The position numbers and the translations under genes are program-made. 64,000 nucleotides of DNA, from the IMG/VR virus record IMGVR_UViG_3300046169_000098. One strand, 5' to 3'. This stretch comes from an uncultured virus (IMG/VR IMGVR_UViG_3300046169_000098) (Duplodnaviria > Heunggongvirae > Uroviricota > Caudoviricetes). The notes beneath the pieces were generated by a model. That model had not been told where the DNA came from, ran no database searches, and saw nothing but the letters and a program-made list of their open reading frames with translations. Below, piece after piece: positions 1 to 64,000 of this stretch (the first letter of the stretch is position 1; each line of letters opens with the position of its first letter).

Positions 1-316
1 GCATGAATAATACCAGTTTCTTATTATATTTTTTGGCTAAATATGCAAGAGATATTCCTGCAAAACCAAACCTGGGCTGTACGTATACTAAAGTATCCGT
101 TGGTGCCTTTTGAACTAGAATATCACCAAATCTACATTTAGATCCAAATCCCATTAAATCATCTCTAACTACATTAAATCCTTCATGATTCACAATAACT
201 GGATCATCTAGTGGATCTTGCCAATCACCAGCCAAATCTAACCACGCCTGTCTATTTGGCATCATTAGATTTAAATCTTGATTCATTGTGCTTGTTGTGT
301 GTTTATTATGTGCCAT
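1..316 (-). CDS. PLP-dependent enzyme (fold-type II-like) of the kind found in phage thymidine-hypermodification loci; truncated by the window edge
   Basis: Not in the ORF track; translated by hand from ATG at 316: MAHNKHTTSTMNQDLNL...FNVVRDDLMGFGSKCRFGDILVQK...YVQPRFGFAGISLAYLAKKYNKKLVLFM. The VRDDL..GSK.R (PLP lysine) and G.AGISLA...K.Y.K..VLFM patterns match the PLP family; adjacent to AADT genes. Confidence 0.75.
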   Translation of the reverse strand, partial: MAHNKHTTSTMNQDLNLMMPNRQAWLDLAGDWQDPLDDPVIVNHEGFNVVRDDLMGFGSKCRFGDILVQKAPTDTLVYVQPRFGFAGISLAYLAKKYNKKLVLFM

Positions 317-319
317 ATA

Positions 320-1427
320 TTATTCGTTTGGATAGTCTCTGCCCCACAAATATTTAGTTGTGTCTGCATTAACTAATATTTCTTTTTCTGGATGTTTAGC
401 TAAATTAAAGTTACCATCGAATATCCAAGTATATGGAATTCTCTTTGTAGGTGACTTAATACCATGGCTAATCGCAATGTGTTTATAGAAGAAACATGTT
501 TTATCTTCTACATTTAAATACTTTTGACTTTCCATTGGATTATTTGGATGATTTACAAGTACATCCATTTGTCTTAGCCATTCTTCAGCGTGTTTGTTTT
601 CTGCAATAAATTGACCATCTTTGTCAATTGTGTATTTTACTTTTCCATTTAAATTAACTCCTCCAAATATCTGTTGCATACCATCAAAGTGTCCAGTTCC
701 TCCAAATAAAATAGATTCTGGATCAACCAGATCTGGTCTACTCATTGCAACATATCTTGCTGTGTTTTTACACGGATATAATGGTGACCTAAATCCTTGA
801 TGTTCTTTAAAATAAGCTTCTAATAGTTTAGCAAATTCCATCATCGTATATGGTCTTTCTAAATCTTCAAGAATATGGACCATATCTTTTGCGGCTTTTT
901 TAGGTCCATCAATTAACCAATCTTTGACGATGGTGCCCTTTGGATAATAGATTTGAAATAAATCATTTCTTGCATGTCTATTATTAACAAAGTGTGCCCT
1001 TGGTCTTTTCTTCACCTTCATTAATTAGGCGAGTTATTGTACCCCAATGTTCATTTGAAAAAGAGAAAACAATAGTATAATAAAGTAGTTTCTCTAAGTC
1101 TGTTTCTTTTTGCATCATATAGCAATAAGGATGCTCGTGCCAATGTAGTCTATGGGAAAATATCTGATAATCTTCTAACAAAAGTTTATCTTCTCTCTTA
1201 TCAAACTCGTGACAAAATTCAAAGAACTTTGCTAGCCTCATTTCTTCTGACCAATCTTTCATCCAACTTTCTGCTGGCTTTTTCTTTTTAAATGCAACAT
1301 TTGTAGAAGTACCATCATATGTAATATTTCTATACTCTTGTGTAACATCGTCTTCAAACGTAAACAAAACACCCAGATCAGGTGTTTGTTTAGCTACTTT
1401 TTTTATTTCTTTTATAGTGTTACTCAT
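320..1427 (-). CDS. amino acid:DNA transferase-like (aGPT-Pplase/AADT, HhH-glycosylase-like fold), about 368 aa, split by one +1 insertion near 1001
   Basis: ORFs 984..1427 and 320..1021 join as EEKT-RAHFVNNR when one A is removed. C-terminal motifs ARYVAM...FGGTG...NVEDKTCFFYKH parallel those of the upstream paralogue. Confidence 0.6.
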
Positions 1428-2632
1428 ATTTTTGCTACCATTTTTTTGTACTCTTCAACTGATACTCCAGCGCTTTGTAATATTTTATCGTCTGATGGAA
1501 ATGAAGTCATTCCATTAAATGTTTTTACAAGCCCCAAATCTAGCATTGCTTTTTGTCTGCCATATGGATGGTCTTTAATTTCAGAAGAATTCCAAAGAGT
1601 GTCCATATTAATATGCGCATAGTCTGCGCCTGGCCTTAAATAATTTTCAATCCATCTAATAAAATCACAAGCAACATCTTCTGCGTTATACGGTAAAGAC
1701 CCAGTATCTTCGTATATTTTTGTCATAACAGCATCTAAGAATTCTTCACTCTTTTTACCTTTCTTTTCTACAGGATCTGCAAGATAACCGATGCATTCTA
1801 CTGCATTAGTACCATAATAGAACATTGATTCTCTATTCATAAATTCTGGGTACCAGTCACATACATCTGCAATAACTGCAGCATATTGGAATCTATAAGC
1901 TCTTAGGCCGTTGTCTGCATTCCACTTAAACATCCACTCGCCCAATTCTCTTAAATCTTTTTTGCCACCCTGTCTTAAAAAGTTTGCCATGTCTCTGGCC
2001 ATTCTTGGTGCAAATTCACATAAGAAATAATCTCCACCTCTTTTGTAAACATATTCTGGTTTACTAAAATTTGCCATGCCTACAAAAGCATCTTCATTTA
2101 TTTCTGGTTTTGGTGGTTTTGGAAATGCTGGAAATTGATAACCAACTGAGGTGTAAAACGGAGTTGGGTGATGTTTAATAACTTCACACATTTCTTCAAT
2201 AGTAGAACACTCGTGTAAATTAAAAAGAATTGTGTTATGATAACCAGATGGTTTAGTAGCGTAATTAATAGCAGAGCCACATACTCTGTGAAGAATAAAA
2301 ATATAAAGCCATTCTTCTAGGCCAAATTCATTTCTTTTATTGTTCCAATTGGTAGCAACCTCTTTTCTCTGTGGTGTGTATAATCCCTCGGTCATTCTTG
2401 ACCAATATGGATGATCTGGATTCCAACCATAAAAGCAATCGTTTATTATCTGAGAAAACCCAGCAAATTTACGCTCTACGACATCATATAATTCGATATG
2501 ATGCATTAGCTCATCATTTAATTTTGATTCTGCATGTGGGACATGACCAAGATTACTTAAATCTTGCTGTTTTTTAGCTAGATCAAAATATCTTAAAAAC
2601 TCATCGTAATACTTAGTCGTTGTTATCTGCAT
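1424..2632 (-). CDS. amino acid:DNA transferase (aGPT-Pplase/AADT family), 402 aa
   Basis: Motifs FQYAAVIAD...YYGTNAVECI and NAEDVACDFIRW resemble the aGPT-Pplase pattern (F.AY....D...GPGA; .E..LCE..KY); neighbours include a PLP enzyme. Confidence 0.7.
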   Translation of the reverse strand: MQITTTKYYDEFLRYFDLAKKQQDLSNLGHVPHAESKLNDELMHHIELYDVVERKFAGFSQIINDCFYGWNPDHPYWSRMTEGLYTPQRKEVATNWNNKRNEFGLEEWLYIFILHRVCGSAINYATKPSGYHNTILFNLHECSTIEEMCEVIKHHPTPFYTSVGYQFPAFPKPPKPEINEDAFVGMANFSKPEYVYKRGGDYFLCEFAPRMARDMANFLRQGGKKDLRELGEWMFKWNADNGLRAYRFQYAAVIADVCDWYPEFMNRESMFYYGTNAVECIGYLADPVEKKGKKSEEFLDAVMTKIYEDTGSLPYNAEDVACDFIRWIENYLRPGADYAHINMDTLWNSSEIKDHPYGRQKAMLDLGLVKTFNGMTSFPSDDKILQSAGVSVEEYKKMVAKI

Positions 2633-2633
2633 A

Positions 2634-2783
2634 CTAATCTATAATTTTCCAACCGAATGCTGGTCTATTTCTTTGATATTGTCCCATAGACCACTCGATG
2701 TCTTTGGTTTCTATTTCAATTATTTCAACTTCTTTCGATGCTGCGTAAGTAATTTCTATTTTGAATTTTTCGTCTAGTTTCAT
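2634..2783 (-). CDS. small hypothetical protein, 49 aa (MKLDEKFKIEITY...AFGWKIID)
   Basis: Hand-translated; exactly fills the gap between flanking genes. Confidence 0.6.
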   Translation of the reverse strand: MKLDEKFKIEITYAASKEVEIIEIETKDIEWSMGQYQRNRPAFGWKIID

Positions 2784-2784
2784 A

Positions 2785-3847
2785 TTAAAATAATGACAGT
2801 GTTTGTTTAATTAAGTTCTTATTTGGTTCGTTTGTTTCCATGTTCCATCTGTAATACTCTCTAGAGATGTGTACTGATTTTGGTTTTTCCATTACATCGA
2901 ATGTTAGTTCTCCAATCGCATTAAAATAAACCTCCGGGTGTTTGTAAACCTTCCAGTTATTTCTTTCAGCCATATCGTCAATGCCTTCGTTAATTTGTTT
3001 TACTAACTCTGTTCTTTCTGACCATGTGCCCTATAAATGGAGTTCCTTTATAATAGCCGGTTTTTGGTAGAGGTCTAGATTCATTTTCAATTGGCAAAAC
3101 ATGTACTATCTCAATGTCACTGATACCTAAACCAATAAGCTCTTCTTCGTATTTTTTTAGAAGTGTTTTTACAGAATTAGCCGGATTTGGTTGTCTCATT
3201 AAGTGATGTCTTACATCAATATTACCCATATAAACTGTTAAGCTTTTAATCCATGGATATACATAACTTTGTAAACCTCTTTTTAATGCACCATGCATAG
3301 TCAAACCATCATGTCTTTGACACATATATCCTTCTTGATACATTCCAAAAGAGTGACTATCTCCAAAGCATAGTTTTTCTGTTTTATCTACATGATCTAC
3401 TCTTTGTATATTCGTACACAATTCCGTTGCTTCTTCAATTCTAGCTTCAAGTGTTTTAAATAAATCAGTTCCTGCTTTAAGCCTAGTTTGAATCAAATTA
3501 CCAATATCTGGCATATCGTGATGTAGGGAATATTTTTTAACGGGGGAAAATAACCTCATAAGTTGATGATATAAATCATCGTTAGAGCCTCCAAAAATAT
3601 TAAACGTGCCTTTAAATTCCATACCATGATCTATAAGAATTGCGTCATAGTCATTCCAATCGGTTTGATTAGATGTGATTACTTCGGCATTAGAATAGCC
3701 CGCATTTTGCAATTGATTACATAGCATGTGAGCCCAAGCACCCTTGTGTGAAGAGATCTTTGGACTAATCTTACCTACCAAGGCACATATACCTACTTTA
3801 ATGGACTTGTCGGTTTCCTGTTCTGTAAAAAATGTTAGTTCTGTCAT
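2785..3847 (-). CDS. SGNH/GDSL hydrolase-like protein, about 353 aa, split by a +1 G near 3030
   Basis: ORFs 2990..3847 and 2785..2973 join (FIG-TWSERTELVKQINEGIDDMAE) when one G is removed. Motifs FGDSHS (block I), MGNID (block III) and SVH (block V-like). Confidence 0.6.
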
Positions 3848-3850
3848 AAT

Positions 3851-4159
3851 TTATTTAATTGGATCTTCAGTGTCTTTGTAGCCATGTTTTTCAACATAGT
3901 TATCTAGTGCACCTAAATACGCAACTGCATCTAGCAAGTTGTCTTGTTTATAATTATAAGAATGGCGACTTAATTTAAGTGCAACAAGCGCAGCATACAT
4001 ATCTGAGCCGTTTAGTTCTTTACCTGTCATTCCATTAAAAATCATAGCAGCTCTTCGCATACCTTCTTCGAATGGACCGTATTGGCGTGATTTTTCTTCT
4101 GAGCGATTGTTTACTATTTCGTTAGCTTCAGATAGGATGTTGGTTTTCTTTTTAGACAT
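3851..4159 (-). CDS. DUF6378-like all-alpha nucleotide pyrophosphohydrolase-like protein
   Basis: IL.EA..IV...R...YG.F.......A.......G...........LKLSR......D...D...Y pattern. Confidence 0.65.
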   Translation of the reverse strand: MSKKKTNILSEANEIVNNRSEEKSRQYGPFEEGMRRAAMIFNGMTGKELNGSDMYAALVALKLSRHSYNYKQDNLLDAVAYLGALDNYVEKHGYKDTEDPIK

Positions 4160-4175
4160 ATGAAACGTTTAGTAG

Positions 4176-4203
4176 TTATACACACAAACTTGAGTTTGTT
4201 TAA
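4176..4203 (-). promoter_or_regulatory. putative promoter AAAC-N17-TATAA upstream of the DNA-modification cluster
   Basis: Minus strand reads AAAC AAACTCAAGTTTGTGTG TATAA; the same spacing recurs at 17857-17884 and 18081-18108. Confidence 0.55.
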
Positions 4204-4268
4204 TTATTTATTTAACTCTTTTGGTGCTGCACTCGCGCTGATGGATGCGAAGCTGCATTTTATTAGTA

Positions 4269-4571
4269 TTATACTCGTGTGGGTTTAGATAGGTTATAGA
4301 TCATAGCACAGTAGAACCTGACAGCGTGCATATTAATATTATCTGCAGATGCCATTGTTTTACTTAGATTATTATCTATAACTGATTGTACAAATCCTCC
4401 TCCCATGTCACTGACATTCCATTTTTTACACATGATCTGTGTACCAGTGGTGACAATATGATTTTCTTCCCAAGAAATAATATCATTGTCGTGAATAAAT
4501 TGTTCTGCATTCTCGTCAAAGAATTTTTGTACTGATTCCTTAACTATTTTTATTTTATCAAATGTATTCAT
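4269..4571 (-). CDS. hypothetical protein (about 100 aa; probable start MNTFDKIK)
   Basis: ORF track 4269..4598; ATG at 4571 avoids overlap with the upstream small ORF. Confidence 0.65.
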   Translation of the reverse strand: MNTFDKIKIVKESVQKFFDENAEQFIHDNDIISWEENHIVTTGTQIMCKKWNVSDMGGGFVQSVIDNNLSKTMASADNINMHAVRFYCAMIYNLSKPTRV

Positions 4572-4582
4572 ATTATATAATT

Positions 4583-4747
4583 TTAGTTTCGTTTCCAACC
4601 ATATCCTGCAATTTCGCCCTTATTAAACATTTTAATAAGATTTTTATATGCCTTTGTTGCTGCGGGTCTTTTGCAGTGTTTTACCGCGTAAATAATTTCT
4701 GGAGAATATTCGTCTTCCCTTCTTAGAAAAAATGTAGTTCTATACAT
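4583..4747 (-). CDS. small hypothetical protein, 54 aa (MYRTTFFLRREDEYSPE...GYGWKRN)
   Basis: Hand-translated; fills the gap and its start overlaps the upstream stop region. Confidence 0.6.
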   Translation of the reverse strand: MYRTTFFLRREDEYSPEIIYAVKHCKRPAATKAYKNLIKMFNKGEIAGYGWKRN

Positions 4748-5000
4748 GTGTCACTGTATTACCGGTTAATTGAATGTACATTTCAATGGCTTTTTTTAGG
4801 CCTTTGATTTTATTTTCTATTTCTTTACTTACACCAACTTCAATTGCTTTAGGCAATAGATTATCGTACAAATATCCATCAAAAAGGCCATATGCCATAT
4901 TTTTCAGTGAATTGTCTTCGGTTGCTTTAATAATGTCCATTGTCATTGTCATCATTTCTGACGTAAAGCAATCATGTCTGTTAAATCTCTTATAGTTCAT
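4740..5000 (-). CDS. hypothetical protein (about 86 aa, MNYKRFNRHDCF...)
   Basis: ORF track; ATG at 5000 follows the upstream stop at 5002-5004. Confidence 0.65.
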   Translation of the reverse strand: MNYKRFNRHDCFTSEMMTMTMDIIKATEDNSLKNMAYGLFDGYLYDNLLPKAIEVGVSKEIENKIKGLKKAIEMYIQLTGNTVTHV

Positions 5001-5001
5001 A

Positions 5002-5178
5002 TTATTTAATATTAGTTGTACCATGCATTCTAAATCCTAAAACCGGAGTGTGACCAGTTATTTTATTCTTACGCTGTTCTATCATGTTTCTTGTCATGAT
5101 CAACGTTTCGACGTCAGTTTCTGACTTTACCCAATCGGTAAATAAGTAAGTCAATAATTTTGCTTTGATTTTTTTCAT
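5002..5178 (-). CDS. small hypothetical protein (58 aa, MKKIKAKLL...)
   Basis: ORF track 5002..5268, but the longer version spans a promoter repeat, so ATG 5178 is preferred. Confidence 0.55.
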   Translation of the reverse strand: MKKIKAKLLTYLFTDWVKSETDVETLIMTRNMIEQRKNKITGHTPVLGFRMHGTTNIK

Positions 5179-5203
5179 TTCTATTACTCTTTTAATTACT
5201 CTA

Positions 5204-5237
5204 CTAATATACCACAAATATTTGACATAAAAAAATC
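5204..5237 (-). promoter_or_regulatory. putative early (host RNAP) promoter, copy 1 of a perfect 34-bp repeat
   Basis: Minus strand GATTTTTTTATGTCAAATATTTGTGGTATATTAG, identical to 5643-5676. TATATTAG resembles the Bacteroidota -7 element TAnnTTTG, with a T-tract about 20 nt upstream. Confidence 0.65.
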
Positions 5238-5246
5238 TGGAGTGAC

Positions 5247-5636
5247 TTATTTTACAAAAAGTTTCCAATCTTTTTCTGCAGCGATGGCTTCTAACTCAAA
5301 TGGGTGAGTATCATATTCATATCCTTCTTCATCATACATCCTCTTCATTTCTTTACCGTCTTGAAGATAGTGTGTATACTCGTGGATTAATGTTTCTAAA
5401 ATCCACTGTTTGTTCTTTGCTTTAGGATAATAAATCACGATCGTATTTTCTTCCCTGTCGTATTCTGCATCTGGGTCGCAATCACCTTCAGCATCTTCTT
5501 CACCTGTTAATCTAACATAAATATTATGGTGAAGTTCAATTGTTGGAAATTCAGATTGATGTTTAGATCTACCGTAATAATTTTTTATATCTTCGTAGAC
5601 TTCTTCAATTATATTTTTACACTTTAACTCATTCAT
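5247..5636 (-). CDS. zincin-like metallopeptidase domain protein
   Basis: LIHEYTHYLQ (HExxH) with a downstream PFELEA third-ligand motif. Confidence 0.7.
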   Translation of the reverse strand: MNELKCKNIIEEVYEDIKNYYGRSKHQSEFPTIELHHNIYVRLTGEEDAEGDCDPDAEYDREENTIVIYYPKAKNKQWILETLIHEYTHYLQDGKEMKRMYDEEGYEYDTHPFELEAIAAEKDWKLFVK

Positions 5637-5642
5637 ATACTG

Positions 5643-5676
5643 CTAATATACCACAAATATTTGACATAAAAAAATC
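5643..5676 (-). promoter_or_regulatory. putative early promoter, copy 2 of the 34-bp repeat
   Basis: Identical to 5204-5237; lies just after a terminator and 6 nt before ATG 5636. Confidence 0.65.
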
Positions 5677-5695
5677 CTGGCTCACTTTTTTTCAT

Positions 5696-5720
5696 AAAAA
5701 AAGCCCACATCGAGTGGGCT
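5696..5720 (-). terminator. intrinsic terminator
   Basis: Perfect 7-bp stem AGCCCAC/GTGGGCT with a 5-nt loop, followed on the minus strand by a T7 run; downstream of the 5746..6651 gene. Confidence 0.85.
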
Positions 5721-5745
5721 CTTCTTTAATTCAATGATACTTAAA

Positions 5746-6651
5746 TTATCCTAATTTTTTAACAGTTGCTGTTAATTTATCTAGGGATGCTTTTACATGC
5801 TCACCATAATCTGCGTGCAAATCTTCATCTGCATCTAATGGTTGCATATCTTTCCATTCGTTGTATTTAGAGATAAACTCTTCACTAGCATCTACGATTT
5901 TCTTAATATCTGATTTTGTGTATGACTTTCCGTAATATTGAGTTGGATCTACATCCATTCTTGCAGTCTCATCTGTAAATGGATTTTTAATGTCTACACC
6001 TTCGAAATCAAATGAAAATGCTTCAAAGTTTTTTACAAATGATTCGTTTTTAGCATTCTTTTTATCTCTAGCTATTTTCTCTTTTTTTGCTTTTTTAAAC
6101 TCTTCTTCTGCATCTCCTTTGCTAGCTGGAACATCTCCTGAACCATCTGCGCCATCTACTGGTAAAGCAACCGGTCCCATACCTCCCATATTGGAAGGTG
6201 TAATATTCTCTAAAAATCTTTTAAAAGAATGTGATTTAGAACTTTCATTTAAGTCTATGCCGTCCCAGTCCCATTTGTAACCTTTACCGTCTGCACCATT
6301 ACCTAAGTAACCATACATTCCTTTTTTGAAACCATCAAAGAAAATAGCTGCACCGTATTCGCCAACGTCTTCTTTAGCATATTCTCTTGCAGCATCTTCG
6401 TCCATTGCCTGCACATGAACACTGCCTTCTTCAAACGAAAATAAAATACCTTTCTTAAAGTCTATTGAATCTCCAACCCACCATGTATCATTATCCATGT
6501 CATATGAATCGTCTTCATCTTCTTCGTCACCAAACATGTCAAAGTCCGGCCATTCAGATATACCGTAGTTTAATGCTTCTTTTTCTGTTTTAAAAAAATT
6601 AATCTGAGCGTAATCTCCAGATCTTTCTCTTACGTAAAATATCTTTGCCAT
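5746..6651 (-). CDS. acidic hypothetical protein, probable internal head protein
   Basis: 301-aa ORF with LNES..HSFKRFLE and NESFVKNFEAF motifs like neighbouring head-type proteins. Confidence 0.6.
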   Translation of the reverse strand: MAKIFYVRERSGDYAQINFFKTEKEALNYGISEWPDFDMFGDEEDEDDSYDMDNDTWWVGDSIDFKKGILFSFEEGSVHVQAMDEDAAREYAKEDVGEYGAAIFFDGFKKGMYGYLGNGADGKGYKWDWDGIDLNESSKSHSFKRFLENITPSNMGGMGPVALPVDGADGSGDVPASKGDAEEEFKKAKKEKIARDKKNAKNESFVKNFEAFSFDFEGVDIKNPFTDETARMDVDPTQYYGKSYTKSDIKKIVDASEEFISKYNEWKDMQPLDADEDLHADYGEHVKASLDKLTATVKKLG

Positions 6652-6684
6652 TGTTTAGTGTGCTTTGTTAAGAAACTCTTCAAA

Positions 6685-8652
6685 TTACCAAGCGTAATCG
6701 AATGTTTTGATTTTGTTAATTCTATCTTTAATAGATTTAGCATAGTTCTTAGCTTCTCTTTCATACCATCTTTCACCTGAACCATATTTCTTTTCAGACT
6801 CTTCAGATCTTGCTACATAATCACAGTATCTTGAGTAATCGTCTAAAATAGATGACATGTGCGAAGAAGCATCTTTTAATTTTACAGTAGAACCTCTTTT
6901 GTTTTTACCAATATAGATTTCTCCGTATTCTGTTGTCTGTCCAGCTTTTAAACCGTCTTGAATTTGTTTAGCTAATTCATCGATTGCATCTGAAACCATC
7001 TTATCTAGTGGCAAAGCAGCCGCCTTGGTAGCTAAGATTTGCATGTATCTGTTTTTGTTTTCTTGTTTGAAGTCTTTATCAGATTTGAATGCAATCGCAC
7101 CAGATTTAGCACTTGATCTTTCAGATCTTTTGTTTTCTGTAGAATACTTTTGTTGTAATAGATCTACGTTGATAACAACTGCTCTATCTGAAACTTCTGC
7201 AATTCTCTTTACATTATAAAGACCAGTTCCGCCCCATCCTTTATACTTCTTAGAAATACCAATAGTATCACTTGAATTATTAGGAGTAGTTTTTAAAGTT
7301 CTGTCTCTGTCTCTGCTGGAATATCTACTAGTCCATGTGTTTGTGTAAAATTCATTACCTCCACTTGCTACAGCTAATAAGTAACCTCCACCTGGGATAA
7401 CCTTGTTACTACCATATCCATCATTAGGTGCATATGGATTATCTTTCTCATTATCTGAGATATAGAAAACAATAGTGTTTGTTTGTTTTGCCTTGTACGC
7501 TGTCATTGGATCAGTATCAATAAGATCTTCATCTTGTACTTTATCTAAAGCAACTTTAGTTTTACCGTAAAATGCACCAGATAACGCTTTATCAACTTTA
7601 CCCCTAGTGTTTGTAAATAACTTAGAAAGTTTCATTGAACCAAAAGCTTCGTTTAGGTTTTCTACGAAAGATGAAAAAGATTCATGAACAAAAGAAACTG
7701 ATTCAAATTGTAAAGAATCGATTCTGATATTCATTGAAGCCATTTCCATTGGTTCAGTGCCATCTTCATAGTCCACTGTTGCAAATAAATCTCCAAGTTC
7801 TATGATTTTAAATCTTCCAGGAAATCTAACGTTTTCTCCGTAAACAGTTTCGCCGTTCTTAATTGCTTTTTGAGCTTTCTTTAATTTAGGGTGTACACCT
7901 TCATTTACGGTTTCAGCTGATTCAAATTGTAATTTATCAATAGCAATGTTCATTGAAGCCATTTCCATTGGTTCAGTACCATCTTCATAGTCTACAGTAG
8001 CCATATTACCTGCTTTATTAAAAGATAAAATCTTAAATCTTCCAGGGAATCTGATGTTTTCACCATAAACTGTTTCGCCTTTTTCGACGGCCTTTATGGC
8101 TTTCTTAATTTTAGGGCTAATACCTTCGTTTACGTCTTCTTCGTTTTCTTTAATTAGAACTGGATATGTTTTACCTTCGAATTCAAATTCTTTCTTGCCT
8201 TCTTCCTTTGCCTTTTTAGCAGCAGCGACGAATTTTCTACCTTCTTTTACCGGGTAAGTTTCACCATCAAATTCGAATTCTTTATCTCCGTTTTCTTTGG
8301 CCTTTCTTACAGCATCACCGAAAGCATTACCTTCTTCAACTTCGTCTTCTTTAACTTCTTCAGAAACGTTGATGTTATTTAAAATTCTTCTTCCAAATTT
8401 AGAAAGTGAGATACCGCCTTCAGCTACATTAAAGTATTTTGAATTTCTTCTTAACCATCTGCCTGAATCGCTAGACATTTCTTTTAAAATGTTGTCAAAC
8501 TCTTCTTGAGTTAGTGTGCCATCAGCGATGGCTTCTAAAACTTTATTTCTAATTTTAGCATGTGTGCCTGCAGTTAACGCAGGGTGGTTTTCAGTATATC
8601 TTCTCTTTAAAGTGATTTTACCTTCACCGATGAATTCTTCGAATTTTTTCAT
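6685..8652 (-). CDS. repeat-containing probable internal head protein, 655 aa
   Basis: N-terminus MKKFEEFIGE resembles the T4 capsid-targeting sequence MKTYQEFIAE; two pairs of internal repeats are bounded by VNE/LNE/EEG. Confidence 0.65.
   Translation of the reverse strand: MKKFEEFIGEGKITLKRRYTENHPALTAGTHAKIRNKVLEAIADGTLTQEEFDNILKEMSSDSGRWLRRNSKYFNVAEGGISLSKFGRRILNNINVSEEVKEDEVEEGNAFGDAVRKAKENGDKEFEFDGETYPVKEGRKFVAAAKKAKEEGKKEFEFEGKTYPVLIKENEEDVNEGISPKIKKAIKAVEKGETVYGENIRFPGRFKILSFNKAGNMATVDYEDGTEPMEMASMNIAIDKLQFESAETVNEGVHPKLKKAQKAIKNGETVYGENVRFPGRFKIIELGDLFATVDYEDGTEPMEMASMNIRIDSLQFESVSFVHESFSSFVENLNEAFGSMKLSKLFTNTRGKVDKALSGAFYGKTKVALDKVQDEDLIDTDPMTAYKAKQTNTIVFYISDNEKDNPYAPNDGYGSNKVIPGGGYLLAVASGGNEFYTNTWTSRYSSRDRDRTLKTTPNNSSDTIGISKKYKGWGGTGLYNVKRIAEVSDRAVVINVDLLQQKYSTENKRSERSSAKSGAIAFKSDKDFKQENKNRYMQILATKAAALPLDKMVSDAIDELAKQIQDGLKAGQTTEYGEIYIGKNKRGSTVKLKDASSHMSSILDDYSRYCDYVARSEESEKKYGSGERWYEREAKNYAKSIKDRINKIKTFDYAW
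7699..8127 (-). repeat. tandem about 70-aa domain duplication (7918-8127 and 7699-7902)
   Basis: EG..PK.KKA.KA...GETVYGEN.RFPGRFKI...ATVDYEDGTEPMEMASMNI.ID.LQFES occurs twice. Confidence 0.95.
8158..8334 (-). repeat. tandem about 30-aa repeat
   Basis: EG..F..A..KAKE.G.KEFEF.G.TYPV occurs twice. Confidence 0.9.
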
Positions 8653-8689
8653 TTTTAAATTTCTATATTTTATATTCTTATACTATATA

Positions 8690-10534
8690 TTAGTCTTTCT
8701 TCACAAACTGTTCAAATGTCATAAATTTAGACTCTGCAACACCCATAGAAACCTCTAATTTTGTCCTTAATTCATCGTACATTCCGTGAATTGGCTTAGG
8801 TGTTAATTTCTTAAATAATTTCTCATCTCCATCTAACATAGCATTCCTGACTTGTGTTGCAGAAATATTCTTGCCAGATCTTGGAATTTCAAATAAACCA
8901 AAATCTTCTCTACAATTTAAAGATTCTCTGTATTCTGGTTTATCAACTTGATATGAGTATGTTTTTAATCTGTCTGTTCCTGTTCCCCAAAGTACTGGTT
9001 CATAACCATCGGCTCTCATTGCGTTAAACATATAATCTATTGCTGCTCTATCTAAAATATAAACTTTCTCAATTGGATATTTAGATTTTAGTTTATTAAG
9101 CATTGCTAATTGAGTTTCTTCGTCATATGGTCTTTTAAACGCATCTTCTGCTTTTTTGGTTTTTGACTTGATTAATAAAACAACAACAGGATGTCCGTTT
9201 TGTTTACTAATAGTATCTATAACCTTAGCATGTCCTAATGTAAAGGGTTGGAAACGACCAACAAACATGTTTACTGGTTTTTTGCCTTGATCAGGATACT
9301 TAACAGTTAAGCCTTCCATAATAGGGCTCACGTCTCCTGATAATTTTTGATTAATTAAATATCTTTTAAAATCCATGACGTCTTTTTCGTTTGTTTTACC
9401 CATTACAATAGTCTCTATTTCTTCAACTACTTCGTTGATCTGAGACAATAGATCTGAGTTAATAATATCTGTTTCTTTAGATCTTTTCTTTCTAAAAGAT
9501 CCTAATGTAATTTTAAAAAGCTCTGATAAGACCTTGTTTTGTATAAGAGATAACGTCTTTTCGTTAGACATAAATGCAGTATTTAGTTCGAAGTTTTCCC
9601 CTTCTGCAAAATCTGCTGAATCAAAATCTGCGCCTACGTACTTCGTAGCATGTTTCTCAACATATGCGTTAAATACAGAAGACATTAATTCAACATATCT
9701 AAGATCTGCATCTTCTTCTTTTAATTCTATATCTGATAAATCAAATGCTACTAAAAATTCTACTAAATCTAATATAGAGATTTGATACATGTCGGATGGT
9801 TTTCTAACCGGCAATTGTTCTCTATCAAATCTTTCTAATTTAAAACTTTTTGGATTTCTACCTTCATAAAAATTTACTACTAAGGCATCTATCTCTTTGT
9901 CTAAATTTAGGTTTAGTGCAGACTTGTTTCTACCATTGTCAAATATGCGATAAATGTCTCTAGTAAATGATCTGTCTTTGTACTTGATCTTAAATGCTTC
10001 TTCACCTAAAGACAATAAGTTTATCAATTCTTCTTTTTGATTAGATGCTAATTGTCCTTGGAACAAAAGAGGTAATTCTTGTACTTCTAATTTCTTTGCC
10101 CACTTATCTAAAACCTTAGGATCTCTAATAACTCTTTTAACTTTAGAAGGATCGCTAGGATTTAATACTTGAATATGTGTTAATATAAGATTGTTTTTTG
10201 GCAATAGATCATATTCAATGTCTATTGTCTTTTTGTCTATCATGTAGTCAAACCCAAACTTCCAATCAAGTGGCATATCATTTAATATTTCAGCTGAAAT
10301 TGTTTTAAAATGCTTTATACCATTTTCATAATACTTAACAAGCGTTCTATCAACTTTATTCATGGCAGTTTTGGAACCACTTTTAAAGAAATCAAATTCT
10401 CCAACATCAACTCTCTTTACATGAAAGCTTGAAGCTTGTACCTTTTCATGTACAACACAAATATTGTCTAATAACTTTTTAAAGTCATTAACGTTTGTAG
10501 ATTCAAAATATGTTTTTAGGTTTTGTAGTGCCAT
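8690..10534 (-). CDS. fusion of a degenerate RNA-ligase-like nucleotidyltransferase domain and a C-terminal HIGH-superfamily (NMNAT/cytidylyltransferase-like) domain
   Basis: C-terminal GRFQPFTLGH and ISATQVR motifs. N-terminal HEKVQASS, FGFDY, PLLFQGQL, IDALVV and FK line up with ligase motifs I/III/IV/V. Confidence 0.7.
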   Translation of the reverse strand: MALQNLKTYFESTNVNDFKKLLDNICVVHEKVQASSFHVKRVDVGEFDFFKSGSKTAMNKVDRTLVKYYENGIKHFKTISAEILNDMPLDWKFGFDYMIDKKTIDIEYDLLPKNNLILTHIQVLNPSDPSKVKRVIRDPKVLDKWAKKLEVQELPLLFQGQLASNQKEELINLLSLGEEAFKIKYKDRSFTRDIYRIFDNGRNKSALNLNLDKEIDALVVNFYEGRNPKSFKLERFDREQLPVRKPSDMYQISILDLVEFLVAFDLSDIELKEEDADLRYVELMSSVFNAYVEKHATKYVGADFDSADFAEGENFELNTAFMSNEKTLSLIQNKVLSELFKITLGSFRKKRSKETDIINSDLLSQINEVVEEIETIVMGKTNEKDVMDFKRYLINQKLSGDVSPIMEGLTVKYPDQGKKPVNMFVGRFQPFTLGHAKVIDTISKQNGHPVVVLLIKSKTKKAEDAFKRPYDEETQLAMLNKLKSKYPIEKVYILDRAAIDYMFNAMRADGYEPVLWGTGTDRLKTYSYQVDKPEYRESLNCREDFGLFEIPRSGKNISATQVRNAMLDGDEKLFKKLTPKPIHGMYDELRTKLEVSMGVAESKFMTFEQFVKKD

Positions 10535-10546
10535 ATTATTTTTGTT

Positions 10547-11818
10547 TTATCTGCCGTATTTAATAATACCCATTAATTGGTTAATAGCAGCAAAAGTACC
10601 AGTTAGTTTATATGTATGTCCTTTGTATTTGAAAACCAAGCCTTCGGTAGGTATAATAGATTCTATTCCACCGATTCTTTCTAATCTTGCAAGCTCAGCT
10701 TCTACTTTTTTAATTTGATCAATTCCACCTGATTTTTTAATCTTAGCAGCTTCAGTTCTAATTTGATTATGCAACCTTTGCATCTCTTGATCTGGAGAAG
10801 CAGCAACAAAATTTGATGCATTTTTAAGAATTATAGATCCTAATTCTAAGAATAGATCTTCGAATGGTCTAATGTTTTCTTTATATTTCTTCTTAACGTC
10901 TTCTTTGTCAAACTTCTTAATTAACGATGCCTTATCTTTACCAAGCTCTTTGTCTAATGATCTTAAATTTAAAGTCTTCTTATCTCCATACGCCCATCTT
11001 AATAATAAACCCTCTTTGTGGTTTTGCTCTAAATCAGGGAAATTTGCATCTATAGTTTCTCTCCACCACATTTCGTGATACCTAGAAACTTCGTCAGCAT
11101 CTGTTAAATTATAACGATCTCTTAATGCTTCTACTTGTTTAATGAATTTTGCTTTGTTTGCCTCGAAGTCAATATCTTTAGCTATCTTTAATACTTGAGG
11201 TGGAATTATAGTAAATGTTTTTTGTACATCTTTCTTTAATTCTTTTAATGCCCCTACTAGTTCTGTTGCTAAATTTTGAGTTCCTGTTTGATTTCCTTCA
11301 CCGTCAGTTTCAACTATGTTGTGAAATTGGATAACATCTCTGTCGTAATATATTACGTTAGGGTTTTTAGAATAGATTAATTCCATGTTAACGAAATTTA
11401 ATCCGTTTGCAAACATTGATTGATCCTTAAGTTTTGGTAAAGCATCAGCTAAATCTTTTGCTGCGAAAATATATGTTTCTTCTACTAATTTAGACGCGTG
11501 ACCAGTAAACATCTTAATGATACCGTTTAGGTCTATCGGATTTTTCATTTGACCCTTATTTCTAGCAAATAGTGTTTCACCATCTTTAACGGTTGCAAAT
11601 AGGTTTTGACCATCTGTTTTTTCAGTAGGATCTTCTTCAAAGTTAAGTTCTCCGCTTAATCCAGATTCTATAAGCTTTTTAAAATCACCAAAGGTTAGCG
11701 ACTTGTTGTCAAATGGGTGTGACATGTGGCCGGCTGCTCCACCTTCTAATATTAAATTAGATTCATTAAAGTGAATGCGCTCTGTTAAAAAGGTGTTGAA
11801 ATTAGTATAAATCTTCAT
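10547..11818 (-). CDS. RNA-ligase-fold nucleotidyltransferase-like protein (DUF6267-like)
   Basis: EGGAAGHMSHPFD, TEKTDGQN (motif I KxDG), NMELI, EGLVF (motif IV) and YKLTG (motif V). Confidence 0.7.
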   Translation of the reverse strand: MKIYTNFNTFLTERIHFNESNLILEGGAAGHMSHPFDNKSLTFGDFKKLIESGLSGELNFEEDPTEKTDGQNLFATVKDGETLFARNKGQMKNPIDLNGIIKMFTGHASKLVEETYIFAAKDLADALPKLKDQSMFANGLNFVNMELIYSKNPNVIYYDRDVIQFHNIVETDGEGNQTGTQNLATELVGALKELKKDVQKTFTIIPPQVLKIAKDIDFEANKAKFIKQVEALRDRYNLTDADEVSRYHEMWWRETIDANFPDLEQNHKEGLLLRWAYGDKKTLNLRSLDKELGKDKASLIKKFDKEDVKKKYKENIRPFEDLFLELGSIILKNASNFVAASPDQEMQRLHNQIRTEAAKIKKSGGIDQIKKVEAELARLERIGGIESIIPTEGLVFKYKGHTYKLTGTFAAINQLMGIIKYGR

Positions 11819-11830
11819 ATCGTTTAAAGT

Positions 11831-11856
11831 AAAAAATAGAGAGTGTTACCCTCTAG
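11831..11856 (-). terminator. hairpin plus T-run (possible terminator or 5' leader stem)
   Basis: Minus strand TAGAGGG-TAACA-CTCTCTA-TTTTTT; lies immediately after an AATATATA motif, so its role is ambiguous. Confidence 0.5.
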
Positions 11857-11870
11857 TTTATATATTGTTT

Positions 11871-13586
11871 TTACCCCAGTGACGATTTCAATGCACCAAC
11901 CATAGCACCGTAATCTCCCGAGTTTTTAGAAATTAAACCATCTACAACTTCTTGAGCCTTAGCTTCATCAAAATCATCGCCGAATGCCTTTTGTAATACT
12001 GAGAATGCATACTCTTTAAATTCTTCGTCTGAAGTTACTTCAGCTTCGTTTAAAGCTTTAACTTTAATTTTAAAAGTTTCGTTAGATTCTTCAATATATT
12101 CTCCTAATTCTGGGTCACCCCAACCATCATCAGATGCTAATACTGATTGTAGATCTTCTCTTGAACCTGTTAATTCAACTTCTGGCCATCCGCTCGGTCC
12201 GTTATTATCAATGATCTCCATTGTAACTTTATGTTTCTTAAGTAATTTTTTTAATACTTTAGATCCAGGATCTGTTGCATCCATAACAACCGAAGCTTCT
12301 AATACACCTTCTGCATACTTAATGGTTTCAAACATTCTAAATTCAAAGTTGTCTTTTATTTCACCTTCAAAGAAAGAGTTAAATCTATCTAGTAAATCTT
12401 GTCCCATTTTAGCAAAGCCACACTGCTCTAAGAATAATGCAGTTCCTTCTGCAATACCTTGACCTGACCATCCAGCTGCATTTGAAATTCTAGAATATTC
12501 TTGTTCTAATGCATCTTTAATTCTTGTTGATCCAATGTTTACTGACATTTTGCCTAAACCATCAACTATTACTGGAATAGATCCTATATTACCTTTAATA
12601 GCACCTGCACATTTTTCTCTTTCTCTATGGAAATTAGCATCTTCCATTGAATCTAAGAATAATTTTTTAATTGCACCTAATAAAGTTTTCTTATCGTTAG
12701 ATGCACCAATTGCATTTAATTTAGAGAATAAAATTTTATTGTATTGAGTTACTACTTTTTTAGCATCTCTCTTACCTTCTACTTTAATAGCTTCATTAAC
12801 TACTGATTCATTACACATTGAAAATAATTCTTGTGCAATCTTTTTTGCTTTAGAACCTTTATGTCCATAAGATTCAACTGTATCTAAAGCATCTTCCATT
12901 TCCATGCCATGTAATTCTCCCATGTCTCCTCCTCTTTCATCTAAAAGATCCTGTAAGATATTTTCAGCTTCTGATTCATTAACTACTGATTCAAATGCTG
13001 GTTTTAAATCTTTATCACCTGCATAAATATCAGCCATTAACCACTTTCCTGATTTTTCATCAAAAAGGTAAATAAATTCTGCACCGGCTTTATCGCCTGC
13101 AGTTGAGATATATCTGTCAATGTTTTTAACATTACCTTTCATATTATCTGTATCGCCATAGTAGTTCATTCCGCTTGGATCAGATTCTAAACCTGAATTA
13201 TCTCCGTTTTTAAGAACCATGTTTAGTGGTGAACCACCTTTTAAATATGTTTTCTTGATAAGCGGTAACATGTTTTCTGGATAAGAATCATAGTGAGTAT
13301 ATACTGATTCAATATTACCTCTTTTGTCGATTCTACCAAATTGACCTCTAGTTCCCTCAGCAATTAAAAATGCCTCGTTTACTTCGATGCCTTTTAGTTT
13401 TGAAAAGAATTCTGGTTTTTGTTCTTCAGATAACTCTTTAATAGAAGTAACATTAAATTCTGATAGTAGCGCCTTAAAATTGCTAGCTTCAACTTCTCTT
13501 TTTGCGTTTTGCTCTTCTTGTAGTTGAGCTTTTTCGTTTTCGGTTTTGACCTTAGCAAATTGCTCAAATGATTTTAGTTTTTCCAT
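11871..13586 (-). CDS. multi-domain probable internal head protein, 571 aa
   Basis: N-terminal MEKLKSFEQF; repeated VNE/LNE/CNES linkers; contains a Y.HYD.YP domain common in phage proteins. Confidence 0.6.
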   Translation of the reverse strand: MEKLKSFEQFAKVKTENEKAQLQEEQNAKREVEASNFKALLSEFNVTSIKELSEEQKPEFFSKLKGIEVNEAFLIAEGTRGQFGRIDKRGNIESVYTHYDSYPENMLPLIKKTYLKGGSPLNMVLKNGDNSGLESDPSGMNYYGDTDNMKGNVKNIDRYISTAGDKAGAEFIYLFDEKSGKWLMADIYAGDKDLKPAFESVVNESEAENILQDLLDERGGDMGELHGMEMEDALDTVESYGHKGSKAKKIAQELFSMCNESVVNEAIKVEGKRDAKKVVTQYNKILFSKLNAIGASNDKKTLLGAIKKLFLDSMEDANFHREREKCAGAIKGNIGSIPVIVDGLGKMSVNIGSTRIKDALEQEYSRISNAAGWSGQGIAEGTALFLEQCGFAKMGQDLLDRFNSFFEGEIKDNFEFRMFETIKYAEGVLEASVVMDATDPGSKVLKKLLKKHKVTMEIIDNNGPSGWPEVELTGSREDLQSVLASDDGWGDPELGEYIEESNETFKIKVKALNEAEVTSDEEFKEYAFSVLQKAFGDDFDEAKAQEVVDGLISKNSGDYGAMVGALKSSLG

Positions 13587-13619
13587 TATGATTTTATTTG
13601 TTTCATTATGATTATTTTA

Positions 13620-15128
13620 TTATATATCTCCTTCAAATGATACATTTTTTATATCGTATTTAAACTTCTGTTCTTTATAGATCTTTTGGCGTGCTTTAGC
13701 ATGACGAATAAGGTAATTATCCCAGTCGGGTGATGATAAATCATCTACAAAATCTATTATGTTTACACTGTCCTTTGACTTATGTTGTCTTAATCCTCTA
13801 CCAATAGATTGTCTAATTATAACTTCCGATTTAAACGATTCTGTAAAGAAGATGTTATGTATTTTCTTAATCGAGATTCCTGTTGAAAACGTACCATAAG
13901 ATGCAACGATAACCACTTCTTCGTTTGCTTCCATTTTCTTTTTATATTCTTCTCTAATATCTTTATCAGTTCCACCATCGACATAGTATATGGTCTTATC
14001 ACTTTCTTGCCTAAGTTTAGCATATATCTTTTTACCGTGCTCAATACGGTGAAAAAGGACAAGACTATTACCGCGTACTCTGGAAATAATGTTAGTAACG
14101 AAGTTGAGACGGCCCTCTGAATTAATAATATAGTTTTGTTCAAATTTAAAAACATCTTTACTTTCATATCTGTTTTGTGACATTTCTCTAAATGCGTCCT
14201 TTGCTGATTGAGGTGCATAATCCATCTTAATTACCTTAACTTTACATTTTGCAATATGTCCTTCGTTTTGTAGGAAATTTGCAGAAACCTCAGTGATCAA
14301 CGGACCAGTGTATGCCATTAGTGTAAGTCTATCTATTGTGCCTGCCTTCGGAATAGTTCCTGATAGCCCATACCTGTATTTGGCATTTACGCACTTTTGT
14401 AGTATAGTTTTAATGGATGTAGATTTAGCCTTATGTGTTTCATCAATAATCACAGCGTCAAATTGTTCAAAGTACTCTTTATTCTTTTTTACTAGTGATT
14501 GATATGTGCCTATTACTACATTTCTACCTGGTCTTATTTTCTGGCCACTGTATATTTGTTGTACTTTTATATCTACTGAGTTTCTGTAGTTATAGTCTAA
14601 GAAATCTTCACTCGCTTGTACCACCAATGAAACATTAGGTACAATAAAAAGTATCTTTTCTGATTTCTTTTTTTCTAGCTGATATGCTACTGTTAAAAAT
14701 GAAATTAGAGTTTTACCCGCAGATGTTGCAAGTTCAGAGAGGCACTTTCTGAATTTAAGAATATTGAATGCTGCTTCTATTTGATAATCCCTAGGTGTAA
14801 TTTCTGATTTTTCGAAGAACTTTAATGCCCATTCTGTAAACTCTTCCTGGTTAATAGTGGTGTCAAATAAGACTGTTATTCCATTTAGTTTAAGTTCATA
14901 TCCGTAATCTTTACAGATAGTCATAACTTCTCTCCAGAGTCCGGAAGGAATCCATTTGTCATCTTTAATATAAGATATGTAGCCGTCCCATAATCCCTTC
15001 TTAACTAGTGGATTAAATCGCCATGACTCAATTCTCTTGTTAAGAGAGATGTTTAATTGTTCCAACTCCATTTCAGTTGCATCGTCAATTCTAAGCAACT
15101 GTTCATTTTCTGTTAAACTAAGCTCCAC
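13620..15128 (-). CDS. uvsW: UvsW-like superfamily 2 DNA helicase
   Basis: PRDYQ, LATSAGKT (Walker A), IIDETH, GLSGT, TFSTGISI and RQSIGRGLR motifs; WDG.I N-terminal motif; next to UvsY. Confidence 0.92.
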   Translation of the reverse strand: MELSLTENEQLLRIDDATEMELEQLNISLNKRIESWRFNPLVKKGLWDGYISYIKDDKWIPSGLWREVMTICKDYGYELKLNGITVLFDTTINQEEFTEWALKFFEKSEITPRDYQIEAAFNILKFRKCLSELATSAGKTLISFLTVAYQLEKKKSEKILFIVPNVSLVVQASEDFLDYNYRNSVDIKVQQIYSGQKIRPGRNVVIGTYQSLVKKNKEYFEQFDAVIIDETHKAKSTSIKTILQKCVNAKYRYGLSGTIPKAGTIDRLTLMAYTGPLITEVSANFLQNEGHIAKCKVKVIKMDYAPQSAKDAFREMSQNRYESKDVFKFEQNYIINSEGRLNFVTNIISRVRGNSLVLFHRIEHGKKIYAKLRQESDKTIYYVDGGTDKDIREEYKKKMEANEEVVIVASYGTFSTGISIKKIHNIFFTESFKSEVIIRQSIGRGLRQHKSKDSVNIIDFVDDLSSPDWDNYLIRHAKARQKIYKEQKFKYDIKNVSFEGDI

Positions 15129-15152
15129 ATTTAATGGGCTTTTTTATTTTAG

Positions 15153-15575
15153 TTACAGGTCTTTAATTGCCAACCTGTTTCTAACGGCAAATCCCATATT
15201 ATCTAGGGTCTTTACCGATTCTTTCATAAAATCTAATTGATTTTCTAAAAGAGATAATTTTGTGTGCTCTTGCACTAGATCGTTTTCTATAAAACGCTCT
15301 TTTTGTTTTTCACCAAGTTTGTAATCATATTCGTAATATCTTAAATATGCTTCTTTCCACCTGGAATTTATATTGTTTTTTTGTTCTTTAATTTTAGTAT
15401 TTAAATATGCAATCTGTTCTACCATGGTTTGTCTAGTTGACAATATACCCGATATAGTTTCTTCCATTGCATTAATAGATCTTAGAGATCTAGCAAGATC
15501 TTTAATATTTTGTGACCAACTAGCCCTTTGAGAACTTAACTTTTCGTCTAATGCTAATATTTTTTCTTTACTCAT
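15153..15575 (-). CDS. uvsY: UvsY-like recombination mediator
   Basis: Helical 140 aa with C-terminal LDFMKESVKTLDNMGFAVRNRL; syntenic with UvsW. Confidence 0.65.
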   Translation of the reverse strand: MSKEKILALDEKLSSQRASWSQNIKDLARSLRSINAMEETISGILSTRQTMVEQIAYLNTKIKEQKNNINSRWKEAYLRYYEYDYKLGEKQKERFIENDLVQEHTKLSLLENQLDFMKESVKTLDNMGFAVRNRLAIKDL

Positions 15576-15803
15576 TTAAAATAGTGATTTTTTGTTGGGA
15601 TTAGACTTAATGTGTTTAGAAGTGGTTTGTCTCTTCTTAAATTTAGGTTTACTAAATTCCATGTCAGGTGTTTCTGGCTCATCAGGAATTTCTGCTTCGT
15701 TAAAATCAACTAGCAATTTAAACCCCTTAAAGCGGTCTCTGTCATTATAAAAATCTTCTAGGTTATTATCAACCATATTTGTAATTTCTTCTAAATGTAC
15801 CAT
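15576..15803 (-). CDS. hypothetical protein
   Basis: 75-aa ORF packed between primase and UvsY. Confidence 0.55.
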   Translation of the reverse strand: MVHLEEITNMVDNNLEDFYNDRDRFKGFKLLVDFNEAEIPDEPETPDMEFSKPKFKKRQTTSKHIKSNPNKKSLF

Positions 15804-16870
15804 AGATCTAATTGACTTGATGTAAAATAATTATTAATGTTTTTAAATGCGTCAGACTTTATTTCAAAACATTTAATCATCAAATCATTAAGATCTTTGA
15901 TATTATATGTATCTAAATTACTGTCCTTTAGAAATTTAGACCACATAAATACGGGTCTGCCTTTCTTTAGTTTTTCTATCATTTTTTTCTTACCTGTTTC
16001 GTCATTGTCGAACATATATCTTACAGTTTCTATTTCATCAAATTCATCTGTAGATCTTCCAGCGGTAGCTAATGCCAGTGAGTTTGACATAAACTTAGCA
16101 TCTAGTGGTCCTTCGAACAATGTAACTGGCCTTTGAAATGTAACTTTCATAATGCCAAACAGTGTAGAAATCTTTGCAAGCTGATTAGATTCTGATTCAC
16201 TTATCTGAAGAGGCTGACCCATTTCTTCATATAGCTTTGGTAAATCATATGAAAGGTATCTTTGCCCATATCCTTTCATCCTTCTTGTTTGAGCGCCAAT
16301 GATTTTATTATCTGTACTAAGATTTAAAATCCAAAGGCGATGTTCTTTTGCTGAATATAAAAATTCATCTAATTTTTTATGCAACAATCTATCTTTAAGC
16401 TGAAACCATATCCAATCACCCGGTTCAATTGACTTAGCTTTAAACTTAGCTTTAAATGTATCAATGTCTATTGCGTGTTTTTGTATATCTTCAAACAGGG
16501 TAGGTTTTAATACATTCTCTGTACGCACCTGTAATTTGTTCTGTTGAATATAGTCAATTACTGTAAAAGAATCTCCACTTTTACTCAAGCGAATATCATG
16601 ATCTTTTAAAAAGGTGTGTAAATTAGTATGATGGCCACAGTTATAGCAGTGATATTGTAGTGTATCCCAAAATAAATTACCACGTTTTGCAGTATCATCT
16701 TTGTGGGAATCACCACAATAAGGGCATGCTAAGGTTATTCGCCCATGCATGCCCTTTAGTGATTGCTTATTAGGATTTGTATGTGATTGAGTAGTTACTT
16801 GTATAAGTGCGTACTCTATCCTTTCCTTAAGCTCTTGTGTAAGCTCTATGTTATTAGATGTCGAGGTCAT
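15791..16870 (-). CDS. DNA primase (T4 gp61-like)
   Basis: Zn ribbon CPYCGDS...CYNCG; TOPRIM EGPLDA, FDND and KDLND. Confidence 0.92.
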   Translation of the reverse strand: MTSTSNNIELTQELKERIEYALIQVTTQSHTNPNKQSLKGMHGRITLACPYCGDSHKDDTAKRGNLFWDTLQYHCYNCGHHTNLHTFLKDHDIRLSKSGDSFTVIDYIQQNKLQVRTENVLKPTLFEDIQKHAIDIDTFKAKFKAKSIEPGDWIWFQLKDRLLHKKLDEFLYSAKEHRLWILNLSTDNKIIGAQTRRMKGYGQRYLSYDLPKLYEEMGQPLQISESESNQLAKISTLFGIMKVTFQRPVTLFEGPLDAKFMSNSLALATAGRSTDEFDEIETVRYMFDNDETGKKKMIEKLKKGRPVFMWSKFLKDSNLDTYNIKDLNDLMIKCFEIKSDAFKNINNYFTSSQLDLWYI

Positions 16871-17795
16871 TCAAGAAAGAATCAAGATCATCATCTGTAG
16901 AAACAGCTGAAGTTGGAGATTCTGTCGTTGAAGTTGTCGCGACTGGAGCTGCAGCTTCAACTACAGTTGTTGCCGTAGTGTTATTAGAAGTAGTAGCTTT
17001 TTTAGGAGTAGACTTAGCACTGCTTGTTACTGCTGAAATAGAATCACCAGGGTTTAAGTACATGCGAAGTACATCGTTTACAAAAGCTCTAGTGTCTTCG
17101 TCCCATGCCTTATAGTCATAGTTTACAAGAGATGGAGCGTTTTCTAGCTCAGCCTTAATTGCCGTCATAGTTTCTTTAGTTCTTTCTGCTGGAGCATCGC
17201 CCATTAGAATAGCAGAAGTACTTGCAGAAAACTTAGACTTATCATAGTTATTGTACTCACCTTGACGAGTAATGATCAATTCGAAGTTCTTACCTTCAAA
17301 CAAGTCAAACACTTGTGTTGGCTCACCAAAATCTGGCTTCAATTCTGCATCGATCTTTTCTTTGATCTTGTAACCGAATTTGAAGATTTTGTAAGTACCT
17401 TCTAGTTCAGGATTTTGTGGATCCTTAATAATTTTAATTAGAGAATAGTACTGTTGACGTCTTTTTAGTTTCTCTGATGACTTGCGATCTACTGCTGAAT
17501 CTGATTTTCTCAGTTTCCAGAATACATCTGCAATTGGGCATTTTTCACCGATTGAAGATGGTGAATCTACCAATTTACCGTCACCACTAGAGTTTGTTAG
17601 CCAGTGTACGTATTTTTGAATTAGAGAATTTCTTGGATTCTCTGGATTTGGAACGAAGCGGATTAGTGCTTTATAAGTTCCGTCTTTGCCGTCATCGGCT
17701 GTTGGTTTGTAAACTTCGTTTACTGTTGTTCTTTCGGGCTGATGCGTTTCTACGTCTTCTACGCCCAAGTTAAAAATGTCAAATGATTCGCTCAT
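16854..17795 (-). CDS. single-stranded DNA-binding protein (T4 gp32-like)
   Basis: YKP..D..G...A.IRF.P, CPI, Y...KIFKFG.KI..KI, FDL.EG.NF, YNNYDKSKF; acidic tail DDDLDSFLNDLDI. Confidence 0.92.
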   Translation of the reverse strand: MSESFDIFNLGVEDVETHQPERTTVNEVYKPTADDGKDGTYKALIRFVPNPENPRNSLIQKYVHWLTNSSGDGKLVDSPSSIGEKCPIADVFWKLRKSDSAVDRKSSEKLKRRQQYYSLIKIIKDPQNPELEGTYKIFKFGYKIKEKIDAELKPDFGEPTQVFDLFEGKNFELIITRQGEYNNYDKSKFSASTSAILMGDAPAERTKETMTAIKAELENAPSLVNYDYKAWDEDTRAFVNDVLRMYLNPGDSISAVTSSAKSTPKKATTSNNTTATTVVEAAAPVATTSTTESPTSAVSTDDDLDSFLNDLDI

Positions 17796-17856
17796 AATAC
17801 CTTTAAATTGTTTAATTGTTTAATACTTGAAATTACTTTAATGTTCTTTCGTTACC

Positions 17857-17884
17857 TTATAATGTATAAATAAAAAATGTTTCA
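17857..17884 (-). promoter_or_regulatory. putative promoter TGAAAC-N17-TATAA for gp32
   Basis: Minus strand TGAAAC ATTTTTTATTTATACAT TATAA. Confidence 0.55.
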
Positions 17885-18052
17885 ACTAAATTTTAAAACT
17901 GCTCCACTTGGTTCCTTCCATCTATTGTTCTCTAACTTAATCAGTCCTGACTTGTTGAGTAACTCTGACGCTTCCTTTTCAGTAAGCTGGTTCGCTGCAA
18001 CCATTTTATTGAGAATCTCCACTAGACGAAGGTAGTCTACAGTAATTAACAT
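17882..18052 (-). CDS. small hypothetical protein, 56 aa (MLITVDYLRLVEILNKMVAANQLTEKEASELL...)
   Basis: Hand-translated; downstream of a promoter motif at 18081-18108. Confidence 0.65.
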   Translation of the reverse strand: MLITVDYLRLVEILNKMVAANQLTEKEASELLNKSGLIKLENNRWKEPSGAVLKFS

Positions 18053-18080
18053 GTAATTTCTACTTTAATTATTATACTTA

Positions 18081-18108
18081 TTATATATCTTAGTTCTCTA
18101 TTGTTTCA
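18081..18108 (-). promoter_or_regulatory. putative composite promoter (TGAAAC-N17-TATAA overlapping GATATATA)
   Basis: Minus strand TGAAACAATAGAGAACTAAGATATATAA. Confidence 0.55.
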
Positions 18109-18141
18109 TGGAGACTAAATTAAAAATTTATTTCAAAAAAA

Positions 18142-18170
18142 TGAAACAGTTTTTCTACACGTGCATATAA
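18142..18170 (+). promoter_or_regulatory. putative plus-strand promoter TGAAAC-N18-TATAA, antisense to the RuvC-like gene
   Basis: Plus strand TGAAAC AGTTTTTCTACACGTGCA TATAA; divergent from 18081-18108. Confidence 0.45.
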
Positions 18171-18198
18171 CAAATGTTATTTAAGTCTGGAGGAAAGA

Positions 18199-18852
18199 TT
18201 AGGTGGAGGGGTTTGAAACGTATGTAACCAAGAAATATGCATCGACTAGGTCGTCTAACGGCTTCGGGATCTTTTTCCCAATTTCAAGATCTTTAATCAT
18301 AGAATGCAGGGGACTTTGAGCCAAGATTGGGTCATCGTTCACATTTTGTTGATATGCCTCAAACAACTGAAGCTTATTCATATTACCTTTGCCAGCAAAC
18401 TTCTTAATTGTGGTAGGTGCAACAGTTAATATATCTTTAACGTGAAGTTGAGAAATCATCTGTTCTTTAAGGATCGCGGCACCTGCGGCCATATCAATTA
18501 TATTGTTTGTTCCCATTTTAGAACCATAAGAAGTTCCTTCAAATGCAATAATATAATCATTCTTAGTTTTAGTAATTCCTAAAATAATATTGATAATTTG
18601 ATCAGCAGTTGCCATATACCTTCTAACCTTTGCTAACTCATTCTTAGAATAATCACCAAACGTAGTTTTCCAATCGGGTTGGTATACTAATGTAACGTCA
18701 CTTAGTAGGCTAATATCTTCCTGAAGTTTTTGTTCCTTCTTAGTACCTAAACCTGGTTTAACGTAACTTATATAATGGTGTGTATTGGATTCTGTATTAA
18801 AAATACAAATACCTGGGGAATTTAAAGAAAAATCTACTGAAACGTAATTCAT
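18199..18852 (-). CDS. RuvC-like Holliday junction resolvase / RNase H-fold nuclease
   Basis: VSVDFSLNSPG, AFEG, PTTIKKFAGKGNMNK and DDLVDAY. Confidence 0.85.
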   Translation of the reverse strand: MNYVSVDFSLNSPGICIFNTESNTHHYISYVKPGLGTKKEQKLQEDISLLSDVTLVYQPDWKTTFGDYSKNELAKVRRYMATADQIINIILGITKTKNDYIIAFEGTSYGSKMGTNNIIDMAAGAAILKEQMISQLHVKDILTVAPTTIKKFAGKGNMNKLQLFEAYQQNVNDDPILAQSPLHSMIKDLEIGKKIPKPLDDLVDAYFLVTYVSNPST

Positions 18853-19221
18853 TTAGAATCTTTTACCAAGACTAGCGCCTAATGCAGCACCTACAAGTCT
18901 TGAGGTTAACAAATCAAATAATATACCTTTTTGTATACCTAATACCTTAGCTAATAGTTTACCAACTGATTTTCCTAAAGCAAATCCAGTTAAACCACCA
19001 ATAATAGAACCTAAAAGACCTTCATTAGTCATCTCTTCATTTAGTTTGTCTAAATTATAAGTACCGTCTTCGTTTTGATATGTTTTACAAAACTCTTCAA
19101 TAGCGGCATCTATTTTAGATTCTAATTCAGGAGTCCACTCAGACTGTAGATTTTCTTTAAGAACATCCATGTCATTTTCTGTGATCTTTTCCTCTACTAA
19201 GTATTTATTAAATGTTTTCAT
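18853..19221 (-). CDS. glycine-zipper probable virion/head protein
   Basis: N-terminal MKTFNKYLVEE; NEGLLGSIIGGLTGFALGKSVG...GAALGASLG. Confidence 0.6.
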   Translation of the reverse strand: MKTFNKYLVEEKITENDMDVLKENLQSEWTPELESKIDAAIEEFCKTYQNEDGTYNLDKLNEEMTNEGLLGSIIGGLTGFALGKSVGKLLAKVLGIQKGILFDLLTSRLVGAALGASLGKRF

Positions 19222-19247
19222 ATTGTATATATCTTTGATTGTTGAGC

Positions 19248-19707
19248 TTAGTCTTTATTAATAAATTGTTCAAATAACAACACGTGACTCAGTATTTTCT
19301 TAGATTCGTGGATTTCATTATCTTCATTAGAGTAAAATTTATATCCTTTACCTTCAACAAACCCATCTTTATTGAATTTAACATAGCTTCCGCCACTTAT
19401 AGGCTTCTTAAAGTAAGATGAACATCTAGTGTTTAAATTTAATAATTCTTTTTTAGCTTTATTCTCAGACATGCTCTCGCAGAAAATTCTAGCACTATGA
19501 AAACCACTAGCTACACGAAGACCTGAAGAAACATCTGCATGAATACTTTGTTCTATAAATTTGTAATTTTTACTTTCAATATCCTTAAAGTCGTTAGCCT
19601 CTTCTTCAGATTCAAATACTGCAGCCATCCATTCCTCTGCTTTATCAAAACGGTCACCTTTTTCTGGGTTAGATCCCCACACTGTGTAAATTTTTTGCTT
19701 TTGCCAT
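19248..19707 (-). CDS. hypothetical protein (MAKAKIYTVWGSNPEKG...), with a +1 A in a homopolymer near 19693
   Basis: ORF 19248..19682 extends to ATG 19707 when one A is removed; C-terminal HES..ILSHVLLFEQFINKD motif. Confidence 0.6.
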
Positions 19708-19725
19708 TGATATTATTTGGTTATT

Positions 19726-20280
19726 TTATGATCCAGAAAAGTCTTTAAATGGTAAATCAGTTTTGTGAATCTTAACAAATTCTTTATAAGCCTTTTTCTT
19801 ATCAGCAGTTTTTAGTATTTTATACATTTCTCTAAGTCTTTCAGCATGTGCTGATCCTCTTTTCCATGCTCCTATGATCATCTGCATACATGTAAGTTGT
19901 ATCAAACGATTTCATTGAGGTTAAATACTGGTCTAACGGAGAAATAAATTTCTGTAAAAAGTATTGTTGAATATCGTATGCTGAAGAAGTTTTCTTATTG
20001 AGATATAACTCATATTGACCTCTCCAATTAGGTTCTTTTATATGCATGTAAGACATCAGTGCCTTCTTTGTGTTTTACAGTTATTTGCCACTTAATACCC
20101 TTTATCAGTAGATTGATCTTCATATTGAACATCATCTAAATTATCAGATATACCAGCATACGTAAGTAGATTAATGATAGTCATTCTAAGATCTTCTTCT
20201 ATTTCGGAAGGAGTTCCCCATCTACCTCTTTCAAAATCTTTGTAAGAGTAATAACTTTCTAATGTTAGTAAGTGTTTCAT
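19726..20280 (-). CDS. hypothetical protein fragmented by several apparent indels
   Basis: Fragments MKHLLTLESY...DKG, ...FDTTYMYADDHRS and ...TADKKKAYKEFVKIHKTDLPFKDFSGS lie in successive frames. Confidence 0.5.
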
Positions 20281-20290
20281 ACTGTATATA

Positions 20291-20844
20291 TTAATCTAAT
20301 TCTATTCTTAGTTTTAATTGGTTGTAATAGAAATTAATTTCAAAAGTGCTAAATTCAGAAATATTATCTGAGAAATTTAAATTAAGTTCATTTATAGAAT
20401 TCATTATTGGTTTTGCAAATTGCATATAAGCAACTGATGCACCTTCAGAATCTAATATTCTTAATGTTAAAGGTTCAGTATAAGGCTCAGTGGTTGATCT
20501 AGCATAATAATACAACAACGTATCCATCATTATCCAGTAGTTTATAAAACCATCTAACAGTTGCATTGTTACTGTAAATTGTCTCTCTATTGTATTTTGA
20601 ATAGGCACAGCACCTCTTTGGTATCTTATTGATCCATCATTATCAGCTTGAGATATTGGGTCAAAAGAAACTCCGGGAATATTTACACCCTGGAATAGAA
20701 TAGTTAACAAAATCTATTGGCTCCTGCTAAAACAGAACCAGGTACCTTAGTTAAGTATTGCTTGTATTTTTCAGCAACTTCTTCGGGTATAAAGTTTCTA
20801 GGAAACTTAAAGTCAAATGTATTATTCCTACTATTTAAAATCAT
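20291..20844 (-). CDS. tail tube/tail completion-fold protein (T4 gp3/gp19-like), about 183 aa, with two +1 insertions (near 20723 and 20692)
   Basis: Reconstructed MILNSRNNTFDFKFP...EPIDFVNYSIQGVNIPGVSF...FTVTMQLLDGFINY...LRILD...TFEINFYY. Confidence 0.6.
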
Positions 20845-20845
20845 A

Positions 20846-22914
20846 TTATGCTTTTACGAATTTACCGCTTGTAATGTATGTTTGCTCTTTACCGTTGTCT
20901 ATGCTAATATAGAATTTATTATTTGACATATTTCTAATGGCATTTCGCGTTTGCTTCATTTATTCTAAACAAAACTTCACCTTCACCCATATCTATGTCT
21001 TTGTTAGAAACATGATTAAATGTGAGCTTGTTAGTTCCGTCTCCAAATGAAAGCACTAATCTCTCTGCATTTTCAAAAGAAATAAATTGAATGTCATCAC
21101 CCCTTTTTCTTTGAAATAACAAACTTAAAGAAGCATGCAAATGGCGGAATACTTATACTTAAATCTCCTTCACCTACAAAATCAGAGGTTTCTACCTCTT
21201 CTACATTTTGAGTTATTTCATTTTCAGTAGATCCATCAAGCGTTACTCTAGAAGACGAAGCAATTATGTTATGTCTTTCTATAAATGCTGGTACAACTTT
21301 TACTGATCTTGGTAAACTATCTGTAATTAAACTTTTAATTACTTTATTACCAGAAAGATTTGGTAAAATATTGTAAACCTCAGTCATGACATTTGGACTA
21401 TTAATCTTTAATGCCGAAAGTTTTTTTCCATACTTTCCTGCTTGATTTAAAATTAAACTAGCTCTTTTTACAATTTGAGTATTATCTGTTTGGTTGTAAA
21501 TTCGCATAGTAACTTCTATAGAGAAATTAACAGCAACATTAGCGTTCTTAATAATTGGTCTAAATAAGATAGGATCGTTAAAATCTTCATACTGTGTAAA
21601 TGTTAATTCATTTGTTTTTACATAAGAAGTTCCAATTTGTTCAAATACATCTACATCAAATATAGCTATAATATCATCTGATGATGTTCTAATTCTATCT
21701 AAAATATATGCTTCAAATCCACCGATTGAATTGTCTTTTTCTCCGTAAATCTTAAAGTAATCACCATCATTTGCATCTTCAATAACTACAGTAAAATCTT
21801 GGAATTCATCTTCTCTTGAAACTGTAAACGAATTCTCTTCACCTACATAAAAATAATCATAACCATTTCCTACCTCTAATCTATCTATAAGTTTGAAACT
21901 AACACCATAATTAGAAGTAGTTATCAAATCACTAGAACCTGTTGTTCCATCACCGTAAAATCTATCCGTAAATTCAGAATTCTGACCTATTATAGATGGA
22001 ATTTTAATTTCTATAAATTTACTCCAAAGAGTTTCTCCTAAAAGAAACGGTCTAGGGTTTGCATACTCATAGTTACTAGTATTTAAATAAACTAATTGTG
22101 TTAAATAGTTTTTTCTTCCAGTTGATCTATCAGTTGTTATTTCAAACAAAAATCCTTCATAATCTCTAGCGGCAAAACTGTAACCGCTCTTTAAGTGAAG
22201 TCTAACAGCATCATATTGAATATAATTTATATTTTGAGTTGCCTCTACTTGATAATTAATTAAATCGGCCTCATTACTACCAGTCCATCCTGCATTGTTA
22301 TTAATGTAATTAAACATTTCATAATATCCAGTAGAATCATAACCTAACAATGCATATCTAGATTCATCATTAGGAACTTTAATACCGTGGTATCTTCCAA
22401 GTGGTTGATTTATATCATTTCCAGTAACCTCGTCTGGTGTAGAGAATAATGGATTAGCCCTTGTGTCGATTATTATTTTTCCACCAATTAATCCTGTGTA
22501 TTTGTATTCTATTACTCCGTTTTGATTTGGAATATATTGACCTATTTTAGTAACATCAGAATATGAATATATGCCTAAGCCTCCTGTTATTTGAAAAGAA
22601 CCTGGATCTGGCAAAGCAGATAAGTCAAATTTGTATGTTTTTCCGTTTTGAAGAAGTAATGTTCTTGCTGCAAAATTTTCAACAGACAAATATCCACTGT
22701 TAATTGTTACATCAAAATTTACTACATCGCTACCTAGTTCATTTATTAAATGTCTAGTGTAAAGCGGAGAGTTTTTAACGGTATCTAGGAATTTTACCTC
22801 ACTACCGTTATCGTCAACCTCTATTTTAGTTGCGTCTGGATTACTTTGATCGTGATATATGAATTCTAATAAAACGTCTTCGTCTATCCTGAAATATCTT
22901 GATGATTTTGCCAT
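20846..22914 (-). CDS. probable virion structural protein, about 688 aa, with two +1 insertions (near 21103 and 20943)
   Basis: ORFs 21097..22914 and 20934..21140 plus a tail ending TSGKFVKA join in frame; located in the structural module. Confidence 0.6.
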
Positions 22915-22919
22915 ATTGT

Positions 22920-23728
22920 TTAGAATCTCAAAAATTTAGGTGACCAATACACTCCTAAACCAATAGAAGGACCAGTACTAATTACTTGATTATTATTTAA
23001 GTTTATTCCATAACCAACTCCAATACCAATAGACCATCCAGCTTTTTTCTGAACTTTTCTATTTAGTCTTGTGTTAATTAAGTTGATATTTTCAATATCT
23101 TTTATTTCTATACCCGGGTAACTAGGTACTCAATTTTAATCTATCAGCACCATCTATATTTTCGATAGCTGCCATTAGACTTAAAGTTTGTGTTAATTCA
23201 AATTTACTATCCTAGCACTTTAAATTGACCAAAATCATATTTGATAATAGATGTTCCAAATAATGATCTAGAATTACCATTACCAAAATCTGTATTAGAA
23301 GTAAAAGTAACCTCTGCTGAAGTTGAATCTATTTGTGTAACATTGGCATCAGGCTAATAAGCTATCCTTTTATTTCTAACTCTGCAGAAATCAATGAGTT
23401 AACTGTACTTAAATCCTCAGCTAAATCTAGGGCTTTCTGGTATTTTTTAGTCAATTTAACAAGATTGTTATTTTTTATAGACAAGTCTACTTTATACGAT
23501 CTTATTTGTGCTAACTGATCTCCGTTTTCATTTCTCAAAACTGTAACAGAGTCTTGAGAAGCCTTTTAAATTATTAAGAGCTATATTAGCGTCTTCTTGT
23601 GCATACTTAACGTCTTGTTTCAAAGAAGCCACTTGGTTGCACTGTTTTAAAAACAACAGCACAAAAAGAGCACCCAATACAAATGTTAGGGTGTTCTTAT
23701 TACCAAATATTTTCTTAATTATTTCCAT
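22920..23728 (-). CDS. membrane-anchored coiled-coil protein, putative spanin-like lysis protein; multiply frameshifted
   Basis: N-terminal hydrophobic segment ending LKQC, then coiled coil, then C-terminal WSIGIGVGYGIN...GPSIGLGVYWSPKFLRF, read across frames. Confidence 0.5.
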
Positions 23729-23748
23729 ATAAATTTATTTAATAATTA

Positions 23749-24453
23749 TTATCCAATAACCTTAGGGCCTTCACCATCCTCTTCGGAGACGCTGCTATCT
23801 ATTGTGTAGTAGAACAAATCATTACCCGTGGTAACTCCGCCGTGAGATAATTGTAATGCAGCTGCGATACCATTGAGTGGACTAGATGCTTGGGTGAATG
23901 TTATATTTCCGGTCCATATAGTAGGAACACTTTCACCCTTTGAACTTACAGGCGAAGAACCCGTCGGATTAGTAACAGTTGTACTTACATATGCACTAGA
24001 TACTTCATCGGGCGCTGCCGGTGAGATGTTAGCAGGTACATTTGTTAATGTGTATCCTACTGTAACATCCCCGTTACTAAAGTTATAATCATTAGATGAT
24101 TGGTTGTAATTATCTAACTCAACACCTATTGACACAAATGCTGGTGTCGCTGTAGGTGGAATCGGAGTTGCCGTTGGAGGAACCGGAGTTGCCGTTGGAG
24201 GAACCGGAGTTGGTGATAAGCTTCCTCCAGCTGCCTGATTAACATCTATAGAATTAGTAGTTGTTCCGTCAGCGTGATTTACTGTTAATGTAGCAGATCT
24301 AGCTTGGCTTGTTTGGTTATCACTTACTGTAATTTCCCAGGTATCTGAAGAACCGAGTTGATTAATTGTGATCCAACCTGTCGCTGGGTTATCCCACGAA
24401 TACTCGGCGCTACTAGGAACTACTGTTACTGTTCTTGTATATGTGTGTGCCAT
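23749..24453 (-). CDS. BACON-domain protein with Pro-Thr linker (virion adhesin-like)
   Basis: W....GWITI...ITVSDN.T..ARSATLTV...IDVNQAAG is the BACON signature; followed by PTPVPPTAT repeats. Confidence 0.8.
   Translation of the reverse strand: MAHTYTRTVTVVPSSAEYSWDNPATGWITINQLGSSDTWEITVSDNQTSQARSATLTVNHADGTTTNSIDVNQAAGGSLSPTPVPPTATPVPPTATPIPPTATPAFVSIGVELDNYNQSSNDYNFSNGDVTVGYTLTNVPANISPAAPDEVSSAYVSTTVTNPTGSSPVSSKGESVPTIWTGNITFTQASSPLNGIAAALQLSHGGVTTGNDLFYYTIDSSVSEEDGEGPKVIG
24143..24214 (-). repeat. 21-nt tandem repeat encoding PVPPTAT
   Basis: GGAGTTGCCGTTGGAGGAACC occurs twice perfectly (24164-24205) with degenerate flanking copies. Confidence 0.9.
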
Positions 24454-24472
24454 TTTAGTTTGTTTTTATTTC

Positions 24473-25087
24473 TTATTTATTTATTTCAATTTTATTAGTG
24501 TTACACCATTCTTCAACGGCTACACAACCTATGTTATATGTTTTTGCCTTTTCTATTGAACCGAATGGAAAATAAAGTTCACTGGTATTATTAGTCCACG
24601 ATGTTTTCCATAAATCTACTCCACTTAATTTTTCAACAGTAGCATCAGTTCTATTAAATACGTTTGACTTTTCTCCCTCGTCGCCATCGATGGTAATAAA
24701 AATTCTATCCCAACATTTAATGTGAAAGAAATCTCTAGTAAATCCAAGGCGGCTAGCCCAATGATATTGTGCAGCTGTAAGATCTAACATGAATGAGTTA
24801 TTTAATGCTATTTGAGTCGCACTTGTCATTATAGACTGTAACGTAGCTAATTCACTGGTATCATATATCTCGCCTGATAGCGGTGTCATTACGACATCTG
24901 CATCCTTTGAACTTTGACTACCACCAACCATACCGCCTACAAGATACCAATTATAGTTGGCATAATTAGGAATATTCTGCTTCACCTCTGCCCACCACGT
25001 TTTAATTTTAGCGGGAGTACACGGTCTTCTAAAGTTTGTGTGATCTGTAGTGGAAACGTTCGGTCCTATATTTAATTTGTAAGCCAT
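24473..25087 (-). CDS. DNA polymerase beta-superfamily nucleotidyltransferase-like protein
   Basis: WYLVGG.......KDADVV (hG[GS]..DhDh) with a candidate third Asp in MLDL. Confidence 0.5.
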   Translation of the reverse strand: MAYKLNIGPNVSTTDHTNFRRPCTPAKIKTWWAEVKQNIPNYANYNWYLVGGMVGGSQSSKDADVVMTPLSGEIYDTSELATLQSIMTSATQIALNNSFMLDLTAAQYHWASRLGFTRDFFHIKCWDRIFITIDGDEGEKSNVFNRTDATVEKLSGVDLWKTSWTNNTSELYFPFGSIEKAKTYNIGCVAVEEWCNTNKIEINK

Positions 25088-25101
25088 GTTGTTTTTATTT
25101 T

Positions 25102-27081
25102 TTATGGTGTCGTGACTTCCCCTGAGTCATCACATCCTTTAATTAAAAATGTATCTGATACCGGAGGAATCGATTGGCCATTTCCATTAAATCCTGTTAC
25201 AGTACAAGTAAGTGTTGCCTCATCTCCGCCACCATCACATGCACTAGTGAAAAGATATTCTACTTCAAGTGTTTGTTGATTTGTGGAAGACAAGTCAAAC
25301 CTATTAGCAAGTATTCCGCTAATAGACCATGAATATGTCGGTGTTGTGCCGTAGCCACCTGACCCGTAAATATTAGATGGCGTTGCTGTATAAGTTTGAG
25401 ATCCTTGTGATGTGTAAATCCATTCTGCTCCAGTGATTGTTACTGAAGAACCTTGTTGACCACCACAGTTAGTCCAAGATTCTAATACCTCATTGTTGTC
25501 ATTTAATTTAACTGACCATCCGCTCCAAGCAAAGTTAGGTTCGTTAGAGCTAATTATTTTCATCGAGCCGCTATTACCATTTACTGCATAGTTATTCTGG
25601 AAGTAGTTCTGGAAGTTTGTTCCACCTTCGCCCTGTGGGTATGTAAACGTATCTGTACCAGAAGTTTGACTACAAATGTTAGCCCAATCATCTGTTTCAG
25701 CAATTTGTGCAGTATAACTTTCGATACTTACGCTACCATCAATTCCTATTTCGAAGTTCAATTTACTAGGATCTATTTGATCACTAAACCCAACAACAAC
25801 TCTACCTGCTGAATTCACATTAGGGTCAATGTAATAGTTGTTGCCATTACCACCCCATCCAGAGATACTAACTTGGCTAGGGCTAATGTTATAACCAGAG
25901 TTTGCTTCAACATAGAATTGGTCAGCAAAGCTAGAATTAGCAACTCCGGTTTTTGTAATCACACTGCTAGGAGAACCTCCAGTTGGGTCAGTGTAAATTG
26001 ACGCGTTGCCTATTGCACTGTTTGCTGTAATATTAACCGTATATATTTGCGGTGTTGGCGTTGGTGGAACTGGAGTTGGTGTCGGTGGAACTGGTGTTGG
26101 CGTAACCGAGACTGATCCAACTGGAGTTCCATCTGCATTTGCATTGATGTTTCCACCACCTATAGTAATACTATTATTATTTACTGGTGTACCATCTGCG
26201 TTTGCATTGATATTTCCACCGCCTATAGTAATACTATTAGGTACTGCCGATCCACATTCTGTACATAATTCTTTCCACTCATTAGATGCAAAGTACCCTT
26301 CAAATTTATTATTTACTGAATTGTACCTGATCATACCAGCTGTTGGCGATATAGGATCAGACGAGTTGTTTAAGCGTACATATCCTTTAAATTCTGCGTT
26401 TGCATCAACATCAACGATTCCTGTACCTAAAGTTTCTAATTTAATATTGCTTCCGCCACCCGATTGAAGAGTAACTCCACCACCACCTGTGATAGATGTT
26501 AACCCGCTTGAATCAAAATCTATTTGATCAACATTAATTGCAAACTGAATGTTTTGTGCTTGGAATGCATTTTGAATGGCAAATCTAGTTATAGAATTAT
26601 TTGAGTCGTATGTACTTGTAACCGATAGTTTTTCACCACTAACGTCATCCAATAGAGTAATGTAATTATCAAACGCTATTGAATCTTTTTTAATAGTTAT
26701 CTTAGAATTAAGACCTGTGTTTACTCCATCTACTAAAACAGTCTCATCGAAAGAATCATCACCTAAAAATATAACAGGTGTATATGTTAACCCTAACCTT
26801 TTAGGTTTTAGAATTTTATAAGTAGAATCTACGGCAGGGTCTACAGAAAACCATGGAGTATTAGTAGTACCAGTATCACCCTTTATACCTTGATCCCCTT
26901 GATCACCTTTAACACCTTTTTCTCCCGTTAATCCTAGGTTTCCCTGTTGTCCTTTTTGGCCCTTTTGGCCTCTTGGTCCACCCCCATTTGCAAGAATCTG
27001 ATCAAAATTATAATTAATCTTTTCAAACTTAATTGAGTCAGAATCACTAGGGTGTAATATTTCTCTAATATTGATTGCCAT
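25102..27081 (-). CDS. collagen-containing tail fibre protein, 659 aa
   Basis: N-terminal KINYNFDQ attachment-like motif, 12 Gly-X-Y triplets, GMIRYN....FEGY fibre motif, Pro-Thr linker and Ig-like C-terminal domains. Confidence 0.8.
   Translation of the reverse strand: MAINIREILHPSDSDSIKFEKINYNFDQILANGGGPRGQKGQKGQQGNLGLTGEKGVKGDQGDQGIKGDTGTTNTPWFSVDPAVDSTYKILKPKRLGLTYTPVIFLGDDSFDETVLVDGVNTGLNSKITIKKDSIAFDNYITLLDDVSGEKLSVTSTYDSNNSITRFAIQNAFQAQNIQFAINVDQIDFDSSGLTSITGGGGVTLQSGGGSNIKLETLGTGIVDVDANAEFKGYVRLNNSSDPISPTAGMIRYNSVNNKFEGYFASNEWKELCTECGSAVPNSITIGGGNINANADGTPVNNNSITIGGGNINANADGTPVGSVSVTPTPVPPTPTPVPPTPTPQIYTVNITANSAIGNASIYTDPTGGSPSSVITKTGVANSSFADQFYVEANSGYNISPSQVSISGWGGNGNNYYIDPNVNSAGRVVVGFSDQIDPSKLNFEIGIDGSVSIESYTAQIAETDDWANICSQTSGTDTFTYPQGEGGTNFQNYFQNNYAVNGNSGSMKIISSNEPNFAWSGWSVKLNDNNEVLESWTNCGGQQGSSVTITGAEWIYTSQGSQTYTATPSNIYGSGGYGTTPTYSWSISGILANRFDLSSTNQQTLEVEYLFTSACDGGGDEATLTCTVTGFNGNGQSIPPVSDTFLIKGCDDSGEVTTP
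26119..26238 (-). repeat. two 57-nt copies (63-nt period) encoding NSITIGGGNINANADGTPV
   Basis: Copies at 26182-26238 and 26119-26175 give identical peptides and differ only at synonymous sites. Confidence 0.95.
26869..26979 (-). repeat. collagen-like Gly-X-Y repeat
   Basis: GPRGQKGQKGQQGNLGLTGEKGVKGDQGDQGIKGDTG. Confidence 0.95.
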
Positions 27082-27082
27082 T

Positions 27083-30000
27083 TTATGACTTTATTTTTAT
27101 CATAGGTTTTATATCATAAGAGTAGCCTAATCTTTTATTATATATCAACCTAAAATTCATTGGCTTTTGGACGTGATTTCTATATGCGAAATTATTTCTA
27201 TCAATTGTAAATCCATCAGAATCTAATTGATCAATAGTCACCGCACTAATTATCTTTGAGCCTTTGCCTTTTTTCTGTTTAACGTATAACATAATAGAAT
27301 CTAAAATATAAGTTTCTACTAAATTATTTTCTGCATACATTAATGCATCATCATTAAGTGTTTCTTTATTACCAGCAGAATTCGACGGTTCAACATATTG
27401 AGATATGCTGGCCAATACGCCTTCTTTGGCTAACTTAGTAATTAAAGTATCTGTTATGTAAAAATCTGCCATTACATAGTTTTTATTTTCAAATAAAACT
27501 ATATCAGTTGAATTTTCACTGTTTCTTAATATTTCATCTAGCTCTTCTTCTGAAGAAACATATGAAGCACTAAAGTCTAGTAGATTATAAGAATCCTTTG
27601 GCTTCATTACAGTCGATGCTAGATATGATCTTTCTTCATGAGTATCGAGTGTTCCCGGAATATTTATAGAATTACCGCCATCTAGCGATCTAGTATAATA
27701 ATTAGAATCCCAAGAAGATCTAAATACATTAATATCTTTTTTATCGATTGCTATTTCCCCAATTAATGGATAAAGCGGTAACTTATCACTAGTGCCCGAT
27801 AATTTAGTTACACCACCTGGGTTTATTTCATTTACTTTATGATAAAAATGATTTTTTATTAATCCCCATTGAGAATCGTGTGTACCATCATCACTTATAA
27901 ATCCTAAATTAAATGATATACCACACTTATTATATCTCTTATAATATGCTGCCGCTCTATTGAATTCATCTAAGTCTAAAAGCGAGTGCTTATATAATTG
28001 TTGCTCGAAATTTAATTCGTTTAAGTTTGAGGTTAAATGTAACCTATTAACCTTAAAGTGTGAATATAAATCTGTAAATGTAACTACAGGTTTCATGTCC
28101 ACCGTATACTTACCATTGTGTCTAATTAAAAATGGGTAATACTCAGGAGACATTGATAATTTATAACCAATATTACCTTTAAACAATTTGAAACTTTTAG
28201 GTTTATCGGTATCTTCTTCAATAGTTAAATTAGATCTTTGTATTATTTCAGTACCGTCACTAAAATTGATAACAAATCTATTATTAAGAATAGTACCGTC
28301 AGATTCTACAGTTGTGTATGTAACTTCATTGTTGTTTAAGTTAACTAAATCAGCAACTGATTTTGCTGTTAACCTCTCTAAAATTATTTTATGAGCATTT
28401 GCTCCTCCACCAACATACGTATATTGCGCACCGCCTTGAATAGAGTTAGGCAAGAATTCAATGTCTAATACATCTGTTTCGTCAGCGATGTTAACAGGTT
28501 TCCCAGATATTTTTAATGAATTATCAGAATCTACTGAAACAACAGAAACTTTGTAAATAGAATTATTATCATCTGTAGGGAACAAATCTATATGAATATC
28601 TCCATATAAACCATTTTCACCTAACGTAATTTGAGAATCGAATTCAGGTAATGTGCCATTAATGTGTTGAATTCCAGGGATTGTGTATGGTCCTTCATCT
28701 GACCAATTAATACTTGGATCATTGAATTTCAATGCACCGTTAAATTTAGTATCTGCATATGTAAAGTCATTGGCATCTGCATCAAAAACAATTTTATGAT
28801 TTAATTCATACAATAGTTTTCTATTAACATTACCATCAATCCAATAATCACCTAAGTCAAGTGTAATATACAATATTACAAACTTAAATTGTTTATTTTG
28901 AATAACTTCATATGATATACCATTTGTTTCAGCGTCTTCATTAACTTTAAGCATTACACTAAACTTGTATCCATTAAACTCGCTACTTTTAACAAATTCG
29001 TTTGCTGTAGAATTAATAAATTCCTTTCTATTCTTAAAATCTACTTTAATACCCTTAAAAACGGTACTAGCAAATGTAAGGTTATTACCACCATCTACTA
29101 AAGAATATTTTTTCTTTAAGTTTGTTTTAATGAAAGAAGTAATGCTATTTTCTAGTGAATTTATTTCAGAATCACCAGGTAATATATCTTCATATATTTC
29201 AACTAAATCTTCTTCAGTTAAAGTCTTTTCAAAACCGTCACTGATCATGAACATGTCGAAATAATTATATGTTGTGCTTTTAAATAAATTAGGACTTAAA
29301 TCAAAGCCATCAATAAAGTTAATGTAACTAAACGTTTCATTTAGCTGATTGTACTTTAAATACTTAGGTGGTTTTTCAATATAGAACCACTCATGTGTCA
29401 TGGCTTCTCTATCTCTTTCAGATATTGTTAAATCCGGAGAGAAATTAGTTCTACCAAATGCTTCGTTTGCATTTAAATAATATGGCTGTTCTCTTACGGT
29501 GACAGAATCTTTAAGCACCCACTTATTAATGTTAGGTACTATTCTAGAATTAGTAGCATATTCTTTTAAACTATTTTCTTTAAGTCTATCGAATTCAGAA
29601 GTAATTTGTTCATCTTCTTCCTCGTCTATTGATTCTTCTAAAAGAATCTGAGATAGATTTGAAAAATAATCAATTGGATTTAATTCAAAATCTTCACTAA
29701 AAATATCTCTAGCTCCTAAAATTGTAGTTTCAATTCCTGTTGTTTCATCAATGTTATTAATAGCATTAATATATGGCTCATAGTCTATTTCTTCTTGAGT
29801 TTCATAGATTAGTTCTTTAATATCAGAATTAGATGTATCGTAAAAATCAACATTCATATCATATATGTCATATGCTGAAAACAAACCTAATCTTACTTCA
29901 TTTTCATAATAAACCTTACTATTACCAGTTTCTAAATCATTTTTATCCTCTAAAATAACTTTACTAAATTCAGAATTCTCAGTGTTAATATCCTCGACAA

Positions 30001-33000
30001 TATCGATTACTTTATTATAAACACCTTTGTATCTTGTTTCTATAAAGTCATTTATGTTTATCTCGCTAACAGTTTCGTTGTTTACTAATATTGCCTTTCC
30101 TGGTGCATTTCCACCTGACAAGTAATATGAGTCATATCTTTCTAAAATAGCTTGACCAGGCAATAAATCTATGTTTTGCCTTAGATCTAATCTATTGAAA
30201 TCATCTTTATTTGAAAGCGTTAAGAAATCATTGACGTTTCCTTTTCCTAAAAGAACACACGATTGTAATAATTCATATCCAGAAATAGAACTAACTACAT
30301 AAACAGATGAACCTACATTATAAGAACTAAATTGAGTTTCGTTACTATCTATACATGCAGATAATGCAACAGCAATATCAGTGGTGGTACCTTGATTAGA
30401 ATATCTTTGGCCGTTAAATGTTCCAGCGTCTAATTGAGACTCTGCCATATAAACGTGGTTTCCAAGATCTAAGTTAGTTTGTATTTTGTCATTTCTAACA
30501 ATACAATTTCCTTGTGAAATAACTCTTAGATTTAAATCTCCTAAGTTTGCATTTTTTTCTGTTAAATAGAATGCATTATTATTGACATCTACTGTAACTT
30601 CAAAAATATCTTTAAACAAAGCAACGTCTTGTAAAAGACCTGGATCTACTGGATCCAAATCATATGTTAAAGAATTTTCAATAGTATTTTCAATAGTTTT
30701 AAGTGTGTTAATTACATCAGCTTCGACTTCTACACTAAATGTCTTTGGATTATCTGGATCCATTGGATCGTCAATTCCAAATTTTAATATTTCACCTTCA
30801 ACATGTTTAATAAATGTAAATTTACTTGCTTCCTCTTTAATTGCAGTAATCGCCAGTGAATCATTAGTGTATGGCGTATCAATTACATCTAATCTAATAA
30901 AGTCATAACCATGATCATTGTTTTCAACCAGATCAATAGACCTTTCAGTATCTTGAACGCCTAAGTATGTAGAGATTTGATTTCCACTATCTTCTATTGC
31001 AACCTTTAATTCTTTCTCGTTGTAATACGTATTGTTAGATATGTTAAAGTATTTATTACCAACAGTAGCATACGCCAACATAGGAGATGTTGTAACTTGT
31101 TTGTAAGAAGGAATAGCTGTTTCTGGAGAAGTCTCATCTACCAAAGAGGTTAGCTCTTTAAAATGGTGTATTTTACCATTTATTGTAAATACTCTACCGT
31201 AACCAGAATCTATATCGTCAACGAATAGACCAAAATATCTATTAACACTATAATCTTGTGCTAAGTCATCGTTAAATAAAAATTCTAAATTTATTAAGTT
31301 TGCTGAAGCTATTTCATTTCTTCTAAATGCATCGGTAATATAATCATTTGCCTCAATCAATGGCTTATCAGTCAGAATGTAATCTTTGTATAAATATTCA
31401 CCTTTTCTTGTAAAACCACCTTTGATTAAATCTATTCCATTGAAGCTAGATTTTTCAGATTTTTCAAAGTTAACTGTGATCGGTGCAATTGGGAAAGTTT
31501 CATCTTGTACATGATTTCTTAAATAATTACCGATATTAGAGTCTCTTGTTAAATCAAACGTTTTTATTATTTCAGCGTTGCTAAGTAAACTTTGAATTCT
31601 TTTAAAATTATCACTAGCATTATCTTTTAAATCTAAAGAACCTACTGGATCATTTACTCTGTATATTACAAATTTCTTTGGAATGTTTGTATCTAACCAA
31701 ATAGGTGCAAATATTCTAAAATCCTCATTGTGTAATTTAGAAAAATTGTAATTAGTTCCGTATTGATATGATTCTTCAATTTGTTTTTCGTAACTATCTA
31801 AAACAGTAATGTCGCTATAATCTCTTTTTGTTTGAAACATTAGCTCATTAGGTGTCATATTAACATTATAGAATCTTGCAACATCAAATGCATATTTACC
31901 TTCAGGGCTTATGGGAAACTTTTTATACTCTATAGCAGCAAGTTCCTTACTAGCACTTATACTTTCTAAATATAATTTATCATCTTCACTAACTACAAGT
32001 TTTACGTTTGTTGTTAGTTTAGGATTTGTTCTTAGTAACGGTCTAGAAACATTATCTAATTTGTAATTTGATTCTAAATCAAAATTTGGACCCAATGCAT
32101 TTATAACTGCATCATCTACTAGAGGAAAATTGTAAATGTAATCTGGAGTTGCTTCATTTCTACAACCCCTACAACCAGTACCATTGTCTTGATATATTTT
32201 AGCCTCTTGTTGACTAGCAAATCCTAGATCTATTGGATTTACAGAATTTATATTAATGTCAGGTCTATTATATCCAGAATCTTTTAATGAATCTAGTGCT
32301 TTTTCTATAGTCTCTGAGTATATTGTATGTATAAATTTAACACACGAGTATCCCTCAACACCAATAATTGGATTTGCTATATTTTCTTTTACATCTTCTA
32401 TAAAATCTTTTATATAACTTTCGCCTACATCTAATATTTGATCTTGATCTCTGTCAATGTCATATCCTGCATCTATTACATAGATTTTCCAATAATTAGA
32501 AGATGTTCCAAGTAAATTATCTTGTTGCTCGAATGCTTCACATGCATAAAAAGCATAATACACATTAGTATCGTTAATGCCTTGTGTGTTATCAATTACA
32601 ATAGGTAAATTTAGATAATCTAAATCTGGCTTTGTATATTGTGCACAATCGCCAGCTCTAGTAATTTGAGATCCTTTTACAAATTGGTTCTGAGAATTAA
32701 ATCCATACCAATCGTATTCAAATCCATCACCCTCATTATTCCAAACAAAATACTCTCCAGCGTCTGCAGAATAAACTCCACTAGGAGCTAAATCCTCTAT
32801 TAGATTATTATCAGCACCTTCTTGTGAAGAAAATATTTCAAGCTTTCTTTGGGCAATTTCTAATAAAGAAATACTATTTGCTGGCGCACCGTTAACATAA
32901 GGCAGTCTATAATAAATATCTACAACAGAAGAATCAGTGTTACATAATTTATCAGCTGTCTCAGAATACGAGACTGTATTTATAGAATATGTAGAATATT

Positions 33001-35377
33001 GTGTCGGTTCTGGACAACTAAATTGTTGTGAGCCACCTTCAAATACCCAAGTATTATCAGCACCTCTTTTATAATAATTTATAGGCTCAGTCTCTGCCTG
33101 ATATAAACCAGTTGGAATTAATCCATCTAATTCTGAATTTAATCCGTTTTGATATAAATTAGCCCAATAAGAACTAACGAATAACGGTATATTTTCAATA
33201 ACAGCGGTTTGTAAAGTCTTTACAACTGCATTATTGTTACCTGCAGGCTCGCCATAATAAATATTTACTATTTCACCACCTAAGTCATTACACAATACAC
33301 TTTCAGATCCAGAATATCTAACTTTAATTTCTTCGAATAAGAAGCTAGAAACGTCACACTGAGAAATACTTAATATTTCACCAGATGAACTTAATTCAAG
33401 TACTCTAGTTAATCCTAGTGATTCTACCCTAGCGTATCTAGCTACATTGTCAGAAGAGTATAAGTTATTTAACGATTGATCTGTGTAAATTTTATCACCA
33501 ACTTCAAGGCCTGATAATGTTGTTGCCTCAGAAGTAGCTCCGTATTTAACACTAAGCGTATCGGAAAGACACGCGTCGTCGGTGTTACTGAAAAATCCTG
33601 TCGATTGAAATTCCCAATACGGCGGTAATTCAATATTAATCGTAAGCAGCCAATCGGTGGCTCCACCTTCAGAATCAGTTGCTGTTATTGTTAAAAAATC
33701 TACACCAGATTCTCCGTTCGTTGGCGTATAAGAAACTGTTTTATTGGCAGTGTCTATTGTTGCTGTACCTTTAGTTGGACTTGAAGATATTGTAAACGTT
33801 ATAGAGTGTCCATCCGCATCTGTTGCATTGTACGAAATAGTACTAGGTTCGGTAGCGTTTAGTGTTGTTGCTAAAGAAGTAGGAGTACTATTGAATACTG
33901 GCAGTTGATTACTAGCTGCTGTAACATTAATTGTAACTTCACCAGTTGACGTGTTTCCAGCAGTATCTACTACTTGATATGTAAACTTTTGTACTTTATT
34001 ACCGTCATTATATGTCAACGATGGAGCTACATATGTAACATTTCCAGAACCATCAATTCCACTTAATGAAGCACCTGATATAGTAGGATCTAAATTACCT
34101 ACTGTCCAAGTTAGTTCAGAATCGAGATCTCCATCTGTAACTAAATCATAAAGGCTTATAGTTGTAGTGCTACCCTGATTAACTGTTACAGTATCGTCGT
34201 TGGCAATTGGGGCAGAATCACCATCAATAGTTACATCACATGTAATAGTACCAGAGTTATCGTAGCCAGCTGGCACGTTAATAACTACACTATACGTTGA
34301 TGTGCCGGGTTGAATAATAGGAGGAGTAATACTATTAAATGTACCACCGTTGCTAATTGTTATAAGACCAGTATCTATAGTTGTACCAACTGAAAGTCCA
34401 TTCAACTGACTTGCATCCACTGCGGCTAGTGCACATGTAAATGTAGGGGTAGTTGTGCCCGTTGCTGTATTTGAACATGATGTTATGTTAGTGCCAGCAT
34501 TTTGGTATCCGACTGGGATTTGAATGGTTGCAGTATACGTTGCAGACCCTTCAACATAATCAGTAGGCGACACACTTACTAAAGTACCTGCATCAACGGT
34601 AGCATCAACTCCTATTTGAATTGTTTCACCTGTTTCACCATCATTAACTTGGAAGTTAGCATCTGTACATTCAAATGTGGGTAGAGGATTTGCTAATATT
34701 TCAACAGTTGCCTCATTTGGCGCAGGAACGGTTATATTACCGCCGCTACCGTCACTTATTGACATGTCACTGAATGTAAAAGCTAAAGTTTCATCAGCGT
34801 TTTCATTGTCAGTTGTTATTGTAAATTGTAAACTACCCTCAAGTTGTACTGAGCCGGCAACAGGACTGTTTAGTGTAATATTTCCAGCCCCAGAAGTTAA
34901 ACTAGTATCTGCGAGTACTGCATCTCCAGAACCGCCTGAACCGCCTAGTAACCATGATAAATCTTGACCACCTAGTGCTTCATTTGTAATTACATTTACA
35001 CGTAAAGTCACCGCGTCACCTTCTGATACCTCAGTAACAGGGGCACCACCGACTTCGAACGTTAAATTCCAAACAGGTGACGTACATAAAGCATAAGAGC
35101 TGTTGGTTTCACCATTTGGTTTAATTTCAATCGTCGCGTGTAATTCAGCGCCATTATATTTTTGAATACTAAAAACCTCTTCGGTATTAGTCGATGAAAA
35201 GGTCCATTGGTTTGCTAGACCGTCGTCCGTATATAATTGTACTGGTGAATCGGCCTCTAAATCGAGATTATTTGCGTGCCATAGTTCTAAAGGTGTACCA
35301 CTTCTGTCATAATCACATGCGTTAGCACCTGTTAAGTGACCCGATGTAGTATCAAATATGATTAATTTTATTGCCAT
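27083..35377 (-). CDS. giant virion structural protein, 2764 aa, with N-terminal Ig/cadherin-like and Cys-bracketed repeats
   Basis: Uninterrupted ORF; VSEGD (Calx-beta-like), APIANDD...FTYQV.D and ATDADG...YTP (cadherin/Big-like) domains; C-terminal region begins LLRTNPKLTTNVKL. Confidence 0.75.
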   Translation of the reverse strand: MAIKLIIFDTTSGHLTGANACDYDRSGTPLELWHANNLDLEADSPVQLYTDDGLANQWTFSSTNTEEVFSIQKYNGAELHATIEIKPNGETNSSYALCTSPVWNLTFEVGGAPVTEVSEGDAVTLRVNVITNEALGGQDLSWLLGGSGGSGDAVLADTSLTSGAGNITLNSPVAGSVQLEGSLQFTITTDNENADETLAFTFSDMSISDGSGGNITVPAPNEATVEILANPLPTFECTDANFQVNDGETGETIQIGVDATVDAGTLVSVSPTDYVEGSATYTATIQIPVGYQNAGTNITSCSNTATGTTTPTFTCALAAVDASQLNGLSVGTTIDTGLITISNGGTFNSITPPIIQPGTSTYSVVINVPAGYDNSGTITCDVTIDGDSAPIANDDTVTVNQGSTTTISLYDLVTDGDLDSELTWTVGNLDPTISGASLSGIDGSGNVTYVAPSLTYNDGNKVQKFTYQVVDTAGNTSTGEVTINVTAASNQLPVFNSTPTSLATTLNATEPSTISYNATDADGHSITFTISSSPTKGTATIDTANKTVSYTPTNGESGVDFLTITATDSEGGATDWLLTINIELPPYWEFQSTGFFSNTDDACLSDTLSVKYGATSEATTLSGLEVGDKIYTDQSLNNLYSSDNVARYARVESLGLTRVLELSSSGEILSISQCDVSSFLFEEIKVRYSGSESVLCNDLGGEIVNIYYGEPAGNNNAVVKTLQTAVIENIPLFVSSYWANLYQNGLNSELDGLIPTGLYQAETEPINYYKRGADNTWVFEGGSQQFSCPEPTQYSTYSINTVSYSETADKLCNTDSSVVDIYYRLPYVNGAPANSISLLEIAQRKLEIFSSQEGADNNLIEDLAPSGVYSADAGEYFVWNNEGDGFEYDWYGFNSQNQFVKGSQITRAGDCAQYTKPDLDYLNLPIVIDNTQGINDTNVYYAFYACEAFEQQDNLLGTSSNYWKIYVIDAGYDIDRDQDQILDVGESYIKDFIEDVKENIANPIIGVEGYSCVKFIHTIYSETIEKALDSLKDSGYNRPDININSVNPIDLGFASQQEAKIYQDNGTGCRGCRNEATPDYIYNFPLVDDAVINALGPNFDLESNYKLDNVSRPLLRTNPKLTTNVKLVVSEDDKLYLESISASKELAAIEYKKFPISPEGKYAFDVARFYNVNMTPNELMFQTKRDYSDITVLDSYEKQIEESYQYGTNYNFSKLHNEDFRIFAPIWLDTNIPKKFVIYRVNDPVGSLDLKDNASDNFKRIQSLLSNAEIIKTFDLTRDSNIGNYLRNHVQDETFPIAPITVNFEKSEKSSFNGIDLIKGGFTRKGEYLYKDYILTDKPLIEANDYITDAFRRNEIASANLINLEFLFNDDLAQDYSVNRYFGLFVDDIDSGYGRVFTINGKIHHFKELTSLVDETSPETAIPSYKQVTTSPMLAYATVGNKYFNISNNTYYNEKELKVAIEDSGNQISTYLGVQDTERSIDLVENNDHGYDFIRLDVIDTPYTNDSLAITAIKEEASKFTFIKHVEGEILKFGIDDPMDPDNPKTFSVEVEADVINTLKTIENTIENSLTYDLDPVDPGLLQDVALFKDIFEVTVDVNNNAFYLTEKNANLGDLNLRVISQGNCIVRNDKIQTNLDLGNHVYMAESQLDAGTFNGQRYSNQGTTTDIAVALSACIDSNETQFSSYNVGSSVYVVSSISGYELLQSCVLLGKGNVNDFLTLSNKDDFNRLDLRQNIDLLPGQAILERYDSYYLSGGNAPGKAILVNNETVSEININDFIETRYKGVYNKVIDIVEDINTENSEFSKVILEDKNDLETGNSKVYYENEVRLGLFSAYDIYDMNVDFYDTSNSDIKELIYETQEEIDYEPYINAINNIDETTGIETTILGARDIFSEDFELNPIDYFSNLSQILLEESIDEEEDEQITSEFDRLKENSLKEYATNSRIVPNINKWVLKDSVTVREQPYYLNANEAFGRTNFSPDLTISERDREAMTHEWFYIEKPPKYLKYNQLNETFSYINFIDGFDLSPNLFKSTTYNYFDMFMISDGFEKTLTEEDLVEIYEDILPGDSEINSLENSITSFIKTNLKKKYSLVDGGNNLTFASTVFKGIKVDFKNRKEFINSTANEFVKSSEFNGYKFSVMLKVNEDAETNGISYEVIQNKQFKFVILYITLDLGDYWIDGNVNRKLLYELNHKIVFDADANDFTYADTKFNGALKFNDPSINWSDEGPYTIPGIQHINGTLPEFDSQITLGENGLYGDIHIDLFPTDDNNSIYKVSVVSVDSDNSLKISGKPVNIADETDVLDIEFLPNSIQGGAQYTYVGGGANAHKIILERLTAKSVADLVNLNNNEVTYTTVESDGTILNNRFVINFSDGTEIIQRSNLTIEEDTDKPKSFKLFKGNIGYKLSMSPEYYPFLIRHNGKYTVDMKPVVTFTDLYSHFKVNRLHLTSNLNELNFEQQLYKHSLLDLDEFNRAAAYYKRYNKCGISFNLGFISDDGTHDSQWGLIKNHFYHKVNEINPGGVTKLSGTSDKLPLYPLIGEIAIDKKDINVFRSSWDSNYYTRSLDGGNSINIPGTLDTHEERSYLASTVMKPKDSYNLLDFSASYVSSEEELDEILRNSENSTDIVLFENKNYVMADFYITDTLITKLAKEGVLASISQYVEPSNSAGNKETLNDDALMYAENNLVETYILDSIMLYVKQKKGKGSKIISAVTIDQLDSDGFTIDRNNFAYRNHVQKPMNFRLIYNKRLGYSYDIKPMIKIKS

Positions 35378-35461
35378 TCTACTGCGCTAATTGTTTTATT
35401 AATAGAGTACTAACTACTTTCTCTATTATATATCTAACACAATACGAGTAGCTTTTTCATA

Positions 35462-38400
35462 TTACCTTACAGAATACCCTTTAAAGTCAAACATTCTTCT
35501 ATCAACTGCTGGAGAAGTGAAACTAGGTACGTTTCTAACTAATTGTGCAGCTCTAATAGAATTTAAGTTTTTACCTTTTGCACTGTATTTAGCAAACACC
35601 TCTAAGTCAAATGTAAATTGATTTTCATACTTATCAAATATATCAAATCCTATCTTTTTAGTGTAAGTTAAGTTAGGGAAAGTTAATTTAGCCTGACCTC
35701 CAATTCTACCTCTGTCAGATTCTGCATCATTTCCAAAGTAATCTGTCATTCTATATTGGAATACGATGTCAACTGAAAGAGCATTAGAATTATCTAATCC
35801 TGATTTATCTCTACCCTTAATAGATCTTCTAGATTGCTTAGTTTCTCCATCAACTGAAAGAGTTGATAAATTAATTGGAGACATAAATAAGAATGATCCA
35901 CATGATCTACCTCCTAATAAGAATTGATCATTAGAATCAAACGACATTTTAAATGATCTGTTAAGAGGAATGATTTGCGAAGAATTATTTTCAGTATCTT
36001 GATATGCAAGTTGTTGCTTAGACTTGATATTGTTAACGTTAATAAAGCTAGCACCAAAAGATCCGACAGATCTAAATGATTTACCAGAAACAAAGGTTGC
36101 TGTTATTGGCATTGTGTGTGTTGCTTGATTAACTAATGCTTGTAAGCTTGTTTTTTGTTCAGCTTCTGAATATGCACCTTCAGTCCAGTTAGCATATAGA
36201 TTTTCTAAATCTGGGTGGTCCTTGTGCATATAAAGACCCGTGTTGTATGCTGCTGCACCTATACTACCAACAGAACAAACATCGACCATACTTTGGCTAA
36301 AGTCTGCAGTTAGGCTAGTCGCGTTATTGGCAACACCAAACGTTCCAGTCCAAATAAAATCATTAGTTTCTCCATCACCAGTTGGTGTAATTAAATCAAT
36401 ACTACCTGCGTCTGCCATAAAATTAGCATAACTTAGAGTGTACTCGTAGTTAGTTAAACTTGCAGATGCTCCGTCAATTAGAGACTCAGTAACATATAAT
36501 GGGTTTTGATTACCAATATCCATATATCTAGAGTAAATAAATTGACCTCTTCTTTGTGCCGATTGATAAGGAGCTTCTAATAATAAATCATAAGATCCAA
36601 TTTGTGTTGCAGAAATATTTTGATATTGGATCGGCGCTAAATCATATTTACCCTGAGTCGTGTAATATGTATCGTCTTGTACTTTAGTGTCAATACCAGT
36701 ACCACCTTGATCGTTTAATGCAGGACCAAATCCATTATTATGAATACTAGAACCACTAGAAGAAGATTTGTGAGCAGGCTCGTTTCTATCGCCAGTCAAT
36801 CTAGCTACTAATTCTAATTGTGTAGCCTTTTGTGTTTTCTAACTAGCAGTTTAAATGTCTTAGTAACAATGTGACCCTTTTTAATAGAAAGTTCAGCAAC
36901 CTCATCAACATAATAACCAGCAAATATTTGGTTTACTGTGTTGTTTTGCATAACAGAAACTGTACCATCCTCTGATCTTAGTGTTACTACTAATTCTCCA
37001 ACCTCAGCTTCGATACCTTCTTTAAGTGCAGCTATTTGAGCTTCTAGTGCAATTAGCTTTATCAAATACCGAAATAGGTTTTTGTTCATCTGATAAGAAA
37101 CCAGATGCAATTGAAGATGCATTATGTGCATAGAACTTTTTCGTTAGACACAAAGCTTTCGTCTACGTGTGTAAATACACCCTTAGAAGTTAACTCATCT
37201 GATATTTTAACAGATGCAACCTCAGCTAAGTTTTTCTCAACTAGTGCATCTAAATCAGTAGTGTCTATTTCAGCTTCTGGGAAATCAATAGTTATTGACT
37301 CTGACCAATCAGAATATATTGGGTTTGCAGGGTAACCTGCTTCAGAGATAGATCTTACTCTAATTTCTACTAATTCATTTTGGTTAATAGCAATATCAAG
37401 TTGGTTAAAATTGATTTCTTGTGCATCTTCTACTAAAGATTCTTTCCACTCAAACCTTCTTGCTAATTTTGGATTTCCAACATTTTCAACTTTACCTCTT
37501 GATCTAACCTTAGTTTTAATTTCATTCCAATTTGAGAATACCGCAGTTTTCTCTCTAGTACCATCTGTAAATGGCAATTGTGAAACTTCACTTGATTTAC
37601 CATTAGTTGATAAGTATCTATATTGTACAGCGAACTGAATAACCTTTTGATCAACAGTGTCTGCAACTTTCTTAGGAGCTGGCACTGCCCAAAATCCTCT
37701 AACTCTAAATTTAGGCGTAATGTTAGTTGCGTTAGTACTTGAAGCCAACGATTGAATTTGATTGACCAAACTATTGTAAAGTTTAGTTTCACTAGCTCTT
37801 TCGTCTATTAATGAGTTAAGCTCACTTTTATCTTTATCTCTCTGTACTTCAGATTCATATTTCTTAGTAGAAATTTCAGTTCTTTTCTTAGAAATAGTAT
37901 CATCTAGCTTCTTAATTGTTTCTTCAACAGTAGTTTTATCTGCAGAGAACTTCTTAATCTTATCAGATGCGTCATTCTTAGTCAGGTGTCTGTTAATTTG
38001 AACAACCTTAAAGTTACTGTTGTTCAGGATTGGCGCGTCTGGTGTTACTCCCACAGTTGCTGGTGGAATTGCGTCATCCTTAAGTGCCTTAATATATTGA
38101 CCAAAGTCGGCTACATTTTCTTTGTAATAATCATCTAATCTAATAAACGTGCCATCTTCTTGTAAAAGTGTTAATTCATTAGTATATAGACCCACACCAG
38201 GTGACCATTTTTCAGCCAACATATTAGATTCTGGGTCAATAGCTTTAATAAACACTAATATTCTTTCATTAAATCCGCAATTAACTTGAACAGATAATTC
38301 AGAATTTGTATATTTGTATATTGATAAAACGTCAGCACCTATTTTAAGAGCTTCGTATCCCTCTACTAATTCTAGTTCTAACTGTCTTGTAGAGCCATCT

Positions 38401-39242
38401 ATTTTTGTAACTTTATATCTAGTGTTTTTATTACCACTATTTAGCATTAATTCATCACCAGTTTTAAGCAGTTCAGTATCGTCTAAATCTTTCAAGTTAT
38501 CAGAATATGTTAACTTGTCTACTGTGATTAATTTTACAGATTTTTTCTTAGTTACACCACCTACGACAACTTCTTTCTTCATAGTGTCAATTGACGTAAT
38601 ATCGAATTTACCGCCATATTGACTATTTCTAAATGGTAAATCTCTGACTTCTTCGTCAAGAGTGTATGATAAGTTGTTGTTAACAATGTCTCTAATAACT
38701 GTAAAATAATCTAAACCTTCAGTATTCTTAAAGTTGCTTTTAAAGTACTCAACTGTAACATCACTTGTTGCATCAAAAATAATTCTTTTAATTAAAACTC
38801 TTTCTGTGTCATTAGGTATTTGTCCAGTTACATCTAACTTTGTAGTCAATAATGGGTTTAAAAAGTCTTCAAAGAAATAATTGCTTTTTGTAGAAAATCT
38901 TTCTGGTCTTACTAGACTATTAATATCATTTGCAGGTGTCTTTAAGGTAGATGTGAGAATATTTTGGTAACTTCCATCTGATAGTTTAATCTTAGTGTTT
39001 CCTTTGCCTAATCCCGAAAGTGCCTTTAAATTTGTATCTAACCTTTCTAACTCACGTTTCATATAACCAAACGCAGGGACATATACTGTCTTAGTAGTTC
39101 CTTCGGCTGTTAAAATTTCTAATGGAACATCTTTAGTTTCAGTAGTTATAGCCTCATTAATTCTTTCATATATCTTTAAAGAATTAGCATTGATTTCAAG
39201 AAGCTTCTTGAGCGTGTTAGAAAGTGAGTTGTTAGTATTCAT
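35462..39242 (-). CDS. large virion/baseplate structural protein, about 1260 aa, split by about four +1 insertions (36830-37140)
   Basis: ORFs 37122..39242, 36814..37131 and 35462..36799 join (…EKFYAHNASSIASGFLSDEQKPISVFDKLIALEAQ…ENTKATQLELVARLTGDR…). Confidence 0.6.
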
Positions 39243-39243
39243 A

Positions 39244-41181
39244 TTATCTTAAAATATCTGCTTCAAAGAGATAAGTTGTAGGATCTACACATGTTACCTC
39301 TATATATGGTTTATTTGTTAAAAGTTGACTAACGTCTATTTCAGCAACTAACTTATTAAAACTATTCATCTTATCAGAATATATCTTAATGTTATTACCC
39401 TGCATATCAATCGTATCAAATGCTATTTTAAAAGTTTGACCGATTTTCCACGAAGTAGAAGTGTCGTCAATGTATATATTCAGATCACTATTAGGATCCG
39501 ATGATAATAAATTAGTTAAGCTTAATCTATTGGTGTACTCTTCTAATTTGGCCCAAATTGCATATTTATCTGCACCTTGACCATTTACGTTTGCATCAAA
39601 CTGTTGAGTGTTGCTAAGTTTAACAGCCAATGAGCTAGCTGCCATATTGTATAACCAAGCCTCATTTAAAGAATAACCGTATACTGTATTATTAATTTTA
39701 ATCTTATTAGAAATTGTCTTATCGACTTGTGTTCCCATACCGTTGAAAATAACATCTGTGTTATATTGTAGTTCAACTGGAACTGTTCCGTCTACTAATC
39801 TATTGATTTTATCATGTGCCTTAGTAATTAGATCTAGTAAAGATCTTGAATCTTGTAATTGAATTGAAGCATCTTCGAAAGAAGACTCAATAGTTGTTAA
39901 CCTTTCTTTAAGTTCTTCGCTATCACTAGAATTGAGAACTAATCCTTCAATTTCTTCTAATCTATTTACAATGCTAGAATATCGCGTATTGGCTTCTAAA
40001 AGTAATTGCGTTGCGTTTTCAAGGGCAGTTGTTGTATCCATGAATAAATCCATAGAAAATGTAGTAAAGTCATTGATAGACGTTTCAACACCCACATTAT
40101 CTAAAGAAGAATTAAACTTTAGATTTAATTTTAATGAATAAGCATTTCCGTTAAGACCAGTTACTTCATTAGGCTTATACTTTATTTGCTCGTGTATTTT
40201 TGTACCTGGACCAAATGCATCTTGAATATCATCTAAGATCAAGATACCATATAAGTTTGTTGATCTATTTGCAGGTACAGATTCACTATAAAGATCATAA
40301 TAAACCAATACTGCATTAAATCTAAAATCTTGACCCTTCTTAGAAAAATCTAAAATAGATTGTGTCTTTGGATCATTTTGAATAGCAGCATAACTACCAG
40401 CATTAAATTCTATTTGTACAGAATTTGTTGCGTTAGTTTGAATATCATAATATGGTCCACTTTCTGCATTGTATTCATCTACTACAGCGTCTATATTAAT
40501 ATTTGGATCCGGGTGTTGTTGACCAGCTCTTCCTTGAATATAATCTTCTGCATATAATTTGGTTGCAGTTGTGTTGTAATTTGTTGGTCTAAATAAAACT
40601 AATGGCGTGTAACCCACAGAAGTAGGTACGTTAATATAGACCTCATGATATGTATTGTCAGAGTAAGTTACGTCATTTTCAGCATCTATTGTACCTAAAT
40701 ACTTTACTAATCTCTCATAATTGGCTCCACCTAAAATAGCATTGTCGTTTTCAGCATATAATCCATTTGTGCTTTCATTAGAATCTGTAGGTCTAAAATC
40801 TACTGCTCCTAATTTTGACATCCACTTAAAAAAGATTTTTTCAGCATCTGACTGAAGAATGATTGGATCATAATCATCATCTTTTAAAAGAATCTCTTCT
40901 AGATTAAGTGCATAATTTTGGAATGTTTGTGCGAAGTCGACATTTGGCATCGACGCAACATATGATTGACCTGACGCTTGTTTTAAACCAAGCTCATAAT
41001 CAATAACATTAGAACCATTTACTGATTGTGTAAAATCTGGTAAATCTAGTAAAGCATATTTACTAAATTCAAATTTTAGATCAGGATTATTAAAGGCCCT
41101 AGTTATGTCTCTCGCTGCCGATGCGAATGCATACATTGTACCGCCTTGCGGCTGAGGTATTCTAACTAAAGGAGTCGCCAT
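39244..41181 (-). CDS. probable virion structural protein, 645 aa, with central coiled coil
   Basis: Long ORF in the structural module; GGT.YAF.SA and FNAVLVYYD motifs. Confidence 0.6.
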   Translation of the reverse strand: MATPLVRIPQPQGGTMYAFASAARDITRAFNNPDLKFEFSKYALLDLPDFTQSVNGSNVIDYELGLKQASGQSYVASMPNVDFAQTFQNYALNLEEILLKDDDYDPIILQSDAEKIFFKWMSKLGAVDFRPTDSNESTNGLYAENDNAILGGANYERLVKYLGTIDAENDVTYSDNTYHEVYINVPTSVGYTPLVLFRPTNYNTTATKLYAEDYIQGRAGQQHPDPNINIDAVVDEYNAESGPYYDIQTNATNSVQIEFNAGSYAAIQNDPKTQSILDFSKKGQDFRFNAVLVYYDLYSESVPANRSTNLYGILILDDIQDAFGPGTKIHEQIKYKPNEVTGLNGNAYSLKLNLKFNSSLDNVGVETSINDFTTFSMDLFMDTTTALENATQLLLEANTRYSSIVNRLEEIEGLVLNSSDSEELKERLTTIESSFEDASIQLQDSRSLLDLITKAHDKINRLVDGTVPVELQYNTDVIFNGMGTQVDKTISNKIKINNTVYGYSLNEAWLYNMAASSLAVKLSNTQQFDANVNGQGADKYAIWAKLEEYTNRLSLTNLLSSDPNSDLNIYIDDTSTSWKIGQTFKIAFDTIDMQGNNIKIYSDKMNSFNKLVAEIDVSQLLTNKPYIEVTCVDPTTYLFEADILR

Positions 41182-41204
41182 TTATTTTTTATTAATTTTG
41201 TTTA

Positions 41205-41765
41205 TTAACTGATTGTCGCCGCGTGAGAACTAACTACGTACCACGTATTGCCAAAACATCTTAAAGTTACTGTTGAGTTAAGTCCATCAAGTGCGATTGA
41301 AGTTGCTCCTAAAGAAACACCCGCTGCTGTTAATAAATTAGCTGCGGCTGTTGCAATGATCATAAACTCTTGACCGTCATCTGCAACTGGTAAAGTAAAA
41401 TCAGCATCAATGAAGTATGTTGATTTTTCAATAGTTGTTGGAGCAGAGATTGTCGTAGCAGTTGCAGCCGAACCAACAACACCGCTTTTAACTACTTTAC
41501 CAGCAGCCGTGATCGCGTTATTGAAAGTGAAGTCTGTTCCTACTGTTCCACCATTTGAATTAACTTGAAATAAAGTTAAATTGTTTTGCAAAACTGTAAT
41601 AGCTGAAGTAGTAATATTACTAACTCCGCTTAAAACCGATGTTGTCGGATTTAAAAGAGCAGTAACACTTGCTAGCTCATCATTTAATAACTCAAAGTTA
41701 TTATTGATAGTTGGTCTCGATGATGACACCGAGTCAGTTCCTAAGATTTCTGTAATGTTTGCCAT
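41205..41765 (-). CDS. probable short fibre/structural protein
   Basis: N-terminal DS.SSSRPTINNNF resembles the fibre attachment motif; Ala/Thr-rich. Confidence 0.55.
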   Translation of the reverse strand: MANITEILGTDSVSSSRPTINNNFELLNDELASVTALLNPTTSVLSGVSNITTSAITVLQNNLTLFQVNSNGGTVGTDFTFNNAITAAGKVVKSGVVGSAATATTISAPTTIEKSTYFIDADFTLPVADDGQEFMIIATAAANLLTAAGVSLGATSIALDGLNSTVTLRCFGNTWYVVSSHAATIS

Positions 41766-41774
41766 TTTATTTGT

Positions 41775-44525
41775 TTATTTTACTTTTAGCATATTTCGTT
41801 TTACAACGTTTTTGTTACCATATGTGTCTTCTGCTTCAAGCTCTATTGAGTAGTACCCAGGTTGCTTGAATATGTACGTCAGCCACATATTATTATAGTA
41901 TATATCCGTTATTTCTGGATTACTTATATTCTTAATAGTCCACTTAGCATTCTTTGCTCCAGGGAACTTAGAAATATCTGTAGATATAGTCACGTGTGTA
42001 GATCTTTCAACCTCAGCATAATCCTTAAATACTTTAGTATCGTCAAATGTTGGGTTATAGTGTACACAGTGATTAAAGCCACTAACATTAGATGTGCTGT
42101 TTATATCTGATTTAATATTTACATCTGAAAAATCATAAGAATATGAATATTCTTCACCAGTTGCTATAATAAATCTAAAAATATCACTAACTAAAGGATC
42201 TACACCATCTACATCTTCCATTACTGGATTATAATTAAACTTATTTATAATTGGATCAGTGCTTTCATTTAATTCTTGAGCTATAGCGTTCCATGCGAAT
42301 AAATCTAGAGTACTTGTTGGTGTAGGTGATGTTATTACATGAGATCCTACTATGATTTCTTTAGTTTTAGGATCTACGTGTGTAATAGTTAATTCATCCC
42401 CTTGTTTTATGTCGTTTATTTTAAAACTTGAAGCCAAATCAGTACCTACTCTCATGGCATCCCACCACAAGTGTTTGCTATCTCTATATCTAAATGAACA
42501 TTCGTCCCATTGATATGGCCCTGCATTTTCACTAAAGCCTATTTCTGAATATACATCTACAAATCTTTGAACTGTTGAGAATCTAACCCCTTGATCATCT
42601 TCTCTGTGTACATAATTTGCTCTATCTAATGTTAAATAAAGAGTAGCGATGTCTTCGTCTATTGTTGTAGTATTGTCTTGTGGAAAATCCCAATAACCAC
42701 CTGATTTAGACCAATCTAGTTTTTTAGAATTCCAATCAGTTTGTTCTTTCCACTTGTATATGCCATATAGCTCTAAATCCTTTAACCTAATTTCAACTAA
42801 ATCATCAATTCTAAAATGTGATCTGTGTCCAAATAAATCATAAGTTCTCATTTCTACAGAATAATCACCGACAAATGGTAATGTCATAGGAAAAACTAAA
42901 AAATCATCAATTGGTCCTCTAAAAGATTGATCATAACCTTTTTCTTTATTAGTTATAATCCATTCAACTTCATATACCCATCTTTTCCACCAATTATCCC
43001 AAGTAACTTTTAGGTTTTCGTTAGCATCTACTGCATCGTCCCAAACAAATTCAGCTTCATCCCAAATATCATCGAAAGTACCTGTACCGTCTAGTGTTAT
43101 TGGAGCACCGATTGGAATATTTTGGTTATAAGAGTGTAATTCAGTATCGTAATAAGTTTCATAGAATTCATCATAAATGTTCTTTAACTCCGTTCTTTGT
43201 GAAGGTGTTAAATCTCCTTCTGTGCCATACTCAAGGTTTAAAAATAAATTATAATTAGAAGAATCGTCGTTTTGATCTAATGATGTTTTTAAAACCATAG
43301 ATGTATCTTCTATAAAAATAGGTCTATTTTTTGGATAGACATCAAATTTTATATTATGACCTTCTGTAAAAAATCCTACACCGTTTTGTATATTCCATAC
43401 ATTTAAATTCTTCTGTGCAAAATAATCACCTTCACCAGTAATGTCTATTATTTTGGCATTTAGTGGTAAAAAGTCTTTTTGTAACCTATTCTTTAATCCG
43501 TATAATTTAATTAATACTTCTTCAGGTGTAAAATCAAATACCTCTTCTACATTTGGAATATCCCATTGATCAAAGGTGCCATTTGTTTCGTTGATTCTAT
43601 AAACCAAACTAAATCTGCTGGTTTTCTTCATCGTACTACTTGGCACACTAAACTTTAATCTTTTGCGGATCATCTCGCCTCTTTTAGAAGCGTTTGGTAC
43701 CGGCACAGCGTACATTTTACCGAAGCTTTCTGTTGACTTATCAACATTAAGCCAATATTCCTTTAGTGTGATTCTATCATAGCCAAAGAAATCTATAGCA
43801 TTTAATATAGCTTTATAAGTTCCTACAAATGGCTTAATGTTATGTAATTCTAAGAGTAACTCTTTTCGCTTACTATTAAGAAGTTTAAAATCTGGAGACA
43901 TTTCACTAATGTCATGTGTCTTAAACAACATAAAGTCACCAATGTCTAGCGTTGCACCGAAGTTTGACAATAAAGTACTAAGTCTTTCGTCTTCTTCAAC
44001 AACCTCACCGTATATTACTATCTCAGCAATTAATAATTCTGCGTTGTTAATAGATTGATAAACACAAAGAGTTCTTCTGTGTGGCCCTGCTGTGTTTGAA
44101 CTAAGTGCAACGTTTACTTGCATTGCAACTTGATTTGGAGTTGAAATTTCTTTTACAAAATTATAGTCTATATTATCTATATAGGAATATGGCTCTAAGT
44201 CAAATTCTAAAGATTGCTTTTCATCAACGATAATTTTACCATCTTCTAGCTTAGTGCCATACATGATTATATCTTTAGATGTAACAATAGTATCTTTTTT
44301 CCACTTAAAAACAAATTTAACATCTGCATCTAATTCGGCAACTGGAGTGTTAGCAACTAAATCACCTAAATGTTTACACTCTTCTAATATAAAAAGATTG
44401 ACAGTTTCATATAACTGTACAGAAACTTCATCTAAAAATAGATTACCTTTCCAAACACCAGCTGCATCTTGAATTAAATTCAAGTCATTATCTAAGCCAT
44501 TAAAAAATCTTAAATTACTATACAT
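41775..44525 (-). CDS. baseplate wedge-like structural protein (gp7-like position) with C-terminal PKD-like domain
   Basis: GTYKAILNAIDFFGY motif typical of P2 gpI/gp7-type wedge proteins; C-terminal YIFKQPGYYSIEL...D.YGN. Confidence 0.55.
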   Translation of the reverse strand: MYSNLRFFNGLDNDLNLIQDAAGVWKGNLFLDEVSVQLYETVNLFILEECKHLGDLVANTPVAELDADVKFVFKWKKDTIVTSKDIIMYGTKLEDGKIIVDEKQSLEFDLEPYSYIDNIDYNFVKEISTPNQVAMQVNVALSSNTAGPHRRTLCVYQSINNAELLIAEIVIYGEVVEEDERLSTLLSNFGATLDIGDFMLFKTHDISEMSPDFKLLNSKRKELLLELHNIKPFVGTYKAILNAIDFFGYDRITLKEYWLNVDKSTESFGKMYAVPVPNASKRGEMIRKRLKFSVPSSTMKKTSRFSLVYRINETNGTFDQWDIPNVEEVFDFTPEEVLIKLYGLKNRLQKDFLPLNAKIIDITGEGDYFAQKNLNVWNIQNGVGFFTEGHNIKFDVYPKNRPIFIEDTSMVLKTSLDQNDDSSNYNLFLNLEYGTEGDLTPSQRTELKNIYDEFYETYYDTELHSYNQNIPIGAPITLDGTGTFDDIWDEAEFVWDDAVDANENLKVTWDNWWKRWVYEVEWIITNKEKGYDQSFRGPIDDFLVFPMTLPFVGDYSVEMRTYDLFGHRSHFRIDDLVEIRLKDLELYGIYKWKEQTDWNSKKLDWSKSGGYWDFPQDNTTTIDEDIATLYLTLDRANYVHREDDQGVRFSTVQRFVDVYSEIGFSENAGPYQWDECSFRYRDSKHLWWDAMRVGTDLASSFKINDIKQGDELTITHVDPKTKEIIVGSHVITSPTPTSTLDLFAWNAIAQELNESTDPIINKFNYNPVMEDVDGVDPLVSDIFRFIIATGEEYSYSYDFSDVNIKSDINSTSNVSGFNHCVHYNPTFDDTKVFKDYAEVERSTHVTISTDISKFPGAKNAKWTIKNISNPEITDIYYNNMWLTYIFKQPGYYSIELEAEDTYGNKNVVKRNMLKVK

Positions 44526-44797
44526 TATCTAATATACTTATCGTCTTTTTTAATTGTGAAATTTTTGTAAGCTTTAACTCTTCTAACACCTGAAATGATG
44601 TTAAAAAAACTATCATCTAAGAATTTCATAAAATCTCTTAAAATATTATTTCTAACAATATGTTTAGACACCATCTTATTTAAGAATCTCTCATCCATAT
44701 ACTGATTTCCCACATTTAACCTTTGATCTTGTCTTTCTTTAGCAACATCATATGTGCGAAACTTGTTGTATTTTAATAAGTCTTTAAATAGATTCAT
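44525..44797 (-). CDS. hypothetical protein
   Basis: 90-aa ORF coupled to its neighbours. Confidence 0.6.
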   Translation of the reverse strand: MNLFKDLLKYNKFRTYDVAKERQDQRLNVGNQYMDERFLNKMVSKHIVRNNILRDFMKFLDDSFFNIISGVRRVKAYKNFTIKKDDKYIR

Positions 44798-44807
44798 TGT
44801 AGTCAGT

Positions 44808-46637
44808 TTATTTTAATGCCTTTCTATTACCAGCTTGTAATCTAGTATAAATAGTTCTAGGCACAGGATCACCTTCGAAGTTAATACTTAGTGCAGCTTC
44901 AGCGTTAATTAAAACGTCATCAACTATTTCATCACCATCTCTATCTTGCCATCCGCCTCTGAATACCGCAACCTCTTCTTTCTCCATAATTATATCTCCC
45001 CATCTATCTAATCCTACGACTTCTTCTGGAATTACAGTATTTTCATCTACTTCAACAGTGTTAACTTCTTCAATTCTTTTAAAGAAAACATATTTTTGTT
45101 TTCCATTTCCAACATTTTCTAAAGTAACTGGCTCTTGTGGAACCACTTGAACGGTTTTAGACTCAAAATAACCAAGTCTTCTGGCAGTTTCTTCAGTTTC
45201 AGAAATAAATCTAACGTTAACTGCATCAATACCCTCAATTTCTTCTAGTATGTAAACTATATCAGATTTAGGTAACTTATCTCTTCTTGTAACGTTTAAT
45301 AAATACTCATCGATTTTACTTCTGATTGCATTAGATATTTCATCTTTAGTAAATCCTTCAAAAAATCTAACATTTACATCCATGCTATATTTTCTAATCT
45401 TAGGTTTTACAAACACGACTTCTGTTGTAACCATCTGCTGACCACTGTCCTGTAAAACCTTTCTCATTTTTTCATATTCTTGATCATCGAAAAACATTTC
45501 TTCCTGTGGAACAGAAAAATAATCTTGATTTTTAGCTAGTTTCTTTCTAACATCTGGAATAGCAAAAATATAAATTACATTATCGTCATCTAAATATTGA
45601 TCTTCGGTTGTATTATAAGCATCCAAATATGAGAATATGCCATATCTTGATAAGAAATATTCGTAATTATCTGGTGTTGCTAACACAAAAGACTTACTAG
45701 CAAGTGGAGTCATTATTTTAGTAAACTGAGTAGACTCTCTGTCTGTTCCCATTTTAGGCGATGATGTAACAGTAATATCCAAGAAATTATTTAGATCGTG
45801 TTGTTCTCCAACAGAATCTTCACCTTGAGCCATCCATTTTAAAGTCAAGTCATTAGAATCATCTATATTACCTTTTTTACCATCATGAACAACATACTCT
45901 ACTTCTATCTTAGATCCAACCGGAGGCCTCATGCCAAATGCAGTGTTTCCAAAATAAACGTCTAGTCCACCAGAAATTCCAGTCTTTACTAAGTACGCTT
46001 TTTCGTCTCTATGTAAATCATATAAAGATTCTTGTTTAGTCCAAACCTCTCCGTTAACACTAACAGTTATTTTGCTATGATCTGAAAGTCCGGCGGTTTG
46101 TACGTTAAAAGATTGCAATGGTTCACCATCGCCTGTAAATGATTGTGTTTGAAATTTACCTTGAATAATAGCAGTACTAATTTTAGTGCTATTGCTTTTT
46201 TCTAATCTAAATCTGTCCTTATCGGTTAATAGTGTATATGTTAAACCGTTAAGATCGAATTTTAATTCCGCTCTACTATCGATAGTTATTCCGGAACCAG
46301 ATATTTTATCAAAATCTACACCTGGTTTCCATCTAAATTCTATTTCTCCAGTAGCGGCAAATCCTCTAGTAGCATCATGCCCTGTCAATCTACTCATACC
46401 ATAAATAGATTCAACGTGTTGTGCAGTGTATATGTTCTGTTCTACTATGGCATCCTCAAGATAGAATAATATCAGTTCTTGAATTTCAGACATAACCGAA
46501 AGTATCTGTGCAAATGGAGATGCTTCTGTAAATAAAGTACCTGCACGACCATAGATTCTAGAAATATAAACTCTAGCATCGTCTTTAATTTGCGTCGCAG
46601 TTGTTCTTAATGTACTTAAAAATTTTAATTCAGCCAT
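44808..46637 (-). CDS. baseplate wedge protein (T4 gp6 / baseplate J-like)
   Basis: NIYTAQ..SIY....L.G, VYFGN..FG..P..GS.I.VEY...DG..GN, G...ES and V...DNYE motifs. Confidence 0.85.
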   Translation of the reverse strand: MAELKFLSTLRTTATQIKDDARVYISRIYGRAGTLFTEASPFAQILSVMSEIQELILFYLEDAIVEQNIYTAQHVESIYGMSRLTGHDATRGFAATGEIEFRWKPGVDFDKISGSGITIDSRAELKFDLNGLTYTLLTDKDRFRLEKSNSTKISTAIIQGKFQTQSFTGDGEPLQSFNVQTAGLSDHSKITVSVNGEVWTKQESLYDLHRDEKAYLVKTGISGGLDVYFGNTAFGMRPPVGSKIEVEYVVHDGKKGNIDDSNDLTLKWMAQGEDSVGEQHDLNNFLDITVTSSPKMGTDRESTQFTKIMTPLASKSFVLATPDNYEYFLSRYGIFSYLDAYNTTEDQYLDDDNVIYIFAIPDVRKKLAKNQDYFSVPQEEMFFDDQEYEKMRKVLQDSGQQMVTTEVVFVKPKIRKYSMDVNVRFFEGFTKDEISNAIRSKIDEYLLNVTRRDKLPKSDIVYILEEIEGIDAVNVRFISETEETARRLGYFESKTVQVVPQEPVTLENVGNGKQKYVFFKRIEEVNTVEVDENTVIPEEVVGLDRWGDIIMEKEEVAVFRGGWQDRDGDEIVDDVLINAEAALSINFEGDPVPRTIYTRLQAGNRKALK

Positions 46638-46639
46638 TG

Positions 46640-46996
46640 TTATCTAATATTTAATTGTACAAGATATTTACTATCTATTGTTATATCAATATATGCAATA
46701 TCTCTAACGTTACCTTTAAAGAATTGTACTTTAGTAGCAACATTATATTTTTGAGCTAAAGGACAGTAATATTTTATTTGTGTATCTAATACGTCCTTTA
46801 ATTGGCCTTCGTTATATCCTAATGAATATATGTAATTTTCTAAATCACAGCCAAACCCTGGTGACCCTAACACATCGGCCTTTCCAGTAAATAAAATAGT
46901 TTCAACTTGTTGTACTAGTTGTTCTATCTCACCATTGGTTTGAACCTGTGTGCGATTATAATTTGGGTCTCCTAAAGTCTTTATATAAAAATCCAT
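46640..46996 (-). CDS. baseplate protein (T4 gp25-like)
   Basis: ILFTGK.DVLG.P.FGCDLENY.Y; directly upstream of gp6-like. Confidence 0.8.
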   Translation of the reverse strand: MDFYIKTLGDPNYNRTQVQTNGEIEQLVQQVETILFTGKADVLGSPGFGCDLENYIYSLGYNEGQLKDVLDTQIKYYCPLAQKYNVATKVQFFKGNVRDIAYIDITIDSKYLVQLNIR

Positions 46997-47017
46997 TTAT
47001 ATATGTATCTCAATTTT

Positions 47018-47875
47018 TTAACTATGGAACATGAAGTCTACACCTTCATCTCCTTTGATTTCTTCTTCTATTGCTTCTAATTCACTATCACCCATATCCT
47101 TAATTGCGCTATAATCAAATTCAACGTTACCAGGTAATGCAAATTTAAAGATACCTAATTTAGCACCCAGCGACTGTTTAATTTTAGCACTAACATATCT
47201 AAAAAATATTTCATCGTCAAATAGGGCACAGTCTGGGATAGTCTCAAACAATTCCAGTATAACGTCTCCCTTAGGTGTATCACCCATGATCTTTAATTCA
47301 CCAGTGTTTCTTTGGTATTGATATGAAATTGGATTTTCTAGAATCTGCCTAGACATATCGGCTAAAGATGCATTTAGTACATAATATTGTAATTCTTCTG
47401 CAGCTTCAGCTGGACCAGAACCGTTGTACATATTTCTAAATAACATTCTTTCTAATGCAAAATCAGCACCTGGTTGGAATCTAAGGTCCATACCCGATCC
47501 AACTGAGTTCCATCCAGAACTTAAATCATATACACCGTATACTGAAAAGACTCCACCTCCACCAGCTCCTGGTGTACCAGAAGGGGCAGGAGCAGGCAAA
47601 TTAAGCGCTCTGTTTTCTTTAAAGTATTCTGAGTTAAATACTTCGAATGGAATGTGATAATAGTTTTCTCTTACAGAATCCTCATATTTCTTATACATCC
47701 ATTTTTTAGCCCTGTTAATTATGTTAATAACTTCTTTTTGCGGTAAGTTTACAGGCAACATACATGCACCTGTAATTTCATCTGCAATTTCTGTTAAAAA
47801 ATCGTTTAGACAATTATTACCAAAATCTCTAGGTGTTGTTAAATCATTATTGCTTCCGCTTTTAATTAAACTCAT
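47018..47875 (-). CDS. neck/head-tail adaptor protein (T4 gp13-like)
   Basis: LP..V.SV, Y.Y.R.T.EL.I.G, F.RYV.AK.K..LG..L..F...LPG.V.F....I...G. Confidence 0.7.
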   Translation of the reverse strand: MSLIKSGSNNDLTTPRDFGNNCLNDFLTEIADEITGACMLPVNLPQKEVINIINRAKKWMYKKYEDSVRENYYHIPFEVFNSEYFKENRALNLPAPAPSGTPGAGGGGVFSVYGVYDLSSGWNSVGSGMDLRFQPGADFALERMLFRNMYNGSGPAEAAEELQYYVLNASLADMSRQILENPISYQYQRNTGELKIMGDTPKGDVILELFETIPDCALFDDEIFFRYVSAKIKQSLGAKLGIFKFALPGNVEFDYSAIKDMGDSELEAIEEEIKGDEGVDFMFHS

Positions 47876-47878
47876 CTT

Positions 47879-49189
47879 TTATTTTATTTTTTTACTAACT
47901 ACCACCTCAGTAGTATCGCCAACTCTAGCGTCTTTTCCTAAAAAGCCTTCTCTGTATATACCACCGATTAGCCTTCCTTTAAATACACCGTCTCTTCCGA
48001 ACACAAAACAATTTGTCGCGGTAGAACTACCGTGCACATAACATGACTCGATTTTACTATCTTTTACTTCAGTGCTTTGATAAAGATTACACCTTGTAAG
48101 CATTGATCCCTCAATATTACAACTGTAAAATTCAGAATTCTCAATATTACCTCTTAATTCACAATCAATAAACTCGTAGCCATCTAAAATGTATATGGTT
48201 TTAAATACACCGTCCTTTATTTGAATTGTTCCATAATCAGAATCGTAATTTATAAGTCCTTTTTCCATAGATCCGTTAGAAATTAAATCTATTACCTTAT
48301 CTTTTATTTTAGGCCATTGAACTTTAATCATTTGTTCGTTATCTTGTAAATCTACTAGCACGTGAATTTTTGGAAAATATTCGTTTAGTTTCTTATAATC
48401 TTTTAGAGACTCAATAAGTGGTTTATTTTTATTTAGAATTTTTTTTAATTCAACTCTATTTTGTAAAGAAAATCTACTATCATTACATGATTTCCACATC
48501 TGCATAATAAACCTTTCACATAGATATAGAATTTGATCCTTTTGTTTTTGGTAATCTTTACCGCCAATATATCTAAATTCTAAATAATTCTTTTGGGCCT
48601 TTTCAAAGTTAATGCCATAATATTTGGAATTAGCAAATTTAAAATTCATTGGGGAAATGTGATCGTCATCATACCAGTATGCATCTCTAGCTGGCATCAC
48701 CCACTTTATACTTTTTGCATACGTAGAACCTTCTCGAGAAGGGAAGAAATTATAAACCTGTGCCTCATCAAACTCTAAAATAAATTTAAGTACATTCATT
48801 TTAGATACCATCAAAGCATCTTCTAAATACTCCTCTTTAAATGACATGTTTAAGTGAATACTTGCTCTGTCATTTGTGTAACCGTTTTGATCAATCCAAT
48901 CCAACATCTTAACGATAATAATTCTAGCATTTCTGTATGGAATAGGTCCAGTAACTAATTCTATTAGTCCTTTTCCACCTGACATATCAGGTTCCATTTT
49001 AAATACTTTATCGTCCGGTACGAAATCAGAATGTGCCTTATCTTCTAATTGAATCTTTCTATTTAGAAGTTTAGACAAGGCATCTTGAGTCTCTTTAAGA
49101 CTATGGTTAGAATAGAACTCGAACTCTACACCTATTTGTGCAGAGTTCAAGATCTGTTCCTTTGTAGATTTTAAATTAAGTTTTTGCAT
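47879..49189 (-). CDS. putative amidoligase (COOH-NH2 ligase) domain protein with C-terminal beta-helix-like repeats
   Basis: IGVEFEF, EPD.SG, IELVT, SIHLNMS, KYYGIN and LEFR motifs; C-terminus rich in I.NS.F..C pentapeptide-like units. Confidence 0.7.
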   Translation of the reverse strand: MQKLNLKSTKEQILNSAQIGVEFEFYSNHSLKETQDALSKLLNRKIQLEDKAHSDFVPDDKVFKMEPDMSGGKGLIELVTGPIPYRNARIIIVKMLDWIDQNGYTNDRASIHLNMSFKEEYLEDALMVSKMNVLKFILEFDEAQVYNFFPSREGSTYAKSIKWVMPARDAYWYDDDHISPMNFKFANSKYYGINFEKAQKNYLEFRYIGGKDYQKQKDQILYLCERFIMQMWKSCNDSRFSLQNRVELKKILNKNKPLIESLKDYKKLNEYFPKIHVLVDLQDNEQMIKVQWPKIKDKVIDLISNGSMEKGLINYDSDYGTIQIKDGVFKTIYILDGYEFIDCELRGNIENSEFYSCNIEGSMLTRCNLYQSTEVKDSKIESCYVHGSSTATNCFVFGRDGVFKGRLIGGIYREGFLGKDARVGDTTEVVVSKKIK

Positions 49190-49237
49190 CTAGAGTATGA
49201 TATTACCGTTTGATTATATATCACACTCTCGTTGAAC

Positions 49238-50533
49238 TTATTGTGGTAGTTTAAGAAATACTTTCATAGAGTCTACATCTATTCTTGTAATTTGAACCGT
49301 GATCTCATCTCCAGGTTTAAATACAGACATAGTTTCTTCCCCTATTTCACTGATATGTAACAATCCTGTAACACCATCTTCGATGGTTATAAATAGCCCA
49401 TAATCTTTTTTAGTTTTAACTTTAGCAGTTACATTAGATGGAATTTGGTATCTTGTAGTAATATCTGCCCAAGGATTTACCTCTACGTTAGCTTTTTGTG
49501 TCAATGTAATCTTCTTTTCACTTACAATGTCTTTAACTTTAAATGCGATCTCATCACCTGGTTTAATTTCTCTCTTTTTAAATTTAACCAATGTTTCTTC
49601 ATCTAAATCATTGTTATGAATCATACCAGTTAGGCACTTATTAAACTCAACAAATACACCGTACTTAGCAGTACCTGTTACATGACCTATTTTCTCGCTA
49701 TCTATAGTTTCTTTTAATTCTTCTATTGCTGTAGGGATCATAGCTTGTAAATACTTTCTATGCGAAACGACTAATGTACCTCTGTCTGGTGAGAAACTAA
49801 CAGGAACCACATACATTTCTGTTCCAATGATAGAACTAAAGTCATGTAATTTATTGATTCCAGCTAATGATCCAGGCATAAAGCAATCTATTCCTTGAAC
49901 GTTAACTATGTAACCTCCGTTTTCTATCATATTTACAACTGTACCTACCCAAGCAGTGTCACCTTTTTCAACACCGTCTCTTAGATCCATAAATGTTTTT
50001 TGCTTAACACCACCACTGATGCTTCCAATAACATGTGATCCTGGTCTATATGTTGTGATCAATACTGAAGTAGCTTCTCCAGGTTTAAGGGATTGAACAT
50101 GTTCAGGCTCTTTTTCAAACTTAATATAAACAGATTCTCTATAACCCACATCGACCGTGATAAAGTCTGAAGTCACAGCATATACTGTACCTTCATAAAT
50201 TGCACCTTCTTGTAATTCAGGTAACATGTTAACGTTAGACTCGTATTGCTCCATTTTGTCATATAGCTCTTGAGCATAGACTTCTCTAGAGTACACTTTG
50301 TCTCCGTTTCTAGTTTTAATATGTGGATTTGGTTTTCTAAGTCTTGTTACACATGAAGCTTCATAGTCATCCCATTGAAATTCTCCTGCCTCATTGTACC
50401 ACTGTTCGTTTCCGTCGGTTTCTTCGACTTTAGCCTTTTCGTCAACTACTGTTTCGGTTTCTGATTGTACCTTCTTTGCATCTAGAACGACCGTAGTTTC
50501 GCCGATTCTAGCCCTTTTTGTTTTGTTTGTCAT
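49238..50533 (-). CDS. rpsA: ribosomal protein S1 (bS1)-like protein with four S1/OB domains
   Basis: YEGTVYAV....ITVDVGY, GGYIVNVQGIDCFMPGSL...VVSHR, G.VTGTAKYGVFVEF....GMIH..DL, DYGLFITIEDGVTGLLHISEI. Confidence 0.88.
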   Translation of the reverse strand: MTNKTKRARIGETTVVLDAKKVQSETETVVDEKAKVEETDGNEQWYNEAGEFQWDDYEASCVTRLRKPNPHIKTRNGDKVYSREVYAQELYDKMEQYESNVNMLPELQEGAIYEGTVYAVTSDFITVDVGYRESVYIKFEKEPEHVQSLKPGEATSVLITTYRPGSHVIGSISGGVKQKTFMDLRDGVEKGDTAWVGTVVNMIENGGYIVNVQGIDCFMPGSLAGINKLHDFSSIIGTEMYVVPVSFSPDRGTLVVSHRKYLQAMIPTAIEELKETIDSEKIGHVTGTAKYGVFVEFNKCLTGMIHNNDLDEETLVKFKKREIKPGDEIAFKVKDIVSEKKITLTQKANVEVNPWADITTRYQIPSNVTAKVKTKKDYGLFITIEDGVTGLLHISEIGEETMSVFKPGDEITVQITRIDVDSMKVFLKLPQ

Positions 50534-50579
50534 TTATTTTTATATTAAGAGTGTAACATATTATATATCCTTCTATTTT

Positions 50580-52533
50580 TTAGAACACGACAGGTACAAA
50601 ACCTACCATAGGCACTGGGCCAGCAGGTGTTGGAATACCTCCAAGATATAATAATTTAAATTCTAATAAGTGCATTGCATATGTCGCTGCCAAAGCAGTT
50701 GCGACAACTGTTGCAGGTGGTTTAGTTGGTGGAATCATAAATGATTTACCAGAATTCCAAGCTCTTCTTAGGTTATTAGCTAATCTAGTTTTTCCACCAT
50801 AATAAATCGGTACATAAATACCAGTCAGTGGCGCTGTAATTAATGCCGGAGGCATTGGCGTACTTGGGGCAAATGGTTTTACAATACACAAATACCAGTA
50901 AGTTATGGTGACAGCTGCCATTTCTTCATATGGGTCACCACCTGGCCATGTAAAGTTTATATCTGCACCTTCTTCTTGCTCATCACACTGCATCTGCTTC
51001 TTCTTTTGATTTTTCAGCTTGAAAATATTGAAATTTAAAAACAGTTCCACCATTTTTTGGATCTATTTCTAAAAACTGATCTAAAACTGCCTTAGCGTCA
51101 GTAGGCATTCGGACTTATGTTAGATACTGCGTTTGGTATTTTTGCCCAATGTCTTTCATATTCATAATTCAACATATTCATTTTTCACATATTGATTATT
51201 TTTGTCCCACCATAGAATTTTATTACTATCGTTTAATACAATGTTGGGTGCCTCACCTTCTTCTAGATTTAAATTACCTAAATTACCTGTACTAGAATAT
51301 TGATTTACAGATTTTATTGTACTACTATCATATGAAAAGAATGCTATTACACTATCAGTCAGTATCCTAGGTCTTTTGCTTTCATGTTGTGGTAAATCAC
51401 GTTCTCTATTAAAAGAGACCTGACACTTATATTCGTCTAGTGGACAAAGCACATCTTCACTTAGGTCTGGTGATGGCATTGGAGTTTCTGCCTTTCTACC
51501 AAGTGATAGCCTTTTAAATAAATCATTTTCAGTATAAACGTATTCGCTTCTATTACCGCTTGCAGCCACCGTAACCTCATATGCTGGAAACGCAACATCT
51601 ATTGCTTCTTTAAATACTCTAGAAACACCATCTACTATTTGTTTCCAATTATCATAGCCTGCATTTTTTATATCGTTTCTTACTTGAGTTTCTACGTTTA
51701 CATACGGGAATCTTTGCTTCCATTGGCTACTAGCATAGTAGTAATTATTTGCGACAAAGTCTTCGTAATTTGCCTTACCTAAACTCGTGGCCCATCTAAT
51801 ATAATTAAATTGGCCGTTTAAACTACCTATTTTATCAAATTGCTGTAAAAGTCTATTTGCGAATAAATCAATAATATCACTTGCAGATTCTTTGCCATCT
51901 AAGCAATGAAATTGAAAAAACCTAAATTTATATAAGTCATATTTAGGATTATCTTTATTTTCATTTATAAACTTAGAAAATTTCTTATCTATTTTCTTTT
52001 GTTCTTCTATTGGATCTGGTGGTACAATTGGTTCAGGACAAAGGTCAGCATAATCTGGATGTGATTCTTTTCCCATTTCTGTGATATTACCATCTTCATC
52101 CTTTTGATCCATTAGTGGAATATCACCTTCTTTTAATAATCTTTCAAATACTAAGACCATATCCATTCTTTAGAAATTCTTCAGCCGCACCGTTGTTGGT
52201 ATGCGTTGCTCCAACTGGTGTCATTGCAGCACCTTTTACTGCATCTAAATAGTCCTGCGCTATTGCAACACCAAAGTCATATCTGCCACTTAAGGGATTT
52301 GTATTGCCTATATTAGTAAACTGAGAAGGATTAGTGGCTAAGTTTGCGTTTAGTGGATTTCCTGGCTTTACTGCATTTGCAAGTGCAGGTGTTGGTGGAA
52401 AAATATTTACTTGATCTGCTCCAACTTTAGGTGTCTCATATGATTGCGTTGCTAGCCCACCAGGTTTTGTAAACTGATGGCTTGAGATCGTATTGGCAGC
52501 AGCGCTTATAAATGATGGCCAGATTACGGGCAT
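50580..52533 (-). CDS. probable baseplate-associated structural protein fragmented by several indels
   Basis: ORFs 52144..52533, 51162..52166 and 50580..51053 are consecutive; the first junction is restored by removing one base (NGYG-LVFERLL). Confidence 0.5.
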
Positions 52534-52535
52534 AA

Positions 52536-53252
52536 TTACTTATTCTTTTGTTGATAGTTAATATGAGTACTTGATAATTTTGCTACTGTCGCCGGTGTTG
52601 GTGGCATTGGAGGTCCAGATGGCCCAACTCCAGTTGGGTGTATATGTGCATTATAGTCATCCAATAATGCTTGTAACCAATCTTGTAAAGATTGACCTCT
52701 CACTGCAGGTTCAGTTTCGTCTGCTCCACCTTCACCGGTATTAGAAACGAAAATATCACCACAATCTAAAAACACTTTATCATCTGTTGAAATTTTAATA
52801 AAACCATCTTCATCAATCTGAATCATAGGTCTTTCTTTGGCACCACTACCGCGTGTAATGATTAGCCCATCTTCAGGAGAATGATATATCCTTAAGTTTC
52901 TTTCCGCATCGTATACTAAACTGATTACATCATGTGGCGCGTCCGATGATTCTAAAACATCACCCTTAAGATCATCATTTTGGTCTATTTGAAACCAATA
53001 TTCTGGGTGGTAAATATTTCCATTGTCAAATCTAACTGCAACTATATCGCCAACTCGAGGAACCGAATGAGCGCCGACTTGATCTCTATTCATAGGTGTT
53101 GCCCATGGAATAGCGTCTTCTGTTAATGTGTCAAATTTACCATAAACCTTTACCCTACATCTTCCTTGTAATAATGGATCCTCGTTGACAACTACCTCAC
53201 CAAGCCAGTGAGTTTCTCTAATGTTGTCTTTGTAAAGCTCTTTATCATTCAT
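52536..53252 (-). CDS. baseplate spike protein (gp5/gpV-like OB fold)
   Basis: DPL.QGRCRVKV.G, IPWA.P, VP.VGD.V.V.F.NG; C-terminal H.H iron-binding-type motif HIHPTGVGPSGPP. Confidence 0.88.
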   Translation of the reverse strand: MNDKELYKDNIRETHWLGEVVVNEDPLLQGRCRVKVYGKFDTLTEDAIPWATPMNRDQVGAHSVPRVGDIVAVRFDNGNIYHPEYWFQIDQNDDLKGDVLESSDAPHDVISLVYDAERNLRIYHSPEDGLIITRGSGAKERPMIQIDEDGFIKISTDDKVFLDCGDIFVSNTGEGGADETEPAVRGQSLQDWLQALLDDYNAHIHPTGVGPSGPPMPPTPATVAKLSSTHINYQQKNK

Positions 53253-54609
53253 GTACGTTATCGTTTAAGTTACCGTCTGGTGTTGAATCTACACCTGTAT
53301 TTATTCCGCCATATACATTATCGCTACCAAGCTCGTCACTGTCGGCTGGTATGTCATCGTATACTTTCTTAGGAGAAATATTACCATCAGGTGAGGAGTC
53401 TTGTACAAAATTATCGGCTGGGTAAATATTACCTGGAGACATGTCTCCTGATTCATTATTACTATTGTTAGTAAATAGTTGTCCAGCTAAGTTAGCGATT
53501 GCATTTACACTTCCCGAAGAAATAGCGTCTTGTATACTTCCTAATCCGCCAGCTCCGTGTACATTACCTAATAATAAAGCTGCAGTTGCACTTTCAAGTG
53601 CTTGATCAGCCAAACTAGCCAAAGGACCACTTACACCCAATCTACTACCATATACGTTAGCTAATCCATTTGGATCTTGAGAAAACGCACCTTTAAAATT
53701 ATCTATTTTACCCATTACACCATCTTTGATAGACTTTAATTTATCATTAGCTGCATCTTTGATAGCTTGCTTTGGATCAAATGGACCGAAATCATATGGG
53801 TTTGGATTTCCAACAACACCAAGACCTTCTTGTACTTCTGCTTCATTTGGATATTTTGATCCTGATTGAGTTACAGATTTCCACTTAATTGCAATTTTAG
53901 GTTTTCTTAACTCTGGGTTTTTACCTAAGTCTGCATACATTGTAGCTATTGAATCAATGTCAAATTCACAAAAATCAAATTGTAATTTGATAAAAGGTTT
54001 TGCGGTTAGATTCAAGGTCTCGTGAATAGGCTGAGGCTCTTTAGCATCTTTATGTACTGGAGAACTTCTTTTATACGAGGCATCTAAATCTTTAGCATGT
54101 GTATCTTGCTGAAATTGTCTAATCTCTGAAACATAGATGTGCATTCTAAAATATCTAATGTTATGTGGAATTATTTCAATCCATCTATTAAAATCATATA
54201 CTGCACTCTTATATAGGTCCATTAAAGAAATGGCTGTTAAATCAACAGTTTCTTCTAGACATTCTATCTCTAGTTTAGGATCTTCTGCTCCCCAATATGG
54301 CTCTGCTAAATTCTTATATTGTTGAGAAAGCTCTAAGCCGCTTATAGTTTGCCAAAACCATGGAAGTTCTAAGTTAATTTTGAATAATAGCTTTTTAAAT
54401 GCATTTAAATTAGCAGCTAATTTTTTACCATAATCACCACCTACTGTTTCTAATAAATATTTTTCAGCAGTACCGTTAAATAGGGGAGATTCTCTTGAAG
54501 ACTTTTCAAATAGAATTAACCAACTTAAATAAGTTGGATCTTCATTAATAGTCCTAAGTTGAGTTCCCTTTTTAAACTCTTTGGCATGTTTATATAAATC
54601 TTGCTGCAT
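53245..54609 (-). CDS. probable baseplate/tail-tube initiator structural protein
   Basis: 454-aa ORF between hub and spike; PWFWQTISGL and F.FCEFD motifs; no firm family. Confidence 0.5.
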   Translation of the reverse strand: MQQDLYKHAKEFKKGTQLRTINEDPTYLSWLILFEKSSRESPLFNGTAEKYLLETVGGDYGKKLAANLNAFKKLLFKINLELPWFWQTISGLELSQQYKNLAEPYWGAEDPKLEIECLEETVDLTAISLMDLYKSAVYDFNRWIEIIPHNIRYFRMHIYVSEIRQFQQDTHAKDLDASYKRSSPVHKDAKEPQPIHETLNLTAKPFIKLQFDFCEFDIDSIATMYADLGKNPELRKPKIAIKWKSVTQSGSKYPNEAEVQEGLGVVGNPNPYDFGPFDPKQAIKDAANDKLKSIKDGVMGKIDNFKGAFSQDPNGLANVYGSRLGVSGPLASLADQALESATAALLLGNVHGAGGLGSIQDAISSGSVNAIANLAGQLFTNNSNNESGDMSPGNIYPADNFVQDSSPDGNISPKKVYDDIPADSDELGSDNVYGGINTGVDSTPDGNLNDNVHE

Positions 54610-54646
54610 ATCTTATATATTCGATTTTGGTTGCATGTTTTGGGCA

Positions 54647-56603
54647 TTAAGATTCTTCTGTAACCTCCACTGAAGAAGTTCCTGTAAATGTTTTGCCCTC
54701 TGCTTGTATTTGAATAGTAAGATCATATGTTTGAGGATCAAATTCTCCTGTTTGTGAGAGATCTAATACCCATGTTCCATTGTTCTTAACTGACATTCCG
54801 TAACTTGGTCCAATTAATGTATCATCTATATCTGCTTGCCAAGAATCAAACCCTGCAACTTCCTTATTTGCAGTCCACGTACCTTCAAATACAGCATATG
54901 TACTATTACCAAACGTAGCTTGAATATCTTGTTGAGATGTAGTTTTAGTAAATCCTATTTCTATTTCTAATTCCACATCAGGTGCTGGTTCAGGTGTTGG
55001 TTCTGGCGTTGGCTCTGGTGTTGGTTCTGGCGTTGGTTCTGATGTTGGCTCTGGTGGTGGAGGTGGACTATTATCTGCACCATTATCGGCGTTTTCGTCA
55101 AAGGTCGCTTCTTTTAAATCGGCAACTTTAGTCGGCCACTCTCTTCTAATTAAAGTAACCTCTTGAGATAATCCAGATTCTATGTCGTAGTTAATGTTAA
55201 TATTTTCTATTATATAAAAACCTGTCAAAAATCTATCAACCACCTGCGAGTTAGATTCTTCTTCTCTTTCACCAGTGTCTGGCACAATAGCTTGCTCCGA
55301 AAAACCAGCTTCATCCTGTTTGGCTTGTGCTTCTTCTGCTGCCTTAATTTTTACACCATCATAATGATACATCAACAATGGTATTTTTTGGAACTTATAC
55401 AATGCAGGGTTAAAACTACTTAAAGTAACTTTAACTTTCATCTTTTGAGTTTCCATTTCATTTTGCTTCTGAAACAACTTAGAGTAAATTGCATTCTTAT
55501 GTGTGTTACCTAAACCATCGTCTCCTGCATTTTGACGACCCATATACTTAAACTTAACATTTTCTTGGTAACGTTCTTCAGTTCTTCTACCCTTTAGTGG
55601 CTCTTCAATATCTCTGAGATTGGTTGAACTTAAAGGCTCAATATCAAATCGTTGTAATCTATCTGAATCACTATTGTTATCATATAGCATTATATTTCTC
55701 TTGTTACCCTGCCTTTAAACTAATTTTACTAGAGTTGTTGATAAGCTCAACTTTGTCGGCGTAGTTATTCATACCTTGAACCTCTCGGTTATTAGTAAGC
55801 ATGAGTGGAACCTCAATATCATCTGGATCTTTTCCTTCTGTTTCAGCTGATTCACCCATAGAAACCCCAACCGATGCTAATGCCACTTGTAGATCATTTA
55901 TATCAGGATTGCTAGAATTAAAAATCTTGTTTACTTCTACAAAATTCAAATAATAATATTGATCTATGTAAAATTTAGTAAAAGACTCTTCGTCAATGTA
56001 AGCGTCCTTAGCTACAGATTTTATAAACTCTAAATAAGTTTCATATGCTTGTATTCTGGCTTGACTATCGTCAGTTGCATCGATATTTGTTGCTAATCCT
56101 ATTTGTAATTCTCTAGCAATCATTTCCATGTGATCCAAAGAACCGGCTGCATCTAGAGTTTGACAATTCTCGGCAAAAAGTTTAGGTATTTTTGCAACTC
56201 CACTTAAACTAATAGAAGGTGGCTCACCATCAACTTCCCTTTCATTAGATATATCTGTAATATCAAAATCCATGTGAATAGATTTAAATGTTTCCTGATT
56301 CTTTGAATTTATTAATAGAACAAGTGTATCGCCATCTCTTGGATAGTGATCTACATCAAATGCTTGTTTATTATCTACAACACTAACCGAAACTTTAGGT
56401 ACAATGCCCGATAAATCTAAATCAACACTTTGTATATTATCTCTACCGAAAACATATTTATTGATCATAATAAACGGTTCGATATTACCAGTGTTTTTGG
56501 TTTGTTTATCTCCACCCTCTTCTTCACCAGCAGCATACATTTCTATTTCTGTTGGCATTAAAGCTGGTTCTACTACCGCTAAAATATTGTGTTCTAAATC
56601 CAT
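54647..56603 (-). CDS. baseplate hub-like protein (gp27/gpD position), about 651 aa, with a +1 G near 55708; C-terminal PEPT linker and Ig-like domain
   Basis: ORFs join as KAG-NKRNIMLYDN. LTGFYII..I.......L.Q...L.RREW is a typical hub C-terminus; follows gp53-like. Confidence 0.6.
54982..55045 (-). repeat. 12-nt tandem repeat encoding PEPT
   Basis: PPPPPEPTSEPTPEPTPEPTPEPAP. Confidence 0.9.
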
Positions 56604-56625
56604 CTATAATATATTAGTTAACTTC

Positions 56626-57450
56626 TTATTTTGCACAAGGTGAATCTTCACTTGCTGGATCATTTCCTGGATTTTTACTCGCAGGTGCATCTTTCCCGTT
56701 ATTGTTATCTCCGGTTTGATCAGCAGAATCACCTTTTGTTTCCGCCGCTTGATTTGCTCCACCTTTACCAGCGTTATTATCTAGTAGATTATCTACCTGT
56801 GTATCTGTAAGATCGTTTTGTGTATTATTGTTACCAGTATTACCAGTAATGGTTGCTTCATCAAAGTCAGATCCTTGTTGTTCTAGTACAATCTCTCTTT
56901 GACTTTTTTCTTCATTTTGAGATGCAATAATCTCCGCTGTAATAGACTCAGTAACTGGATCTGTTTGCACTTGAGCACCCATTCTAACTTGATTTCCGTT
57001 AAATTCATAATTCTTTTTACCAACCGGAATTACGTTAGGTGGCAGAAGTGTTTCCTTGTTGTACTTCTTCTTTAATACATCCAATCTAGCCTTATCTTTC
57101 TTACTCAACCTTTTTGTATCCATAAATTGTCTTTTAACAATATTATCTTCGAATGCCATAGGTCTTTCTAATCTATAATATGCTGTGTCTGGCGAGGGAA
57201 TTAAAATTATTTCGCCGGGATTTAAACTAAATGGATCAGAAATTCTATTGAATTTTAGAATCATATCAGTTTTAGTGTGATCACCGTAGTACTTTAAAGC
57301 CATCAAATCTGGCCTAACTTTATCATCATCAGTGACAACATGCTCGGCTATAATTTCAGCTCTGTCTTTATTTCTAAAGATCATAGTCGGCTGAGTCATA
57401 ATTAATTTGACTGTATCTACTGTTTTATTTACTAAACTTTTAAAATCCAT
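56626..57450 (-). CDS. LysM-like baseplate wedge protein (T4 gp53-like)
   Basis: RPDLMALKYYGD....D.ILKFN.ISDPFSL..G..ILIP. Confidence 0.82.
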   Translation of the reverse strand: MDFKSLVNKTVDTVKLIMTQPTMIFRNKDRAEIIAEHVVTDDDKVRPDLMALKYYGDHTKTDMILKFNRISDPFSLNPGEIILIPSPDTAYYRLERPMAFEDNIVKRQFMDTKRLSKKDKARLDVLKKKYNKETLLPPNVIPVGKKNYEFNGNQVRMGAQVQTDPVTESITAEIIASQNEEKSQREIVLEQQGSDFDEATITGNTGNNNTQNDLTDTQVDNLLDNNAGKGGANQAAETKGDSADQTGDNNNGKDAPASKNPGNDPASEDSPCAK

Positions 57451-57465
57451 ATTTTAATATTAATA

Positions 57466-59337
57466 TTATCCAGCGTTAAGGTCAGAAACTCTCTTAAGGA
57501 ATGCTTTAGTAACGTGTTGAGCAGTTTGATCTTTACCACCATATGCACTAACATCAAACATTGCGTTCACGTCAATTGATCCTTCAACATCTGGTTGTAA
57601 GTAAGATCTACCTCTACCTGCATTAAACATTGATTCTATTTCACCCTTGTCTCTTGGTCTACCAGGTTTTAATGTACATGTAAGTTTAATTTTACTTGGA
57701 AATCCTTCATAACCCAAAGGTCCATCAAATTCTATTTTACTATCCATCATTGCTAAGTTTCCACAAACTATCATAGGATTCATTGGATTACCAATAGTAA
57801 CGTGCCATTGTCCAGTAGGATCACCCGTTAAAAACGCAGCAATAGTTGTGGCACCTTGAGGTCCATTCATCAATTTCATTAGGCCACCTCCAACGATGTT
57901 ATCGAGTATCTTAGAATCACCTAAGGCATTAATACCTTTACCATTCGCAACACCTTTTACTGCATTACCAAGATCACCTAGTGCAAAACCAGCAGCACCC
58001 TTTATCTGATCACCTACAGAACTTAAGAATCCTTTATAGTCACCACTTTTTAATTTGTTAAAATCACCAAAAGGTTTACCTATACTACCACTACCCAATC
58101 CTCTAGTAGCACCACCCCAGAATGGAGCGTTGTTGTATGTTAACGCTAATATATTTGAAAGCGTATCCATAAATGCAACTTTAGGACTTGTATCTGCCAA
58201 AGCCTTTAAGTCATAATAGAAATTTAATTCAAACTGTTGATCAAATTCTAAACCTTGTTGTTTGGTTAATACTTTTTTAATTACATTAAGTGGTCCAAAT
58301 ACTTTGTTAGGATACGTTTCACTTGTTGGATCCCAACCTGCACCCTTATCTTTTATTCTAGCAGCTTGTTCAGGACTAACGTTGTTTACACCGGCGTTTA
58401 CAGCACTTAATAGCGGACTTCCGTCAATCATTGCTCCTAATTTACCTTTTTTACCAGCACTTCCTGTAATTTTTTGAATTTCTGATTCTACTTCTTTCCA
58501 ATTAAACTTTGTTCCAAATTTAAGAATACTTTTCATCTCGTTACCAAGCGCCGGCGACATCCACGTGATAGCTCTTGCAAGATCAGGCATAGAGCCATCT
58601 ACTGGCTTTCCGTCTTTACCAGGAATCATCATGTTTTTAAGATCATCTTGTACTGGATATGGGAATCTTCTTAGAGTAATCATATAATCATTAGAGATAC
58701 GACCATAATGTTCTGCTTGTACAAAATCAGCGTAACTATATGTGTACGCAATAGATGGATGTTCTTTAGATTCGTTTACTATATTACTAGCAGTTGGATT
58801 ATAAGCTTCTGCTAGACCATGGTGGAATACTGCTTTATTATAAGAATCTTTTCCACTTGACATATCGTCCTTAGATGAATCTGCTCTGTTCTTATATTTA
58901 TGCAAAGACCAAGCATTCATTTTAGAATTAAGACCTAGTCCTGCAGAAACGCTTTGTCCAGCATCCTCTATTTTGTCACCACCAGTACCACTAACTGTTT
59001 TACCAACTGAATATGTTCTAGAATCTACCTCGTTTACACCATATAAACTATTTGCACCAGCACCAGTGTCCTGTGCAGATGCATTAATTGTAGTTTTACC
59101 TTGAGAATCTAATACGTTAGGTGGTTCGGGAACAGGATAGCCAATTACAGGATATACTCCTCCAAATGTTGCGGCTCCTGAATCATCCACGTTTATAAAA
59201 GTAGAAAGAACAGGACCTTTTTCTTCACCAGTTGGCATTTCTAGCCAAACTAATTTTGGAGCTTCATCTCCTAGTGATGCTTTGAATACTTCAGACTCTT
59301 CCATTCTTAAGAATGTAAATGAAATAGCGTTTGCCAT
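57466..59337 (-). CDS. probable baseplate/tail-tube initiator structural protein, 623 aa
   Basis: WHVTIGNPMNP...GNL......F...LG..GFP......TLK.GRPRD; upstream of gp53-like. Confidence 0.55.
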   Translation of the reverse strand: MANAISFTFLRMEESEVFKASLGDEAPKLVWLEMPTGEEKGPVLSTFINVDDSGAATFGGVYPVIGYPVPEPPNVLDSQGKTTINASAQDTGAGANSLYGVNEVDSRTYSVGKTVSGTGGDKIEDAGQSVSAGLGLNSKMNAWSLHKYKNRADSSKDDMSSGKDSYNKAVFHHGLAEAYNPTASNIVNESKEHPSIAYTYSYADFVQAEHYGRISNDYMITLRRFPYPVQDDLKNMMIPGKDGKPVDGSMPDLARAITWMSPALGNEMKSILKFGTKFNWKEVESEIQKITGSAGKKGKLGAMIDGSPLLSAVNAGVNNVSPEQAARIKDKGAGWDPTSETYPNKVFGPLNVIKKVLTKQQGLEFDQQFELNFYYDLKALADTSPKVAFMDTLSNILALTYNNAPFWGGATRGLGSGSIGKPFGDFNKLKSGDYKGFLSSVGDQIKGAAGFALGDLGNAVKGVANGKGINALGDSKILDNIVGGGLMKLMNGPQGATTIAAFLTGDPTGQWHVTIGNPMNPMIVCGNLAMMDSKIEFDGPLGYEGFPSKIKLTCTLKPGRPRDKGEIESMFNAGRGRSYLQPDVEGSIDVNAMFDVSAYGGKDQTAQHVTKAFLKRVSDLNAG

Positions 59338-59360
59338 GTAATAGTTGCTCTTTGTTTATT

Positions 59361-59414
59361 TATATATCTACGGAATTATATTAATGTAATATAATTACCC
59401 GTAAAGTATATATC
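59361..59414 (-). promoter_or_regulatory. tandem GATATATA putative late promoters flanking a hairpin at the head of the structural module
   Basis: GATATATA at 59407-59414 and 59361-59368; inverted repeat AATTATATT/AATATAATT at 59374-59396. Confidence 0.55.
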
Positions 59415-60012
59415 AAACCCATTCTACATCATCCATTTCAGAAGATTCTGGACGATATAATAATTCTGAGCTCCAATTAGGATCTTTAGGATAACGATCT
59501 CCTAGGAATTTTTTAAGTGATGCTACAAACTCACCTTGTGAGTTATAAAAAAACTCACCTTTACTGTAACTAGTTCTATTAGTTAACTCATACAGCTCTT
59601 TAATGCACATTTGTATTTGAAAGGTCTGTATGTTATTAAAGAGTTCAACTTGTTCTGCACGTGTTTTTGTGCAAAAAACAGAGTCAACAACAATGAGATA
59701 GTTTTTCCACTTTTCACCGTTAAATAAATTATCTTCTATGTCTTTAACTGTACTATAGCCTGCACGCTTAACATTTAATTTAGTGTCTTTACCCTCAAAG
59801 TTTTTAATAAATCTTCCTCCGAATATATTTTTCTTTAAGAAATAAACGTTGTCGTAAAACTTCTTAACTCTAATTTGATATTGTGGATTTACATCATCAA
59901 ATTTTACATCATATATAGTTGCCCTAACTGGAATAAGTACATTAGGCTGTTGGGTAGTAGAGATCAATGCTTGGACTTGTTCTCCTTTAGAAAATAATTT
60001 ATGCTTAATCAT
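59413..60012 (-). CDS. hypothetical protein
   Basis: 199-aa ORF, translationally coupled. Confidence 0.7.
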   Translation of the reverse strand: MIKHKLFSKGEQVQALISTTQQPNVLIPVRATIYDVKFDDVNPQYQIRVKKFYDNVYFLKKNIFGGRFIKNFEGKDTKLNVKRAGYSTVKDIEDNLFNGEKWKNYLIVVDSVFCTKTRAEQVELFNNIQTFQIQMCIKELYELTNRTSYSKGEFFYNSQGEFVASLKKFLGDRYPKDPNWSSELLYRPESSEMDDVEWV

Positions 60013-60409
60013 TATCTATAAACTTAACATTATCAAATTTGCTCAATACACCTCTTTTAGGGTAATCACATCTGTTGATAATAGTCAAGTCTAAGTTAAT
60101 GTCTCTGTCTTGAACAAGATCAGTAATAAAATCTTTAAAACCAGAAACACTCTTAGTGTCTAGGTCTTTGAACATATACGCTATTGAAATTTCTTCAACT
60201 TCACTAGAATCATTGATTAATTTTTGTAACATTTTTCTAATATAAAGTGCTACAATAATAGACGACGGTTCAGAACCATACGGGTCACTTTTAATCAATC
60301 GATTAAAAATATCAAAATAAGATACAGCTAGATCGTAATCTCTAGATTTAGCTAATTTTTCAAATTCTGTTTTAGTTTTGCACCAGACGCCGTCTATTTT
60401 TAAAGTCAT
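60005..60409 (-). CDS. hypothetical protein
   Basis: 134-aa ORF, coupled. Confidence 0.7.
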   Translation of the reverse strand: MTLKIDGVWCKTKTEFEKLAKSRDYDLAVSYFDIFNRLIKSDPYGSEPSSIIVALYIRKMLQKLINDSSEVEEISIAYMFKDLDTKSVSGFKDFITDLVQDRDINLDLTIINRCDYPKRGVLSKFDNVKFIDND

Positions 60410-60729
60410 TATTTTAGTTGTGATTTGTAATACTTAAGCTTAGACTCAAGTTCTATAATCTTTGTTTTTATTTCTTTTTCAGTAGGTTTATATTTTACAC
60501 CCCAATCTGCTCTAATAGTCAATTCGTCTGAATCTAATTGTGTTCCAGTTGCCATTCCCAAGTCCATTACTAGTTCTTTAAGAAATTTAATTTGATTGCC
60601 TCTGGTTTTACTTCCCTCAAATTCATAAACAGTTCTAGAAGTGTATTCTTCTCCACCACCATTTACGTTATCATCAAAGACGAATTTAATTAGCCCGTTA
60701 TCTGCAGGTTCTATACTAATAGTAATCAT
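60409..60729 (-). CDS. hypothetical protein
   Basis: 106-aa ORF, coupled. Confidence 0.7.
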   Translation of the reverse strand: MITISIEPADNGLIKFVFDDNVNGGGEEYTSRTVYEFEGSKTRGNQIKFLKELVMDLGMATGTQLDSDELTIRADWGVKYKPTEKEIKTKIIELESKLKYYKSQLK

Positions 60730-60737
60730 TCAGTAGA

Positions 60738-61130
60738 TTATTTTGTTCGGTTAGCTCTTAGTTCTTTAACTTGTGCTAATAGTTGCTTTCTCTTTTTCTT
60801 ATCTTCTCGATAAGTTTCTTTATCTTTAATTGCACCTAGAGCCCATGCTTCTTCTAATAGTTGCATTTCTTGATCATTATAACCCTGTTCTTTCCATGCT
60901 AATTTTGCAGAATCCAGTGCTGCTTCTAATCTAGCTGCGTTTAACTCTTCAATACGTCTAGTGTTTTCAGCGTGTAGTTTTTTACCATATGCAATGTTTT
61001 CAGATCTAACCTTTGATCTAACTTCACCAAAATATGGCATCTTACTAAGTGCCTTAATAATACCTTGTTGCTTTAAGTAAGCTCTTCTTTGTCTACGATT
61101 TGGCGTTGCCTGATTTTGTTGTTGTTCCAT
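60738..61130 (-). CDS. basic helical hypothetical protein
   Basis: 130-aa ORF with PNRRQRR motif. Confidence 0.7.
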   Translation of the reverse strand: MEQQQNQATPNRRQRRAYLKQQGIIKALSKMPYFGEVRSKVRSENIAYGKKLHAENTRRIEELNAARLEAALDSAKLAWKEQGYNDQEMQLLEEAWALGAIKDKETYREDKKKRKQLLAQVKELRANRTK

Positions 61131-61680
61131 TGTAATAATTTTTAATAAATGATTCTATTTGTTCTTTTAATTGGTCTCTTAAATTATCTATCTGACTTTC
61201 TACTAGCAGCCCTATTTGTTCATTAAGATCCTTTTTTGTAATATCCATTTGATCTTTAAATAGATCATATACCTCTTTAGAAGGAATGTTAACCTTAACT
61301 GGCATATTAGCATGATTTTTTGCACTTAGTTTTCTAAGCATTTCCATCATAACATTAACCTCAGCCGTATTTACAACTTCAGGAGAATTAGAGGGTTTAG
61401 GAGCATCTTGTTTAGTATTTACAGGTAATGCATCTTTTATACCTGAACCAGATGGGTTAAAACCAAGAGATAGCGCTTTGGCATCTTCTTCACTTCTGGC
61501 TTCTAAAAGCATTTCAGTTACTAAATTTCTGGCACATTTAGACCCATCTGTAAACGCTATAAATTTATTATCTGATTTTTCTTCGTCTACTGTTACTATG
61601 TTTCCAGCTCTTTCGGTTTTACCCCAAACATACATAGTTGGCTGTTCGACCGTCTTAGTATTGTTTTGATCTACACTCAT
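61093..61680 (-). CDS. hypothetical protein (probable start MSVDQ)
   Basis: ORF track 61093..61755; ATG 61680 follows an A-rich leader and avoids overlap. Confidence 0.65.
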   Translation of the reverse strand: MSVDQNNTKTVEQPTMYVWGKTERAGNIVTVDEEKSDNKFIAFTDGSKCARNLVTEMLLEARSEEDAKALSLGFNPSGSGIKDALPVNTKQDAPKPSNSPEVVNTAEVNVMMEMLRKLSAKNHANMPVKVNIPSKEVYDLFKDQMDITKKDLNEQIGLLVESQIDNLRDQLKEQIESFIKNYYNGTTTKSGNAKS

Positions 61681-61708
61681 ATCTTTTTTATTTTTAAGCT
61701 TTTTGTTT

Positions 61709-61930
61709 CTACGTTGTAGAGCCCGATACATTATTGTTAACAGTTCTACTATCATTATACTCTTGTTTTATAAATTGTTTAATAAAATCAATAGAAGCCT
61801 CAGGCCCGATGATCGCATCTCGCCTTTGATATGGCACACACCATCTTTCTATAAATCTTTGGTTTCCATTTTCTAATAAGAATTTTTTTAATTCTTCTAC
61901 TTCAGGTAAATACATTTTATTAAATCCCAT
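61709..61930 (-). CDS. small hypothetical protein
   Basis: 73-aa ORF MGFNKMYLP... Confidence 0.65.
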   Translation of the reverse strand: MGFNKMYLPEVEELKKFLLENGNQRFIERWCVPYQRRDAIIGPEASIDFIKQFIKQEYNDSRTVNNNVSGSTT

Positions 61931-61935
61931 ATTGT

Positions 61936-62517
61936 TTATTTTTCTGTGTCAAAAAAGAATGTTTGAAACAATCTTCCATTGTTAATATCTGTTCCAAAAT
62001 AGTCAAGTGAAGAATGAAAAAGATCACCTTGATAAATGACTAATCTATTATACTTATTACCAATAAAATCTACCATTTCCCATTTTGTCATATCCCTTGA
62101 GTCTTGATAAATTAATTCCATCATTGGTTCGTTTATTTCACCTGACGGCAGTCTTGGTATTTTATACGTGTTGGTTGCCTTATGTTTAAAAATTCCAGTT
62201 CCACCAGAAAGAGGTGCGTTAGGTGTTAAATATAAAACTCCAGCCCAATGATTATTTTCATCAGCATGGATCCAACTTCTATCTTCTTGTGTTGTGTATT
62301 GAAAAGCACCCGTATATTCTTCTGTAACCCATGATATTTTACCATGATATGGCTCGATGTGTTCAGCAATGTGTCCGGCTGTGCTTTCGTTTAAAAATGG
62401 AATCGTCCTATTACCAGGAAAATTGCCACTAACATTATATTCTTGAGTTAGTGCAAATTCTCTAACATCATCTGGGTTTTCATAAAAGTCGTCAATAATT
62501 ATTGATGTGTATGCCAT
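61936..62517 (-). CDS. 2OG-Fe(II) oxygenase superfamily protein (DUF6445-like)
   Basis: IIIDDFY.NPD.VR, FPG.R, WIHAD (HxD), AGVLYL, NRL..Y...FHS and GRL.Q.FF. Confidence 0.8.
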   Translation of the reverse strand: MAYTSIIIDDFYENPDDVREFALTQEYNVSGNFPGNRTIPFLNESTAGHIAEHIEPYHGKISWVTEEYTGAFQYTTQEDRSWIHADENNHWAGVLYLTPNAPLSGGTGIFKHKATNTYKIPRLPSGEINEPMMELIYQDSRDMTKWEMVDFIGNKYNRLVIYQGDLFHSSLDYFGTDINNGRLFQTFFFDTEK

Positions 62518-64000
62518 TATTTTATAGTTTTAAGCCTTTCTAAAAAGGATGGAGGGAAGAATCCCTTCTTATTTATCAGGTTTTTAAAGCTAGCGTCCAG
62601 GATATATGTAATAGCCCAATCATCTTCACTTCTTACAGATCTACCTACACCTTGCATAACACTAATGCCAGTTTTCCAATCATACCACTCATTAGATGTA
62701 TTTAATTTGGCTTTAATAAGAGGCTCGTTTAAATTAGGATAAGGTACTTTAAAAAATATTTGAAATCTACTAGTATCGTCTTTAAGATCTAACCCTTCTA
62801 ACAGAGATGGTCCCATTAATATAGCATTTTCTTTTTTCTTGAATAGATCAATCATCCCAGCCTTCTCTTTAGAATTTTCATAATCCATAATTCTAAAAGG
62901 ATGCTTAGTGTTCTGTTTAATATAATTAGTAAACTCATATGATCCTGTGTGAATGATTCCACGCTGACCCTTATGCTTGTCTATGATTTGATCTAAGATA
63001 GCAACCACATGTGGTAGACTTTTAACTTTCTCTCTATATGTTAATTTGTGCCTATTAATAAAAACCACTGGAGATTTATCATAATTGAACGCATTGTCTA
63101 ATCTAATAAACTGAGCGTTCTTGATTCCCATAATTTTTACAAAAGATCTAGGATCACCAATAGTTGCACTCATAAATACTTTAAATCCAGACTGTTCATG
63201 TAAATACTTATTAATCATAAGAGCTTCTTCAACACATTTAAATGTTGATTCTTCTTCTCTCTGATCCAGTACCATTTTATCAACACCTACTGTTTTTATC
63301 AATGCAACATAATCGTTTATTTTACAGTGAGTGTCTTTTAATCTATCGAATAGCCCGAATGCCTTTTGCCAATCTCTTGGAAGTGTTTGATTTTTATATC
63401 TTAATTTGGCTACTTTACTTCCTTCATTTTTAATTTTACCATATACTTTGAGAATAGCGTCAAATTCCTGAAGAGCCTCAAAAACAGTTGTCTTATCACC
63501 TTTCATCATGTCATTAACTAGGCTTGTTAATTTACCTCTAGTATATGCACTACTACCAAATCCTTGTTTATTTGAAAATTTAGTTGCGTCTAAGATTTTA
63601 TCTACTAAGGAAGGATCAACTCTCGGACTAAAATGGTTTTGAACAATTTCATCTATTTTATGTGCTTCGTCAAAAAACACAAAATCTCTTTTTTCAAATG
63701 GAATAGGTCTATCATCTAATTTCATTTTAGCATCTACATAATTTCGTTGAATTAACCAAAACGCGTAATTTAGTAAAGCAACAGGTTGATTAATTGCTCT
63801 CGATCTGTTTTGTAGATACTCACACGAATTGTAACAAGATAATTCTTTAGCGGCCTCGTAACCTAAGCCTTTAAGTTTACAATCACCTAATGAAAACGGC
63901 AAGCCGTTTACAGAACATTCATAATTGTCAACACCTCGAATTGAAGGCCAATTCAGTTTGAGCCTCATGAAGTCCGACTCGTATTGATCTTGCAATGTAA
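62517..64000 (-). CDS. DinG/XPD-family helicase (5' end outside the window)
   Basis: FFDEAH, MSATI, HTGSY, EGLDL, KVPYP, QGVGRSVR...D..TYILD; Cys residues of an FeS-like region near the edge. Confidence 0.88.
   Translation of the reverse strand, partial: TLQDQYESDFMRLKLNWPSIRGVDNYECSVNGLPFSLGDCKLKGLGYEAAKELSCYNSCEYLQNRSRAINQPVALLNYAFWLIQRNYVDAKMKLDDRPIPFEKRDFVFFDEAHKIDEIVQNHFSPRVDPSLVDKILDATKFSNKQGFGSSAYTRGKLTSLVNDMMKGDKTTVFEALQEFDAILKVYGKIKNEGSKVAKLRYKNQTLPRDWQKAFGLFDRLKDTHCKINDYVALIKTVGVDKMVLDQREEESTFKCVEEALMINKYLHEQSGFKVFMSATIGDPRSFVKIMGIKNAQFIRLDNAFNYDKSPVVFINRHKLTYREKVKSLPHVVAILDQIIDKHKGQRGIIHTGSYEFTNYIKQNTKHPFRIMDYENSKEKAGMIDLFKKKENAILMGPSLLEGLDLKDDTSRFQIFFKVPYPNLNEPLIKAKLNTSNEWYDWKTGISVMQGVGRSVRSEDDWAITYILDASFKNLINKKGFFPPSFLERLKTIK

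Follow-up and report, generated by a model that had tools for sequence, protein, structure and literature searches.

The window analysed here, a stretch of 64,000 nucleotides from an uncultured virus, contains a gene for a protein of 431 amino acids that resembles ribosomal protein bS1 and lies among baseplate genes (Table 1). Structural genes had been noted on both sides of it in the original prediction, and these proved to be baseplate J and gp25-like genes downstream and a spike/gpV gene upstream. Baseplate genes flank S1 in each of the 80 related phage loci examined, all of which have the same downstream gene order. The next gene also comes after S1 in 80 of 80 loci and has its own GATATATAAT at 49213-49222. 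An amidoligase is suggested, as a lead only, by Atlas clusters with PF12224 in 14-29% of their members.

Wider context came from G001, a near-identical virus record of 212 kb (CheckV 76%) with 99.25% identity to the window over 64,013 nt. G001 has T4-like genes for portal, capsid, terminase, sheath and gp32 and also encodes bS21 and 12 tRNAs. Given the baseplate flanks, the T4-like genes of G001 and the synteny across 80 of 80 viral contigs, S1 sits on a bona fide phage genome and is not cellular contamination. In the G001 copy of S1 the frame is broken by two 1-nt homopolymer insertions, which are probably assembly errors. Pfam scans of ORFs in the window, and in the part of G001 beyond it, turned up no second ORF with S1 domains. 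The phage is large and marine and its host is presumed to be a member of the Bacteroidota, the signs of such a host including a CHU_C type IX secretion domain and a weak BACON match. A genome scan with a narrow alignment gave seven loci, among them L090, the contig of a relative that is binned in a Flavobacteriaceae MAG.

Table 1 Features of the S1 locus and neighbouring genes in the window
Feature	Position	Strand	Basis or remark
Phage bS1-like gene, 431 aa	49238..50533	minus	ORF, ATG start; stop codon 49238-49240
Residues 1-46: basic start (KR.RIGE) and acidic, variable, disordered linker	50396..50533	minus	Outside hhalign match
Residues 47-105: Bacteroidia-type bS1 anchor	50219..50395	minus	hhalign, motif counts, model helices
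Domain 1, residues 106-190: divergent OB, D1 type	49964..50218	minus	Pfam S1 18.9 bits, under cut-off
Domain 2, residues 191-275: divergent OB, D2 type	49709..49963	minus	Pfam S1: no match
Domain 3, residues 276-356: canonical S1 RNA-binding domain	49466..49708	minus	Pfam S1 36 bits
Domain 4, residues 357-431: canonical S1 RNA-binding domain	49241..49465	minus	Pfam S1 43.8 bits
Short A/U-rich, SD-less leader (TATGTTACAC...AAAAATAA)	50534..50559	minus	Conserved among relatives
Promoter-like motif GATATATAAT	50560..50569	minus	26 nt (10-mer) or 28 nt (8-mer) ahead of ATG
Next gene, 436 aa: amidoligase-like N-terminal half and pentapeptide-like repeats	47879..49189	minus	Pentapeptide_4, weak
gp25-like gene, weak	46640..46996	minus	phrog_43 E 9e-4
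Baseplate J/gp6-like gene	44808..46637	minus	phrog_219 E 4e-28, Pfam Baseplate_J E 6e-5
Baseplate spike/hub protein, gpV-type OB domain	52536..53252	minus	Pfam Phage_base_V E 1.5e-7, phrog_37871 E 2e-12

Domains, ribosome anchor and relatives of the phage S1 protein

The four S1 domains proposed at the outset, two of ribosome-binding and two of RNA-binding type, were recovered by both modelling and profile search. The AlphaFold2 model has four beta-barrels/OB folds at residues of about 112-171, 195-257, 281-345 and 366-428 (pLDDT about 85-90), while Pfam S1, scanned one domain at a time with a cut-off of 22 bits, separates D1/D2, divergent and of the ribosome-binding type, from D3/D4, canonical and of the RNA-binding type. 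The stretch CFMPGSLAG in domain 2 is invariant at 79 of 79 loci. Domains D1-D4 of bS1 (E. coli residues 17-346) are collinear with phage residues 106-429 (E 2e-41) and the top fold match of phage S1 is ribosome-bound bS1 (9gut_B, E 6e-29). In keeping with the earlier description of a truncated S1, hhalign places the C-terminus of the phage protein at the D4/D5 border of the Bacteroidia bS1 profile with domains 5-6 absent. The NCBIfam bS1 models matched with E 2e-49, yet the best of them, NF004952, gave 168.2 bits against a cut-off of 524, and TIGR00717 gave 159.9 bits against 577; none of the curated bS1 equivalog cut-offs was reached by phage S1, the scores falling far short, and a PHROGs search with the protein returned no family. 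Phage S1 is under purifying selection, with an overall dN/dS of 0.05-0.10 (against five relatives) that divides into a relaxed 0.17-0.42 for residues 1-46, 0.05-0.15 for the anchor, 0.035-0.105 for D1-D2 and about 0.04-0.06 for D3-D4.

The region ahead of D1 had been taken for a phage-specific extension of about 110 amino acids. About 105 residues do precede D1, but residues 47-105 align with the Bacteroidia anchor, which leaves as phage-specific only residues 1-46 and some 15-20 inserted amino acids. Neither residues 1-46 nor this basic insert has a bacterial counterpart. The pLDDT is below 50 across residues 1-40, and K6, R7 and R9 are invariant in eight close relatives. A reading of RIGE as a capsid-targeting or cleavage signal was dropped because the Glu is absent from P0121-P0123.

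The anchor comprises an F-x-W helix (GEFQWDDYE), the phage-specific basic insert (about residues 61-80) and a pre-D1 helix (YAQELYDKMEQY), with helices modelled by AlphaFold2 at residues 54-65 and 87-101. Comparison of 22 phage-type sequences with 27 Bacteroidia bS1 by hhalign gave one unbroken alignment over residues 47-431, the F-x-W motif included (probability 100, E 1e-45, about 26% identity). Within 95 amino acids ahead of D1, the motif F[DNQSE]W is carried by 24 of the 31 rows of class Bacteroidia and by 12 of the 35 phage-type rows, the counts being 0 of 26 for other Bacteroidota rows and 0 of 65 for unnamed bacterial bS1 rows, and F52, V80 and A87 are invariant among close relatives. 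An HMM of the Bacteroidia N-terminus alone scored 7.2 bits with the N-terminus of the window protein, which is not significant (1000 shuffles reach 10.9), and 16.5 and 15.1 bits with two more distant phage-type proteins. The alignment and the motif counts support the view that the features tying host bS1 to the 30S subunit are kept in phage S1. In Flavobacterium johnsoniae, residues 4-40 of bS1 (FLANFNWHNF being 11-20) lie on uS2 and uS8 and the density of the anchor disappears without bS21, according to the available text of a 2026 cryo-EM study (PMC13000457).

A check by modelling with uS2 had been suggested and gave a positive outcome, with phage residues 41-200 together with Bacteroidia uS2 and F. 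johnsoniae uS8 scoring 0.62 while the best of three controls scored 0.39. The mark set for this score is attained by 116 of 157 solved complexes and by 2 of 215 mismatched pairs. The runs had at least 74% of contacts in common with partner pLDDT of at least 70, and residues 78-94 fall in the predicted uS2 interface; residues 78-82 are modelled as pairing with uS2 strand 32-36 and the F-x-W helix as resting on uS8. Part of this pass could stem from the predictor having learned solved bS1-uS2 structures. On this modelling, phage S1 apparently docks on the host ribosome, and the comparisons of sequence support the gene as encoding a phage version of ribosomal protein bS1 with a Bacteroidia-type make-up.

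At E <= 1e-5 the S1 family numbers 1813 proteins, of which the best 120 are all of phage-type length, with many from ocean surveys. The proposed phylogenetic comparison with host bS1 domains was informative in part, in that the phage-type sequences form one clade (SH-aLRT 100) but no donor can be named from D1-D4, where a very long branch lies under the phage clade. A quick free tree put this clade outside the Bacteroidota beside long-branch singletons; constrained trees beat it by 93 lnL (phage with all Bacteroidota rows) and 47 lnL (phage with class rows), which indicates no more than a poor free search. Comparing 15 kb with the phage collection by megablast gave no match, and the nearest phage records by tblastn were LR756500 (35.8% identity), LR756504 (35.1%), LR745206 (31.8%) and LR756501/3 (28.8%), together with 15 Lak records (28.6-28.9%). 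The nearest baseplate J proteins also come from LR7565xx/LR745206 and Lak group records. A PDB 'Ribosomal protein S1 homologue' of 436 amino acids was considered as a phage structure and rejected, its source being the Chlamydomonas chlororibosome.

Promoter-like motif, leaders and phage bS21

The motif originally placed 28 nt upstream of the gene is present, GATATATA being the reverse complement of 50562-50569, 28 nt ahead of the S1 ATG. The exact 10-mer GATATATAAT occurs six times on the coding strand of the window and never on the other strand against a Markov expectation of 0.42, and is therefore more than chance, with 17 and 0 occurrences in the 212 kb of G001. GATATATA is found within 60 nt upstream of S1 at 79 of 79 loci and the pattern GATATATA[AT]TATG at 78 of 79, while S1 leader lengths differ by 1-3 nt, which blurs right-anchored column conservation. 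An ORF starts no more than 100 nt after 24 of the 27 GATATATAA sites of G001, against an expectation of about 12%. The form GATATATAA(T/A) is strand-specific (coding strand only) and stands, with no -35 element visible, 20-90 nt ahead of the G001 ORFs for portal, major capsid, tail tube and fibre-like proteins. It was also detected 116 nt before the RNR small-subunit gene of G001 and 28 nt before a 56-aa ORF (G001 107857-108027) inside a 403-nt gap upstream of a gp32-like gene, such that 'late' is inferred from the majority of downstream genes and not from every one. The proposal of a late-type promoter is supported by the motif's place before portal, capsid and tail tube genes and weakened by downstream genes that are not virion genes. 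Late expression of phage S1 is supported to the extent that downstream genes define lateness. Pieces of the S1 gene occur in contigs of four RNA-labelled runs from four studies, contigs that cannot show start, strand or level. None of the four runs covers 50632-51975. Neither the S1 pieces nor this gap speaks for or against transcription, a start site or a strand.

SD-like cores precede 9 of 219 ORFs, compared with 10% in random 17-mers, and the phage leaders have peaks of A at -11 to -13, -3 and -5/-6. Positions -3, -6, -12 and -13 are named as stimulatory in F. johnsoniae host mRNAs in the accessible part of PMC13000457. Phage and host leaders are both SD-less and A-rich, so that no basis for selectivity is visible. 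The suggestion that the phage protein biases ribosomes to phage mRNAs finds no support, no sequence feature being seen that sets phage leaders apart from those of the host.

The recommended search for bS21 found it above the Pfam cut-off in the near-identical G001 and in two of five other long, incomplete contigs. Among solved structures, phage bS21 best matches that of F. johnsoniae, whose Tyr54 aligns with a Tyr of the phage protein. The gene lies about 27 kb from S1 beside DnaJ, PhoH and a GNAT gene (a chaperone/PhoH cluster), outside the virion module.

Candidate roles on and off the ribosome

On balance it is probable that phage S1 docks at the bS1 site, is expressed late and, with phage bS21, keeps up or raises initiation. 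The phage promoter GATATATAA(T/A) would drive transcription of S1 along with the virion genes, and the protein would dock at the uS2/uS8 site of the host 30S subunit, the site of host bS1, as the complex prediction suggests. The A-rich, SD-less leaders would be held by domains 3-4, and S1 and bS21 of the phage would together sustain or raise initiation during mass production of virion proteins. Such help would be of value since host bS1, a weak binder, could run short or be targeted. A further-reaching proposal, which we regard as unlikely, is that the phage refits the Bacteroidia 30S subunit at its mRNA-exit platform with a matched S1 and bS21 of its own, the basic parts altering leader capture and the whole forming a late initiation module immune to host defences against bS1 or bS21. 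Phage bS21 would then stabilise the anchor of phage S1 as host bS21 does that of host bS1, and in a bolder variant S1 would be carried in the virion and be active from the first minute of infection.

The RegB nuclease of T4 is stimulated by S1, which counts in favour of phage S1 acting off the ribosome as an RNA-binding factor that chaperones, protects or hands over phage mRNAs or serves as cofactor of a phage enzyme, with the bS1 site unoccupied. Such a factor would use domains 3-4 and perhaps the basic N-terminus, in keeping with the canonical D3 and D4 (36 and 43.8 bits), with scores far under the bS1 equivalog cut-offs and with host S1 being a subunit of Q-beta replicase. Nevertheless a role off the ribosome appears fairly unlikely, as the ribosome anchor is the more telling conserved feature (dN/dS 0.05-0.15; F52, V80 and A87 invariant), the predicted complex with uS2/uS8 passed its controls, and D1-D2, which fall short of the RNA-binding profile, are strongly constrained (0.035-0.105). 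Were the protein instead a competitive blocker, occupying the bS1 site, initiating poorly without domains 5-6 and so shutting off host translation, the retention of the anchor and D1-D2, the loss of D5-D6 and the predicted uS2 interface would all follow. E. coli S1 without its C-terminal domains still works in translation, which counts against a blocker. The apparent expression with late genes, when the phage needs maximal translation, and the strongest constraint falling on D3-D4 (about 0.04-0.06), needless for a mere plug, also make this very unlikely, and a blocker would harm the phage too because phage and host leaders look alike.

The two remaining proposals start from the place of the gene among virion genes. 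Phage S1 could be a takeover protein packed near or with the baseplate or tail, injected and acting on ribosomes at the start of infection, an idea raised in the accessible part of PMC9723584 for phage bS21. The position in the baseplate module is fixed at 80 of 80 loci, the promoter motif is shared with virion genes and the disordered extension, whose basic start is conserved, might serve as a signal for packaging. Gene position by itself is weak evidence, however, across the wider family the N-terminus shows no cleavage motif of protease type that is conserved, P0121-P0123 do not share the RIGE of close relatives and bS21 is encoded elsewhere, in the chaperone/PhoH cluster, making virion delivery as doubtful as the blocker. 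That the protein is a structural part of the baseplate or tail, built on reused OB folds and uninvolved in translation, is scarcely credible. The location between baseplate genes would suit such a part, as would the frequent use of OB folds in baseplate hubs (one is present in the adjacent spike), but the full collinear homology to bS1 D1-D4 (E 2e-41; hhalign E 1e-45), the retained class-specific ribosome-anchor motif and the lack of a match to a PHROGs structural family all argue against it, as does the 120-170 kb that separates the gene from baseplate J in distant relatives from Lak and other huge phages.

Reports of S1-like genes in big phages go back to marine virome studies. A keyword search of the literature for phage-encoded S1 or 'S1 homologue' returned nothing relevant and one unrelated paper. 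Both S1 homologues in huge phages and the general idea of their acting on host ribosomes are already in print (PMC7162821, 2020), and in one survey S1 was set aside (PMC6375957), since S1 domains are everywhere, which left the status of phage S1-like genes open. What is useful here is that the phage protein has retained the class-specific anchor helix, a recent observation on the Flavobacterium 30S subunit, stops exactly past domain 4 and travels with phage bS21, on the host form of which the host anchor depends. These features turn a vague 'ribosome hijacking' into a precise experiment, for which the tools exist, PMC13000457 describing a translation system purified from F. johnsoniae. As the S1 family is large with many members from ocean surveys, any effect on translation would bear on the killing of abundant marine Bacteroidota. 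Whether big phages re-tool host ribosomes, an old idea, can now be tested directly.

Comparison with known systems

Class-Bacteroidia bS1 (F. johnsoniae, 591 amino acids, PDB 9zcd chain A) has the same order of parts as phage S1, running from the F-x-W helix and the pre-D1 helix through D1, D2, D3 and D4, with D1/D2 divergent and D3/D4 canonical in both. The uS2/uS8 contact predicted for phage S1 agrees with that of host bS1 by cryo-EM, so far as the available text of PMC13000457 describes it. Unlike Bacteroidia bS1, which has six domains and about 580-720 amino acids, the 431-aa phage protein has a disordered N-terminus of 46 amino acids and a basic insert of about 15-20 amino acids between the anchor helices, and is encoded by a phage inside its baseplate module.

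'Possible rpS1' genes were described in huge phages by Al-Shayeb et al. (2020), the accessible text stating that a 'true' rpS1 is hard to confirm and that the genomes are SD-poor (PMC7162821), as is that of the window phage. The Lak-B5 protein shares with phage S1 a GSFDW motif, the basic insert and a YAQDLY helix, but has only three domains, and the proteins of LR756500 and LR756501 have no clear F-x-W. The anchor homology speaks for bS1 descent of huge-phage-type S1. The window clade is marine with genomes above 212 kb, whereas those of the huge-phage/Lak group exceed 460 kb. The distance from S1 to baseplate J is about 12.5 kb in LR756500 and 120-170 kb in Lak and the other LR records, unlike which S1 of the window clade is fixed in the baseplate module.

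T4-type late promoters consist of a short A/T-rich -10-like element with no -35 box. The motif described here is likewise short and A/T-rich, confined to the coding strand and located before virion genes with no -35 seen, but differs in its sequence, GATATATAA(T/A), and in having some sites before non-structural genes or genes of unknown function. A scan of 69 ORFs with PHROGs revealed no late sigma of the T4 gp55 type (G001 being about 76% complete); one sigma-70-family factor is encoded in G001.

In Bacteroidetes phages, bS21 is encoded in the structural-gene region and expressed with virion genes, with both substitution into host ribosomes and packaging in the virion proposed in the available text (Chen et al., 2022; PMC9723584). 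That bS21, of about 60 amino acids, is a different protein from S1 of the window; what the two share is that each is a small-subunit initiation protein, putatively so for phage S1, encoded among the virion genes of Bacteroidota phages.

A four-domain bS1-like protein in the baseplate module

Every sizeable ORF in the 64-kb window lies on the minus strand, including the one encoding the S1-like protein. Pfam recognises an S1 domain in three stretches of this protein (E 1e-23), and 11 NCBIfam bS1 equivalog models match it at E 2e-49 to 2e-28, every one far under its cut-off, the best being NF004952 at 168 bits against a cut-off of 524, whose positions 32-373 (of 580) pair with residues 93-429; a PHROGs search with the protein returned no family. 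In a search of solved structures, residues 106-429 were collinear in one stretch with residues 17-346 of E. coli bS1, that is domains 1 to 4 (E 2e-41). The AlphaFold2 model, based on 22 relatives, has four OB barrels (pLDDT about 85-90), disordered residues 1-40 and helical segments at 54-65 and 87-101, with ribosome-bound bS1 chains as the top matches in a fold search (first 9gut_B, E 6e-29). Scanned singly against the Pfam S1 cut-off of 22 bits, domains 3 and 4 (D3, D4) scored 36 and 43.8 bits and domain 1 18.9 bits, with no match for domain 2, which bears out the two divergent and two canonical S1 domains of the original prediction; what it had observed of the gene was correct in all but the N-terminus.

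The dN/dS, computed against five relatives of 86-97% identity, was 0.05-0.10 for the whole protein, 0.05-0.15 for the anchor (residues 47-105), 0.035-0.105 for D1-D2, 0.036-0.062 for D3-D4 and 0.17-0.42 for residues 1-46; the S1-like protein is under strong purifying selection. The same genes follow S1 in the same order in 80/80 related viral contigs fetched at 61-99% protein identity, and the spike module precedes it in every contig long enough to show it, the three small upstream genes being undetected in 4/80 (L031, L032, L040 and L079). The place of S1 in the baseplate module is fixed.

Features of the S1 region and of other genes in the window
Feature	Coordinates	Strand	Position	Remark
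S1-like ORF, 431 aa	49238..50533	minus		ATG start
436-aa gene	47879..49189	minus	downstream of S1
285-aa gene			downstream of S1	weak head-tail adaptor match
gp25-like gene	46640..46996		downstream of S1	weak match
Baseplate J/gp6-like gene	44808..46637		downstream of S1
Three small unknown genes			upstream of S1
Spike protein	52536..53252		upstream of S1	gpV-type OB domain
Three consecutive ORFs	35462-39242	minus		706, 105 and 445 aa
2764-aa protein	27083-35377	minus		bacterial Ig and cadherin-like domains

The N-terminal anchor, its origin and predicted docking

The N-terminus of the protein runs from GEFQWDDYE (residues 50-58) through a basic insert (about residues 61-80) to YSREVYAQELYDKMEQY. 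In a bS1 sample of 30 genomes of the same class as a Flavobacteriaceae MAG, taken with a phylum-wide sample, [DEN]-F-[DN]-W stands about 30 residues ahead of domain 1 in the majority of class-level proteins. Counted as F[DNQSE]W within 95 residues ahead of domain 1, a pattern that misses close relatives with F-M-W or F-L-W, the motif was found in 24/31 class-Bacteroidia rows (the 30 class rows and L106, a row that the tree puts inside the clade of the others), 0/26 other Bacteroidota rows, 0/65 unnamed bacterial bS1 representatives and 12/35 phage-type proteins. When a profile of 22 phage-type proteins was compared with one of 27 Bacteroidia bS1, the two joined in a single alignment (probability 100, E 1e-45) that begins at window residue 47, takes in the F-x-W motif, has a gap at the insert and stops where the phage protein does, at the D4/D5 border. 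With an HMM built from the bacterial N-terminus only, the window N-terminus scored 7.2 bits, not above shuffles (maximum 10.9 in 1000), and two more distant family members 16.5 and 15.1 bits. Since residue 47 onward aligns with Bacteroidia bS1, the extension is not simply phage-specific, as it had been called.

All 35 phage-type proteins group as a single clade (SH-aLRT 100), whose very long branch a quick free tree attached outside Bacteroidota, beside long-branch singletons. The tree constrained to join phage and all Bacteroidota rows had a likelihood 93 log units above the free tree (p-AU 0.956), and that joining phage and class rows 47 log units above it (p-AU 0.801); because both scored higher, the free search was not at its optimum and no donor follows from D1-D4. 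For a Bacteroidia source, the better clue is the anchor motif that the phage and class proteins share.

In two published reports, residues 4-40 of F. johnsoniae bS1 form a helix-loop-helix on the 30S by cryo-EM, stably associated with uS2 and uS8, with the aromatic helix FLANFNWHNF (residues 11-20) contacting uS8 (PMC13000457), and bS1 density was absent from an earlier 70S structure (PMC7797042). A complex predicted from window residues 41-200 (with alignment), a Bacteroidia uS2 alignment and the Swiss-Prot F. johnsoniae uS8 scored 0.62 against 0.39 for the best control, a verdict of "supports binding" at a mark reached by 116/157 solved complexes and 2/215 mismatched pairs, with at least 74% of contacts agreeing among runs and partner pLDDT of at least 70. 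The most confident pairs place S1 78-82 with uS2 32-36, and S1 helix 86-91 with uS2 33, 34 and 43-45; S1 residues 42-61 and ten uS8 residues are also listed at the interface. The modelling with uS2 suggested in the original prediction thus gave a predicted interface that passed its controls, a pass that may partly be memory because bS1-uS2 complexes are already solved, and the model shows likeness, not binding. Docking on the ribosome would be the best explanation for the protein, at slightly better than even confidence.

Promoter-like motif, S1 leader and translation signals

The coding strand bears all 10 copies of GATATATA in the window and all six exact copies of GATATATAAT (0.42 expected); with one mismatch allowed, GATATATAAT is not above chance in the window (20 against 18 expected). 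In G001, a near-identical virus record, the coding strand has 17 exact copies of the 10-mer GATATATAAT and 27 of GATATATAA, and the opposite strand none and one, respectively; 25/27 coding-strand GATATATAA sites are intergenic and 24/27 fall at most 100 nt ahead of an ORF start (about 12% expected). Among the genes that the motif precedes are those for portal, tail tube and major capsid, at 22, 20 and 92 nt respectively, and S1 with its 436-aa neighbour, at 27 and 24 nt; collagen-like fibre genes and the gene for the 2764-aa Ig-domain protein also follow a site. The exceptions are a site 116 nt ahead of an RNR small-subunit gene, one 28 nt ahead of a 56-aa ORF (107857-108027) in a 403-nt gap upstream of a gp32-like gene, and several ahead of unknown genes. 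No -35-like element is visible at motif sites, and no gp55-like factor was found among 69 ORFs scanned. GATATATA lies at most 60 nt upstream of S1 in 79/79 loci, as GATATATA[AT]TATG in 78/79. Given this distribution, the virion genes downstream and the constancy ahead of S1, it is reasonable to infer a putative late, T4-style promoter. Pieces of the S1 gene occur in four RNA-labelled public runs from four studies, in contigs that show no strand, start or level and may stem from DNA carry-over.

The 26-nt leader from motif to S1 start (50534-50559, TATGTTACAC...AAAAATAA) is near-unchanged in relatives down to 64% protein identity, and leaders of other genes behind the same motif are unrelated to it; conceivably it is a candidate self-regulatory binding site for S1.

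The 436-aa neighbour, after S1 in 80/80 loci, has its own GATATATAAT copy. Its nearest protein Atlas clusters are viral, with Amidoligase_2 in 14-29% of members, a more distant cluster has Amidoligase_2 in 90% and also carries Pentapeptide, and the C-terminal half of the 436-aa protein weakly matches pentapeptide repeats. The 706-, 105- and 445-aa ORFs match successive parts (6-687, 707-784 and 935-1075) of one PHROG profile of 1092 positions, which points to a single large gene, either broken up by frameshifts or truly in segments. The 2764-aa protein, behind a GATATATAAT site, and the 659-aa protein after it, with a weak collagen-repeat match under the Pfam cut-off (E 1.3e-4), are likely to be fibre or decoration proteins.

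A GGAG/GAGG/AGGA core stands at -20 to -4 ahead of 9/219 G001 ORFs (80 aa or longer), where random 17-mers would carry one in 10.4% of cases, and A reaches 0.57-0.59 at -11 to -13 and 0.51-0.54 at -3, -5 and -6 of G001 leaders, against 0.37 genome-wide. As A at -3, -6, -12 and -13 is stimulatory in F. johnsoniae (PMC13000457), the phage mRNAs resemble those of the host. Such leaders suit a Bacteroidia host but take away the obvious ground on which phage messages could be preferred to host ones. Judged by these leaders, the proposed bias of ribosomes towards phage messages, and hence their selective translation, is unsupported.

Phage genome, bS21, host and published relatives

G001 (212,342 bases; CheckV 76% complete) covers the whole window at 99.25% identity. 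It carries T4-like portal, prohead protease, major capsid, terminase, sheath and tail tube genes, together with gp32, UvsW, RecA-like, DnaB-like, DNA polymerase B, ClpB-like, ClpP, DnaJ and Hsp20 genes, one sigma-70-family factor, 12 tRNAs and a CCA-adding-type enzyme. The search for bS21 and translation factors that had been advised turned up, besides the tRNAs, a 62-aa bS21 above the Pfam cut-off, encoded on the S1 strand at a distance of about 27 kb and past the window's right end; among solved structures it matches F. johnsoniae bS21 best (E 1e-10; Tyr aligned to Tyr54). Among five other long contigs of the clade (33-53% complete), two have bS21.

The bS21 gene lies in a same-strand run (G001 45703-49600; L187:5700-9600 in a G001 piece) of two unknown ORFs, DnaJ, a 93-aa ORF, bS21, an 86-aa ORF, PhoH and a GNAT acetyltransferase; two tandem GATATATAAT sites stand about 2 kb upstream of it, with Hsp20 just ahead of the sites. 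Of two ATP-grasp ligase genes at 41838-43798, one is R2K-like, and one has the motif 3 nt ahead of its start. The sigma-70-family factor, ten tRNA genes and the CCA-adding-type nucleotidyltransferase are grouped at 182225-186575, two more tRNAs being 15 kb on (201272-201859). At 127339-134259 (L191:7339-14259) DNA polymerase B is in two ORFs separated by about 4.6 kb that include ribonucleotide reductase genes, and the RNR large subunit is spread over three ORFs. True splitting of the genes, inteins or introns, or indel errors in the assembly may explain this. In the G001 counterpart of S1 (75388-76685; L188:15388-16685) two 1-base homopolymer insertions about 190 nt apart break the frame, and a 120-nt patch (codons about 120 to 160) is more divergent than the remainder, differences that misassembly or a strain mosaic probably accounts for; the ORF is intact in the other 80 loci.

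The CHU_C type IX secretion signal domain is a marker of Bacteroidota. In G001 it forms the C-terminal end of a 599-aa protein (188619-190415), encoded on the opposite (minus) strand. Together with a weak BACON match, one relative's contig binned in the Flavobacteriaceae MAG and the translation signals, it indicates a Bacteroidota host.

In earlier work, S1 was set aside as ambiguous (Mizuno et al., 2019, PMC6375957) or placed among listed huge-phage genes (Al-Shayeb et al., 2020, PMC7162821), and phage bS21 was found co-expressed late with structural genes in Bacteroidetes phages, substitution and virion packaging both being raised for it (Chen et al., 2022, PMC9723584). A literature search for phage-encoded S1, supplements aside, found no study of such a protein. 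What the original interpretation proposes had already been published as a hypothesis, which it restates fairly. The analysis adds the exact domain make-up (anchor plus D1-D4), a class-specific anchor motif and its predicted uS2/uS8 interface, the strong purifying selection and fixed baseplate-module place, the genome-wide promoter-like motif common to S1 and virion genes, and the pairing of phage S1 with phage bS21.

By both S1 and baseplate J the nearest published phages are the huge phages LR756500-504/LR745206 and the Lak phages of Prevotella, with Tenacibaculum phages next nearest by baseplate J only. The LR756500 and LR756501 proteins are without a clear F-x-W; the Lak-B5 homologue shares the arrangement of GSFDW, basic insert and YAQDLY but has three domains only.
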